A stretch of DNA of 64,000 nt from Xylographa opegraphella. Lineage: Eukaryota. Location of the stretch: positions 1-64,000 of the forward strand of contig JALDZX010000080.1 of assembly GCA_022813865.1 (NCBI GenBank). Reading direction: 5' to 3'. Of this stretch, positions 1 to 64,000 are shown piece by piece. Within the stretch, counting starts at the first letter, position 1. Each line of letters opens with the position of its first letter. The translations under genes were made by a program, and so were the position numbers. The notes under the pieces are model-generated. The model was not told the DNA's origin. It worked only from the letters and a program-made list of their open reading frames with translations, and did not search any database.

Positions 1-234
1 TAAACTTGCTTCCTTATATTATTCTAGGTTGAAATCGCTCACCTATAGCTGTGGTTCTAGGCCTACTTTTCTGGTGAGATAGCGAGCTGTAACACAGTTG
101 TTTTGAGAATTAAACTACCTTTAGCTTTAGACGTAACCGTATTATACTACAGCAATACCTCAGTCCCCTCTGCATGTTCGTATCCCAGTCCCCTCTGCAC
201 GTTCCAGCAATTGGATCATTATGCCACTTCACAC

Positions 235-1818
235 TCAAAACACCTTGAGAGGTTTCTTCTCGGTATAGAACAACCTCGATACCAGGATCATCGCCGACCC
301 TGCGAGGCACATGACGCCGCCAAAAACCTTCACGTCCAGCCAGCCGTTGGCCGAACTCTGCAGAATGGCTCCGCCGATGGGCGCGACGGTGAGGGTGGGG
401 ATCGAGATGGCAAGGAGCACTAGGCCGAGCCGGTAGCCAATCTCGGGCAGGGGCGAGACGGAGATGGGGAGGGCGCCGGAAAGACTGATGAAGGCTCCTG
501 ACGTGAAACCGAACATGATGGCGAAGCCAATGGCGATGGCCGAGTCCTTGGCGGGGATCCAGACGGCGAACAGAGAGATTCCGGAAAGGGTACAGGCGAT
601 GATGAACATATTCCATCTTCCGATGACATCGGCGCTATAACCGGCGACTAGACGGCCGAAGAGACTTGGGGTATAACCGTCAGCGTTCCGCAGCTTTTGA
701 TGTGGAGAGGGGCGGTAACAGGGCTGCGTGTCGACCTACCTTGTGGCGTTGAAGATGGACACCAAGTATTGAGCCAGCTCCTCCGACATGTGCGCCTCCT
801 GGAAACCCTGCACAGCCAGATAGACGATGGGGACGAATATGCCATAGGTCAAAACGAAGATACCCACCAGCAACATAACAAACGGGAGCTCTGTGAAGGG
901 TGCAGCAAAGCGGCTGGCCGGCATCTTCTTGGGTACTGACTTTGTTCTCGGACGGACTGTGAGGATTGCAATGATCTGCAGGCCGAGGATAATAAAGGCC
1001 GCAGTCCTCATGGTCCAGGGGTAGCCGGTGCTCTGGACCATACGACTGATCATGATGGGGAAGATGACGCCGCCGACTGATGAGCCTGTCACCATGATGC
1101 CCATAGCTGCTCCGCGTTTCTTGGCAAACCAGGTTGAGATGCAGGCAAGCGCTTCATCGCACAAGACTCAGTCAGCATACAACTTTCAAAGAAGGGGAGC
1201 GTCGGTCAAACTTGTCAGGCGTGTATAAACATGCAGCGCCGATGGCACTGCACACTCCCTGGGACAAGATGAACTGATAGTACGTGTTCGCCAACGACGC
1301 CATCATCAGCCCCAAGACGTGAAGAAGCGTCCCGCCAATTATGAGCGGCCTCGGCCCGTAGTTGTCGTATATTATGCCGACGACAGGCCCCAAGGCGAAC
1401 AGGAAGAAGAGTTGGAGCGCCGGAATCCAGGCGATGGTGCTGCTGGAGTAATCTTTCAGAGGTCCAACTTGGTAATACTGCTGGAAGCTGCCCACGCCGG
1501 GTGAAAGAGCATTGCTGTTAGTCCATCGCGTCACTGCTGGATGCCACGTAGCAAGAACCTAGGAAGGCATTGGGAGGAGGGGAAATCCGTACTGTTGACC
1601 CAGCCCGGACTGGAGAAGGAGCAGCACCACGCTCCCAGGACGACCAACCATGCAGTGGCGCCGCCATCGGGCGGGCCAGCGTCTTCCAATTTTGTGGCAT
1701 CGCCTGGCTTGTCGCCGGGAATTGGCCCTCTAGCGTCTTCGGGGTCCTGCTCAGTCTTGCCACCGAGATCGGACTCTGGCCGTGCAGCCTTCTCGGGGTC
1801 GGTCTCAAGGTCGTGCAT
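235..1818 (-). CDS. MFS transporter, monocarboxylate porter (MCT-like) family; probable cluster efflux pump; multi-exon
   Basis: Spliced ORF pieces give the family N-terminus PPDGGATAWLVVLGAWC, then GSFQQYY, IAWIPALQLF, DNYGPR, STWFAKKRGAAMGIMVTGSSVGGVIFP and many hydrophobic helices. ATG at 1818 (MHDLETDPEK), stop at 235. Confidence 0.93.
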
Positions 1819-2720
1819 GGGAGTGGTGTTTTGGGCTTTGTACGTGCTAGACAGGGTTAACACAAGTCGTATGATCACAGCAGCTGTGAAACTCGGTTGA
1901 ATATCCACGTATCAAGGCATGGTGATCGAATTGCGACCTAAAGAGAGTGATCTGAAGTCGAAGAGGAAACGGGAGAAATGAAAGAGTGTGGACGAAACGG
2001 ATTTAAATGAAATGTTTGACCTGAGGTTGATATTGCAACCAATCCCCCAGGTTCTGACAAATGCAATCAGTTATGCAAATTCGTGCAAGCGGTCGAGTAC
2101 ATTATTCAACCACGGTCTATACAGCCCTCAGAACAGGCAATTATTTACAATACAAGCAACAGCTGACTTTTGTATTTCGCATCGGTATTCCACTCGAAAG
2201 TGCGTCTCTACAATCAGTGAATGGGGAAGACAGCCTAAAAGCGGCAGATTTCCCTTCGAAAGTGCGCCTTGATTATTTTCAGCCAGTGAGGCAGACAGCC
2301 TAATAAAGGCAGGCACGAACAAAGAAGAATAGCGACATTATATAATCTTTTGATACAGCATTCTCTCCGACCATCCTGGTTTGCGTTAGGCGGTGGCACA
2401 AGTGCTTTTTTCTACAGGGAAGCAGACTTAAATCATGATGATTGTCTTCCCGCTACCTTGTTATTGAGGCCTGCTTACGTGATGCTCGATGAAGCCACGC
2501 CAGGAGTAGAAACATCTCAGAATGGGTATATTTAACACTTGTTGCAGCGTAGCTGCTATTAGAATGAGGGGGTTCAAATCGAACTTCGGGCGTTAGTAGG
2601 CAGATAATCCGCTCCGATCAGTACTTTTTTCCTGTTCGAGTTTAGCTTCTTCCACAGCGCTGCATATTTAGCGAGAGGTCCTGTCGCAATATGGGACCCC
2701 TATTTCGGGCCCATTATTGA

Positions 2721-2756
2721 CCGATGACCGAATGTTCGGATCGGCCGATCGAACAT
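2721..2756. promoter_or_regulatory. Candidate Zn2Cys6 binding sites in the MFS/TF divergent promoter
   Basis: CCGA-TGA-CCGA (reverse complement TCGG-N3-TCGG) at 2721-2731, directly followed by the near-perfect palindrome ATGTTCG(G)ATCGGCCGATCGAACAT at 2732-2756. Confidence 0.5.
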
Positions 2757-3230
2757 CATCCTGACCGAATATTATGTCCAATCAGGTGATGCATATGTAA
2801 TCATACGTGATTTTACGTAAGTTAGTTAACTTTAAAGTAGTTTATATAATCAACGTTATTTACGTAGCCTTTACAATATCATCACGTTCCTTATGCATTG
2901 TATTACACTGATTAGTCATCTGCAATTATGACATATTATTACATAATCTAACACATTGTAACAGGTCCCCTCGCGCTGGATCACCTGGTTGCCCCATGCC
3001 GAGCATACCAAGTAAAGCCGACTGTCTGGAACCAATGCAGGGCTCAGCCGGTATGGAACGTACAATACAGTGCATTCGAACTTGAGGTCCCCCATATCGA
3101 ATTACAAGACGTTGTTTGGTCGTATGTCGATGATTTACGTAGGAGTATTCTGATTTGAATACAAAGTGATGCCTCACAGTGCTCAAAGCCCACATTTTTC
3201 TTGGCTTATTAATTGATATCCAGACCTACC

Positions 3231-3313
3231 CACTGATAAAGGATTCTGTCACTGATAAAGAATTCTGCCATTCATACCACGGATAGAATGCTGCCACTGA
3301 TAAAGGATTTTGC
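3231..3313 (+). repeat. Three copies of a 19-bp unit containing a GATA element
   Basis: CACTGATAAAGGATTCTGT (3231-3249), CACTGATAAAGAATTCTGC (3250-3268), CACTGATAAAGGATTTTGC (3295-3313). Confidence 0.85.
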
Positions 3314-4236
3314 AGTTTAACCCTGCCAAGCTAAATTGGCGCTCGGGTATTGGCTCACCTACTGAATGGAAGCTTTCGCGGCAGTGGCCATGTCGGGTCG
3401 CGTGGGCCGAAAGACGAGGACGTTTGCATGTTGACGTTGAGAACTACAGCGGTCAAGTCGGGATAACTATCTACCCTTGCTTACCGAGGAAGCAGGCAAA
3501 TATGCCTGGAAAGCAACTATTTAACTTACCGTGATTACCGCGCGTAGCAGCCCTACAGGGTGCGAAATAGCAAGCACTAAGATAAGCGAATGACTTGTGA
3601 TAGGGCTGGTGTCAGAACTGCCGTCTGACAGCAAGGATGTAAGTCAAAGTCCCCTAGCGCTTTCAGCACTTTAGACCTCGAAGGATTTCTCCTGCAGGAC
3701 TGTCATGGATCAGGGCCGCGCGAACTTCGATGCAAACTCTGTCCATGGAAGGGCCGGACTGCGTCCGTAGAAGAACTTCTAATCCAAGAGAAACACTACC
3801 AGGTATACTATTACCCGGCTCAGAGATATATTGAGACTTTACGGGAATTATTCAGAGAGCTTGGTAAGTTATACTAAATATTTATAATGAGAAGCTGTTT
3901 GAGTCTTGGTACGATCGGGATTAACCTGATGCGAATGGGGTGTTTAGTAAATACTCGATACTCCGTTAATCCAATCATGGAACTACCTGACTTGGAGGCG
4001 GTCAAGCTTGTGTGATCCCTGTAGACCACCCTGATCGAACTAGTGTGATCAACATTTGTTAAGAAGGGGAAGGAGTGCCTTAGCTGATATAGGATCTGTC
4101 GTGTTAAATCTACCGCACGGACATTGACCACGAGCATCCTTTGAATGATACATTCAAGAGCCATGCAGCTCGTGGGTTGATTAAGTTACAGTCAAAAGAA
4201 AGGGAATAGAGAGAAAAAGTATAAAGAAAACGTATA

Positions 4237-5556
4237 ATGTCACATCGGCAGTCGTGTGATCGCTGTCGTCAGCAAAAGGTGAAATGCCTTCGAGATCAGG
4301 CTCAAAGAGGGGAAAGCAATTCTCTTTTTTCACGCCGAACTCCCTTTACTCGGTGCGAGCGGTGTACGAAAGCAGGCGTAAATTGTGTTTACAGCCGTAC
4401 GTGTTGCTTTGATCTCCCTATCCAATTCGTTTCTGTTTATTACATCTCGAGGGATAAATCGGAATAAGTCCCAGCTGATAAAGATCTCGCAGTCACCCCC
4501 ACTATAGCGGAACAACGAACTAATCGTCGCTCTGTTCAGACTTCAGTTCGAAAAGATACCGACTCCGGGTCTAGAAATGTGAACGGCACATCGTGGTTCG
4601 AGCAAGGCCTAGCCGGAGCAGTGTATCCGGGCGGGCCATCCCTGGGGGCCGACTTTATCGACCTGATGGGTCAGTTTCCCGGCGTTGGTGAAAGCGGGGC
4701 CGTCGCCGGCTTCAACGGCTGGGACAGAAACCTCCAGCCACTTTCACCAACTTCGTTAAACTGCTTGACAGTACCATCCGCGGCAGATGCGGTCCCCATT
4801 TCCACAGCTCCATCTACTACCGACGGTCGCGAAGACAGCGAAGACGTCGACGACGACAAAAGCTCTACCGACGGCCTGTTCCCACAGCTGACGTTCTTGA
4901 GCCAAAGAGCTACTCGGGCTATGCGTCGTCTTGTCCGCCCGGGCCGTGCGCCTCTGACCGTATCGTCGCCCGAGGTAAACGAGGCGTTGGAGAACACAAA
5001 TACCCTGATACGCATCATCAACAACATCATCACGCCACATCGTGACGATATCACCCTCGACCCAACCACTACCGATAAGGGGCTGGCATTCTCGGCCCTC
5101 GCTTGCCACCAACATCTCGTAGCCCTGTTTCGAGCTATCTGCGACGCCATACGTTGCTGCCTACAGTCCAAGAAAGATTACCAGCAACAACACCATCGGA
5201 GCCGACAAAATAGCGGCGTAGGACCGTCCTCGGTAGCCCAATTTGTCATGGTGCTTCAGCTGCTGATGCACCTGATCAACCGCATGGACCGGAGTCTCTT
5301 TCAGAACAATCCATCAGCATGGCACGACGCTGGGTTGTTCAACGGCGGCCATAGTACCCCGGTCACGCCCGACATGGCCCATCATTCTACCATAGACCCC
5401 ATACAGTCCGATGTAACGGCAGGAGACTCATCACCACACGGTGGCCTTCTCGTCCTTGTGCAGGACATTGTGGGGACGATACCCAACCAGCACGAGAAAT
5501 TGAGACAGGTCATTCAGAAGCTGCAGGCAGAGATGGAGCACTCGGAGCTTCACTGA
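4237..5556 (+). CDS. Zn(II)2Cys6 pathway-specific transcription factor (2 exons)
   Basis: Exon 1 encodes [12 protein letters not shown]...[20 protein letters not shown] intron at about 4397-4507 joins it in frame to the ORF ending at 5556. Confidence 0.92.
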
Positions 5557-6374
5557 TGGAAAGAATCACGGACGGACGTCAGAGAAAACGGGATTCATGT
5601 TTCACCAGTAGACCAATCTAGATCGCCATGCTGTAATTAGCGTAGAATTACAGAAACACGGTCGACTATGGGTACAGGTGTATCGACCAATCCCAGGAGA
5701 ATTGGGGGCCTCCGTGGCCCTGCTCGTCGAGACAACACCGTTGTTAGTATAGCTCAACTGGAAGTCGTTATCAGTGCGGGCCTATAAGCGATAAAATCTG
5801 GAGAATGCTGTTGACTCAAGGTGCATGAAACAATATAATCTCACCCATTTGAGGCTGTATAAATACACTACTAGAGTTTACGAAAAAGTGTAAAACTTCA
5901 GACCTTCGCAAGCTCAGGGGAATCTGAGTTCCAGTCATTTCGTATACTCATGAATTTAACTCCGTTAAATGCGGCGCTAAAAATGATTGGCTCTGCTAAG
6001 TGACATCACATGATCTCGGCCCGCCGATCCGGGCTTTCCCTTACCGCTTCGAAGACCCTGATTAGGCGGCTGCTAGTTAAATTAGCTTAAGCGCCTCGGA
6101 GACGGCCTATCACCATATTCTTTTACACTGCATTTACTCTGTCGACTTGGTCTGTATACACCTAAACATTTTCGACTTTTCCCTTAAACCCCGATGGCCG
6201 AGAAAGCTCAAAGGATGTTTGCCAGCTACAGGGTGCTTCTCAGCCAGGTTAGTTCAGAACAGATTCAACACAGCATAGGTTGCACGTCTTCATTTTTCTT
6301 TGCTGGTATATATGTTCGATCAAACTATATTCTACTCTCACCGAATTGGATATAATGCCTGTCGCCAAATCCCC

Positions 6375-7504
6375 TTAGAAGGCCATGCGCCGCTTCAAAA
6401 AGTCTAGCTGCCTGCTTAGAATGCTTTCCACATCTCCAAATACCCAATCAAGATGTCCCTTGCCCTTCAAGATGTCAAGCTCCTTTGGCTCTTTCATGTG
6501 CTCATAACACTCGAGCTGGTCCTTTGTGGGGCATGAGAGGTCGAACTCTGGCGTCACCATCATGACTGGCGTCGGCGAAATATACTGCACGACGTTCAGG
6601 ATGTTCCACGACAGGCTTTTGTAGTAGGTCTGAACGGAGATGCGGTTCTCGACGGGTATGCCGAGTCGCTCGAGAGCAGGCATCATCTCGGCGGGGAGCT
6701 GGAGGCCATTGGGAATGCTACCGTCCTCGTTGACATAGGGGAGGTACATCGGCTCTTCGCCGGCCAGGCGGCTGGCGCGGTCGTGTATGGCCAGCTCGAG
6801 AATCGGCCCGCGTCTTTCCGGATTGCCAGTTGAGTCGATCAGGGGCGCGACCGCGATCGCGGCTGCAACTCGCTTGCTGCAGTCGGGTTTCTCGTCAGTC
6901 AACTGGAACTGGGGGCGAGGGATACAAGCGAAGGGAGCGGCAAATAGACAGCAAGAGAGATCATGACAGGGATGAAGTTACGTACTCAAAACCTGCTGCC
7001 GCAAGGGTAACATTGCCACCAAAACACAGGCCCCAGAGCGCGATTTTGGTCTCATCGACTAAAGTGTTCTCTTTGAACCAGGTCACGGCGTCGTGGAGGT
7101 GTTCAGCCTGCTGTCTTGCGTCGATCTACGCGTCCGCACAGAGGCTCAGAGGTGATTCTCCAGCTGGAGACGGCCCCAGGTTCACAAAACTCACATCATT
7201 TCTTGGCTCTCCATCGCTGGCGCCTATGCCTTGAGGATCATAGAGAAGGCAAGTGATGCCATGCTCTTGAAACCACTTTGCGATGTCGGGCAGGATGGCA
7301 TCCTTGGGCATGTTGAACTACTCGGACGTCAGTCGATGGGTGCTTCGAATTAAGCACCGAGCGGCTGGTGGCATAGGTACGCACTCCTGGGGACATGATC
7401 ATGGCTGGGCCGCGTTTTGAGGCGGAAAACAGCCAGCCACGTAACGTCAGGCCGTCAAGGGTTTTGAAGTCGACATCGAGGCGGGGTAAAGCGCTGACTG
7501 TCAT
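6375..7504 (-). CDS. Alpha/beta-hydrolase-fold polyketide transferase/thiohydrolase (GrgF/af380-like family) with a Cys nucleophile; 4 exons
   Basis: [41 protein letters not shown], nucleophile elbow [10 protein letters not shown] (Cys codon 7024-7026), [14 protein letters not shown]-terminal GKGHLDW. Three GT..AG introns are readable. Confidence 0.9.
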
Positions 7505-7831
7505 TGCGTCCTTTCGGGAAAGATCTGAGGTGGAGACAAAAGCTCGGAATAGGTGCAGGTGCAGTCAGAGACACTGAGCCAGGCTGATTGTATAGGTAGA
7601 AAGCGCGGTATGTAATTTGTAATTACCAGGCGAAGGTTGATATAAATAAAAATACTTTTATACCTTTGTAATATCAGCGTAGCCGGCCCCATACTCTAGC
7701 TACCTATATAAAGCAAAAAACCCTTCAAATCCAGTAATTTTATATACCTTGCTCATATATGTGCAAAGTCGGAGTCTTGAGGCCGAGCTCGGCTACCGGT
7801 CCGGTCTGGCTCGAGTATCGCGACGTCGGAA

Positions 7832-7842
7832 TCGGAGGTCGG
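7832..7842. promoter_or_regulatory. TCGGAGGTCGG, candidate cluster-regulator site upstream of the hydrolase
   Basis: The identical 11-mer occurs at 9718-9728, and it lies in a CGG/CCG-dense patch at 7769-7850. Confidence 0.5.
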
Positions 7843-8386
7843 GGACTCGGTCAGCCCTGCGGCTATCACCTTAAGCCTTAAAGGTACCTTATCTCTTACT
7901 AGGTACCCTTACCTTAGGTAAGGCTACTGCTGACACGGGATGACACCGATGCCTCCCGACATCCCTGCAACCACCTGGAGGCGGCACAGGCGCCAAAGCA
8001 GTCTTAAAGCGGTACCTTAAGGCTTAGTGTGCGGTGGCGCGGCAAAAATTGCGCACAGATGGCCACGACGTAGCCTGAAATTACCTGATGCAATAGCCCA
8101 TACGAAGCATTAATACCTCATAGGTAAGGTAGACAGTAACGGGAAGCAATATCGTCGCCTACAGCTTCAGCAGCATCGGTGACATGCCGTAGAAAAGTCT
8201 GCTTGTTGGTAATTCTCAACTTACCGCGGGAGACCTGGCAATGCCACTTCTCAGTTGCTTACCCTGGAGGCCGAACAGTACAGCAATCACAGCATTTACA
8301 CCAAGATTGTGAAGGCGTGGCCACGTCAAGCTGGGTCTTCTATTGCGCCAATTATTTACTCAGCTACTTAACGATGTATACTCTGC

Positions 8387-9498
8387 CTAGTGACCCAGCA
8401 ATGGCACCACGACTTTTTTGGCATGCACCTTTCCACGTTTCATGTCGTCCATAGCCACATGCATGTTTGCGAATCCGCCATCCTGTATTTCCAGGGGATG
8501 GTGCCTGATGCTCCCATCGTGCAGCCAGTTCTCTGCCAGGGCAAACAACTGCTTGCCAAACTGCCTGTGCTCGGGTGAGGGAGGGCGCCCATATGTTCCC
8601 GTCATATGGGATCCGTCCCCCATAATGGCGCTGGCCAGAAACCAGTCAGCACGAACATCCCTTCGCGTATACTTCACAGTGGTAGCGATTGTCTCGAGTG
8701 CGATATAGCTGCCGCCGGAAGAACCGATGGCTTCATAGCACATCTTCATGGTTCCAGCGTCGGCGACGCAGTCCAGGACATATCTTAGACTGCTGTCAGT
8801 GTGCACACGAATATCAGCACCACAGGCGGAAGAATGGTAGTCGAAGCAGGCTGTGGCGCCATAAGACTCGCACAGAGCGTTGTTAGTAGGCGAACAGGTG
8901 ACAATGGGTGTATACCCGGCCCTGCGAAGAAGAGGTCAATGAGGGATAGTGCTGGAGGGCAGTCTGGTAAGTCCGCTCACAGTCTCAGCAGCTGCGTTGC
9001 CATGGTGCCTGTGGCTGTAGCACCTCCCGAGACGAGCACGGTCTCGCCCAAGCCCCCTTGCATTGCCAGCTCTAGTCCGGGGCCCTGAAAAAGAGCCAAG
9101 CCAGCTGTAGCCATAGAAAGCCCGATGGAACATGCCTGCGTGAAGGTGAAGGCCTCGGGGATGTGGCAGCTGATGTCCTCTTCCGCCAAAGCGAACTCAG
9201 CAAAAGCACCTTTTGTCTTGTCCGAGGCATCCAAGCCAAAGGTGAGGGCGAGTACACGGTCACCCTCCTTGAACCGCGTAACGCCTTCGCCCGCCTTTGC
9301 GACTGTGCCGGCAAAGTCACAGCCACCTAGGGACCCGGGGGCGGTGGAATAGTCAACAATCTTCGCGTCTCGTGGGTTTAGAGCGACCGCATGCACACGG
9401 ACTAGCATTGAGCCTCGTTTCGGAATGGGGATGTCGACATTCTCGACAAGGCGATATCCGCCTGCTTCGGCACCAACAAGAGCCTTCATAGTAGGCAT
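8387..9498 (-). CDS. Trans-acting enoyl reductase (LovC-like, MDR superfamily); 3 exons
   Basis: VRVHAVALNPRD, GCDFAGTV, FKEGDRV, GAFAEF, VLVSGGATATGTMATQLL, LRYVLDCVAD, GKVHAKKVVV. ATG at 9498 (MPTMKALVG). Confidence 0.95.
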
Positions 9499-9717
9499 AA
9501 AATTGGTATGAACTATTCTGCAAGAGATTACAGAGAGTAATGGCAGACAAAAGAAAGTATACGTCAATCTGAAACTTTTTTTTTGATTCTGTGGATTCTA
9601 AACCCAACTCCCAAATTCAGCTCAATTGCGCATCGGCCGACGCAGCTACGGGGTTGTCGGTGCATGTCGGTGCACTCGGCATGTTCAACCCGAAGAGAGC
9701 CGACATGGTGGAGCGGG

Positions 9718-9728
9718 TCGGAGGTCGG
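9718..9728. promoter_or_regulatory. TCGGAGGTCGG, candidate cluster-regulator site in the ER/PKS divergent promoter
   Basis: Identical to 7832-7842. ATCGGCCGA at 9632-9640 also matches the core of the 2732-2756 palindrome. Confidence 0.5.
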
Positions 9729-10053
9729 AGGTGTGGCACAGCATAACCACCGGTGCTGACATAAATCCAGACACCCAGTTTAGATCCAGAACCAGTACGG
9801 GTAGGGAAAACTTTGGAAATAATTCTTGGAGATTTTAAGCTCATGGGCCAAGTTAGGCTCCGACTCGGCATTGACTGCTCGAGGCCATTGGGTCGCATAC
9901 CTTGCTCACCTTATATCTTTTAGTCCTCGCTATTTCAATATTTGCTCGTCTAAGAAGTATTGAACTTGTATCATCTTGTCGACTTTCTCTATCCATTCGG
10001 TTTCAGGCCTGTTTCCTTTAGCCTTGCCCATCGCCCCTATCGAAGTCTTCACC

Positions 10054-13000
10054 ATGGGGAGCCAAGGAGTCGAGGGCAACTCCCTTTACTTCGCACGCGA
10101 GCCCATTGCGATAGTGGGCAGCAGCTGCCGTTTCCCCGGTGGCGCCACCTCTCCCTCCAAGCTTTGGGAGCTTCTGGAGAGACCTCGAGACGTTTTACAG
10201 GAAATTCCAGCCAGTCGTTTCAGCACTGAGGCGTTTCACCACTCAAACAGCCAGCACCATGGAGTAAGACCGCGTTCCCATATCTGACATTGGAACTTGA
10301 ACTCATGTGTTTAACTCGTTGGCAACAGAGCATGAACGTCAAGCACGCCTATCTTCTCGATGAGGACCCCCGCGCCTTTGATCGTGACTTCTTCTCCATT
10401 AACCCAAAGGAGGCTGAGGCTATGGATCCCCAGCAACGTTTGCTTCTCGAGACAGTGTATGAGAGCATTGAATCGACCGGCTACTCAATGCAACAGCTTC
10501 GGGGGTCGTCCACCGCTGTGTTCGTTGGATGCATGAGCTTCGATTACCAGTTCACTGCCATACGGGGCATTGACAGCCTGCCCCAGTACCACGCAACTGG
10601 GACTGCCGCGTCAATTTTGGCCAACCGCGTGTCGTACTTTTATGACTGGCGGGGCCCCTCGGTCGCTATCGATACAGCCTGTTCTTCGAGTCTAGTCGCC
10701 CTACACCAGGCAGTTTCTGCCCTTCGAAACGGAGAAGCCAAGATGGCAGTCGCGGCAGGCTCAAATCTTATCATTGGACCTGAGCCATTCATTAGCGAAT
10801 CCAAGGTTTGTTATACCACTGCCCGGTGCCGAGAAACTTTGGCACAATCTGACGATCAACACGCAAGCTCAACATGCTGTCACCCAATGGACGATCCTTC
10901 ATGTGGGACGCCGCTGCGGATGGATACACTAGGGGGGAGGGCTTTTGCGCCATCTTTCTTAAGACACTCAATCAAGCTATCGTTGACGGTGACCATATTG
11001 AATGCATTGTTCGCGGGACAGGCGTGAACTCGGATGGCAAGACGCCGGGTATATATATGCCAAGCCCCTCCTTAATTTTCCCTGCGGCGCGCTGAACACA
11101 ACCAATCTTAGGCATCACAATGCCGAGCTCCGAGTCGCAGGCACAACTTATCCGGGACACGTACGCCAGGTGCGGGCTCAACCCGGCTCGCGAATCCGAC
11201 CGCCCACAGTACTTCGAGGCCCATGGCACAGGCACGCCAGCGGGTGACCGTAAGTGGCATATTGCATTGTTTTCACCGCTTTCCTTGGGACTCATCCTGA
11301 CGGGTACTAGCTATTGAGGCCCGGGCCATTCAAAGCGTTTTCTTTCCCGACGAAAAGCATGGCCAGCTCATGGTTGGCAGCATCAAGACAGTCATCGGAC
11401 ACACCGAAGGCACTGCGGGAGTCGCCGGTGTACTCAAGGCGTCGCTGGCAGTCCAACACGGCCAGATTCCTGCGAACCTTCATTTCAACAAGCTTAACCC
11501 CAAAATCCAACCATATTACACGAACCTGCGTATTCCGACCGAGACGATGCCCTGGCCCGCCGTTCCGCAAGGATGCCCGCGCCGTGTTAGTGTTAACAGC
11601 TTCGGCTTTGGTGGCACCAATGCCCACGCTATCATTGAAAGCTGGAATGGCCCTAGCTCCCTCACGAACGGCCACGCGCCGAACGGCCACGCGCCCAATG
11701 CCCAGGCTGGACCTTTCCTCCTGTCTGCAAACTCGGGCCCGGCTTTGGCGGGAAGTGCGCGAGCGCTGGCCAGCTATCTTCGCGGAAGTCCTGATACGGA
11801 TCTCGGCCGACTTGCCTACACTCTGTTTCGGAGGACAGACTTCCCATTCAGAGCCGCCTTCTCTGCCACATCTGCGGAGCAACTTGCCGACAAGCTCGAA
11901 GCGGCTAAGGATTCTTTCAAGAGCAGCTCACGCACCGCAACCATTCCCGAGGTGCTACCACCCCGAATCCTGGGCGTCTTTACCGGCCAGGGTGCCCAGT
12001 GGGCTACAATGGGCAAGGAGCTCTATGGCGCTTCGAACCTGTTCCGTAGCTCTATAGACCAGATGCAGCGGAGTCTCGATTCACTTCCCGCGAAAGATCG
12101 CCCCGACTGGCTCTTAGTCGATCAACTTGACGCGCCGGCAGAGACTTCCCGCGTCGGCGAAGCGGCTGTTTCGCAGCCTCTCTGCACTGCTCTTCAAGTC
12201 GCTCTGGTCGATGTCCTGCGTGCCGCCGGTATCGAGTTCTCTGCTGTTGTCGGACACTCGTCTGGTGAAATTGGCGCCGCGTATGCTGCGGGATATCTCA
12301 ACGCCACCGATGCGATCCGGGTAGCATACTACAGAGGCGTTCACTCCCACCTAGCGCAAGGACCGGGAGGGAAGCGCGGAAAGATGATGGCGGTCGGTAT
12401 GTCCTTGAACCAAGCGACTGCTTTCTGCAGCGAGTTCGGCGGGGCGCTTGTCGTGGCTGCCAGCAACTCCCAAACGAGCAGCACGCTGGCAGGCAACGCC
12501 GAAGCTATTGAGGATGCCCACACTCGGCTGCAGGAGAAGGGTAGCTTTGCCCGCGTGCTGCAGGTTGACACGGCGTATCATTCTTGTCACATGAAGCCAT
12601 GCAGCACCCCGTATCTCGAGTCGATGAAGCAGTGCGGGGTCAAAGTTCAGAAGGGCCGCAGACAGTGTCGGTGGTACTCGAGTGTTTGGGGATCGAATGG
12701 CCGCATTCGGTCATTCGACCAGGCCGATGGCCAACTTCTCAAGGGCCAGTACTGGGTCGACAACATGACGCAGGCGGTGCTCTTCAGTCAGGCACTTGCG
12801 AGAGCGCTGAACGAAGACCAGTACTTTGACCTTGCTCTCGAAGTCGGACCGCACCCGGTTCTCAAAGGACCAAGCTCCGAGACTATTAAAATGTTGACGG
12901 GCCTCTCTCTTCCGTACTCGGGAGTTTTGAAACGTGGACAGAACGCGGTAGAGTCGTTTGCCGATGCGCTGGGGCTCCTGTGGACGTCTTTCCCGTCGCC

Positions 13001-16000
13001 ACGCCCCATGATCACCTTTGACGGACTACGCAGGGCGTTCCAGGGTGGCAAGTCGCAGAAGCTTGCTATACTGAAAGATCTCCCAGCTTACTCGTGGGAC
13101 CACCCTGGCCTCATCTGGAAGGAGTCGAGATCATCTCGTATCTTCCGTGCCCAGAGCCAACCACGCCACGAGCTTTTGGGTCATTCTGTTGCGTACGGCG
13201 ACCGTGACAAGCGCGAGGTGCACTGGAAGCAGCTCCTCAGGCTGAACGAGCTCCCATGGTTGGCCGGCCACAGAATTCAGGGCGAAGTCTTATTTCCGGC
13301 GTCTGGCTACCTGTCGATGACATATGAGGCCGCCACCCGCCTTGTCAACGATCAGCAGCCATTACGTCTCGTAGAATTGCACGATATCGATATTGTGCGT
13401 GCTATACGGCTCGAAGAAGATTCCTCGGGTCTTGAAGTTGTCTTCACTATTCGCGTTACGAGCCAATCTGATGACTGCATTGCCGCCGAGGTTGCCTGCT
13501 ACAGCGGTGCTGTCGACTCGGCTCAGCCTTTGGACACCCCTCAAGCCGGACTCACAGCCCACTTTACCGGAGGTGTGCGGCTCTGGCTAGGCCAGCCCCA
13601 CAACGACGCTTTGCCTCCGTGGACCAAGCCTCTGCTTCCCATGAACACTTTAGACATGCAGCAACTCTACTCAAGTCTGTCTAAGGAAGGCTTCAACTAC
13701 GCCGAACATTTCCAGGCCAAGTCAATGCTCCGGCGGCTCAACCGTGCCGTGGTGACCGTGTCCTCACCTCCTGAACCCTCTTCGATACGCGCCTGCATGC
13801 ATCCTGCACCCGTTGATACTGCCTTCCAAGGTTTGTTGGCTGGCTTCTCATTCCCGGAAGATGGTCGCGTCGGGAGCATCTACCTACCGACGCGGGTGGA
13901 GTGTGTCAGGATCAGCATGATGCCCTCGGAGTCGCATACCTCTGTCCTCACCGCCGATGCGACCGTGACCTCGACGGCTAGAACCACCTTCACAGGCGAT
14001 GTGGACCTGTTCGACGCGGCGGATGCGCACATGAAAGTGCAGATACGTGGAGTCCACCTCACCGCCGTTGGGCAACGCCGGGACCCCTGGCTCTACGCAG
14101 GCACAACGTGGGCAAGGGATGCCGACTATGGGATTGAGCCAGGTCTCGGGGCCAATCTTTCGGAAGCAGACCGGGTGTTATACGAGCAACTCTCACGCAC
14201 GGCTTACTTTTACTTACGCCAGCTTCGCAAGAAGATCCTGCCTCAGGAATTAATGCTGATGGGTAAGTATCGAAAACACATGATGACTTGGGTTATTGAG
14301 CATCTGTTCCCCCAGATCGAGGGTGGGAAGCACCCGGAAGTTCAGCCCGAGTGGAAAAATGACACGCTCGAGATGGTGCAGCAATGGCGGGCCAGCCAAC
14401 CATCGGACAACAATGATATGAACATCCTCCACGCCATGGGGAAAAATCTGGTCGGAATTGTCCGTGGGACCACTCCTCCCCTCAGAGTGCTTACGCAGGA
14501 TGGCATGCTCGACCGTCTGTATGTGGAAGGACTCGGTGCCCAGGATGGCAACGTTGATCTCGGCGCCATAGTAAAACAGCTTGCGCATCAGCATCCGCGC
14601 ATGCGGATCGTCGAAGTGGGAGCTGGCACAGGCGGTACTACACGGGCAGTTCTAGATGCACTAGGAAATCAGTTTACGTCCTACACATACACAGATATAT
14701 CTACAGGCTTCTTTGAAAACGCCCGTACCGTGTTCAGTCAGCATAGCGGCAAACTCGCTTTTAAAACGCTTAATATCGAAAACAATCCCGTGGACCAGGG
14801 GTTCGCTGAAGGAACGTTCGATATAGTTATTTCCTCGAACTGTTTACACGCGACGCGAAGTCTAGGGGAGACTTTGCGTCACTGCCGACAGCTCCTCCGC
14901 CCCGGTGGCCGTTTGGTATTGCTGGAGATTACTCGAGACTTTCTGCCTACGCAGCTGATTATGTCAACGCTCCCCGGATGGTTTCTAGGCATAGAGGACG
15001 GGCGAGTCTGGGCACCCACTGTCAGCGTCGAGCGATGGGACGAGCTGCTGAAGGCCAACGGGTTCTCAGGGGTTGACGTAAGCTCGACACCTTCCTTCTG
15101 TTCCGTTATTGTGGCGCAGGCAGTTGACGAGAAGGTACAACTCCTTCGTGACCCGCTTGCTGTCTCTCCAGCGGCGCTTCCGCCACTGGGCGACATCCTC
15201 ATCATAGGTGGTTGTGTCAGTTCCAAACTCGCATTCCACACTCAGGCAATCTTACAGGCTGCTGCTCCCTTCAAGACTGTCATCGTACTGCCTGGACTCG
15301 AAGGCATCCAGGGGCCCAAGGGAGTAGCTGTGCTCTGCCTTGGCGATCTGGAGAGCCCCGCGTTCCGCAATATGAATCAGACGAGATTCAGAGGATTGCA
15401 GGACGTTATGGAGACTGCAGAAGTGGTTTTATGGGTAACCTCGGGTGCGAAGTCAGGCAAGGATCCTGACGCCAATATTACTCTGGGACTATCGAGCACG
15501 TTGCGGGCTGAGCGCATGGACCTCAGACTTCAATTCCTCGACGTCGACGACCCGTCATCTGTTGACCCGTCCATGCTGGCAAAGATGCTTCTCCGTCTCG
15601 TCTTCCACGACCCATCCAAGACTGACGAACTGCTATGGACCCAGGAGCCCGAGCTTGTGCTGAAGAAGGGCGCCCTCTACATACCCAGAGTGCTATCTCT
15701 CGACACCGTTAACCGTCGGTCCGCCGCGAGGCTCCGGCAAGTCACGCAGGTGGCCAGCCTTGAATCTAAAGACACGGCCGTGGTGCTCGACGAGCGCCAG
15801 GGAGCATTCGAGCTGCAAGTTGTTCCATTTAGCGGTGCCAGAGAAGTCGAGATGCGCCTGCAGGTCACGGCTTCCTCGCTTCATACCCTGACCTGCGACG
15901 GGCACGGGCCAGTATATGTCTGCTTCGGTCGCGACCTGGCATCGGGAGACAAGGTCCTCGCTCTTTCGGGTGGAAACAGCTCTCTGGTTCAGGTTGCCGA

Positions 16001-17762
16001 GGATCACGTCTTGTATCGCTGGCAGCACGACAAGACGGCCGCCGAAGACACTGCACAGCTGCACCTCTTCCTGGTACGGTCACTCGTGGAACACCTGCTC
16101 CACGGCTCGAATGGGCCTACGTGGATTCACGGCGCACCGAGTGAACTCAGCGAGGCTATTGACGTAATTGCCCGCGAGCAGGGCGTCACCGTGTTCCAAA
16201 CCACATCGGATATGGCGAGGACTTCGGACGTCAAATTCATCCATCCCTACGCGAGCGAGGGAGATCTGCAAGAAATGTGTTCTCAGGGCCTGCAAAGCTT
16301 TGTCAACCTAGCGCGCCCGCAACACGGAACATTATCTGCGTTAATTCGTGCTTATTTGCCTGCCTCGGCCATCGTAAACAAGGAGGTCGAGGACCTGAGC
16401 GTCGGTTTGAGCCTCTCCGAACTCCGCAGCCTGGCCAAGCAACATCTTCACAGCGGCCGGCAGGTTCCCGCAGAGCATGTTGAGGTTATGGCCATTGACA
16501 AAGTTTCGACAGTGACAAGTAAGGAGTTGAGGCTCACAGCCGTGGTTGATTGGAGTACTGCCAATACACTTAGCGCCCTGGTCCTCCCTCTCGAGCACCG
16601 CGGGCTATTTGCTTCCGACAAGACATATCTCCTTTGCGGCATGACAGGAGACTTGGGTATCTCGGTGTGCCTGTGGATGGTGGACCACGGAGCTCGAAAC
16701 GTGGTCTTGACCAGCCGGAACCCCAACGTGTCTCCCAGTGCGCTTGACTACCTGTCGCGCAAGGGAGCCACCGTGCGACCTATAGCCGTCGACATTGCGA
16801 ACATTGACTCCCTCCGCACCACCTATGCCGACATTAAGTCTAGCATGCCGCCTATCGGAGGCGTGATGAACGCCGCCATGGTGCTTCGGGACCGTCTTTT
16901 TCTTCATTTGTCCTGGGAGGACTTTGCCGCCGTGTTGGCGCCTAAGATGTTAGGGTCCAAGAACCTTGACGAGATCTTTGGCGATGAACAGTTGGAGTTC
17001 TTTATCTGCTTCTCGTCCACGACTTCCATTGTCGGAAGCATTGGCCAGTCTGCCTACGCTGCCGCGAACTACTACATGGCGAGTCTTGTCCAGCAGCGAC
17101 TTCAGCGTGGCCTGGCTGGCTCTGTTATTCACATTGCCATTCTCACGGGCTTTGGATACATTTTCAGGCGGGATGCCGAGCATGCCGAGACCATTCACAA
17201 GGCTATCCTTCCGCGATTTGACAGGCAGTCAGAGACGGACCTGCACGAGATGCTAGCGGAGGCCATAGTTTGCGGACGCCCTGGCTCGGACCAGACCGCT
17301 GAGCTCATTACCGGCATCAGGACAGTCTTTCAGGGCGAGTGGCGCGACGACCCTCGGCTATCCTGCTACAGCGGCCAGCAACAGCTACAAGACGATTCCA
17401 GCCAAAAGCCAGCCGCTGGGTGCGTCAGCGTCGAGGCTCAGCTCGCCGCGGCCAAGGACCCGGCCGAGTGCTTGGTCATACTGGAAAAATGCTTCGCGCT
17501 GGCCCTGGGCAACTTGCTCGAGATCGACCCTGAGCAGCTGAACGGCAACATGCCAGTGGCCAGCCTAGGCATCGACTCCCTCGTGGCCATCCGGATCCGG
17601 GAGTGGTTCCTCAAAGAGATGGGCGTCGATATGCCGGTCCTGAAGGTCATGTCGGACAGCTACTCGATGTCGCGCATGTGTGACGATGTGCTTGTGGACT
17701 GGCGGAGGCTAAACAAGTCAGATGCAAAGGAGAAGGAAAACGCTCGCGCAGCCGAAAAATAA
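10054..17762 (+). CDS. Highly reducing iterative type I PKS: KS-AT-DH-cMT-(inactive ER)-KR-ACP
   Basis: [63 protein letters not shown]. c[42 protein letters not shown] region lacks the NADPH motif (reads WIHGAPSEL). Four short 5' introns, then one long exon. Confidence 0.97.
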
Positions 17763-18240
17763 GTTCTGCTTGGATTATCGGGGAAAGCTTATTAAGCCTG
17801 AAGTAGTTTCACTACATTTTATGCATGTTTACTTACTTTTATAGTACTTGGTGAACCTTATCCCGGCTCTGAAGGGTTGAGAGTTTCAAGGATAAATAGT
17901 CGAAGGTGATGAACGCGGCTTTTGTTCACCTTTACCAGTGTGCCATGATATACGTGCTGCGTTATACAACCTTCAAGAATGGGTGAGGTCGGAACGAAAT
18001 ACTATAGAGTTGAGCAATTGATATTTAAACTATATAGTGAAATGCACTGGCGACGCGAATCGAGGCTAGAATAGCCCATCATTATCCCCAGTCAATTCAG
18101 CAGTCTTCAGGGGGGGATTTGTAAAAGTTTAAATAAACGTACGTAGAACCGTGATTTCTGATATTGCAGTTTTGAATTTTGGGTTTTGTTTTTAAAAACC
18201 CTTATCGCCCGCCGTACGTGTAAGAATACATTTAACGAGA

Positions 18241-18267
18241 GCGCCGACGCAGGCGCGGAGCGGCTAG
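18241..18267 (+). mobile_element. Possible Helitron-like 3' terminus (hairpin plus CTAG)
   Basis: GCGCC-gacgca-GGCGC hairpin, 7 nt, then CTAG (18264-18267) at the end of an AT-rich tract. The stem is only 5 bp and the next base is C rather than the usual T. Confidence 0.3.
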
Positions 18268-19035
18268 CTTCTTTTGGGCTGTATTTATACGCCCCCCTAC
18301 CCTCAACTTAAAATCATTCACAGTAGAAATTCACGATCACTCTACTGTATTTTTAGTCAATATATAACATTACACGAGAAAAGAATGGTTGGGCAGCAGC
18401 GCTGCTTAGCAAACACAACCGCATGTCGCAGATGGCGCGTCGTAGCATTTTGAGTGTGGCCGTCAATTGTAGCAACCTCTTCGATCTCAACACCCTTCCG
18501 AAAATTATATATACGTGCATGATGGCGGAGAGTAAATATCATAGAGCAGAGCTCGTAGATATAGATGTATGGGAACACAGCATCCACCTCGTCGAAACAA
18601 ATACAATGGTGATCAGCACATTTCAACGAGTGGGAAGGAACCGTCTCCCAGATCATATCTTTGGATTCTTCCAACGGCTGGCTGATCGGCCTATCGGCCA
18701 CCATCCAGGCCTCCACTTCTCACACCATATCTGCCATCTTGACAAGTGTACTACTTCCTGCACTGGGCTTGCAGCTCTCCGTCTAAAAGCAGTGCATTCC
18801 GTCTCCCAAGTCCATTCGGGTAGCGTCGAGTCCCCTTATAGCTTTCATGTATTGCTCCTACTGGAAAGCCGGAGCAGGCGAGTGAGGAGGCCAGGGGAGC
18901 GGCGCAAAGCGGCAAACAGCTGGGGATTCGGGTGTGCACTGTGGCTGGAAGGCAACAGCCGGGGGACGTGAGTTGTGTCAGATACCTAATGTGGAACTAT
19001 CAGCGAAGGTTTCGATGATTTCGAGGAGCCGTTAT

Positions 19036-19095
19036 TTGTTGGGTTTACCTCCGTGGTAGAAAGCGTTGTTGGGTTTACCTCCGTGGTAGAAAGCG
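19036..19095. repeat. Exact 30-bp tandem duplication
   Basis: TTGTTGGGTTTACCTCCGTGGTAGAAAGCG x2. The minus strand reads TLSTTEVNPT-TLSTTEVNPT. Confidence 0.95.
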
Positions 19096-22000
19096 TCAGC
19101 GGCTTTGCATCAGTAGAATCGCAGAGTTGAGCGGCTTAGGGTTGAGGTCGGAAAATGGACTTCCACCAGTTGGAGCCGACAGGCATAGATACTTGGACGA
19201 CACGAGAGTACCGCCACTCTCACGCAGCTGATGGGGAGATTTGATCAGAGACGGCGCATAAGTCCGTACTCACAGCAAGTACGGGAAGGCAACGAAGAGT
19301 GCGAGTGCATGAAAATCAGGTAATAAGAAGCAGGTTTAGTTTCGCAGATGTCAATATCTCCCTTGCTGCTAACATTCATACCCATGAAACATGAGGATAC
19401 AAAATTGGAGGGTGAACAGCTAGGATCTAATACTATCGAGTGCCACAAACTTGAATGCGAAGTAACCCGCCTCATCTTCTCACCGCTCCGCTAATGGCAT
19501 CACATGCTTTGCGTCACGCCGCATATTACAGGATGAACGGTGGAGAACGATAGTTCGTGGGAACTCTCGTGGTCTCGTGGTGGCTGCCAGGATGGTGTGG
19601 AGGACATGTGGATGACTGCAGATCCGCGGGTTGAATATGCGACTTCATTTCGAATCACACCCATGCCGTGATGGTGCTTGATGATGCGGTGTGGCCCAGG
19701 TGCATTGCTGGATAATTTCAAGGGGGTTAGCTTGTGCTACCACACCTACGCCCGGCTTAGGACGTGATCTGTGTACCCTTTCGCATTGGCATACTCGACC
19801 GCGAAAGGTGGAAATTAAATTCCCCAGATTTAGTCTCTTGAGTATTGTTTAACTCTACAACCGATCAGACGTACCTATATGCCGACACTGGGTTAGAGAA
19901 ACGGGACGATACTTTCCATCGATGGTCTGTTATGCCTCGGTAGAAGCCCGGAGCTCCTCTGTTGCAACACGTGTTTACCTGTGTGGCTTTGCTATACATG
20001 TCCTGGTATACATCTCAACATCATCCTGCTTCATTTGACGGGCTTAATTATCCCGATTCTGGCCACGGTGCGGCTTTCAAAGATTTTAAAAAGACAGACG
20101 AGACCTTGGAAATATCAGGCATAGGGTAAGAGACAAAAGAACGGTCATCGAATTCTGCTGACTTATAGAAAATGCATTTTCTTTCCGAAACTTATGTTCA
20201 AGCAGCTTATTGGTGCATAGTACGCCATGCATGGTTGCAGCTATCCTTTGCGCGGTATATTGGCTTGAGAGACACTCTGGAGTTCACAAGGCATTCTTGA
20301 AGCGGATAAACTTGGTGACCTTGTCTGAGATGCTCATGAACTTCGAAGCAGTAAGCCAGCAGGAGCCAAGAACTTATGAGACACCAAACACTATCACTGC
20401 TGGCGGAAGACCCTAACGGAATACTTGACCAGCTTCGACCTCTCGATGCGCAGAAGTCAACAAACATGCTAGGCTTGTAAAACGGGAGGTCCACGGAATT
20501 CACGATAAGGCGGAAGCCAAAAACTGGTGAGCCGGGCATATCGTCTATCAGTTCATGCCATTGCGACCGCCAGAAGCATATCCAATGTCTTTCTGGTCCT
20601 GGGACAAGTAACGTTGCTAGCGTTGTGCCAACGCTTTCATGGAGGTCCTGTTAGATCTTGCTTCGCCGTTGTGTGGAAGTGAGTCAAGCAAGTCCAGATT
20701 ATTTTTGTGTTATGCTTATTAAGTTTTACACATCCAGCGAAGCATATTTCATGTATCGATCCGGGCGCATGCGCGACTTTAGGGTGATTTCTTCCGAGCC
20801 GTTTACCATGAGTGATTTCACTTCATCACTACAGAAGAAGCAAGACTGACCAGATCATGTCGATGAGCTGTGTGTGGCTTGAATTGAGCTTTCCGTGAGC
20901 ACTTTGGCAAACGTGATTGAGGTCTACCCATATTGCTCATTGTAAGATGCGCATTTGTTTCTTCTTCGTCCAGTACTGTCGTCGTCGATGTCTTCCACCA
21001 GCAGGAGTACTTCCAAAGCCATGCGCGGGCTAATACATTACCAGCGCTTTCTTAGAATTGTGACGGATGAGTTGAGGTCGTCGCGATACCACCTCGAAAT
21101 CAGGAGGAATCAGGATTGATAGGCAGGAATTATCGACACGGCTTGCATCTGGCGCGGGGAAATCACAAGAAAGCCTTGCGACAACAACTGGTACACCATC
21201 AGGACTCTCTCAGACTGCGTCTATGGTTTATAGTATTAGGAAAGGTGCTTGGTTCCTTCAGGAATGCCCCGGTCTCAATTAGCATGGTGCTTTATCGCAG
21301 TTGTCAATGAGTACTTTTGGACCCCACACTATCCTATTGCGGAGATAGCGGCGACGCATGCGCACGAAGTGTCAGAAATTAAAATCAAGAGGGAGCCAGT
21401 ACCAGTACTCCGTGGCTTCCCGTCCATCGTTCATACCCACAGCAAATGAGGGCGCTGGGATCGTGTCACAGTGAGAATATGCTGAGATATTTGCCACAAG
21501 CAAGACGTCTCTCCATGGTCGCGAAAAGTCGGAATTAAGTTTGGGCCTTCCGGGTCCGCTAAACACACGTCATCCCGCTGATGTTTGGCCGAGATGAGCC
21601 GGGATCTAAGGGTTAGGGCTTCTTACAAACATCGCACCGTGTTTCGATTGCTCCTGAGAGTTCACACACCTTGCAATTAGATGTCACCTGTGATGGCGTA
21701 GCACGGCTATGCAAGAGCGTTCTCGGCGAGGCCGTGAGTCGTACTTATCTTCTCAAAGGGTGATGTTGGCGCGCTTGAGGCTCGTAGTGCGTGTTGTCGA
21801 TCTGCAGCATAGCAATCGAGGCCCGTGGTAAAAGCGTCGGGATCATGTAGATGTTCGGCTCACGTGAAGGCAACGTATAGATAGCTGCACTGTTCACCTC
21901 GAATTCGGTGTTCTCCGACTTCCGACTGGGGAAGAGAAAACCGTTGGTCGATGATGTGTATATGCAGTGTGATGAAATGTGACGATCGCCCGTTTGTAGC

Positions 22001-23444
22001 TTCGTCCAAGATTTCCAAACTCGGAATCACCGTCTCAACCACAGGCTACAGGGCATTCAGCCACACTCGACAGAAGGCGAAACTCGCGGAGGCAGTCGAA
22101 ACGACATGATTGGATTGTGGGAAGCCACTCACCACCGTAGGGTGTAGCGTCCCTGACCACTCCCTCGGGTTACTCGATGGGTCACATGAGATGATCGCTT
22201 TGCATGCAGGAGATGAGGCCTCCGGGATGCGACCACATGGGATCCGGGCACGAGCGATAGGATCGCATCTACGGCCGCAAGTCGGTCTGCTGTCTTTCCA
22301 TCGCACTGGAAATTCCAAGATGTATGTTTCTAGAATCTCATATTCCCGCCCGTGCAGGAGCTAAACCGTATTGAAGCGTGTCCGTCGACCCACTCATGGC
22401 TTCCTGCATCCTTCCATTTGAAGAGACAAAGCTTAAATTGTTCTCCGAGCAGCTAGTAAATGCAGGCCAGCTGGCACTTTATCCCAGTAACAGACAAGGA
22501 GGTGCACAGGACCCAATAGCAGGCTCAATCGCAACGGCACACACATTCTCGAGCTCGGTTGCTCTGCCCTCTCGATTCCAAAACATCTCTGCAGTTACGG
22601 TGGCAATCGCCAAATGCGCTCCGGGCTCTCCAGTCAGGTTGCATACTTGCTTCGAGAGATTGACTGATATGGTCCTTGTAACTTCTGTCCTTAATAGAAG
22701 AATCTAGTTCATTGGACGAGCTGCAATGAACCCACAAGCCCAATGTAACGCTGCATCTGCCTACTGAACTCGTGTTCGTTACCGCTAGGGGCCTATATTG
22801 TGCCGATAGCCTCATTTCTGACAGACCCACCAACCTTCTCCTCGATAACACTAGTATGCTAGTGCCTTCCTTCCGTTACTGACAGCCGTTGATCTTTTAG
22901 ACATAGCCCTTGGAACCTTCGCAGACTTCTTGTAGGCTCAAGGAGCAATTGTAGCGCTAGTCCAGGGTTATGGTTGCCTTCATTTGCGATCCAGCCGTGG
23001 GCTTCACAACTTGATGTTGCTCTCCTTACGACTGCCACAACCCGAAACACGAGGGATTTAATCGTCCGCAATCTCGTCACCCTAGAACTCGAAGCTGTGG
23101 AGGTACACGTATAAGATGGCTTCTCTCCACGCGTTCATTCACCTTGAATGTGCTTCCTACAGCAAAACCCTCGACACCACCTTCTTTCCGGCATCACGCC
23201 TCTCCCCTGCGAGCGATCTCAATCGGAAGGATATCAGTCAGAGAGATTGTGCGATTCTTCGTAACTCATGATGCCGTAAGTACTACCAGCCTGATCTCAC
23301 ACTTCTGAAGGACTTTTCCACAAGCCTGCATACAAACCAGCTTTCAACAATATATCTTTTCTGTAATACGACAACCATTCTCACCAGTTGTCATCCCCAC
23401 TACCCATAATGACAGTCTGGGTTCTTGACTGACTGGCTTGACAA

Positions 23445-23792
23445 ATGTATAGTAACAACGACACGCGTAACAACCAGAATTGCGCCAGCAACGTCCGGCA
23501 TAATTCTCACGGGGCCAGAGAAAACGCTAGAACTTCGAGGCAAGAAGCTCAACATCAGCGACGCGAACCACAACCTCAAAGGCCACCGCCCCGACCAGTG
23601 TCATCTCCCTATCCACCCAGAGAGTCCCAACAACAAATAATGCATCAAGCGGTCCAGCTCAACGCGGTACTCAGCGCGGCAACACAAGGACAGTCAGGTG
23701 GAGCAAGACAAGCCTCTCGAGAGCAGTACATCAGGAACTGGGAAGAACATTGGAGACAAATAAGTGACCGTACGGTACAGCAGAATGGTTAG
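23445..23792 (+). CDS. Small Gln/Arg/Pro-rich hypothetical protein
   Basis: 115-aa ATG-initiated ORF with an amphipathic C-terminal stretch (REQYIRNWEEHWRQI). No recognised domain and the start is uncertain. Confidence 0.45.
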   Translation: MYSNNDTRNNQNCASNVRHNSHGARENARTSRQEAQHQRREPQPQRPPPRPVSSPYPPRESQQQIMHQAVQLNAVLSAATQGQSGGARQASREQYIRNWEEHWRQISDRTVQQNG

Positions 23793-24664
23793 TGATATGC
23801 AGGCCATTCAAATTCCCTCATTTAACTGAAAACAGGCCAAGGCCGATAATGTACAATACGGCAAATTATGTTGTGCAGGCCACAAACGACATGAAGCCAT
23901 CGACGAATCCGTAGGCCACCTCCAGATCAATCGGGGCCATTCTCTTTTTGGCATCGTTGCGGACAATTCGGAATCATCTATATTACTGTTTTCTTCGTTA
24001 CTTATTTTAATCTTCATGTGTTTTTCCAGTAATATTGGCGAATGTGTATCGGGTCTTATTCTTTCGTCCACTTAAGAGCTGCTTCATCGTGGTCAGAATC
24101 TTCAAGCGAGGTGTACCTATCTGGAATAGCATAATATATCGCAACTGAATGATTAGCACAACAACATGTGCCGTTATTCAGTCGGCGGTGGTCCACATGC
24201 TGGTCCAGGATTACTAGGTGTGAGGAACATCCAGCGACACCCCGGCAAAAGAATGCATAAGAAAAGTCGGCGGTCGTCTGGATTTGGGACGCGTTCAAAG
24301 CTACCTCATATCGACGGAAAGAATGTGCATTGCACCTTATTTCAACCTCAACGGCAAAGCCTGAGCTTATGTAAGCTAGGCGGCCTTCTTTCCGGCCGTT
24401 TAGGTCCTAGCGCCGGTTCTGGTCGTTGGTCAAGCAATTGCGGGGAAAGCTTACTGCAAATCGCTCCATAATGGCTCAATGGGCATCTGCCGCTCAGATC
24501 AACCATGGTGCTGCGCTGGTCGATCCCCAGGTTCAGCATACACTCCCTAAGCTTGGAAGAACCCCGGTCTCCCCGAATCGGAAGACATACTGCGATAGAA
24601 CAAGCTCTCTCGAAGCAGCAAGTTCGAGTGACAAAAAGGAGCACAGATATTTGCTAACAAGAAG

Positions 24665-26123
24665 ATGCCGGTGACACGATTCAGCGTGGCTGAGAAGTAT
24701 GAGTATCAGAATGGTTTTGGTTCTTACCACGAGTATGCCATTTTGAGCGGCTTACAGCACAGTATTGATCGTGTGCAGGAGCGAGGCCATCAGAGGTGCC
24801 CTGCCATTAGCCGCTAATTCTCCGCAGAAAGCCCCCTACGGTCTTTATACCGAGAAATTATCAGGCACCTCTTTCACAGCTCCGCGACATGAGAACCAAC
24901 AGACCTGGCTCTATCGCATCCTCCCTGCGGCTGCTCATTCACCGTTCGAGCCGCGAGAGTCGTCTAGCTACAACACCAATCCAGAGAACAACAAGCTTCA
25001 TCAAACCCCCAATCAGCTTCGATGGGATCCTTTCGACCTTGATGAGTCCGTGGACTGGGTACATTCTCTAAAGCTCGTCGCTGGGGCAGGAGACCCAACC
25101 ATGAAACAAGGCATTGGGATGTTTATCTTCGCTGCTGGAAAATCTATGGACAAACACTCTGCATTTTATAGTGCGGATGGCGACTTCTTGATAGTCTTAC
25201 AACATGGGGTCCTGGATATCCATACCGAATTTGGCCAATTGTTGGTCCGACCTAACGAGATCTGTGTTATACCTAGGGGCATTCGGTACAATGTTTCTCT
25301 CCCTCATGGTCCCGTTCGAGGATACATATTAGAGCTATATCAAGGACACTTTCAGCTTCCGGAACTTGGTCCAATCGGTTCCAATTGTCTCGCAAACGCC
25401 CGTGACTTTCAAGCACCCGTTGCTTCATTCACTGAAGATCATTCAACCTCAACCAAGTACACTTTGCTCACCAAATTCAACGGCCATCTTTTTGCTGCCT
25501 CTCAGACACATACACCGTTTGACGTAGTAGCATGGCACGGTACGTACTATCCGTACAAGTACGATCTTGGGCGGTTCAATACTATCGGTAGCATTTCCTA
25601 CGATCACCCCGATCCATCAATCTTCACTGTTTTATCAGCGCCTTCAGATCATGTGGGTACTGCAATTGCTGATTTTGTTATTTTTCCTCCTCGCTGGCTC
25701 GTGGCAGAAGACACGTTCCGACCTCCTTGGTATCACCGGAACACAATGTCCGAATTCATGGGCTTGATACAGGGTCAGTACGATGCGAAGACAGGGGGCG
25801 GTTTTCAGCCTGCAGGGGCCAGTCTGCACAATGTCATGAGCGCACACGGCCCCGACAGTGTGACGCATGAGAAGGCGTCAACCGCGGAGCTGAAACCCAT
25901 GAAAGTTGGGGAGGGAAGTATGGCTTTCATGTTCGAAAGCTGTCTGATGGTTGGAGTGACAGAATGGGGCTTGAAGGAGTGCCAAAAAGTGCAAAAGGGA
26001 TACAACAAGGAAAGCTGGGAGCCTATAGAGGTCCATTTTAAGCGGCCTGAGACGCTGCAGACGAATGGTAATGGCGAGAATGGACAGCGACCGGATTTGG
26101 GTAGCTGGGTGGGAGAAAGCTGA
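24665..26123 (+). CDS. hmgA: Homogentisate 1,2-dioxygenase
   Basis: Exon 1 [23 protein letters not shown], intron 24733-24778, then [43 protein letters not shown] and the Fe-ligand motifs [17 protein letters not shown] and [11 protein letters not shown]. Confidence 0.97.
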
Positions 26124-26476
26124 CTCTCTGTTATCGAGACGGAGTCCACGTCTGATTAGCAGTCCCGATCCTTCGGATAGAAGTTTCAGTAAATACTTGA
26201 TAGCGTCTGTGGCACTGTTTGTATGCTATAATATGCTTCATCTGTAGTCTAGGATTATCAGATGAGGCTGTAAAAGGTCCACAGCTTTCTTGCTTTAACT
26301 CCAACCATGGAATACGATTGCGCGATAAGGGCTACACCCTCTGACTTCGCTAGCTCGAAAGTCAATACCTCATCCCCCGCTTCAACGCAACGGAAACTTC
26401 AACTGCCTAGTTTATAATTAATTTGTTCAACGACTTTATTTTCCGTTAAACTAAAAGACTGGTACAGATCATAATC

Positions 26477-28542
<2,066 letters not shown>

Positions 28543-29155
28543 TGTGGGCCGGGGATGAGGATCTGGAGAGTCCGAGCTACGGTCCGTATGAAGCATTGCA
28601 GGCGAGTTGTGAAAAGCGAGGCATCGGCAGCATCGCTGCACAGATTAGAACCGTGTGGCACTTGAAGTTGTAGGATGGCTTCATCCTAGCGAAACAATTG
28701 TGACGGCTAGGCTGCTTTCTTCTCAGCGGTTCTCGGGATTTCCAGCAGCAAGATAGGATGGTTTCGCCGTACATATAATGTAAGCTCGTCGGTGGGGAGT
28801 CCTAGCCTCAAAAGCGGCCATGTGTGTAAACTTGCGGTTTCAGTATACGGGCTTTGGAAACGTAACCATACATGTAGAGTCAGCCATCGAAGCTATGACC
28901 ACAACGACGGGTATATACACCACGGTATATGCCAAGAAACGCCAGAATGCCGCTGATCCTACGGGTCTGCCTGTACCATTCTCCAAAACCCACGCTTTTT
29001 GCTCCCTTCTAAAATATTGAAATATCGAAATCCAAGGTTCCCACAATCACGGGAGGACCCCCCCCCCCCATATGAAATGTTTGGATATGTCCATATGCCC
29101 CCATTTCATTAACCTTCCACGATATGCATTCCCTGCCGTCATCTTCTGCGTCCCG

Positions 29156-29983
29156 CTACAGTCGTAGGACGAATCCGAGAGCGAGAGCGATCCCTATTCC
29201 GAATATTCTAGCCAGTCCAACTTGTTTGTCCGCTTCCGCTCCACTGGCATTGACAATGATCCCTGAGCCTGTGGCCGCTGCGTTTGCTCCCGTCAGTGAA
29301 GAACAGTAGGCCAAATTCAAGCCATAACACCCCTGGGTATATAGACTGCTGCAGATACTGGCCGCCTGAGCCGTAACACCGGCCCCTTGTGCGGTCACCA
29401 CGACGACGCCGTCGTTTCCAGTAATCCCATTGACCTCGCCACCGAGAGAGGCGGTACAAGATGAGAGTTCCGAAGAGCAGGAAGTGTAGTAGGACGAGCA
29501 GACTCCGGCGTCGGGGAAGGAGGTGGGTATGTAGAGGAAGGGGAAGTAGGGGTTGACAACTGTGCTTTGAGGTGGAGACGTACTCGTAGCGGGAAACAGG
29601 CTATTTCCGGTGGTGCTCACATAGCCAGCCGTCGTTGTGGCTCCATTCCCTCCTCCCAGCAGCAGGGGGCCTGTCGTGGTAGCCGCAGAGCCTGCCACTC
29701 CTAGTGTCCCTGTACACGATGCGCCACTTGGACAGCAGGCGACCATGTTCGCCGCATCCGGTGTACAGATAGCATCAGTGCTGCAGCAAGCGCTGGCCAC
29801 GCCGAGATTGGTACAAGCATTGTATCCAATTTGACAAGCGTTTTGGCGGCGAAACAGTTCAAGTAAGCTGTCGGAGGCGTCTTGTTGTATCAACGGAGCG
29901 GAGAATGGGCACAGCGAAGCTGATGGGTCGGTAGCATAGGTGGTAGTGAGGAGAAGCGGAAGTAGAGCCGTCGACAGACGCAT
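29156..29983 (-). CDS. Secreted Cys-rich, Ser/Thr-rich, probably GPI-anchored cell-wall protein
   Basis: Signal peptide MRLSTALLPLLLTTTYA, Kex2-like LFRRQ, CC-containing N-terminal module, second Cys module (CSSYYTSCSSELSSC...ICSSLYTQGCYGL), hydrophobic C-terminal tail. Confidence 0.85.
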   Translation of the reverse strand: MRLSTALLPLLLTTTYATDPSASLCPFSAPLIQQDASDSLLELFRRQNACQIGYNACTNLGVASACCSTDAICTPDAANMVACCPSGASCTGTLGVAGSAATTTGPLLLGGGNGATTTAGYVSTTGNSLFPATSTSPPQSTVVNPYFPFLYIPTSFPDAGVCSSYYTSCSSELSSCTASLGGEVNGITGNDGVVVVTAQGAGVTAQAASICSSLYTQGCYGLNLAYCSSLTGANAAATGSGIIVNASGAEADKQVGLARIFGIGIALALGFVLRL

Positions 29984-30555
29984 ACTGAGGGGCGTTGAAG
30001 CCCGCAGGCACACTTGGTCGCGCTGTACGAGCCGTATGGATGACGTTTATTGAGTTGTTGACTTGGTAGCTGTGAATTGTGCGGGACAACCTTTGTTGAC
30101 TTTGAGATAAGAGCGGACGAATGTCAGTTGCAAAACTATTAGATAGTTAAAAGGAGTTGATCCGTCGATAAGGTACCTAGTTGCAATGATGTATTATGCT
30201 CTGCTGCAATTGAGGGTCAGAGCAGATGCAATAGATGCGGGCAAGGCCTTGGTCAATTGGGCAGTGATGATGCTCAACGCTGCTGCGGCTCCACTTCGGC
30301 CTCGCACACGATTTGCTGCAGCAACGGCGCCTTTCCGGTCCGTGCATAAGGCGCTAGCGGAAAGGCTTGGCGTGGACCATCCCGAGAACATTGCAGCTTC
30401 TGCTATGAAATTGTTAAGAGCATTACCGATGTTGCAACACCTGTCTGCTGTAAGATGCCTCAACTATCAATATGACTTTGAAACTTCAGTGCTCTGATTT
30501 TTTGCCATTTGTTTCTCTCCGCAAACGCATTGTTGTTCTCTTTGATTGAATTTGG

Positions 30556-32794
30556 ATGCATTCTCCTATTCTCGCTCGAGGCCTATTACTACGCGAATAT
30601 CAGCCAGTTTCGAGATTGCTCTCTGCATACAGTCTCGCGAGTCGGGAATTACATGTCCAGGTAGAGCAAGATGGTATGCTTTGAATCTCATGAAATCTGA
30701 CAACAATAGCACGATGGCCGACAACGGCTATCCAACTTCTGGACACCCACTGGAGGTATTGAAGAGCAAAACGATGACCGAGGTTTATTTTAGATCACTT
30801 TCTTTTAAGAGGTTGCCACTGACATGTAGCCCGCAGACTCTCATTCCTTGCTGTTGAGAGCTGGATATATTCGTCAGGTCAGCGTTGTACGCGCTCCGCC
30901 ACTAGATCTTCAGCTCAAAAATCTCGGTAGACACATTCGGGAATTTTTCAATTTCTTCCTCTAGGTTTGAGAGTGCAAAACAAAGTGGAGAAGCTGCTGG
31001 ACAAGCATATGATCGCACTTGGTACGTTTGAATCTATTTATACTGATAAATGATGTGCGCCTCCTGATGAGCTCAGGGGCTTCGAAGCTTTCATTGTCCA
31101 CTTTCTCTTCCGAATCCCTCTGGCAACGTTCTGGACGTCTTAGTGGTGACAGGTCTGAGGTAAAGTACTGGTAATTCCAATTGCTGTTGCCGACTTCTTA
31201 TGCTTCACCATTCAGCTATTTCAGCTTGAAGATAGGAAAGGGACAAAGTTCCTTCTCTCGCCCACTCATGAAGAAGAGATTACCTCCCTTGTGGCAAATA
31301 CTGTTCATTCCTATAGAGACTTACCGCTTCGCCTTTACCAGATCAGTAAGACTGTATCACTCCACTCTCTGCTCTTTGACTGACGAACTAGCACGGAAAT
31401 ATCGGGATGAGCCACGCCCGCGGGGGGGTCTGTTACGTACAAGGGAGTTTCTAATGAAAGATCTATACACCTTCGACACCTCATCAAAGGATGCTCACCA
31501 AACTTACCGTGAAGTACGAGAAGCCTACTCGGCATTTTTCAACGAGCTAAAAGTGCCATACCTGACTGCCGAAGCTGACTCTGGTAACATTGGGGGTGAT
31601 CTCAGCCATGAGTATCACATACCAAGTCCAAAAGGCGAGGATCGAATTCTTAGTTGTTCTTCCTGCGACTATGTTGCCAATGAAGAAGTTGCCAGGAGCG
31701 GAAGGGAACCTTCCTCGGAGTTGCTTTACGGCGTACGATCGCAAGCTCCTACCCGACCGCCAGGTACAGAAGTCTTGAGCCTTGAACAATTCACTCAACT
31801 ATACGCCTGGTATTCAATCACTCATGCAGTCAGCCAGGACCATGAAACAGCATATATTGCGATATATCCTTCGATGATTGTTCATGGCCACGACGGTGAA
31901 CAGCGCGACACGAAGCTTAACGTTGATGCTCTGAAATCAATATTCCCCGATATTGATACAGCAGGTGGAGAGCCCAAAGTGACAGATAGCCCTCGGATGA
32001 AGAAAAAGTACGTGCTCGACTACCGGATCTCGAGAATCATCAAGAAATCATTCAACGAATTTCTATCTACTCAGAGAAACCCAGATGTTGATTTCGATAA
32101 CATCCCGGCTGTGGACCTAGTCAGGATTGAAGACGGCGATGGCTGTCCCAAATGCAAATCTGGTATCCTAAAGGTACGCACGTCCATTGAGCTTGGTCAC
32201 ACTTTCCATCTGGGGACGAAGTACAGCAAGCCTCTGAATGCGAGAGTGCCTGGCGATAGTCCGATGAGTAAAACTGAAAAGGAACTCATTTCAACGAGTC
32301 TTCCTCTTGGAAAAGATGGTATAAAGACCAATGCACGAGAAACAATGGAGAACAAAATCTTCCTCCACATGGGCTGCCACGGTATCGGAGTATCGCGCCT
32401 CATCGCCGCCGTCGCAGACTCGCTTGCCGATGGCAAGGGGTTGAACTGGCCACGAGTCATGGCGCCGTTCGAAGTGGTAGTCATCCCAGCGCCTGGCCTG
32501 GGGAATGACGCAAATGTGGTTCTGGATGCACTTGCGCCAGAAGCCGCGCTTACATCGTCCGCAACTCCTCGTACTTCTTCTATTGATGTTATACTTGACG
32601 ATCGCCCTAAAGATATGAGTTGGAAGCTGAAAGATGCAGACCTGATCGGCTATCCCATCCTCGTAGTTCTGGGGAGAACGTGGAGGACGGAGAAGAAGTG
32701 TGAAGTGCAGTGCCGACGGTTGGGCTCTTTGAGGCAGGATGTGGCACTACCGGAATTAAGGAGTTTTGTGGACGATCTGCTCAGGCAGTTATAG
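30556..32794 (+). CDS. Prolyl-tRNA synthetase, bacterial/mitochondrial type; multi-exon
   Basis: RLSNFWTPTG, LLLRAGYIRQ, SGIFQFLPLGLRV, LSPTHEEEIT, class II motif 2 KYRDEPRPRGGLLRTREFLMKDLY, IELGHTFHLGTKYS, motif 3 MGCHGIGVSRL, anticodon domain LKDADLIGYP. Start codon approximate. Confidence 0.94.
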
Positions 32795-33391
32795 GCCCGG
32801 CTATCTTATGAGATGGTGGTAATCACGTGGATGAACGTTTAATCGTGGTTGTTAGAGCGGCCGAAGTGGTTCATATGTACTTTTAAGTGTAATTCAATTA
32901 ATGTATATCAGCCGCTGTCTGCGTAAAACACGACGATGGTTGACCAGCAGTATCGTAGTAACAATAGATACCTGGTCGAGGTTAGTACCCCACCAAGAGG
33001 TCACGATGATAGGGTACCCGAATATTCGAGCAGCTTACCTACTACCTAGGTACCCAGATACCTACTTACAAAGTAGTCAGCCTCAATTCGAATCTGGCCT
33101 AAGAAAGGTTTAGCGGGAAGACTATGGGGCTTCTCGCCCTAAGATCGTGCTCGGTTAGATCTCGGGCGGGTCGATGACATCGTGACAACAGGATGACGAC
33201 AATCCCCGCTCAGGTACCGAAAATGGCTATGATGGGAGGCCATTGTATGTACTGCTGTCACATATTCAAGACTTCCAATACTCCAGTTCAGGAATTACGT
33301 CCCGGAACCAACCCTATTGACCGTCTAAAAGGTCCTTTTATAAGCTATCAACTACCCACAAGTACTACCTTTTTGTAACATATACAGCAAC

Positions 33392-34006
33392 ATGGCCTCA
33401 TCGGATCCCAAGCAGGGCGGTGACCTCTTTGATATGGCAAAAGATGGCACCACCATGCCCAACGACGCCGGAAAGATGAATCTCATTCCCTCGGTGCCTC
33501 GACCGGACCAGATGACCGATGACAATAATTTCGGCGACAACCTTGGGGCGGACAATCTAGCGGGAGCGGCAGACAATCCGACGGATATCTCACGCGTACG
33601 TACTTACTTTCCTCTTTCCTATTCTTCGAATTGAGTTATATCCCTTTTGATTCTCAAAGACGGGTAGCCAGCAGAGCCTTCGCTTCCTTACTCCCAAGCA
33701 CTCCTTACAATCCGATGTCCCCTTCAGTTCCAATGACTAACATGCACCTTCGCACAGAGTAGCAAAGACATCGGCATGACCGGCGAAGCCATCACCGGTA
33801 CAGGCAATACCCTCCCTGCTGAAGCCGAGACGAAGCGGTTACACTTCAGTGGCGGACCCTTGGACAAGGGACGTCAGAGATACGACAAACACACTCGGGA
33901 CAAGGAGAGTCACTTGGAGAAGCTTGCTGGTGATGGGGCGGGCATGCAGGAGGACGAGGACATTGACGTCGGAAGCAGGGACGAGAGGGAGAGGAAAGAT
34001 GTCTGA
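33392..34006 (+). CDS. Small hydrophilic fungal protein (2 exons), function unknown
   Basis: MASSDPKQGGDLFDMAKDGTTMPNDAGKMNLIPSVPRPDQ. Intron from about 33596 (GTACGT) to 33757 (CAG) joins to the ORF ending at 34006. TATA-like TTTATAAG near 33337. Confidence 0.75.
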
Positions 34007-34443
34007 AGAGCGCGGTGCTGTTAGGGTCGAGCCTTTTAGTGCTGCTAGAGGAATTAGGGATTTAAGGAGATTTATTCCCCGGTGGAAAAGTGATGGCCTT
34101 ATGGTGTGAAGCGGTTTGTGGCATCGAAATGTATGCTGGGCTATGGGAATAGAGCTGTGACATAACTCAATTCAAGTACTGCGGTACGCCAATCGGGCCA
34201 TTTCTATCCTAATTGGTACTGGGATACCTTAGCCATGGTACCTATCTTCAAACCAATTCGCTCGTTTCAGCGTGGTACAATATATGTTATACGCCCAAAA
34301 TGAGGTTCTCCTGGGCAACGGCACTTTTACTTTCGGGAGACGTTTCGGTGTGAGGTGCAGTAGGAGGAGAAAGCCTCCATGTGCGAAGTCTTGACTAATA
34401 ATTGGTTGTTAAAAACCCCCCACTGATATATCACCTGTTCACC

Positions 34444-35708
34444 ATGCTGTCTGCCCAACCTACGACTTTGTTAGGGCTTCCAGTACATCTCAGGAAACGA
34501 ATATTAATGCTGTGTCTTACACGACCATGCCCAATCGACACCCTGCGAGAGCGATGGCGCGTTCAGCCGGTCTCGGATCTCAAAACCTCGTGTTGATGCC
34601 GGGATCGGAAGCTCTGTCCCAGCTACGAAATCTGCACGTCACTCTCGAGAATCCAGACGGAACATCCGGGCTCCGGCTCGACGACTCTCGGGACCGCACG
34701 TTGATTCGGGCTTGGGTGGCTATATGCACGAGACTAGCGCCTCTTATAAGTCCCTGGCGGCTTCACTTTACATTCGCCTATACCCCCGCAGATACCGACA
34801 CGGCTCTATATCTCGCAGACACCCTGCGCCTACTTCCCCCGGTGCAGCATTGCGCCCTATCATTCGGCTCCTATCTCGACCCTTCCTTCCGTCCCACGGT
34901 CCGCGAACTATGTCTCGAGCTTTAGGACACGGAAAGTCCTTTCGAAGATGCGTTCCCATTCTCTAGCCTGCCGCGCGAACTACGACTACGAGTTTTGGCG
35001 CATACGGACCTCCTCGTCCTTGGAACGGAGCTGCGTATCGTCGCCGGTGTCCTGGCCTCGCGAGGCGTCTGCTGTCTGGCCTGCTGCGTCGCGCTGCAGG
35101 ACTGCTGCTGTCTCACGCGCCCGAACGCATTCAGCCCCACGTGCCGCTGCGCGCTCGACCCGACGGGCCTCCTCCGCCTCTCGCGCGGGACGTACGCCGA
35201 TGCTGTCGAGGTGCTTTATGCCCACAACCGCTTCCGCTTCACGGGCTCTCCGGGTCAAACGCTCGCATTCCTGAGCCGTTTACCGCTAGCGAACGTGAAA
35301 TTGATCCGCGACGTCGTGCTGGAAGTGACGTGGGACGAACGCAACGAATGGACCAATAACCACCGAGAGTTTATTAGCATGTGGAACGAGCTCTTGGAGT
35401 TCATCAGAGATTATTTCGAACTCGCCGTACTGAGCCTGACCGTCCACGGCAACTTGTGGATCTACGAGGATGACGAGTGGTCCGTCAACCACCCACTCGA
35501 CCGGGAATACTACGACGCTATTAGAGCGTTTTACTCGAACATCCTTGGCTCCGTGCGGATCGTAAAGGGGCTCAAAGCGTATGCGGTCTACCTACGAGAT
35601 GAAGAGTTCTGGGACATGGAAGAGCCGGCCGAGAGGGACGTCATGGGGAGCGAGTACGACAGTGCCATGTTCGGTAAGATCGGTCCTGAGGACCGCGAGG
35701 TGCCTTGA
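34444..35708 (+). pseudogene. Disrupted F-box-like domain protein
   Basis: Two F-box-like starts (TLLGLPVHLRKRIL; FPFSSLPRELRLRVLAHTDL) and EVLYAHNRFRF. Frame break near 34580-34596 and an in-frame TAG at 34923-34925 between two same-frame ORFs. Confidence 0.7.
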
Positions 35709-38700
35709 AATAATCATGCCCAGTTGCGTGACGCCGTCTCCATCACAAGCGGGATAAGCGCGCGCTACAGTTCCTTGGCAAGGTCGCTGATGCTCAACGG
35801 CATTGATTCAACCGCATTAATCTGACTGATATTGCGGCCCGCAGATCGGCTGAGATGCGAGATTCTCAGCATGACAGAGCAAATCTCCTGAACTACGGGT
35901 CAGGAATGAAGCTTATCCGGTCACTGCGGTGGTATATCGGCCATGCTGATGTCCTGCTTGCTTGGTCGGCTGCATATTGATCTATGCCGTCGAAGTGATC
36001 TTCTTTACTCCGATAACGCACAGCAACTTCAATGCATTGCGAAACCCAGATAAGACGGAGTTAATCCATGTTGGTTGTCAGAGCCAAAATATGTTAGGGG
36101 TCACGCTCTGACAGAAGCTCTTGTCTTACTCGGTCTTGAGGCATTGAGGAACACCCGCTTGGCTGCCGGACTACTCGCACATCTCCCTCGAACCAAACGC
36201 GCTTCATCATCACGTTGGGTGGTATGTACCGCAAAGACATGACAGCCTGTACCACCGTATTAAATGAGTGAGCATAGACTGGACAAGCAGGGTTATCCGC
36301 AGGGCTCGCGGCACAAGGAATATCGAATCGCATTTTCCTCCTCGAAGTAAGCCGGCTTACAGAGTCTGGAAAACCTATTAGGTGGCGACATTACCTGTTG
36401 TGTACGGCACCAAGAAACTAAGAGCTCTCCACGTAATGACGCCGCTGGGCGAATAATACTCTACCAGCCATTCTCAACCGTCATAGGAACTCCGTATCCA
36501 CATCGTCTCGATGGTGAAGTATTCCTGAGCGACGGCAGAACACACCTAGCTGCGGAAACGAGCGTGTACTAGCTGACTCTGCTTGGACTGGTCTGAAATG
36601 ATATGCAATGAGTGCAGCAGGGCACAGCAGTGAGTGAGTTATTTTAGCCGATACATTGGGGGAGGGAGTTGGGTTGACTCTTTTTGTATCCAAGGAGCTG
36701 TGGCAACAGGGTTGGCGATGGAGAGGTTGAGGCTGTGTGGTGTGAGGATATATACTATAGGATGAGAAGGCCGTGCATCACGAGTAGTGCTCATGTGAAA
36801 GAGCTGTCGGTGGCATGAGCGCCTGGGTTGGCAGCTGAGAGATAGAGTACCATCATGAATCACACACGCCATAAAACCTGGGCTCTGGTGTGGGTAGTTC
36901 GCATGCAAAGGTCTTGCTGCAGTCCCGAAATCGCAAATAGACGTCAATTCATCTTCCGCGATCAAGTCCTGCTTCGGACGTGAAACTGATCGATAGAAGC
37001 TTGGAACCCAGGTATACTGTAGTCTGCAAAGTCTGCAGCAGGGCATCTAGGCTTGTCGTGCCATCTTCCAGTCCAGATTCGAAACCTTCGGCACGGCTGC
37101 AACGGACCGCGTAAGGTGCAAACAGAATCAACATAATAGAAGCACATGTAAAAGACGCCAGAAGTCCTCGAGTATGGTTGGAAAGCATTACGAAAAGGAG
37201 AAAGCTGAAACACGATCTCTTAGTCCAGAGCTCGAGGCGCGAAGCCCGAACAATTACGACAAAGTAATTTTTCCAGACGTCCAAATCGACGGATTTTTCA
37301 CCGCGATAGGAACGTGGGGCCAGAAGATCATAGTGACATGCTCTTGGAGTTGCACACGCTGCCAGGTTGTGTTACGGTTATATCCCGCCTGGAGCAGCCC
37401 AACTCTTCCACGTGTCCGTCGTCGATGCAGCTCGAGTTCGTCGATGCACTGGCTTTCGCCGGGCAATAAAGAGAAGTGCATCATGCACGCATCGAATCCA
37501 GTCGGTCAGGATGTGTTGATATTATCATAGCGGTTCGCAATCAACCTTGCGAGGCGACGGAGTAGGGCTTTAATGCTTTTGGCCAAACACCATCTTCGAC
37601 GGTCGGACATGATGCCAGTTCTGACGCGAATCTCAGCTCAGTTAAGTCGAGCCCTTGAGCATATGGTTACTCATGAAAGGTATCCTCTGCAAGTGGAGGG
37701 AACTACCATGATTAGCTGGCAATACCACGACGGTACTTTGGAGCTCTGCGTGTGAGACTGGCGTTTCAAGAGGCGGCTGGGTGATTTCCATTTCCCACAA
37801 TGGCCAAACCGGCGCTATTCCTTCCCGTCAGATAAATGATCGGTACAAGGGGGTAATAGTTATGTGACGCGGCCTTCGAAAGCCTTTTGATATCGAACAG
37901 ATCTTTTCAACGCACCCACATTCCCAAGTTTCACGATTGTAGCACTATCTTTTAGTAAGTTTTTATTGGATAGCATCGTCAATTCTGAGCTTTGGAGAAG
38001 CCGTCGAGCTGGTCATCAAAAGATGATGTTGAGAGAGGGACAAGGTACTCTCGGTACCTGTTCAACCACTATTTCCCACGTCTGCAGCTGCAAGACTACA
38101 GCACGGAGATTCCCGGAGCTCATTGTGGAAAATATAGCGTATTCTTTTGACGAAGAATCCGGATTATGAAGATGACTTGCAGTATGGATGACCATTCCGT
38201 TTGAAAACTCTGATCACTCGGTAACCGTGTTGTACTGAAATTCGTGGTGTCGTCGTGTCTTCTAGTACTGGTATTTTAGTTAGTATGAAAGGATGCTTGG
38301 TAGATAAGTTGACTACTGGTCGATATCTCGTACCCATGAGCATCGTGACCAAAATACTGAAGCACGCTGAGCTTTCATCGATGTTTGGCTGAAAAAAAGG
38401 CAGCAGACCACGGTCGCAAAACCTGCTGTCCTGACAACGTTCATGCAGAGCCTCTGGTCGTGGCAGGAAATCATCAAGTCTCTTGGACGTCAATGTCAGT
38501 GAAAATCTACTACCACAATCATCGAGATTCGACCACTTCCAGATAGGTGTCTTCGGGAGCTGACGTGCATCCTCAGGTCGAGTTTTAATAAGAACCGAAT
38601 GAGGTTCTTTCAAATGCTCGCTGACCCTTCACGGCACCAGGGACACGGCTTTTGATGCATATCGTCGATTGCAATCAATGCCTTGCTACATATAGTAGCT

Positions 38701-41700
38701 TTGTGTGAAGCTTTTTGAAGCAGATCACCAATACGACTGAGGCCCTCGTGAATCTAAGCACGATCGGTCGCTATGCAGGCACTGCACATCCGCATAAGTC
38801 GGTCGAACAAGGTCAAGCGAAAGGGGCTAGTAGGTCTAGCAAGCAGCTTGAGAAAGACCTGGTACTACAAGTAACTCGAAAGTAAGGAAGTCATGATTCT
38901 GAGGGGGCATTGCTGGCCTTCCAGCAAATTGCCAATTAGAAAATCAACGTCGAATTGAGCGGTCTGTCAATGTGCAAGCGGCAGTATCCAACGGCATTCC
39001 AGATTGGCTTGCAAGTCAGGGGAATGGGGCTGATCTCCATCAAGGCCATCCTTGTCTCAGTTGTACAACACAGCCCGCAGAGATTGACAAAGCAAACCCA
39101 CCACGCTTGGGAAGGTCCCGGTTGCGCTTGTCGGAGGTAGGCGTCTCGGCGGACAAGTGGTCTGACACAGACCATCAAGCTACCAGCCGGGAGGCGCATC
39201 ATGGAGCATCTCTCGGCGATGCCTAGTTCAGCCGTTCTGAAAACTGATATTGCCAGTCACACTTGATAGTACTCAGTTGAATGACCCTGGAAAGTCTAAC
39301 GTCAGCACTATCGTCACAGAGATCGGTGCATCAAGCGAGCCAATTTGGCGTCCGTCACCACCGTCCGGGTGTCTGGAGTGAAACAAGGGCCACGAGGTTT
39401 GGCTGAAGTTAGATTGCTATGGGCGTAGGATCTGCATGTGTCTAACACCCGTTTGTAAAGCTGGGGTTCATGTCACTGCCTCAACACTCATGGTGAGTAC
39501 GTCAAGCAATTTCGGTTCATATCCTCTGTGCCACAAAACATTCCTTCACAGGAGATCACGAACAGCTGGTGCTCGTGATCAGCCCTAAGGATAGTCTATG
39601 GTACCGCCACAGGGCTAGTATCCTGCCAGGGCAGGTTGAAAGCGGTGGAGTACTGGTGGAGCCGAATAGTAGCCCCTAAGATACGTTGCCTCATGTATGG
39701 ATTCTCGCATGCCAGCCTTGAGGATTCCCTGAATGACGGTTGATGTGACAAATGATAGTTAAGGATATCTGAAGTCGGTGCCGCTTCACAAGAAGCAACG
39801 AGTGGGTCTAGAACTTGGCCAAATGGTGCTGTTCGTGAGTTGTCTCGATCGGGAAGCTCCATGACTGCGGAATGGAATTCCGTATCTCTTGTCAAGGCAG
39901 ATGATGGAGTGTCCGCTCCACAGGTTATGTTATTGCTATCGACGAGCTGTTACTGGCGCATCGCTACCGCTCGCCTTTTCCATGACTCAAACTGCATGCC
40001 GGTTTGTGTGCGGCCAAACCACATGCTTGACGATACTGGACGACAGTTACTGCAAGTACATGAATAATTATGTTTGCATGAGGGAAAATGGCTGCAGAGG
40101 AAAGTTACATGAGCTCAGCCAATGCGAGAGTCCGCATGCTCACCGCCGCCGTTGTACGGCCAGCTTAGTCATTGGACCGGGTTTCTTTTTCCCAGACGCA
40201 AGCCGCTGCACAAACGAGCTCGCCCATCTTCTCACCGAGGCAGCTATATTCGGGCATTGGTTGAACAGCTTGGGGTGTGATGTTCAGCTTCTGTAGCTTC
40301 ATCCGGTACTTTACCTAGCTCCTCGCACGTGTGACAAATTCAGATCCCTACCAGCTTAAGCGAAAATAAGCGACGCTCCAATCTCGCGTATTCTCCCGTG
40401 CTTTGTCATCGAAGGAGTTGGCTGGTTTGGCTCGAGGAGTCAAGGCTCACGGCGCTGTTGGCAAAGAAACTGACGGCGTGCAGGCCAACCCCCTGGACTA
40501 CTATGCTGGCGGCTGTTCTGGAACATAATAAACGTCTTACGGCTTTGACTCGCAGCTGCCCCACGGACCGTAGAGGCCCACGCTCGATCCTGCCTGCGCC
40601 TCCCCCTTCCACATCCGGCTTTCACTGCTGGTGCCCGTTTGCTCTTTCGAGGCACACGTCGCCGTTTGAGCGTATCCTCGAGTTGCCATTTCACCAAGCG
40701 CAATCGCTGCAGGACTTTCATCCGTTCACCCAAGCATATGTCCATCGGTCCTGTGGCTGCACACAAAGCGGTGGGAGGGCAAGTTCGATCACGAGCCAGT
40801 TGGTTGTTATCCGTTCGCGGGCATTGCAGGGTGGTCGCCCAGGCGTCGGAGTGGTCAATCCTACCCTGGAGATCTCTCCACCAGTGATGCGTTGCGGAGG
40901 TTAGGAATCGATGCCACGATAGAAGTTGATGATTCAGCCGCACCACTGGTTCCATGACGTGCCCTCACCGCCAGTCAAGGTGGAGTGATTGCCGCTCGTG
41001 AAGTCGAGTACGTCCGTATGGACTCCGATGACAATTATTCTTCTGCCAGTCGGCGCATTGTTACTTACAGGCTTGGCAGCTAGAGTATGCTGTCACTCTG
41101 TGTCGTTGACCGCTGTGTCGAGTAGTGGCCGCGACTTGTCAAGGGCGTGGCTCGTACAAGGCGTGAGTTTCGTGACTGTTTTCCGTATCCTCTCCGGCCC
41201 TCCATCGTCCCCGACCCGGGGTCGAGGAGGAGTGTCATCGGCGTCGATCCTGCACACGATAGTTCTTTCCCTCGAGTTCAGCCTACGCAAGCAGAGCTCG
41301 TTCCGGATAACCCCATCACGATGTGGGCCAGCCTCTGCAGGACGGCAATTGGCTGGCGGTGCAGCCCTTGGGATTGACCGCTATATTCGGGAAGTCACTG
41401 CCCCCCGAATCCTAGGCGAGCGAACCAATGGCCCGGGGGAGGGAAACAGGCTGCACCCCGCTGTAACACGCCCCAACACGAGCGGGCCACGGGCGAATCA
41501 GGGAGGGGGTTTTCCGCGCGTGATGCGTGATGCAGTGAGCTGCAGCCCTGCGTGCGAACTGCGAGTGGAAGCGTGCTAGGTCGGCCGCTAGTCTCGTCTG
41601 GGCTTCGGCGTATTCTATTGTTGCCTCCAGTACCCTTGCTTGGCACCTCGGCCCTGACCGAAACCAAAAGCTCATCGCTTCCCATCGCACAAAACTGAAC

Positions 41701-42578
41701 GAAACCTTACTAATTTACTCAACCTCCATCTCCACCTCCACCAAGACCACACCACACCACACCACACACACCCCCGCCCATCCAAGACACCAAACAAAAA
41801 CCCTCTCGTTGTCCTCGTAACTCCGCCCTGTCATCCCACGAGGTCCTCAACCCTCCACCACCCTCCTTCCTTGTCCCCAGTCGCTCCATCCCTACTCCCT
41901 TCCCCGTGTCCAACGGCCCAGGCTGAACAATTGTCGCGTCGCATCGACCCTTGTCCTTGCAGACCGCAGACCGCGTTCCCAAGAATACTTCTAACTTCTA
42001 CCTAACCTTCACGTCGAACCGACTCTCCGATAGGGTACACGCCAGCAAGGAATCTGCTCAAAACTAAAAATTGCGATCACTCCACTACTGAACGCCCGTC
42101 GCGGGACCGATGTAGTGATGGCATCCCGTCCGAAGTCCGTAGAACGTGTCCGACCCTAGAACGATGCTGGAGGGCTATTCATCGCAAAGCGACTATAACG
42201 CTTTCGGAAAATGCACTCCAACGTTCTAAACAATCGCGCGAGGCGTGAAACCTAAATCGACGGTGTGCTCGTGGCGAAAGGCTGAATAAGAATAATTATA
42301 GTGCTCAGGGGTGGTGAGTGGACGAGCTGCATGCTATCGGCTGATGCTGCAGGCAGGGGCCGTTTCCTTCGTACGGCGTTGTCTAAAATCCTGTGGTACT
42401 CCACCACAGCTGGCCCAAGGACGTTAAATACAACCTGGCATCCACATGGAGCAGATCCTTCAGCTTCGGAAACGTACAATACAGCCTCCTTCCCCCGCCC
42501 ACCTTGTCTTATCGGTTTGTTCATCTTGCCATCGTCTCAGTATTGCATGAGATCGCTGTCAATCACTCCATCGCCGCA

Positions 42579-43788
42579 ATGAATAGACCTAATAACTACT
42601 CGTACTCATTCACGGCTGCTTCTGCGCCCCATTATGCTTCCTCGTCGCACGGCACTAGCAGTGCTCAGAGTGCTAGCGCCAATCCGGACGAAGACTGGAC
42701 CAAGATATCCGACTTGGCCGAGCGACGACGCATACAGAACCGCATTGCTCAGCGCAATTATCGTCAGTATCACCGACTTCTCGACTGACGTGACGAACCC
42801 GCTGACTCGCACCCCCAGGCAAGAAGCTCAAGAGACGCCTGGAAGACCTTGAACGTAGAGCCGGATCCTCGTCGGCATCGCCCGAACAAGAACACGCAGA
42901 ACTCGCCAAGGTCAACCAGACTCGGCCGAGAGAGGACGCAGCAACGAGAACGCGGAAGATGAAAGCGCAGCAGCAGCAGCAGCAGCAACCCTCGGCGTCA
43001 GGGGCGATTCGCCATCCCAGCAACCACTCCATGCCATCCGGCTCGGCACGAGAAGACCCGTCAGGCATGTTTTCGCGGCAGTACACGAGGCAGCTCTCGG
43101 CATCGCCGCCCCCGACCTTCACCTACTCGTACCCCATGCCAGAACCGCCCCCGATCCACGCTCCGTATCCTCAGCACGCACCATTCCACAGCCTACCGGC
43201 GCCATATGCAGATTATCAGAACCAGTCGCTGTATCTGCCACCACTGCCAGTGACGCTCCCGAGCGTGTCCTCGTACGACAACAGCCCGATTAAGTCGGAG
43301 TCGCAGTTCACCGAAGACGACATGACCAGTCATTTCAACATGAGCTACTCGCCGATGGGTGGCATGGAGGTCCCGACGACTCAGTCGTACGCGGATTCAA
43401 ACGCATATGTAAATCATCCCGAGTACAGTTTCCGGTTTCTATAGCTTTTCTTGCCTAGCCTTTTCTCTCTTTCTTGCTTTTGACCATTGCGGCAAAATTG
43501 GCCACAGAAGCCTGCCTCTTATTTTTCTACGTTTCCTTGACACCTTTCTCCTTTTCGCTTTCTATTCTGCTCCGCCCATCGACCACTCGAAATGGAGATC
43601 TCTTTCCAATCCCTATATCCGTCCCGAAGCTCCTATCCACTGACATCTTGTCGCCCTCTCAGACGCCACCGCTCTCAATCTCGCATTCCTTCGATCACTC
43701 GCGCACCAACTCGCCCTCCGATCCCTCCATGATGTGCCCCGGCACGCCCATCTCGATTCCCGTCTCGCCGCACTTCATGCTCCGGTAG
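42579..43788 (+). CDS. bZIP transcription factor (3 exons)
   Basis: ANPDEDWTKISDLAERRRIQNRIAQRNYR, intron 42763-42818, then KKLKRRLEDLERRAGSS and a polyQ tract. A second intron 43409-43662 leads to TPPLSISHSFDHS...FMLR*. Confidence 0.92.
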
Positions 43789-46700
43789 AGGCTCGAGCGG
43801 TCGAAATCTTTCCCGCCACGAGAGAGGAATGAGAGAGAGAGAGAGAGATTCTCACGCCTGTATCAACACTTCCAATGACTTATGCTCCTCCCAATTCTAT
43901 GCTCCTCGGTATCCTCTGCTGCTCAAGATCCGGCGCCTTTCCATATCCTAGGTATCCTCGACGCCCTTTCAACCTCTCTCCACTCCGTCTTGAGCAAGCA
44001 GTCCGAGAAACTCTCCCCTTCCCCAACAATGGCAGGAAACGGATGACGGGAATGGATGGCCGGGATGGCGGGGCGGAGACGCGAGGGGGATGGGGAGATG
44101 CGGAGATGCGGTAGATTGACGTTTAGGGTTTTTTCTCTGTATGTACATCTATCCAGGACATTCATATACTCACACCGTCCATCTGTGACCCATGCGCGTC
44201 CTGGGCCGCTGGAGTGCGTGGTGGGCGGATGGGAGTGCAGTTAGTCGGTCTGGAGAATGGGATGTGCAATGGAGCGTTGATAGGAGAGTGACGGACGCGT
44301 GCCGCTGCACGAGATGCTCCTGTGTGCTGCGTGTGTGCTGCGTGGGGTAGGTAGTCGACTTATGGTTCGATGGACGTGGGGGGAGCAGAAGAAGAGTGAA
44401 AGACGTTCCCTGCGGATAAGGATGGAAATTTATCTACTGACTCTCATCTTCGACACTGCAGCGGAGCGGGTGTTCGTAGCTAGCTAGCTGTACGTGCATC
44501 TAACCGCGTCCATCTATACGCATGCGCTTAGCAACCGCTCTCCACATCAACGTCTTCGTCTTCGTCTCCGTCCCGTACGCAACCCCGTGTTATGCATCGA
44601 ATGATCTCATCCATCCCACTCCGTCCCATCAATCCCTCCCCTCTCCCTTCCCCCCCCGTCCACCATTCTCGAATCCCCCCCCCCTCGGCCCCTCCCCTAC
44701 GCCTTAACCAGCACCTCATACCACACCCCTCTCCCATCCCCCATCCTCACCCCCAGCCCCAGCGCGCCCCAACAAGCAAGCAAGCTACGACCCAACTCCC
44801 GAACCCTCGTGCGTCCAGCAGCCGTGCCGATCTCCGGCTTTCACACCCCCCGGGCGCTTTTTGCTTTGCGACGGGTTGCGATTGGAGCTGTTTCGCGCGC
44901 GCCGCAAGCCGTGGTTCCTGTTTCATCGCTGCAGGGGTTTGGGGGAGGGGGGCTTGAGGTTAGGGGAGCACGAGGTGGGGGGGGGGGGGGGTGGTGGTTT
45001 GTTTGAGTGGGAGGATAGGAGGAGGGGGGGGAGGGGGAGGTGGTACGAGGTGCGAGGTGGCTCTGTTGGGGGTTGGGTGTACGGTGTGTGGGAGCAGACG
45101 AAAGCCCGCGACGGAAGCTTTTGTCTCCCTCGGACATCCTTTCGCTACTTACGGTAGTCTAGTCTATCCAGAGCATCAAAAGCTCGCTGGTGTTTCCTTG
45201 TCCGAGCTCCCCCGGGCGCCGCCGTTTATCACCGCTGCAGAAAATGCCTCGAGCGCGAGATGACGGGTTCTTCTGTGGTCCGATGGAAAGGGTACAGGAA
45301 CGCTGCAGCCTACGTAGGGCGACGGGGTACCGGGGGGGGGCGGGGGTGCTTGCCACGCGGCGTGCGGCGCGGCGGGGCTGAGTGCCTTGGAGTCTGGGCT
45401 AGGTGGGACGCGCGGGCGGGTTTTTGCGGGTTTTAAGCTCGTCGGGGCGGATTTGGGGTTGCGCCGGTTGGTTACGTACGAGAGGAGTTCGGTCGGAGTG
45501 GAAAGGTCATGGGGGAGGGAGGGGGATGAGCGGTTGTGGGACGGGGGGCGTGATGCGAGTGGGTTGTTTTCTTTTTGCGTTATCGGGTCGACCTAGGGAA
45601 GGTGTACCTTGCTGGAGATGGGGCTACAGGTAGGGTTCGTGCGTGCAGCGAGCGATGGGATGTCTTTGTAGTACCTAGGGGGAGGGAGATAATCCTTACG
45701 GAATGGGGCTTTGCTGGTCCTTTTTGCTGGCTTGCTGAATGCCGTTCCGGGGACCGCGTCGTCGGGCATCCGGTGCGGGTCCGGCGTCCGGGCTTGGCAC
45801 GTGTGCTGCGGGTGCTTTTCTGTTCATTTCGCATAGGCGCTGGGGGGGGGGTCTTCCTGTAGGATGACGGCCTTTGGGAGGCAGGATTCGTGGGTGGATG
45901 GGGGGGACGGGTGAGGGATGGATGGATGCCTGGAGAGGAGGAGTATGTACGAGGGATTTGGAGGTCGATGGTACGGCTTGGCGTTTTGGATCCGGTGTGG
46001 GATCGGATGTGGGATCGTAGCTGTGGTTGAGAACGGTGCTTGTTTACGATAAGGACGCGTCTGCCTTGATTAAGGTTGCAGGAGCGTTTACGGGCAATCA
46101 GAAGCTCCTTAGCAGTGTGATTGGCTACCGTTGTTCGAGAGTACTCTTGTTGATTTGAATTACCGGATTGATAGCACTGCTACGTGCGTCATGATGGTAC
46201 TGCACGGCAGGTACATTCGCAAGCAAGCATTGTCGTCGAGGGTATCCGCATTTTTCCACCGAGGCATATATCAGTGCGCACTCACAAGGGGTGAATTGGT
46301 TGGAGACGTTCGTCACTAATTGAATCCATCCCCACTGTCTGTATGACGACCAATTATGTCGATGTAGAGGAAGGATGTGATACTATGCTGGCCATCAATG
46401 CCATGACCATTGCATACATCTGCAGGCTACCGAAACACACGTGGGATGCTCGAGGCTACTTCGCTATGTCAGGACTCCGTCGTGACGGCGAGTATGGTTC
46501 GTGTCGCTCTCTCACGTATGCTCGGACGATAGGATTGCAGGAGTTCAAAGGACCCTGGGTTGCGGCTAGGGAGTCCACATCCACTCCAGGATATAAATGA
46601 CTGCAAGAGAAGTATAGAGGAATTTTTAGACAGGACCACTTCACGGGAATTCGACGGGAATGATATTGGAAGAGCATCTTACTGAGTTTTAATACGAATG

Positions 46701-47809
46701 ACAGGCATGCCACACAGATCAGGACAATGGCCGCAGACCAATATTGGGACATGGCTGTAAGAGAATACAATGCAATTACCAACAAGAGGTACCCACAAGC
46801 AGGACGACGGGCGAGCGATAGTACCCAAGGAAACAGCCTTTCAACAAAGGAGTCAGCGACTGTTCATGTCGAGTACATCGACAACAGCAGCTTCTGAACC
46901 GTGAAGTCAAGCATTGGTCTTGCCGGCCACTTCCGATGCTGCATACCTGGCCTTGCTGGTTGCAACGGACAGACCTCCACGTCGTTGCACATGTAATGCA
47001 ATGTTGTGGTGGGATAAAGGGCCGAATGCTCCCGCTTTCCTGCCTCGGCACTCAAACCAGCAACACGCGGCGGCGGTATGGAAACGATTTTACAACACCA
47101 AGCCAAGAAGCCTACACCCCAAAGTTTGGAGTCATCAGGCAGTGGATGCTCTCGGACACATCTCAAGCTCGGTAAGGACATAACGCCTCACGGAAATAAT
47201 TCCGCACTTGCAGAATGATGACAAACAGGCAAGCGGTGTGATATAGCAGCAGTACGGTTAACCTTTTAGCCTGCTGATAAAGCTGCTCAAGATGACAATG
47301 GAAGCAAGGGCTAGCGAAAGCGGGAGGGAGGGTGGGCAGTATGGCACACGGCCTTGTTGGAGATGTCGGTCAGGACACGAAGGGCGTGCTGGGGAAGAAC
47401 TTCCACATTCATCAAAGCATCTCAGCCCCGATGAGAGACTAGCGGACCCGGCGGACCTAGCGGACATTGTACGGCGAGGCCGTGCCGTCGAGTCAAAGCC
47501 TCCCACGTCAATGAAAGACGAGTGGGAGTTTCTCCAGTTCGCTGCACGTCGTTAGATCTGGAATTGGCGGGATCGAAGCTGCCCAGGCTGATTCTATTTT
47601 AGGGCGCCGCCTGACCCCTTGACTAGTGGATGCTTTAGAATGCGAATAGAATACCGCTAGAACAGCTGGAATAACATGGGTCCTCGCTAAACTAGGTCCT
47701 TCTAGCACGGTTCGCTAAGTATCCACACCATCGTTCAGCTGCAGCCCCAAAACACGCATAAGCAGCCTATGTTGCTTGCGACTTTAGCAAGGGCTACGCT
47801 ATCGACAAG

Positions 47810-49362
47810 ATGCATCAACCTGCTCGTGTCATTATAGACACTGATCCTGTATGGGATGATCCTGGCTCGTCCAAGAGCATCCAGACTGATCTGCTTCGCA
47901 GGGCGTTGATGATATTCTCGCCATGCTACTGGCGCTAGCTGCTGTACCAGAAGACATCGAGGTTCTATTGATCTCCGTGACCTACGGTAACGTGGATGTG
48001 CAAAAGTTGGTCATCGCTATCATGCTGCCACGTCGCCGCTCTCATCTGATGATACCATAGTTGTTTACGTAATGTTGTATCCATGTTTCATATCATCGAG
48101 CAAGAGATACAATGGCGTAAAGATCATGCCTTTGCCCTGGGTTTCGAGTCACTGAGAAGGTCCAAGTCTCTTGTCGCAGTTGGAGCAGATTGTCCGCTTG
48201 GGGACACAACAAGGATGGCAGACTACTTTCGTACGATTTAGGAACATCAATCAAATCAAACAACTGATACGGTGTAGATGGCACTGATGGTCTCGGGGGC
48301 ATCCACGATACGGTATGATTATCATATTATAGTAGTTGTCGTGCTAAGCATATCCAGCACAAACATCTGACCCCACCAGAAACGTGGAAGAGTCTATTCA
48401 TACAGCCACCTCCAGAGACAGATGTAACTGCTACTGCCAGGTCAGAAGTCAGGGATGATTTAAGTTCTTCGACCTCACTCTTCACGCCCTCGTTCCGGCC
48501 TTCACATCTCGAGATACTACGTATACTTGATGAGAACCCACCCGACACTATCTCTGTCATTGCTATTGGCCCACTGACAAACATCGCTCTCGCAGCATCG
48601 CATTCGCCTCAAACGCTAATGCGGGCGAAGTCGATCCTTGTAATGGGAGGTGCTGTTACTGTCCCAGGAAACATTACGCCAACAGCAGAGTTCAACACCT
48701 ATGCCGATGCTACAGCTGCGGCAAGAGTGTACGCCCTCACATCGCCAAACCCATCATCGACGATGCCTCCACCCCCTCCACAACTCACGCAGACCCAAAG
48801 CCTCGAGGAACTACCAGCGGAACCGCTTCCACCATACCCCCTTAAAGATGAGCTCGGAGATCGTAGACTCAAGGTTTTACTCTTCCCATTGGACATCACA
48901 ACTCAACATACCCTCCGACGGGATGAATTTAATGCCAAGACAGAGCCCCTTATCAAAAAGGGAAGCCCTCTCGCAGAATGGACCAATGCATTCCTCTCGT
49001 CCACCTTTCACAAGATGGAGACTCTGCACCACGGCCAGGAAGGCGGAAGCGCATCACTGAGTCTTCACGACCCATTGTGTGTATGGTACGCTTTGACCGG
49101 TGAGAAAGACAGTAGTAAATGGTCCATCCAGGAGGGCGAGGATCTCCGAGTCGAGACCGCGGGCCAATGGACAAGAGGCACCTACATCATCGATCGACGG
49201 GACCGTAAGCGTAGAGAGGACGACGATGGCGAGGATGACCATGTACCTGGAGATACAGGAGGATGGCTGAGCTCTGCTCGAGGTAATAGGCTGCGACTCT
49301 GTGTGCAAACACCTGGTGAACGAGCGCTTGCGCCACTCATTCTGGACTCCATTTTCCCGTAG
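47810..49362 (+). CDS. Inosine/uridine-preferring nucleoside hydrolase; multi-exon
   Basis: RVIIDTDP|GVDDILAM (DxDxxxDD metal motif split by an intron), SVTYGNV, DGLGGIH, IAIGPLTNIA, VMGGAVTVPGNITPTAEFN, LHDPLCVWY. Confidence 0.95.
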
Positions 49363-50287
49363 GGGTGTTTGGATTGTGATCTTCGTGCCTCCTTTTGGAA
49401 TGAGAGCAGCTTCACATGTGGTTTTTCTTTTTTGAATATCGTTTCAGTCTGAATAATTGTTTTAAGAACAATCGCAACGGCTCCGCCATGCGCGATCCAG
49501 CTACACTGTGCTTATTATTATTATTATTTGATTTTTTTGATTTCACATAATGTTCCAGATGAGTTCCAAAATGTACTCAAGAAGGTAGTCGAGCTTATAT
49601 TCTGTTCAGGTTGCTGTATCAGTTTTCATTATGCATAACGCGGCTGCTTTCTCTATTGATGTCTATCGTCCTGGATAGATATTCGACGTCTCTATGGGTT
49701 GAGGGATCTTCATGATCAGTGAAGCGGCATCGAAGAGTGTGCTGAGTGTTACTTCTTCGGGGTCTCTTGCTTCTACGAAGCTTTGCACGTCTGCAGTAGA
49801 TTGATGGGATAATACTATGGGTGCACGCTAGGTTGCACTTCTGTTCCACGAACTGACGTTGAGTTGATGGTTTACGAAGAGTTCGATGATGTTGCGCCTT
49901 CGAGACGGGAATTCCGATTAAGAACTATGGGCCCAAATCTATCTACACATATAAACGCATTCCAGAACGGTGACAGATGCTAAGAGACCGCATAGCGGAT
50001 AAAACATGAGGAGAACTGGTATTTAAAGACAAGGCACAAAATCCCGCACCCCGGAGTGGCCTGGATGATGAAACCATCGTAATAGTCTGCAAAGTGCATG
50101 CATGAATTCATCATTCATAATCTCTATCTCTATAGACCTTCGCATGCAAGCCAATACACAACTTCTAAAGCTAGAATGAACTCAAAGGCCCAGAATATTA
50201 CAACAACCATAGGATCAACCGAGCACCACCCACGTTTTATCAAATCTCGAAGGGTGCTTCGGGATTATGCGCCAGCAATTTGAGCTC

Positions 50288-51421
50288 TCAGCTTTGTCTT
50301 TCAAAGTACTTTGCTATATTTTCCGCTGCTATTGTTCGTCCAATATTCTTCTCCTCTAAAGCAGCTTCTCTAAGCAACTGCTCGTTAGTGAGTATCAGGC
50401 GCCGCATCTCAAGATACGCCAGCACCGCACTAGGTGTTGTATTCTCCTGCGGTGCCACTTTCAATGCGGGCTTGGCGCGTAAATGTTCCTCCAGGCGTTT
50501 CATTTTAGAATCTACGCAGATTTCCTCCTCCGCTGAAAGCTCGAATAGGTTGGCGCAACGTTTGATCCAACGTAGAGCGAGGTATGTGGTTAGTTTGACC
50601 AAGTGTGCGTGTTGAGAGTCCGACTGATCATTGTCCAGTTTCAAGTCGCGGTCAATAAAATCGCCCATTTGCTGCTTGAGGTAGTAGCCGTCGATAGATT
50701 CTGTCTCATACCAGGATCTGGCGAAGGGGTGCTCTCCCTTGCTGTAGGCAAACGTCTTCATGATCAGAGCCTGACTTCGGAAACCGTATGCATACGCTAA
50801 GCCAACTTTCCGCTGGGCGGTGGATTTCTGTGTGTCAACAGTGGCTCCGAGGAAGAGCAGCACCGGTCGTTTCTCAGGCAGGTCTTCTTGTCCACTTAGA
50901 AACGCGAGTATTACCTCCTGGTCTGAGGTGCCGCTTGTCTTGATAAGATAGTCACATGCATCCTTATCAATACCACCGCTCCCAAGGGCGGCATTCACGA
51001 TCCTTTTGTATTCCTCGGTGGAAAGATATTTATTGCTCCCGGCGGGTAACAGCAGTCTTTGGGTAAAAGCTTCAAAGAATTCCTTCTTGAGTTTCGGCAT
51101 GTTTTCCGGAAGTATTTTGAGATGCGGCTCTTTCGACCTCTCGCGAAGTATGTTCCGCCACTCCTCCGAATCATGAAGATGCGCATCGCCGTACATGAGT
51201 CGGCCTTCGAAGTCAGGATTATAGAAAAGACCATTCGGCTTTTCTATAGCTTCTTGGTGGTAGCTATCCGGTGTGTATGAGCCGCCAAGGAATATGGCAT
51301 CGTACCAGGCTATTTCATGCTTTATCAATTCTTCACTGTCGTTGCAAAAGACGATGTCTTCGTTGGCGGCCTTGAACTCGTGGTCTGAGACGAACCATCT
51401 CTGTGCTGTGGCGCAGGACAT
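50288..51421 (-). CDS. Intronless hypothetical protein (about 377 aa), no recognised family
   Basis: Long uninterrupted ORF with globular composition. ATG at 51421, a probable 5'UTR intron just upstream and a TATA-like TTATATAA near 51593. Confidence 0.75.
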   Translation of the reverse strand: MSCATAQRWFVSDHEFKAANEDIVFCNDSEELIKHEIAWYDAIFLGGSYTPDSYHQEAIEKPNGLFYNPDFEGRLMYGDAHLHDSEEWRNILRERSKEPHLKILPENMPKLKKEFFEAFTQRLLLPAGSNKYLSTEEYKRIVNAALGSGGIDKDACDYLIKTSGTSDQEVILAFLSGQEDLPEKRPVLLFLGATVDTQKSTAQRKVGLAYAYGFRSQALIMKTFAYSKGEHPFARSWYETESIDGYYLKQQMGDFIDRDLKLDNDQSDSQHAHLVKLTTYLALRWIKRCANLFELSAEEEICVDSKMKRLEEHLRAKPALKVAPQENTTPSAVLAYLEMRRLILTNEQLLREAALEEKNIGRTIAAENIAKYFERQS

Positions 51422-52889
51422 CTTGATTGGGACTTGGGAATGTCTGTTGTTCAAAGTATGTGGATGATGAAAGTTATGAAATTGTGTCTCACCGTGTGGA
51501 GAAGCAATGCTGATGTTCGAATAATAGAAGGTTTTCTTGTTTGGGAAAGCTGCGGATGAAGAGAGGAGAAACTCATCAGGAAATTGCGAGGCTTATATAA
51601 ATAACCGCAGAATGGCTGGCCACGTTTCACGAATTCTCCTCAGATGTCCGTGAACCACTGATGGAGAGGGTGAAGCCTTTCGATCATATCATGTGGCTTA
51701 CCATCACAATGAATCCGGCATTACCATGTGAGATTTTGTGAGATATCAGTTTCCATAGGCTGCATCTTCGCCTGCCCCGCTGAAATATATATCACGTTTC
51801 ACAGTGATAGCAAAGTCTATTGAAGGGGTCCGCCATCACTTCGTCCCGGTCAATGATCAGATCGGGAAGAAAATATAAACAGATTGGCGGAGCGAGGAAG
51901 TCGGAAAATGTCATTCAACCCACTTGATACACGGTGCCTATACCAAGTCGATGTCCAAACCCGCAAATTTGGGCGAATATCCTCTGCTTGTTGTGTTTTG
52001 CACCTGGCTTAGTGAATAGTATCACTTCAAGAATGCTACACACAAGTTCACTAAAGAGTTAAAAGTGTTTTTATAAACGAGATCTTGACAAACCTTGTGT
52101 TCTACCCAATATACTCAACCTCCCCAAGCTACATAGCAAAGTGATGACCTCCGCGCCCAAACCCTCCTCTCACAGCATTATGGTTTTCTTTCTATGACTT
52201 TCGAACCCGTTCAAGGAAAACTCTTTCTTGCCCGAATGTCTAACCGAGATGTCTGAAATCACACAAGTGTTGGGTCTGTATCCGCGCAGAGGTAGTTAAA
52301 GCCTACCATATGCATGTAACGCCACACCCGACTGTACAGCAGTCAAAGCTTTCGCCACGCCGACTAAACAAAAAACAAAGGGTCAAAGGAGCAGAACGTA
52401 CGGCAGTAAGCTTCAACCCTTAATCGAGAGTGGGAGACTTCCGTGGCATATTCCTTGGACCGACAGTATCCATTCGGTGTGAACCCATACCCACAGCTCT
52501 GCTTCAAGGAGTGGCAAGCTGACAATGGCCTCTCAGTCCCCCATTATAGCAACTACTATTATCCGAGCGGCTTGGAGCCTCGAACGAAGATTCAGCACAA
52601 AAAAATACATTCCCACATCGCCGAAAAATTGAAAGAAAAAGAAAGGGAAACAAGAAAACTCGTCTGCCAGATAGCCCAGCGTCTATCGAATACGTCACAC
52701 TAAGCACGACTCCTCGGCGCAGTCCTCTCCATTCAAGACCGCCAAGCACCACATTATGTACACGTCCCACAACCACAGTCTCCTCAGTCTCTCCCCTTTC
52801 CCGCGATCGGGCATCGCCGTGCAAAACGCAGAGGTATGCCAGACAGTTTACCGATCCCTGATCCGCCTCAATATGCCACTCCAGGCCGG

Positions 52890-53520
52890 CTACCTCGTTG
52901 GTGACGGGTTCGACGGGTCGGGGAGGATGCCTTCGGCTTCCAAGCGCCGGCGCGCTTCCTCGAGAGCCCATGTCTGGATGCTGGAGACGAGGAAATAGAG
53001 TCAGTCAGCGCTGTTCCCAACGCAGGAAATCACGGCGGGAAGCGCAGCGCCGAACGGATAGCCATTTCCATTACACACTGCAACCACCAAGTCTCCTCGG
53101 CTCGCAATATTCCCCCTTCCCCCACCATCCCCGTCCTAAAGTATTATAAAACTAAAAAAAACAAAAGAAGGAAAAAAAACCGCCCACTCACGAACTATCC
53201 GGCTTATACGCATAAGCCACGACCGCGACGCCCAAACTGCCCCAGAAGCCCCACACCCACACCGCCTCCCACCCCTCCTTCTTGTACTTCTCGTCCGGCG
53301 GCACGCCGAACAGCCAGCCGGACGGGGGATCGTAGTGCGACTCGTGCGGCGCGTCGGCGCGGCGCATGCCCGTGCGGGAGAAGGCTCTGGGCGCCGAGCT
53401 GGTGAGGGTGCGGGCGACGCCGGCGGCGGTGGCGGGCGAGGGGTGCGTGCTGAGGGAGAGGATGGTGGGTGAGGGGGAGGGGTGCGGGAGGTGGCGGGCG
53501 AGGGGCCGGAGGGGTGGCAT
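52890..53520 (-). CDS. NADH:ubiquinone oxidoreductase ESSS subunit (NDUFB11-like); 2 exons
   Basis: Arg/Ser-rich presequence, ESHYDPPSGWLFGVPP, YKKEGWE, TM helix, AYKPDSS, intron 52981-53191, then IQTWALEEARRRLEAEGIL. Confidence 0.93.
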
Positions 53521-54111
53521 TGTTGTTTTTTTGAAGAAGGGGGGTGGAGGGTGGAGAGGGGGGCGCTGGTGGGGTTTTTGGGGGGTGAGGTGGATGGCTG
53601 GAGGAGGATTGGGAGAGGGAGGTGAGGTGCGAGAGTGGGAATGGAGTTGAGGTTGCGGTGACGGAGCTTTGGGGCGCTTCGGAAGCGGGCTTGGCGGTTT
53701 GGCGATTAGTCAGCGGCTCTGATGGGGTGTTCCGTAATCTTCCGTTGCGATGCTTCTCGGCGAGATGGTTTCAGACGGAATTGATAGACAACCAGAAACT
53801 TTGGACAGGCCGCTGGTAGTTTGCGGATGATGCGGGCTTTGCATAATTTCAGGGTAGAAGTTTGTGGTAGTTGACTTCAATTCCGTATACAACATCCATT
53901 ATATACAGCGCAAGGTAGAGATGACTGAGTTCTTTTCATCTCCACGACTTCATCCATCGTTTGTACAAATCGCCATCATCACAATCAAGCCGGATTCATG
54001 CTCGACGGCCCAAGTCATGCCAACTATAGCCGCAGGGTTTTCAAAACGCCCATATGCTGCCTTCTCACCCGCTATGCAAATTATCCAAAGATCCTTCCAT
54101 TAAGACCTGCG

Positions 54112-55374
54112 CTATCGTCTGGAACCTCCTCTCCGACTGTCTCCCCTACGGCTGTCCCTTCTGCTTCGGTTAGGTGAGGAGAGGCTGCCTACGAAAAATA
54201 GTTAGCTTTAGTCGTCTACCATTCCCAAAGAACCAGACTTACTCTCACTTGTATCGTAGCTGTATGAGTAGCTGCTCGCAGTATACTCCGTCTTATCGTC
54301 CTTGCGTTCCTTTCTTCTCCTGAAGCCTAGAATAACTGCCAGTGCAGCCAATGCGGCTCCCACTCCAAGCGCACCGCCCCACCCGCTACTCTTTTTGTTT
54401 GTATTCTGGCCGTTGATTCGGGTTCCATACCATGTTCGTCCTCCCCCTTGGACGCGGCCACTGTGTCGCGAGTGATGCTCTTCGATGATCGTCGTGTCGG
54501 TGACTCTTCGCTTGCTTCGCGGGCCTAAACCGAAGCATCCGAGGATGGTATCGATCAAGCCCTTTGCAAGGCAGCAGGCGCAGAGGAGGAACAGAATGAA
54601 GATCAGAACAAGCACCCCAATGACAATACCAGCGATTGCACCGCCACTGAGACCAGCATTCTGTTGGGTAGCTGTAATTCCGGAAAGCGAACTTCCGTCG
54701 GTTCCGATTGGCGTTTGAAAGGGTATGGTGGTAGTTGCAGTGCCGGTAGATGTGACTGTCAGAATGGAATTGCTGGTGGGCCGTATAAATGCCGAAACAG
54801 TCGACTCTACCACTGTACTTGCTAGGTACAATGTGCTGACAACATTATTGGCCGTCGATGCCCCTCCAAGTGCAGAGCATTGGCCAGAGTATGCACAGAA
54901 CTGGTCGGAAGCACAGCAAATGTTACCGCAAGCTTGGTTTGTTGCGCAAGTGAGCACAGTCTGTACTGGCGCTGACGCTTCCACGGTCGTAACAATGACT
55001 TGTGTCTGTACTGGAGCGACGTATGCAGTGGTGGGAGCGACAACGAAAGAGCTAAATGTGGTGACCACTGTCACAAGGTCGGTCTCGACATACGTAGACG
55101 TGAACCATTGCCATTGGCCATTACCACCCCCGGCCTGTGTAGCCACTGTTGTCGCCGCTGCCGCTACACACGAGGCTTCTCCTGCGATTGTTGTACATGC
55201 CTGACCACATCCGCAGGTAACCTGATTATAGTAGCCGCAAAGTATTGCACACTGTCGAAGCTCCAGCGTGCCATTTTGCTGCCTTATTATCAATTCGTCT
55301 TGTGGGAGCGGGCTCGATCGGGCGAGATGTGCTGAGGATAGAATGATGGTAAGGAGAGAGAAGATTGTCGACAT
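54112..55374 (-). CDS. Single-pass membrane protein with Cys-rich and Ser/Thr-rich ectodomain (Mid2/SKG6-like architecture)
   Basis: Signal peptide MSTIFSLLTIILSSAHLA, CGYYNQVTC and CGNICCASDQFC modules, TM GLSGGAIAGIVIGVLVLIFILFLLC, a second hydrophobic stretch, and a short last exon after an intron near 54190-54242. Confidence 0.85.
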
Positions 55375-56629
55375 CTGTAGTCGCATATTGGCCGAGACAC
55401 CAATGTTGTGGAATGCTAACAAGGAGTTGTCGACAATGCCTTTCCCACCAAAAGAAATACCTGGAATGCGCACGATAACAATGCGGTATAAAGTCAGAAC
55501 AACGGCCTTCAACAACGGGCAAGGAGAGTTCGGTGTAGGGGAAGGAGAGGAATGCACGGCCTAGGTTTCTATCGGACAACCCCAACCACCCCCGCCACTT
55601 CAATACCCGTCAGCTTCCCACCACTCACAGCCTAGGTTCGTCGTAATCTTGAAGTTGACGAGCTCTAGGCTATATGACGCAAATAGGAATCTTGGAGTAA
55701 GTTTGTAGCTCGAATCGATCAATGATTGTTGTTTGCAAGGTAAAGTGTTCGGTGTCGCATGGGAGGGAATTTCGGTGATGTTTACTTTTAGCGTCTAATG
55801 ATTTAGCTCGGCCAAGCAGCACTTCTTATTGCACAGACCTTGCATGAAGCTTGCGTTGCCACACAGATACTCTAGAGAATAATCGAAACAGCTTCTTGAT
55901 ATCTTTATCCTTATAGATGAGACAAATACTTTCGCACAACGCTGCAACTTTTTATCTATTAGGAAAGGTACATTGTACATAAATGTTAAATGACTCGTTA
56001 TCGATAAGATTAGGGTATTTCGTGGCCGGGCAACGCTCTTTCAACCTAGTGTGAAAAGCCAATTCAGTTTGCTACCAAATTGAATATTCATAACCTGTTG
56101 AGTAGGATCGGCGTTTTCTTTGTGAGAAGAGGAAATTATCTGGGAAAGGTAGCGGCTTCAACGGCAACTTGAAGCGTTGAAGTAGTCTGAACGACATATC
56201 TTTTATGATCTAGAATACAAGCCTCTCATAACACCACACGCCCTTGATTTGCTAATGTGTAAAAACCAGCAACATGTACAGGCGCATTAGGCTTGTCATA
56301 ATCCCAGAAACCAATTCAGCCATCATTGCTGGATGTGCTGCATACCTAACGCCTAAAGGGTATACCCAAAACCTGAAAAAAATGCATACGTCAATGTAGC
56401 ATAATAGCAAGCTGTGATTTCGCTGCCAAGACTTGCAGAGCTCGTCTCATGCTGGGGACGTATCTATTGTACCAGACATTGCTCTCTCGAAGCACCGGTA
56501 TTCCGACTGGGACGAATTCTTGGACGTTTAGTCCATCCGTCTTTATACGGTGGGATGCGGTCTTCTGGTTTGGATTAGATCCGCGACGCAAATGGGGATG
56601 CCGTGAGGACATAATGCATGAACCCGTGT

Positions 56630-57838
56630 TCATCTCTGATGGCCTCCAAGACCTGACATGACGTGAATCATGCCAGGGCCATAACCGCCGCCTCGCTCGG
56701 GCGCAGCCGAGGCATTGATGGGAGAATATTCCTATGAGTTTCCATCTTAGCACATACACAAGCTTCTCCCAGTAGCAGATGATTCACATACCTTTCTCCG
56801 CTTTTTCTTTGACATGTTACTTTTTTTACTCCCTCCACCTGAGGAGTACCCGCCTGCATCGATCCCGTCCGCATCATCATCCACATATCCTTCGCCATAG
56901 CCCTCGAAGCTGGGTTCGTCGTACCGCCTTTTCCGTCCAGTTCGTTTTGGTCGCTCGATTTCGCCGGCTGGAATTCCCACCGTCATGCCGGCGACGTGCC
57001 CATTCATTTTTTGCACCTTGGAAGTAGCGTGGAGTGCCGCCTTCCCTTTTGTATCGACAATCGGTAAAGGTGCCTTGAGTTTCTCCAGGCCCAGTATGTT
57101 CTCCCATTCGTCGTTCTTTGGCACCATCCCCGGCTCGAACTTCATAGCTTTCTCCAGTTTCGCGAGGGTCGCGGTTGCAAGACCGTTTCCCAGTGCCTTC
57201 CCAGCCACGACTTGATTCTGCCATTCATCTTCCGGCCATGCCATCAGATTGACCAGACTTCCGGCAATATTGGCGTCAGTCTTGACAGCTTTGTTCCTGC
57301 CTGCTAGCCCTAACGTTTTGACTTGTGCCTCATACGACTTCCTCAGCTTATTGATCTTCTCGCCCGTGATCGGGTCAGTTCGTGCGACCGTGGCCGCGAG
57401 TGGTGACAGTCCATAAAGAGATATCAGATCTTGCGATGGATGAGGCTGCTGTTTTGCATGAACTATGCGAATGGAGTTATGTTAACACATTGTCTTGGCC
57501 ATCTTGGGGACGACTCTGGTCAGAGTCTTACCCTTCTGGCTTAGACGCAATGGTACGAAGGCCTGCGCTTCTTCATCCTCCGTCCTGGTGATAAGATCTG
57601 AGCGAGAGGCGAGTTCCGAGCCGCTGCAGTGGATTGACTCGGTAGGTTGGGAGAGCGCATTCGACTCTGGTTGCGTGAAGTCTACTGAGGTTTCCATGAC
57701 GTCGGATTGAGCGGGTTGATCCACGCTGCTCGCTTCTCCACGATCGTTGTCCATATCTCCACGATTTGGTAGAAGGCGCGGCTGCCCATGATGTTGTACG
57801 GATGCGGTGTTGGTAATGGTTGTCGCCAATGTGGTCAT
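56630..57838 (-). CDS. MED19: Mediator complex subunit 19 (Rox3); multi-exon, 5' end uncertain
   Basis: HPSQDLISLYGLSPLAATVARTDPITGEKINKLRKSYEAQVKTLGLAGRNKAV, WPEDEWQNQ, RPKRTGRKRRYDEPSFEGYGEGYVDDD, KKKRRK. Confidence 0.9.
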
Positions 57839-58804
57839 GGATAGCCAGTGAAGCTGAATGGCGTGGAAGCACAAGTCAGGTAGGATGCGATGGAAGGACC
57901 GCCTTACGCCTGTTCCATGCGCCGACTAGAGCTTAGCGTGTCTTGGCGGGGCTTCGTCTAGCGTTCTGGAACAAATTGTGAATTGTTTGAGGATGGGGCA
58001 GATCAGTGCGCCTGACTGAGTTGACAGATTGCAGGATGATCGATCATGAAGCGACCTGACGGCGGAGTGTGTTACAGTACCGTATGTCGCAGGTCCAACG
58101 TGGGGCTACTATAGGGCGAGCTTCACCAGGAACCGGGCTGAGCTCTCGGGCAACGAACAAGAGCATCACTTGTGGATGAGGGCCAATTCACAAAGAATTC
58201 TCTCTGCGCTTGGCCTCAACACAACACAAACTCCAGCATACACAAAGGGGTCCATTGTTCTTCCCTATTCACTGCAGTATATGGAGCACCAGCGTGTGGC
58301 ATCGTACAGAAACTCTCATTCATCAAAGCCGACTGTGCCTGGATGTTGCTCCAACCGTGGAACACGGGCCCGTTGCAGCACGTGATCCTCACATTCGGTG
58401 TCGTCTTCCATTCCGCCAATAAGCGTTGATGTTTCCGCACGTTTCAGGCCTGGAGTCACCGTCCGCACCCTAACCTCTCCCGTGAAGGCAATCTACAGCC
58501 TATCATTCGGCTCGTGTGCTCCAGCGGATATGGGAAGGCAACTGTCACGTTCATCGGCAGGAGAGGGGCTCTCAGTCTCACTCTTCTTCACCTCCACCAC
58601 TTCCTCCGTCGTCGCCATCGCCACCCTGTCTTGGTCAACAGAGAGGCAATTGTCCCTTCACACGTTGCGTGCCCTAGGTAAGAATCCAATTGTCTATCGA
58701 AGCGATCGGTTACACAGGTGGCGCAATCCTTCAAAACCAGTCAGCTGAGCACGCGACCATATACCTCATCTACGCCACAACTTCTGTTCGCGGATATTGC
58801 AGCA

Positions 58805-59980
58805 ATGCCACGTCCAGGACTTCCCCCGACGCCTGCATCGTCGACTGATCTTCAGGCGAAAGAACATGCACGACCATCGCCTTTCGAGATGTCCTTCACG
58901 CTTCCACCACCAGCGATGACCTCCACGGGCAGCGACCGCTCCTCCAATGCCTCCGTTGAGTCCGACGCTTCTTATCATCCAGTCTCACCTACATCGCCCG
59001 TGGTCAAGACGACAAACAACAAGCCACGTCGAGCGCTGAGCACTCAAAAGCAGGAGCCGCAGCAGACGACACATGCAGATTTCTCACTACCTCCTCCTCC
59101 GACCAGGTCGCGCAAGATCATACAGATGAGACCGAGTCACGGCAACACCGCAGTCTCCATCGTACCACCAAGCTCCAAGAGCGCAGACAAGAAAGGCGCA
59201 GCCCACCCCACCAACCCATCAGCCGGCAAGAAACAACCCACCACCACCAGCGTCGCAGGCAAGAAGATCGCGCGCAAGACCGCCCACTCCCTCATCGAAC
59301 GACGGCGGCGCTCGAAAATGAACGAGGAGTTCGGCGTGTTGAAAGACATGATTCCCGCCTGCCACGGCCAGGACATGCACAAGCTAGCCATCCTCCAGGC
59401 CAGCATCGACTACCTCCGCTACCTCGAACAATGCGTCGCAGACCTCAAAGCCGCCAACGGCTCCCTGCCCGCCGTCACGGCGCACCACCAATCCCAACCC
59501 CCCACCCAACGGGCCTTGAGCTCCGCCACGCCGACCGCCCACGACGACTCCGACTCCGACTCCGACTCCGGCAACGACGACCTGGAGATGCAGGACCCCG
59601 CTTCCGCAGACGCGTCTCCGACACTTCCATCCATGCCAGCGCGCTCCTCTCTGCCCGATGGGTACGGGTCATCCAACCCCTCGCCCGCGATGCCGCCGTC
59701 CCGGAGCGGAACCCACACCTCCTCCTACACCTCCATCTCCTCGCTCCCCTCGCCCGCCTTCTCGGCGCAGTCCTACCAGCCGAGCCACCACAGCGCCGCC
59801 TACCGCTCCGCCTACAGCCACTCGACCGAGGCCTCGCCGGCTATCGTGACCAACTCGATGCAGGATGCTGACCACGAGGCCACGGCCGCGCTGCTGATGC
59901 TCAACACGGACCGCCGACACACGGGCGCGGCGAAGACGGGCGGGAGGGGCATGAGCGTGCAGGATCTGCTGAGCGCGTAG
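58805..59980 (+). CDS. bHLH transcription factor
   Basis: GKKIARKTAHSLIERRRRSKMNEEFGVLKDMIPAC...MHKLAILQASIDYLRYLEQCVADLK, conserved-looking LPPPPTRSRKIIQMRP and DHEATAALLMLNTDRR blocks. First ATG at 58805. Confidence 0.95.
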   Translation: MPRPGLPPTPASSTDLQAKEHARPSPFEMSFTLPPPAMTSTGSDRSSNASVESDASYHPVSPTSPVVKTTNNKPRRALSTQKQEPQQTTHADFSLPPPPTRSRKIIQMRPSHGNTAVSIVPPSSKSADKKGAAHPTNPSAGKKQPTTTSVAGKKIARKTAHSLIERRRRSKMNEEFGVLKDMIPACHGQDMHKLAILQASIDYLRYLEQCVADLKAANGSLPAVTAHHQSQPPTQRALSSATPTAHDDSDSDSDSGNDDLEMQDPASADASPTLPSMPARSSLPDGYGSSNPSPAMPPSRSGTHTSSYTSISSLPSPAFSAQSYQPSHHSAAYRSAYSHSTEASPAIVTNSMQDADHEATAALLMLNTDRRHTGAAKTGGRGMSVQDLLSA

Positions 59981-61401
59981 GTCAGTAGAGGAGGGGAGGG
60001 CTTGCGTAGAGACGAGAGCCACGATGCGGGTTGGTGGTGCATTCACGGTCTGCTACTAGGAAATGCCTGCTATGATATATGACGATGGTGTGGAGGCCGG
60101 AGGGCAACCGGTTGGACGGGCCGGGGCATGGCGTTTGACGGTGCTTTTCGTGTGGGATATGGGCGCTTGCGGTAGAGGAAAAGCATGCTTGCTTGCTTGC
60201 TTGGGTCGATGCATTGCTTTACAGATAGAGTCTAGACGTGGCATGTTCAGGGAGCCTGGTTACTGGTCTCAATTCCATATCCATACGCACTTGCTGTGGC
60301 AAATGGCAATCTTGCCTGCTGGCTTGACTTGCTGCTACTCCGATCCCACCCCTGAGACTTCTCAGCATTGAAGCTCGCGTGTTTAGACAGCGATTGCATA
60401 CTTCGCAGACCTCGCTGGAAGAGATTTCCCATGCGTTCGACTCCCATCAGACCCCTTCCAACCCCCTTCGCAACGCACTCTTGAAATGACAAAGCACCCA
60501 CACCGCATTGTTCCGCGGTCAGCGCGTGGATGACAGGTGAGATTGGGAACGATGGATGTATTCACTGCATCACGATTACTGATGGTCACAGAGGATAAGT
60601 GCTACAGCGAAGACCGTTCGAGATTGTGAACATGTGGGAGTCAAGCATTACTGTTCATGAAGGCGATGGAGTACACATAGCAAGGATAGAAGATTGGAGG
60701 TCGGATCAATGAGCGGTCCACGGAATCGGGTCCTACCCACCAGCGGTCGTATGAGTGTAGGGTCTAAAATAGTCGGACCAACCAGGCCGAAGGAGCAAGC
60801 TGAGTAGCCCTCGCGCCCATAGCCAGATGACTGACCTATTGTAATTGTACCTATATTACACAGTTTGAGCGATTAGCAATCGTTGAGGAGTGCAACGGAA
60901 TGCCCGGCTTAATCGACAATGTGGTTGGAATAACCGGCATTTGGCTTGTCGCGGCGGAGGTACATCCGAGAAACACCGAAATTGATCGAGGCGACGTGGG
61001 TTTGATTGCGCAAACACCGCAACTCGTGCCCAACATAATCTGAAGATCAAGATGAGACACAAGCAATTGATGTAATTCAGCTCGACCAAGAATAACAATG
61101 GCAGCACAGAGTCCGTTCGTGCCTTCGATTGATCGATGCTCGCTTAGGTTCCCCAGAATTCGCTAGCGCGTGGGGTAGCGTGACATGAGGGGTTGCGATC
61201 CGATAATGCCTCAGCAGAGGCACGGGACCTGGAGGGCAGGCCGTCAACCCCGCACGAGGCAGCTCTTCATCCCTTTCCAACCAGCTCCTTCCACGGTCAC
61301 ATCTTCTCGTACCTGAGCATCTTCATCCATTATAGACCTCACTTCTGAATCTCAAGACGTGGCCTTCGACTCTTGTCATAACTCTTTCAACATCAATCAT
61401 C

Positions 61402-62175
61402 ATGTCAGCAGATACAGCACCACTCACCAAGGTAGATTCCGCTATCTCGGGTCTGTCATCGTCCCCACCGGAGAGCAAGATCAAACACCGGAGAGCGAGC
61501 TCGAGTGCTGCAGGCGTATATAATATCAACGACCTGGGTAAGACGGTTCCACTGCGATGCAACCACTTTCGAGATCCACTCGACGGTAAGCTGACAGTAG
61601 ATAGAGTCGGAAGGAAAAGAATTATTGATAGCCAAAGAGACTCAGAAGCTCAACTGGTAAGAGTGCTTACCCACCACATCGAATGGAAGACTTGCACGGG
61701 AGCCCCATTGACATCCAGCATAGAATTAATGAACATGGTGTGACACAGAACACGAAGCTGATTTCTTTGTTGTACAGGAAGCTCAACACTTCACCGGCAA
61801 CTCTGGAAGACAAGGAAGTCTTGAAGAAGTTCCTCACCACCCCTCCAGTCAAGAAGATTGACCTCCATTTCCCTCTCGGGCTTGAAGTCACAGCGCGGAA
61901 TTTGAAGGGAGTAACAATCAAAGATGCACTGGATGCTATCCATAAACAATTCAAGAAAAAGGTAAGTCAAAGTCGAGACATAAGAAAAGGCACCATGATG
62001 CTAATGTTTACCTCACCAGGCAGATGACGAGCTGGAACTCCCGGTACTCGCCGGATTCGAGTGGGATAAGGAGGAGTCGTGGACAAGGCTGAAGGTCCAT
62101 CAGAAGAAGGAAGGTGCACCAGCAAGCGGCGGCGGTAAGAAGAAGAAGAACAAGGCCGGCTTGGAGGAGGAGTAG
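61402..62175 (+). CDS. Small conserved-looking fungal protein (4 exons), function unknown
   Basis: Clean GT..AG splicing yields HRRASSSAAGVYNINDL / IAKETQKLNW / KLNTSP...KKIDLHFPLGLEVTARNLKGVTIKDALDAIHKQFKKK / ADDELELPVLAGFEWDKEESWTRL. Confidence 0.85.
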
Positions 62176-62756
62176 TAAAACCAACTCCCCTCGACGGCAG
62201 AATACACTGCGAAGCCCAGTCGAAAGATACGGGGGATATTGCTATGACCCAGGACACTGCATGTACCTTTTCTACTAAAGGAGAGAAAAGCCGGAGTGGG
62301 GGTTCTGGTTCGCATAGCTATTTAGATAGCCAATCGAATAACTCTGCTCAAGCTGCTGCAAGCTGCACTCATATGGCTATATGACGGCGTCTGCCAGATA
62401 TTTCTGATAACCTTGAAAAGCCGAAGCCATGTAACACGCTCAGGCATAATCGCGATAACAGAGATGTGTGGTGTAGTCATAACGAAACAATCGTGCTATG
62501 GTGCCAGAAACGAATAAATATTACAACAAAAACAGAAATTGTGGGAAAGTGGGTGCAGCTCAGATACACTAGGCTCTTATCAGAATGGTCGATTTCCTAC
62601 TTCAGCCCTATATTGTAGCCGTATCACTCCCAGCTTCGACGCTCTCTCTCATTAAGAGCATGTAAGACTTATGTTTGTTCTCCTTTTCGGGAGAAGCTAA
62701 AAAGCTCTCCAACCTAATAAAGGCGGCATATAATATCTTTCCACTGTAAGTGCAGT

Positions 62757-64000
62757 ATGGAGCAGCGTGCAGCAATCTCCCCTGGTTTGCCCAGGTCAAA
62801 CCCGACGGTGTCCTACTGGCAGGATCCTCCATCGTCGCTGGCGTCGCATCGCACCACTGATGCTCTTCCCACATCAGTATCTGTTCTGATCATTGGCTCT
62901 GGCATTACCGGCTCAAGCATAGCTTACAATCTCTTATCGCAGCAACCAGCGCCCTCTGTCCTTCTGATCGAAGCGAGAACTGCTTGCAGTGGCGCAACCG
63001 GGCGCAATGGGGGTCACACCAAGTGTGCATCTTACCGATCGTTCCTGGAAAATGTGAGCTCATTGGGCGAAGCAGAAGCGGTGAAGATCGTGAGATATGA
63101 GTATGCTTGTATGAAAGCCGTGCATGCCTTTGCACGAGAGCATGGCATTGAATGTGACAGCTGGGAAGGCGACACGGTAGATGTTATCTATGATGAGGAT
63201 CAGTGGAAACTGGCGAAGCATGCTGTAAAGGAGATCCGAAAGGTGCTAGGAGAGTCGGATCCAGCTTCTGTGTATCATTTCTGGGATACAAACGAAGCTG
63301 AAACCAAGCTTTTGACGCCGGGTGCTTTTGGCGCAGTATCCTACGAAGCCGGTAGCTTAAGTCCCTACAAGTTCGTCATCGGTGTGCTTCGTTTGGCCCT
63401 TGAAAAAGGACTGAACCTGCAGACAGAGACTCCTGCAATATCGATGAGGGCAACCGAGAAGGGTTGGGTTGTTGAGACGGTAAGAGGGGCCATCAACGCT
63501 GAAAAGGTGATACTTTCTACCAATGGATATACTGCGCACCTACATCCAGCGCTACAAGGAGTGATCGTGCCCTTGCGTGGACATATGACTGCTCAGCGGC
63601 CAGGAACCCGAATGCCTTCTGAAGGACTGGGAACCACATACTCTTTCATATATGACGATGGTTATGAATACATGATTCCGCGTCCACGAGGATCAACATT
63701 CGCTGGAGACATTATGATTGGTGGTGGCTTAACCAAGGCTTCGCAAAAGGGACTGAATGAGTTTGGAACGACGGATGATACGTCACACGATCCTATCATC
63801 TTCAATTACCTACAGAAAAGTACACAGACTTACTTCGGCTGTAACTGGGGCGACGATCATCCAGAAGGCAGAGTTCGGAAAGCATGGACAGGCATAATGG
63901 GATACAGCGCCGATGGATTTCCATTAGTGGGTCCGGTACCTGATGAGGACAATCTTTTTATCGCTGCTTCGTTCCAGGGTCATGGGATGGTGCTCTGTCT
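62757..64000 (+). CDS. FAD-dependent oxidoreductase (DAO/PuuB-like family), truncated by the window end
   Basis: MEQRAAISPGLPRSNPTVSYWQDPP, Rossmann motif VLIIGSGITG, EARTACSGATGRNGGH, STNGYTAHL, AWTGIMGYSADGFPLVG, ASFQGHGM. The frame is open to position 64000. Confidence 0.93.
   Translation, partial: MEQRAAISPGLPRSNPTVSYWQDPPSSLASHRTTDALPTSVSVLIIGSGITGSSIAYNLLSQQPAPSVLLIEARTACSGATGRNGGHTKCASYRSFLENVSSLGEAEAVKIVRYEYACMKAVHAFAREHGIECDSWEGDTVDVIYDEDQWKLAKHAVKEIRKVLGESDPASVYHFWDTNEAETKLLTPGAFGAVSYEAGSLSPYKFVIGVLRLALEKGLNLQTETPAISMRATEKGWVVETVRGAINAEKVILSTNGYTAHLHPALQGVIVPLRGHMTAQRPGTRMPSEGLGTTYSFIYDDGYEYMIPRPRGSTFAGDIMIGGGLTKASQKGLNEFGTTDDTSHDPIIFNYLQKSTQTYFGCNWGDDHPEGRVRKAWTGIMGYSADGFPLVGPVPDEDNLFIAASFQGHGMVLC

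What the first reader, a model, noticed from the sequence alone, without database searches (positions are those of the whole stretch)
235..17762. Compact five-gene HR-PKS / trans-ER / transferase / TF / exporter cluster of the fujikurin-gregatin type
Seen: MFS, Zn2Cys6, hydrolase, trans-ER and PKS sit in a row and all look intact. Known: a PKS plus trans-ER plus hydrolase-fold transferase is the core of the gregatin (GrgA/GrgB/GrgF) pathway, and from memory the Fusarium fujikuroi PKS19 (fujikurin) cluster has a similar content and order. Inference: this organism makes a chain-fused polyketide that may be an uncharacterised family member. No tailoring oxygenase or O-methyltransferase is inside the window, so any such gene would lie left of position 1.
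Basis: partly seen in the sequence, partly recalled or inferred. Interest (0 to 1): 0.8.

Follow-up and report, generated by a model that had tools for sequence, protein, structure and literature searches.

The report
Gregatin-type polyketide cluster in lichen fungus
A lichen-forming fungus carries close copies of the known genes that weld two fatty carbon chains into gregatin-like compounds, but with no finishing enzymes next to them and an exporter gene that looks broken, so this is a known kind of pathway in an unexpected host.

Summary
The PKS (2485 aa, KS-AT-DH-MT-KR-ACP) is 84% identical to GrgA and 67% to fujikurin PKS19, and falls in a fully supported GrgA clade that excludes PKS19. 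The hydrolase matches GrgF (PDB 6LZH) at 267 of 293 residues with Cys115/Asp240/His269. So it is the gregatin core with fujikurin-like gene content. Two corrections. The MFS gene is not intact: 2 of its 3 introns lack a canonical splice site at the position homologs use. And position 1 is the contig start, inside an LTR, so the left side cannot be read; no P450 or Methyltransf_2 hit lies on the contig. The host is a lichen-forming Lecanoromycete (source name of the identical PKS: Xylographa opegraphella), and native Xylographa genes follow on the contig. Cross-class identities of 84-91% suggest horizontal gain, but a vertical-type topology was not rejected (p-AU 0.086). Likely product, if expressed: the chain-fused precursor, not gregatin A. 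Expression untested. The scan earlier noted GrgF-like hydrolases in another genome, beside a synthase with its own release domain. Verdict: new member of a known family, moderate interest.

The parts
1..94 (+). 3' end of a 231-bp LTR (ends GTAACA); the contig begins inside it
   Evidence: 40 of 40 scored matches at 91-100% identity, own copy included, of 95 candidates; 12 of 20 fetched copies are solo LTRs with a 5-bp target-site duplication
235..1854 (-). MFS (MCT-like) exporter gene, ortholog of the fujikurin efflux protein; probably impaired. Homolog-like exons 1818-1593, 1497-1216, 1151-740, 664-235
   Evidence: MFS_1 in three exons; 90.2% to Halenospora P0186, 89.0% to Diplogelasinospora P0187, 69.9% to fujikurin efflux protein P0237; intron 1 acceptor CCG, intron 2 donor ACAAGT, upstream start codon CTG
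2542..2990 (.). Nested repeats in the divergent MFS/TF spacer: a 282-bp solo LTR (2682-2963, target-site duplication GGTCC) inside another dispersed repeat
   Evidence: dispersed copies at 73-87%; boundaries and duplication
4237..5556 (+). Zn2Cys6 pathway transcription factor, 413 aa, exons 4237-4396 and 4475-5556
   Evidence: six Cys in exon 1, stop-free splice; 46-59% to relatives, one of them HYFRA_00001649 next to the Hymenoscyphus MFS, PKS and hydrolase orthologs
6375..7504 (-). GrgF-type cysteine alpha/beta-hydrolase (polyketide transferase), 294 aa, exons 7504-7385, 7317-7195, 7125-6986, 6876-6375
   Evidence: best PDB hit of all four exons is GrgF 6LZH; 267 of 293 compared residues identical, counted from the printed alignments; C115 in GLCFGG, D240, H269
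8387..9489 (-). Trans-acting enoyl reductase (LovC/GrgB type), 347 aa, exons 9489-8981 and 8921-8387
   Evidence: ADH_N and ADH_zinc_N; best PDB hit LovC 3B6Z, E 2.9e-18 for exon 1; stop-free splice. Identity to GrgB itself not measured
10054..17762 (+). Highly reducing PKS, GrgA ortholog, 2485 aa, KS-AT-DH-cMT-(degenerate ER)-KR-ACP, no release domain; exons 10054-10263, 10329-10805, 10868-11048, 11112-11249, 11311-17762
   Evidence: Pfam; 84.3% to GrgA, 67.3% to PKS19, 86.4% to Xylaria acuta; active-site motifs match GrgA; starred 100/100 clade with GrgA

Best explanation
A resident, five-gene gregatin-clade cluster in a lichen-forming fungus. Shown here: gene content, orthology, intact catalytic motifs. 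Taken from the published gregatin pathway: the one PKS makes a longer pentaketide when the trans-ER works with it and a short diketide when it does not, and the GrgF-type hydrolase fuses the two chains by a Claisen-type reaction. Inferred: with no P450 (GrgG, furanone ring) or O-methyltransferase (GrgD) beside it, the pathway stops at the chain-fused precursor or a spontaneously cyclised form of it (a fujikurin/CR377-like acyl-pyranone; that structure is recalled, not checked), not at gregatin A. The Zn2Cys6 gene is the likely switch. The exporter has lost two splice sites, so the product is not exported by this protein at normal efficiency and the cluster may be weakly used or starting to decay. 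The block was probably gained horizontally from a non-lichen ascomycete (about 0.65; donor unresolved).
For: PKS 84.3% to GrgA against 67.3% to PKS19, closer to GrgA in 7 of 7 domains; IQ-TREE places it in a 100/100 clade with GrgA and the Cadophora gregata PKS, PKS19 outside. Hydrolase 267/293 to GrgF with C115, D240, H269. Mechanism: PMC8902786, PMC12304814; roles of GrgG and GrgD: PMC10288003. No P450 or Methyltransf_2 row on C221; the P450 fused to a TF ortholog in a Fusarium beomiforme gene model (P0438) finds at best 27% identity over 404 aa in this genome and nothing in the window. Residence: a flank gene (29159-29983) clusters with proteins of two other Xylographa species; LTRs of genome-wide families sit inside and beside the cluster; depth of cluster contigs 165-169 against 162 for the flank (possibly the source reads). 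Horizontal gain: identities to other classes (PKS 84-86%, hydrolase 91%, MFS 89-90%) equal the 87.5-89.2% that the flank gene shows within its own genus; no other Lecanoromycete is named among the 120 listed of 739 PKS hits.
Against: The contig starts in an LTR 141 bases beyond the MFS stop, so further genes could lie across the break. No expression or metabolite data. A tree holding the window PKS with the five Eurotiomycete copies, as vertical descent would predict, was not rejected (p-AU 0.086); inside the clade classes mostly group together; GC3 of the cluster genes (0.59-0.73) lies inside the range of nine contig genes (0.49-0.89); many listed hits are unnamed and could be lichens. The MFS could still be spliced by alternative sites, as the public model P0188 does.
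Confidence: 0.58

Rival explanations
1. A complete gregatin A pathway: the P450 and O-methyltransferase genes lie beyond the LTR at the contig break or elsewhere, and the lichen fungus makes gregatins.
For: Enzymes are closer to the gregatin set than to the fujikurin set; the left side is unreadable; some relatives have more genes between hydrolase and TF (Nemania KAI0097582 and KAI0097586; Phacidium has a P450 there, PMC10657286).
Against: No P450 or Methyltransf_2 row on the contig; none of 8 stretches read around P450 genes near the ends of 6 other contigs, or next to the second hydrolase, showed a recognisable remainder of this cluster by eye; the cluster-associated P450 P0438 has no close match in the genome; Hymenoscyphus orthologs of four of the five genes sit within five consecutive locus numbers, 1649-1653.
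Confidence: 0.18
2. A silent relic: the cluster arrived, lost its exporter and promoter integrity through point changes and LTR insertion, and no longer makes a product; the enzymes are intact only because decay is young.
For: Three lesions in the MFS gene; LTR insertion in the shared MFS/TF spacer; changes at near-invariant hydrolase positions R69Q, A126G, Q151G, M158I and PKS H761C next to the AT His.
Against: No stop or frameshift in 3539 codons of the other four genes; the share of changes at conserved columns is not significantly raised (PKS 35/169 vs 1080/6806, p 0.11; hydrolase 7/23 vs 99/652, p 0.07; MFS 3/50 vs 193/1409, p 0.14; rows are related, so these p values are rough).
Confidence: 0.18
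3. A fujikurin (PKS19) cluster making fujikurins A-D/CR377.
For: Same five gene types (PMC5468452); public annotation calls the protein 'Polyketide synthase 19'.
Against: 67% to PKS19 and outside its clade; hydrolase 71% to FFUJ_12241 against 91% to GrgF; TF and MFS order swapped.
Confidence: 0.04
4. DNA of a co-sequenced non-lichen fungus mis-joined to the lichen contig.
For: High identity to Xylaria, Penicillium and Helotiales proteins; the re-assembled contigs break at 19065/19067, so no single piece links cluster and native genes.
Against: That break falls on a perfect 30-bp tandem duplication (19036-19095), the two pieces abut and have the same depth (164.9, 162.1); genome-wide LTR families lie inside the cluster.
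Confidence: 0.02

Closest known systems
Gregatin A cluster (grg) of Penicillium sp. sh18: GrgA (BCA42568), GrgB, GrgF (PDB 6LZH)
   Same: PKS 84.3% with the same domains and motifs; hydrolase 91%, same length, Cys-Asp-His at the same positions; adjacent LovC-type trans-ER
   Different: No P450 (GrgG) or O-methyltransferase (GrgD) candidate on the contig; exporter splice sites damaged; lichen-forming host; four changes at near-invariant hydrolase positions
Fujikurin (PKS19) cluster of Fusarium fujikuroi, CCT72377-CCT72381
   Same: Five genes: HR-PKS, ER, hydrolase, transporter, TF; PKS-ER-hydrolase adjacent
   Different: PKS 67%, hydrolase 71%, MFS 70%; separate clade; TF and MFS swapped
Uncharacterised gregatin-clade clusters of Xylaria, Nemania, Purpureocillium, Hymenoscyphus, Leptodophora, Trichoderma, Kalmusia and the gregatin producer Cadophora gregata
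   Same: PKS 74-86%, hydrolase up to 91%, MFS up to 90%; neighbouring accession numbers show the same core
   Different: All named ones are non-lichen fungi; gene order and extra genes vary
Fujikurin-like clusters of Sbaraini et al. 2017 (OpPKS8) and the relatives with a C-terminal reductase domain (Trypethelium, Chaenotheca, Talaromyces)
   Same: Same PKS/ER/hydrolase family, proposed there to spread horizontally
   Different: OpPKS8 carries an O-methyltransferase, a second hydrolase and a monooxygenase; the reductase-domain PKSs are about 2830 aa and 56-64% identical, a separate clade

Membership tests
Gregatin-type chain-fusing core (GrgA/GrgB/GrgF) | HR-PKS orthologous to GrgA, KS-AT-DH-MT-KR-ACP with inactive ER and no release domain | tested here: met
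   84.3%; domains; motifs; 100/100 clade
Gregatin-type chain-fusing core (GrgA/GrgB/GrgF) | Adjacent intact trans-acting enoyl reductase | tested here: met
   347 aa stop-free; best PDB hit LovC; identity to GrgB not measured
Gregatin-type chain-fusing core (GrgA/GrgB/GrgF) | GrgF-type hydrolase with Cys nucleophile and Asp/His | tested here: met
   267/293 to 6LZH; C115, D240, H269 invariant in 21 of 21 homologs. That these three form the triad is recalled from the primary paper, which was not held
Gregatin-type chain-fusing core (GrgA/GrgB/GrgF) | Forms two chains and fuses them | not testable with these tools
   needs expression and chemistry
Complete gregatin A cluster | P450 GrgG (furanone formation) in the cluster | tested here: inconclusive
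   0 of 88 P450 rows on C221; cluster-associated P450 P0438 best 27% in genome; but contig starts in an LTR and no true GrgG query was available
Complete gregatin A cluster | O-methyltransferase GrgD in the cluster | tested here: inconclusive
   0 of 13 Methyltransf_2 rows on C221; 0 of 62 intergenic frames with a Pfam hit; family of GrgD not verified
Fujikurin (PKS19) cluster | Five genes PKS, ER, hydrolase, transporter, TF | tested here: met
   against PMC5468452
Fujikurin (PKS19) cluster | PKS in the PKS19 clade | tested here: not met
   67.3%; separated from PKS19 by a 100/100 branch
Fujikurin (PKS19) cluster | Order PKS-ER-hydrolase-transporter-TF (by accession numbers CCT72377-81) | tested here: not met
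   window order is PKS-ER-hydrolase-TF-MFS
Fujikurin (PKS19) cluster | Functional efflux protein | tested here: inconclusive
   ortholog present (69.9%) but 2 of 3 introns non-canonical at homolog positions; no RNA to show the splicing

The most novel reading that the evidence does not exclude
A wood-dwelling lichen fungus recently took up the gregatin core from a non-lichen wood or plant fungus and uses it, without the P450 and methyltransferase and with a dead exporter, to make and retain an undescribed chain-fused polyketide; the four changes at near-invariant hydrolase positions shift what is fused. This would be a lichen metabolite class not linked to lichens in the papers searched, and a snapshot of a cluster being trimmed after transfer.
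Probability: 0.2. Interest if true: 0.62.

Novelty: new member of a known kind. Interest (0 to 1): 0.36.

Why it matters
The chain-fusing chemistry is already described, so the cluster adds no new mechanism. Its value is as a natural minimal version: GrgA/GrgB/GrgF-like enzymes at 84-91% identity without tailoring genes, which lets one ask what the bare core releases and how gregatins and fujikurins diverge. It is also a candidate case of fungus-to-fungus transfer of a whole biosynthetic cluster into a lichen-forming lineage, with LTR insertions and splice-site loss that date early decay. Practical point: genome-mining labels ('PKS19', 'intact exporter') are misleading here.

Tried and rejected
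Left neighbour: the window is the contig start; two pattern searches for the other junction of the LTR, using the expected target-site duplication, found 0 matches, without a positive control, so they show nothing. Expression: no RNA holder listed. Two other runs of the same study held only short seed matches (9 and 3 records laid); no proof of absence. Metagenome scan with the hydrolase gave 2 loci of 124 pattern matches, neither with a P450 or O-methyltransferase recognisable in the ORF list. Ten stretches of G000 were read (8 around P450 genes or the second hydrolase on other contigs, 1 extension of C232, 1 the far end of C221): no remainder of the cluster seen. Second copies: the genome holds one more distant hydrolase (34%, C178, beside another PKS), no close second MFS (next best 45%), ER (41%) or PKS (41% or less over long matches). 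Fold of the public MFS model without alignment failed (pLDDT 40.9); not used. Relaxed-selection tests were not significant. Composition gave no sign of foreign origin. Catalase-peroxidase as a vertical control gave no identity figure and was dropped. ESM Atlas calls (72, 93) only confirmed P450 and MDR families. AU test did not reject vertical-type grouping. The FastTree run (57 rows) put the PKS beside unnamed metagenome proteins and Xylaria, but the careful tree (23 rows; unnamed, partial and long-branch rows left out) leaves that node open, so no donor is named. The primary gregatin paper was not held. Earlier-finding look-ups by place and by sequence were empty.
Full report
Observation. 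Built by hand from the sequence: MFS on the minus strand ending at 235; Zn2Cys6 factor 4237-5556 (413 aa); hydrolase 7504-6375 (294 aa); trans-ER 9489-8387 (347 aa); PKS 10054-17762 (2485 aa). The last four have 9 of 9 introns with GT..AG ends and no internal stop. Pfam gives KS, AT, DH, methyltransferase, KR and ACP for the PKS, MDR domains for the ER and MFS_1 for the transporter. The KS Cys and two His, AT Ser and His, DH His and Asp, MT, KR Tyr and ACP Ser motifs match GrgA; the ER region is degenerate.

The exporter is not intact. Aligned with ten homologs, the MFS protein needs intron 1 to end at 1498 and intron 2 to begin at 1215. The first site reads CCG, the second ACAAGT. One homolog model that reads through intron 2 has Gly where the window has Asp, which fits a GT or GC donor there. 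Every in-frame canonical alternative that I enumerated inserts, deletes or replaces residues in the conserved first half; the public model P0188 does both (13-residue insert, 11 residues replaced). The codon matching the homologs' start Met is CTG. Contigs re-assembled from run X1, which may be the source of this DNA, show no other letter over 68-2627. That the protein is impaired is an inference; no RNA was available.

What lies left. The window is bases 1-64000 of contig C221 (69,005 bases). Bases 1-94 are the 3' end of a 231-bp LTR; 12 of 20 fetched copies are solo LTRs with a 5-bp duplication. So nothing can be read left of position 1. On the contig, 0 of 88 P450 rows and 0 of 13 Methyltransf_2 rows fall (only first-look candidates are scored), and 0 of 62 intergenic frames hit Pfam at E 0.05. 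A P450 that a Fusarium beomiforme model fuses to the TF ortholog has as best match in this genome 27% over 404 residues, on another contig, and no remnant in the window. It is not shown to be GrgG.

Identity of the enzymes. All four hydrolase exons find GrgF (PDB 6LZH) first; I count 32/40, 40/41, 41/46 and 154/166 identical, 267 of 293. It is 71% to the fujikurin transferase model FFUJ_12241 and 91% to a Nemania protein. Cys115, Asp240 and His269 are present and invariant in 21 of 21 homologs; their being the triad is recalled. The PKS is 84.3% to GrgA (BCA42568), 76.2% to the Cadophora gregata PKS, 86.4% to Xylaria acuta and 67.3% to PKS19 (CCT72377), and closer to GrgA than to PKS19 in 7 of 7 domains. 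An IQ-TREE tree of 23 full-length proteins puts it in a 100/100 clade of 17 with GrgA, with PKS19 outside; its place inside that clade is open. The ER's best solved relative is LovC; GrgB was not available.

Synteny. Fusarium fujikuroi has PKS, ER, hydrolase, transporter, TF as CCT72377-81 (PMC5468452, section 10 part 1 and passages). The window has the same content with TF and MFS swapped. Accession numbers show the same core in Hymenoscyphus (TF 1649, MFS 1650, PKS 1651, hydrolase 1653) and Purpureocillium (PKS OAQ77095, hydrolase OAQ77097).

Host. The PKS and MFS match proteins that the source names Xylographa opegraphella, a Lecanoromycete; that it is lichen-forming follows from PMC13062703 (passages) and my own knowledge. 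A flank gene at 29159-29983 clusters with proteins of X. soralifera and X. trunciseda at 87.5-89.2%; three other flank proteins were singletons, one clustered with an unrelated fragment and one was not in the collection. Cluster and flank have the same depth in X1, and the break between re-assembled pieces sits on a 30-bp tandem duplication. LTRs of genome-wide families lie in and beside the cluster. Contamination is unlikely.

Origin. For horizontal gain: identities to fungi of other classes are as high as the flank gene's within its genus; no other Lecanoromycete is named among the 120 listed of 739 PKS hits, and the lichen-formers that are named (Trypethelium, Bathelium, Chaenotheca) carry the longer reductase-domain form at 62-64%; the family has been proposed to move horizontally (PMC5468452). 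Against: holding the window PKS with five Eurotiomycete copies is not rejected (p-AU 0.086), classes mostly group together in the clade, GC3 is unremarkable, many hits are unnamed, and the whole family is conserved across classes (GrgA to Xylaria 83.8%). I put horizontal gain at about 0.65 and name no donor.

How it most likely works. In the gregatin pathway one PKS makes a pentaketide with the trans-ER and a diketide without it, and GrgF fuses them (PMC8902786, passages; PMC8948627, passages) by a Claisen-type reaction (PMC12304814, passages); GrgG then forms the furanone and GrgD methylates (PMC10288003, passages). With 84-91% identity and intact motifs, the window enzymes very likely do the first three steps (inferred). 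Lacking the last two genes nearby, the product would be the fused precursor or a cyclised form; its likeness to fujikurin/CR377 is recalled, not checked (PMC9089377, introduction and passages, gave no structure). Whether the cluster is used is open: the damaged exporter, the LTR in the MFS/TF spacer, four changes at near-invariant hydrolase positions (R69Q, A126G, Q151G, M158I) and PKS H761C point to early decay, but no stop has appeared in the four other genes and tests for relaxed selection were not significant. Gregatins inhibit aspects of bacterial quorum sensing (PMC9296082, abstract) and CR377 is antifungal (PMC5468452), so an antimicrobial role on wood is plausible speculation.

What is in print. 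The core chemistry is (Wang et al. 2020, not held; seen only through citing papers). Similar clusters are reported in Ophiostoma and Phacidium (PMC10657286, passages). I found no report of this cluster in a lichen: 'lichen' + 'gregatin' gave 6 papers, none on this by title (listing only); 'Xylographa' + PKS terms (listing); no occurrence of gregatin or fujikurin in the main text of PMC13062703 or PMC12136951 or in the one held supplement of the former. Its BGC network figures and other supplements could not be seen and may include this cluster. The scan's earlier notes e1-7467696 and e1-7467697 concern GrgF-like hydrolases beside a PKS with its own reductive release domain in another genome; that fits the separate reductase-domain clade in my trees and did not change my reading.

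Verdict. Observation partly confirmed (exporter damaged; left side unreadable). Interpretation supported and sharpened: a gregatin-clade core with fujikurin-like content. It works like the GrgA/B/F system; it is not a PKS19 ortholog, and membership of the complete gregatin A pathway is unresolved. New member of a known kind; interest 0.36.

Noticed in passing
window 2682-2963 and 1-94: Two different solo-LTR families; the first has a perfect GGTCC target-site duplication and is nested in a third repeat; many copies elsewhere carry C-to-T and G-to-A changes that look like RIP.
   Followed up: partly
window 17763-24660: About 7 kb without a Pfam hit (39 frames) and single-copy in the genome between the PKS and the first housekeeping gene; holds a perfect 30-bp tandem duplication at 19036-19095.
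   Followed up: partly
window 10054-10263: The public model P0001 (2414 aa) lacks PKS exon 1; the 2485-aa model aligns with GrgA from residue 1.
   Followed up: yes
window 9634-9730 and 7770-7850: Runs of closely spaced CGG triplets in the divergent ER/PKS spacer and upstream of the hydrolase, possible Zn2Cys6 sites; no chance control run.
   Followed up: no
L009 1-15100: A metagenome contig with a related PKS and GrgF-type hydrolase divergently arranged, with no tblastn match to the trans-ER, TF or MFS in 20 kb, followed by an RTA1-like frame and another Zn2Cys6-like frame (those two labels are by eye).
   Followed up: no
G000:C178:84000-100000 (L021, L022): A second cluster with a reducing PKS, a distant hydrolase paralog (34%), an FAD-oxidase-like frame, a P450 and a short-chain-dehydrogenase-like frame.
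   Followed up: no
G000:C190:20500-50400: The next-closest PKS (36-59% to GrgA by segment) lies with a trans-ER paralog (41%) and a Methyltransf_2 gene within 30 kb.
   Followed up: no
window 24665-64000: Ordinary genes follow: homogentisate dioxygenase, alpha-glucosidase, class II tRNA synthetase, nucleoside hydrolase, Rox3, bHLH factor, FAD oxidoreductase; a catalase-peroxidase lies just past the window end.
   Followed up: partly
P0438: A Fusarium beomiforme gene model fuses the TF ortholog to a P450, probably two neighbouring genes, showing that some clusters of this family carry a P450 directly downstream of the TF.
   Followed up: partly

Follow-up and report, generated by a model that had tools for sequence, protein, structure and literature searches.

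The window analysed here is a 64-kb stretch of DNA. Its left part carries genes for an MFS transporter, a Zn2Cys6 transcription factor, a hydrolase of the α/β-hydrolase fold, a stand-alone enoylreductase (ER) and a highly reducing polyketide synthase (PKS), and its right part carries genes of other kinds, among them a homogentisate 1,2-dioxygenase and a tRNA synthetase (Table 1). The PKS is transcribed divergently from the enoylreductase and hydrolase side.

The hydrolase gene lies on the minus strand (7504-6378). The reverse complement of 7015-7035 (TGG GGC CTG TGT TTT GGT GGC) encodes W-G-L-C-F-G-G, the nucleophile elbow that the original prediction had placed there. This motif sits in a stop-to-stop frame of 54 codons (6961-7125, minus strand). 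The elbow exon had been described as absent from the ORF track, and this fits, since a frame of 54 codons is shorter than a common ORF cut-off of 60 aa. Three further minus-strand frames flank it, and all four are read as a single gene. Joining 7504-7385, 7317-7195, 7125-6986 and 6876-6378 with a coordinate-joining script gave a predicted coding sequence of 885 nt including the stop codon, with no internal stop codons and a product of 294 aa. The three introns of this four-exon model are 67, 69 and 109 nt long and all run from GT to AG, with the donors GTGCGT, GTGAGT and GTACGT. The phase-2 junction between exons 3 and 4 (GA/C) rebuilds Asp128, as it is in GrgF, the hydrolase of the gregatin A pathway. 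In the spliced product the Cys of the elbow is residue 115, exactly as had been counted beforehand from 40 + 41 + 34 codons, and the His noted earlier in GKGHLDW is His269 (within GKGH-LDW), while Asp240 lies within TPEFD. When searched with Pfam, exon 3 gave a DLH match (positions 79-117; 21.8 bits, just above the cut-off of 21; E 0.00016) and a nearly equal Peptidase_S9 match, both around the elbow. The elbow motif is not a chance occurrence, because the 54-aa frame by itself matches GrgF with an E-value of 8.5e-24 and pairs its Cys with Cys115.

Table 1. Genes and sequence features of the 64-kb window; E-values are from Pfam for the cluster genes and from matches to GrgF for the hydrolase exons.
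Feature	Position	Strand	Details
MFS transporter	110..1558	-	several exons, may reach the window edge; Pfam MFS_1 in three consecutive minus-strand frames
Zn2Cys6 transcription factor, probable cluster regulator	4225..5556	+	Pfam Zn_clus, E 3.2e-05, in 4225-4464; long frame 4468-5556
Hydrolase, exon 4	6375..6876	-	last base of codon 128 to codon 294, stop codon 6377-6375; GrgF 128-294, E 6.4e-102
His269 codon (exon 4)	6455-6453	-	
Asp240 codon (exon 4)	6542-6540	-	
Hydrolase, exon 3	6986..7125	-	140 nt; codons 82-127 and first two bases of codon 128; holds the nucleophile elbow; GrgF 82-129, E 8.5e-24
Nucleophile elbow W-G-L-C-F-G-G	7015..7035	-	Cys115 codon TGT, 7026-7024
Hydrolase, exon 2	7195..7317	-	codons 41-81; GrgF 41-81, E 1.5e-24, 40/41 identical; weak Pfam Hydrolase_4 match
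Hydrolase, exon 1	7385..7504	-	codons 1-40; ATG 7504-7502; donor GTGCGT from 7384; GrgF 1-40, E 1.6e-16
Stand-alone (trans-acting) enoylreductase, GrgB-like	8387..9597	-	two coding frames with a short intron between; ADH_N E 3.1e-14, ADH_zinc_N E 1.1e-05
Highly reducing PKS, GrgA-like	10230..17762	+	KS-AT-DH-cMT-(PF23114 NAD-binding region)-KR-ACP; true start upstream of 10230
Homogentisate 1,2-dioxygenase	24747-26123		
α-Amylase-family gene	26450-28542		
Class II tRNA synthetase (prolyl-tRNA synthetase class)	31175-32794		
Nucleoside hydrolase	48319-49362		
Mediator Rox3	56747-57481		
bHLH protein	58682-59980		
DAO-family oxidoreductase	62721-63998		runs off the window end

The content of the cluster was assessed by Pfam scans of stop-to-stop ORFs. 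These covered (i) ORFs of at least 150 aa up to ~32.8 kb, (ii) ORFs of at least 70 aa in 1-4.5 kb and 17.7-24.8 kb, (iii) ORFs of at least 90 aa from 28.5 kb on, and (iv) ORFs of 45-69 aa in the cluster flanks; exons shorter than 45 codons would escape them. Pfam recognised no ER domain in the PKS (10230-17762). A stretch of ~310 residues between PF23114 and the KR, the usual place of an ER, may be a degenerate ER. No second PKS or KS was present among the scanned ORFs of the window. The four Pfam scans likewise found no P450, no O-methyltransferase, no other methyltransferase outside the PKS and no other oxygenase near the cluster among the scanned ORFs of the 64-kb window. In the probable regulator gene, the Zn2Cys6 frame (4225-4464) and the long frame that follows it are in the same reading frame with one stop codon between them (4465-4467); this stop is most likely part of an intron. 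On the right-hand side of the PKS, ~7 kb (17763-24746) had no Pfam match in any ORF of at least 45 aa, and this Pfam-empty stretch marks the right border of the cluster. It includes a perfect tandem repeat of two 30-nt units at 19036-19096. An ORF of 204 aa at 18357-18971 was taken as non-coding: it had no Pfam match, and its translation was unconvincing.

Each exon of the hydrolase gene was searched separately by phmmer against the sequences of all solved structures (PDB). For all four exons the best solved-structure match was GrgF from Penicillium sp. sh18 (PDB 6LZH, 294 aa), and the matches were colinear, covering its residues 1-40, 41-81, 82-129 and 128-294. By a hand count over the four exon alignments, 268 of the 294 residues are identical (~91%). 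Of the 26 mismatches, eight lie in residues 1-40, and the elbow, Asp240 and His269 are free of them. The exon 3 alignment pairs the Cys of the window protein with residue 115 of the 6LZH chain. The two proteins therefore have in common their length, Cys115 in WGLCFGG, and Asp240 and His269, the last two of which we take to be catalytic in GrgF. Given the equal length, the colinearity across four exons and the ~91% identity, the hydrolase gene is predicted to encode an α/β-hydrolase-fold orthologue of GrgF, a relationship that goes beyond mere similarity. A GrgF-like enzyme with Cys115 is what had been proposed from the sequence at the outset, and the alignment agrees with that proposal. The enzyme type, its Cys and the logic of one PKS making two chains were reportedly published in a 2020 paper on GrgF. 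Thus, the enzyme type is already described, and the window gene adds one more example of it.

Is the Cys at the elbow a feature of the whole family or of one part of it? Homologues were collected from two protein searches with exon 4 and from a search of 1.84 billion cluster representatives. The family alignment has 73 rows, consisting of the window protein and those 72 of 218 homologues that are 260-345 aa long; the other 146 (fragments or other lengths) were left out. In the elbow column, 29 of the 73 rows have Cys (the window protein and 28 homologues), all with at least 52.1% identity to the window protein, and 40 have Ser, all with at most 43.1% identity. All 28 aligned homologues with at least 52% identity, among the 72, keep the Cys. 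Every row (73/73) has H in the column of His269; in the acid column, 70 rows have D and three have E. The alignment of the Cys with the catalytic nucleophile had been set beforehand as a test, and Cys115 does fall in the column that is Ser in the distant homologues (40/73). On this alignment, Cys115 is the nucleophile-elbow residue.

The Cys clade is marked by twelve specific positions: P44, W55, L114, C115, N119, G145, R149, E155, L156, M171, W272 and F274. The 11 residues besides C115 are invariant within the Cys clade and seldom occur in the Ser group, and the window protein, as read from its sequence, carries all 12 residues. In the aligned set, Cys versus Ser cleanly divides the GrgF clade from the other members by sequence identity, a result that is new here. 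The remaining four rows have neither residue at the elbow: two have Phe (in WGFFYS-) and two have Gly (in WGSGLSG and WGAGHSG). In these proteins (P0090, P0108, P0194 and P0217) the Asp and His columns are nevertheless conserved. Either the proteins are inactive or differ in some other way, or the alignment has a local shift.

Other known hydrolases can be set beside the window protein. The dienelactone hydrolase family (Pfam DLH, PF01738) comprises the classical Cys-His-Asp α/β-hydrolases. Its members have a Cys nucleophile in G-x-C-x-G, as the window protein does, but the similarity is borderline and local, and substrate and reaction differ. The polyketide acyltransferases and thiohydrolases Fma-AT/af380, CalD and Bref-TH are presumably Ser-type members of the hydrolase family under study, with Ser in G-x-S-x-G where the window protein has G-L-C-F-G, and the chemistry reported for such enzymes is O-acyl transfer or hydrolysis. 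The second-best solved structure is PDB 7D78/7D79 (“DltD domain-containing protein”), which comes from Beauveria bassiana according to an excerpt of a preprint. 7D78 aligns with the four exons with E-values from 8e-05 to 1.5e-18 and shares the fold, the elbow position and the GKGH histidine with the window protein. However, its elbow is WGMSFGG, with Ser, and its identity to the window protein is within the range of the Ser group (at most 43.1%).

The PKS and the hydrolase differ in how they are represented among known proteins. The PKS frame at 11301-17759 (plus strand) is 100% identical to a 2414-aa protein (P0220) named “Polyketide synthase 19”, which NCBI labels as from the lichen-forming Xylographa opegraphella. 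The next PKS matches are at 90%, at 86% (Xylaria), 82% (Penicillium and Rhexocercosporidium), 74% (Cadophora gregata) and 65% (Fusarium). For exon 4 of the hydrolase, neither length class of the protein search contained a protein with 100% identity, and the best matches were at 93% and 90%. What is new here is a hydrolase gene without an identical entry in the searched protein collection, although the adjoining PKS has one. The simplest explanation for the lack of an identical entry is that annotation overlooked this short-exon gene; in public records the hydrolase gene probably has no annotation or a wrong gene model. Also new is the very high identity of the cluster's proteins to those from five fungal classes, which suggests, as far as sequence comparison goes, either horizontal transfer or a co-assembled contaminant. 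An excerpt of PMC5468452 already voices a suspicion of horizontal transfer for fujikurin-like clusters.

A metagenome search yielded 124 pattern matches, which came down to two loci, L001 and L002 (3.5 kb). In L001 (1-20498) the hydrolase is 81% identical to that of the window. The PKS and hydrolase are divergent and are followed by an RTA1-like gene, a fungal regulator and a GH2 glycosidase. On the hydrolase side of its PKS, L001 shows neither a P450 nor an O-methyltransferase, and the interval between the PKS and the hydrolase has no enoylreductase ORF of at least 100 aa. To judge from these arrangements, gene order in the cluster family is evidently not fixed.

What GrgF does has been summarised in several reviews, of which excerpts are used here. 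The product of GrgA is a pentaketide in the presence of GrgB and a diketide in its absence, and GrgF fuses both (PMC8902786); a fusion by GrgF of two chains made by GrgA is likewise stated in PMC8948627. The fusion is of the Claisen type and gives the precursor of the gregatin furanone (PMC12304814). Another excerpt assigns control of the condensation to grgF and formation of the furanone ring to grgG, and names grgD as the O-methyltransferase (PMC10288003). Both GrgF, as these reviews present it, and the window hydrolase accompany an ER-less highly reducing PKS and a trans-enoylreductase. The GrgF-type mechanism is the best reading of the window gene because of the 91% identity and the same partner enzymes. 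We therefore consider it very probable, on sequence grounds, that the hydrolase is a GrgF-type enzyme that fuses two chains of the single PKS by way of Cys115. Two parts of the original prediction bear on this. The proposal that the enzyme fuses chains rather than acting as a thioesterase gains support from its predicted orthology to a reported chain-fusing enzyme. The proposal that one PKS makes two chains which the hydrolase joins fits both this orthology and the context, in which a single PKS with no recognisable ER stands alongside a stand-alone enoylreductase.

By this mechanism, the single PKS would make a longer, reduced chain when the trans-acting ER acts on it and a short β-keto diketide when it does not, as the review excerpts on GrgA, GrgB and GrgF imply. 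Cys115 would then take one of the chains as a thioester acyl-enzyme, a step that follows from ordinary α/β-hydrolase chemistry and, reportedly, from the 2020 paper. On the same basis, His269 and Asp240 would serve as the base that generates the enolate of the β-keto diketide. Attack of the enolate on the acyl-enzyme would form the C-C bond by a Claisen condensation, after which hydrolysis would free the fused product from its carrier. A gregatin-type furanone or a fujikurin-type product would then be made from the fused acid. The putative catalytic role of Cys115 in this scheme is supported by its alignment position and by one preprint sentence, which lists GrgF/6LZH among cysteine hydrolases (excerpt of bioRxiv 10.1101/2020.12.16.421545).

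There are alternatives to a chain-fusing enzyme at work in the labelled organism. The hydrolase could merely release or transfer one chain, as a thioesterase, a Bref-TH-like thiohydrolase or an acyltransferase like Fma-AT or CalD, with the Cys as an alternative nucleophile for hydrolysis or O-acylation. Ser-type members do predominate in the wider family (40/73 rows), and among the matches, source names such as “polyketide transferase”, “acetyltransferase fmaC” or “peptidase S15” occur. These names, however, are automatic transfers based on similarity. GrgF itself is said, in the abstract of the 2020 paper, to perform hydrolysis as well. It is also loosely called, in both cases in passing and not from experiment, a “thioesterase” in the bioRxiv excerpt and a “TEII with an editing function” in an excerpt of PMC11476836. 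Fma-AT and CalD are described in the PMC8902786 excerpt as acyl-transferring and not C-C bond-forming. Against this, the window protein is ~91% identical to GrgF over its full length and at most 43.1% identical to any Ser-type member, and four reviews, in the excerpts used, give GrgF as a chain-fusing enzyme (PMC8902786, PMC12304814, PMC10288003 and PMC8948627). We regard action on a single chain as very improbable. A different objection is that the gene is silent, or derives from a contaminant fungus that was co-assembled, and so has no role in the labelled organism. That no protein identical to exon 4 was found, though the adjoining PKS has its 100% match, could point this way, and it is unusual to match proteins of unrelated fungal classes at such very high identity. 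Yet the gene shows no damage in its reading frame, at any splice site or at any of the 12 clade-specific residues, and the window also bears ordinary housekeeping genes, for a synthetase of the prolyl-tRNA class, a homogentisate dioxygenase and mediator Rox3. A silent or foreign gene is thus quite improbable.

The third alternative accepts the Cys-dependent chain fusion and concerns what becomes of the fused chain. The fujikurin (PKS19) cluster of Fusarium fujikuroi has five genes, for a highly reducing PKS, an enoylreductase, a hydrolase, a transcription factor and a transporter (excerpt of PMC5468452). All five gene kinds are present within 110-17762 of the window, and these are exactly the kinds that the window cluster holds. 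It could therefore be a five-gene cluster of the fujikurin type whose end product is not gregatin A. P450 and O-methyltransferase genes are absent from the scanned ORFs of the window, which agrees with this, and in an excerpt of PMC10657286 antiSMASH links a single Phacidium region with gregatin A as well as with the fujikurins. The fujikurin hydrolase (CCT72379, “polyketide transferase FFUJ_12241”) stands in a cluster of the same five-gene make-up as the window; the function given for it in a literature excerpt is a proposal. Sequence identity points the other way. The window hydrolase is ~91% identical to GrgF as against 76.5-76.8% to two Fusarium homologues (P0075 and P0076), which share LWGLCFGG with the window protein and are candidate orthologues of CCT72379. 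The PKS is 82% identical to that of Penicillium daleae and 74% to that of Cadophora gregata, as against 65% to that of Fusarium proliferatum. Moreover, the window starts at the transporter gene, so that tailoring genes could sit just outside it. By sequence, the cluster appears nearer to the gregatin side than to the fujikurin side, and we consider a fujikurin-type cluster possible but rather doubtful.

Chain fusion by a GrgF-type enzyme remains the preferred reading whichever scaffold results. The window PKS is labelled as from a different organism than the GrgF system, and no grgD-like O-methyltransferase or grgG-like gene was found among the scanned ORFs of the window. A complete gregatin pathway thus cannot be demonstrated for the window. 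With neither a P450 nor an O-methyltransferase among its scanned ORFs, and with the same gene set as the five-gene fujikurin cluster, the window leaves the end product uncertain and does not allow a gregatin-type product to be told from a fujikurin-type one. If the contig is the lichen fungus's own and tailoring genes are absent elsewhere, the symbiont would have acquired a chain-fusing cluster, probably horizontally, that stops at the fused β-tricarbonyl acid or makes a non-gregatin scaffold. We think this combination unlikely.

The key enzyme of this cluster is encoded by a short-exon gene of the kind that ORF-based tracks miss, and the value of finding it lies in annotation. Once the hydrolase is recognised, the cluster becomes readable as a one-PKS, two-chain, chain-fusion pathway and not as a plain reducing-PKS cluster. 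The occurrence of the cluster type in five fungal classes adds to the suspicion of its horizontal movement expressed in PMC5468452, as excerpted. For the family, the comparison provides a rule for genome mining: an elbow Cys at 52% identity or above and Ser below 43%, together with eleven more positions of the Cys clade. These positions are also targets for mutagenesis to learn what makes such a hydrolase a C-C bond former.
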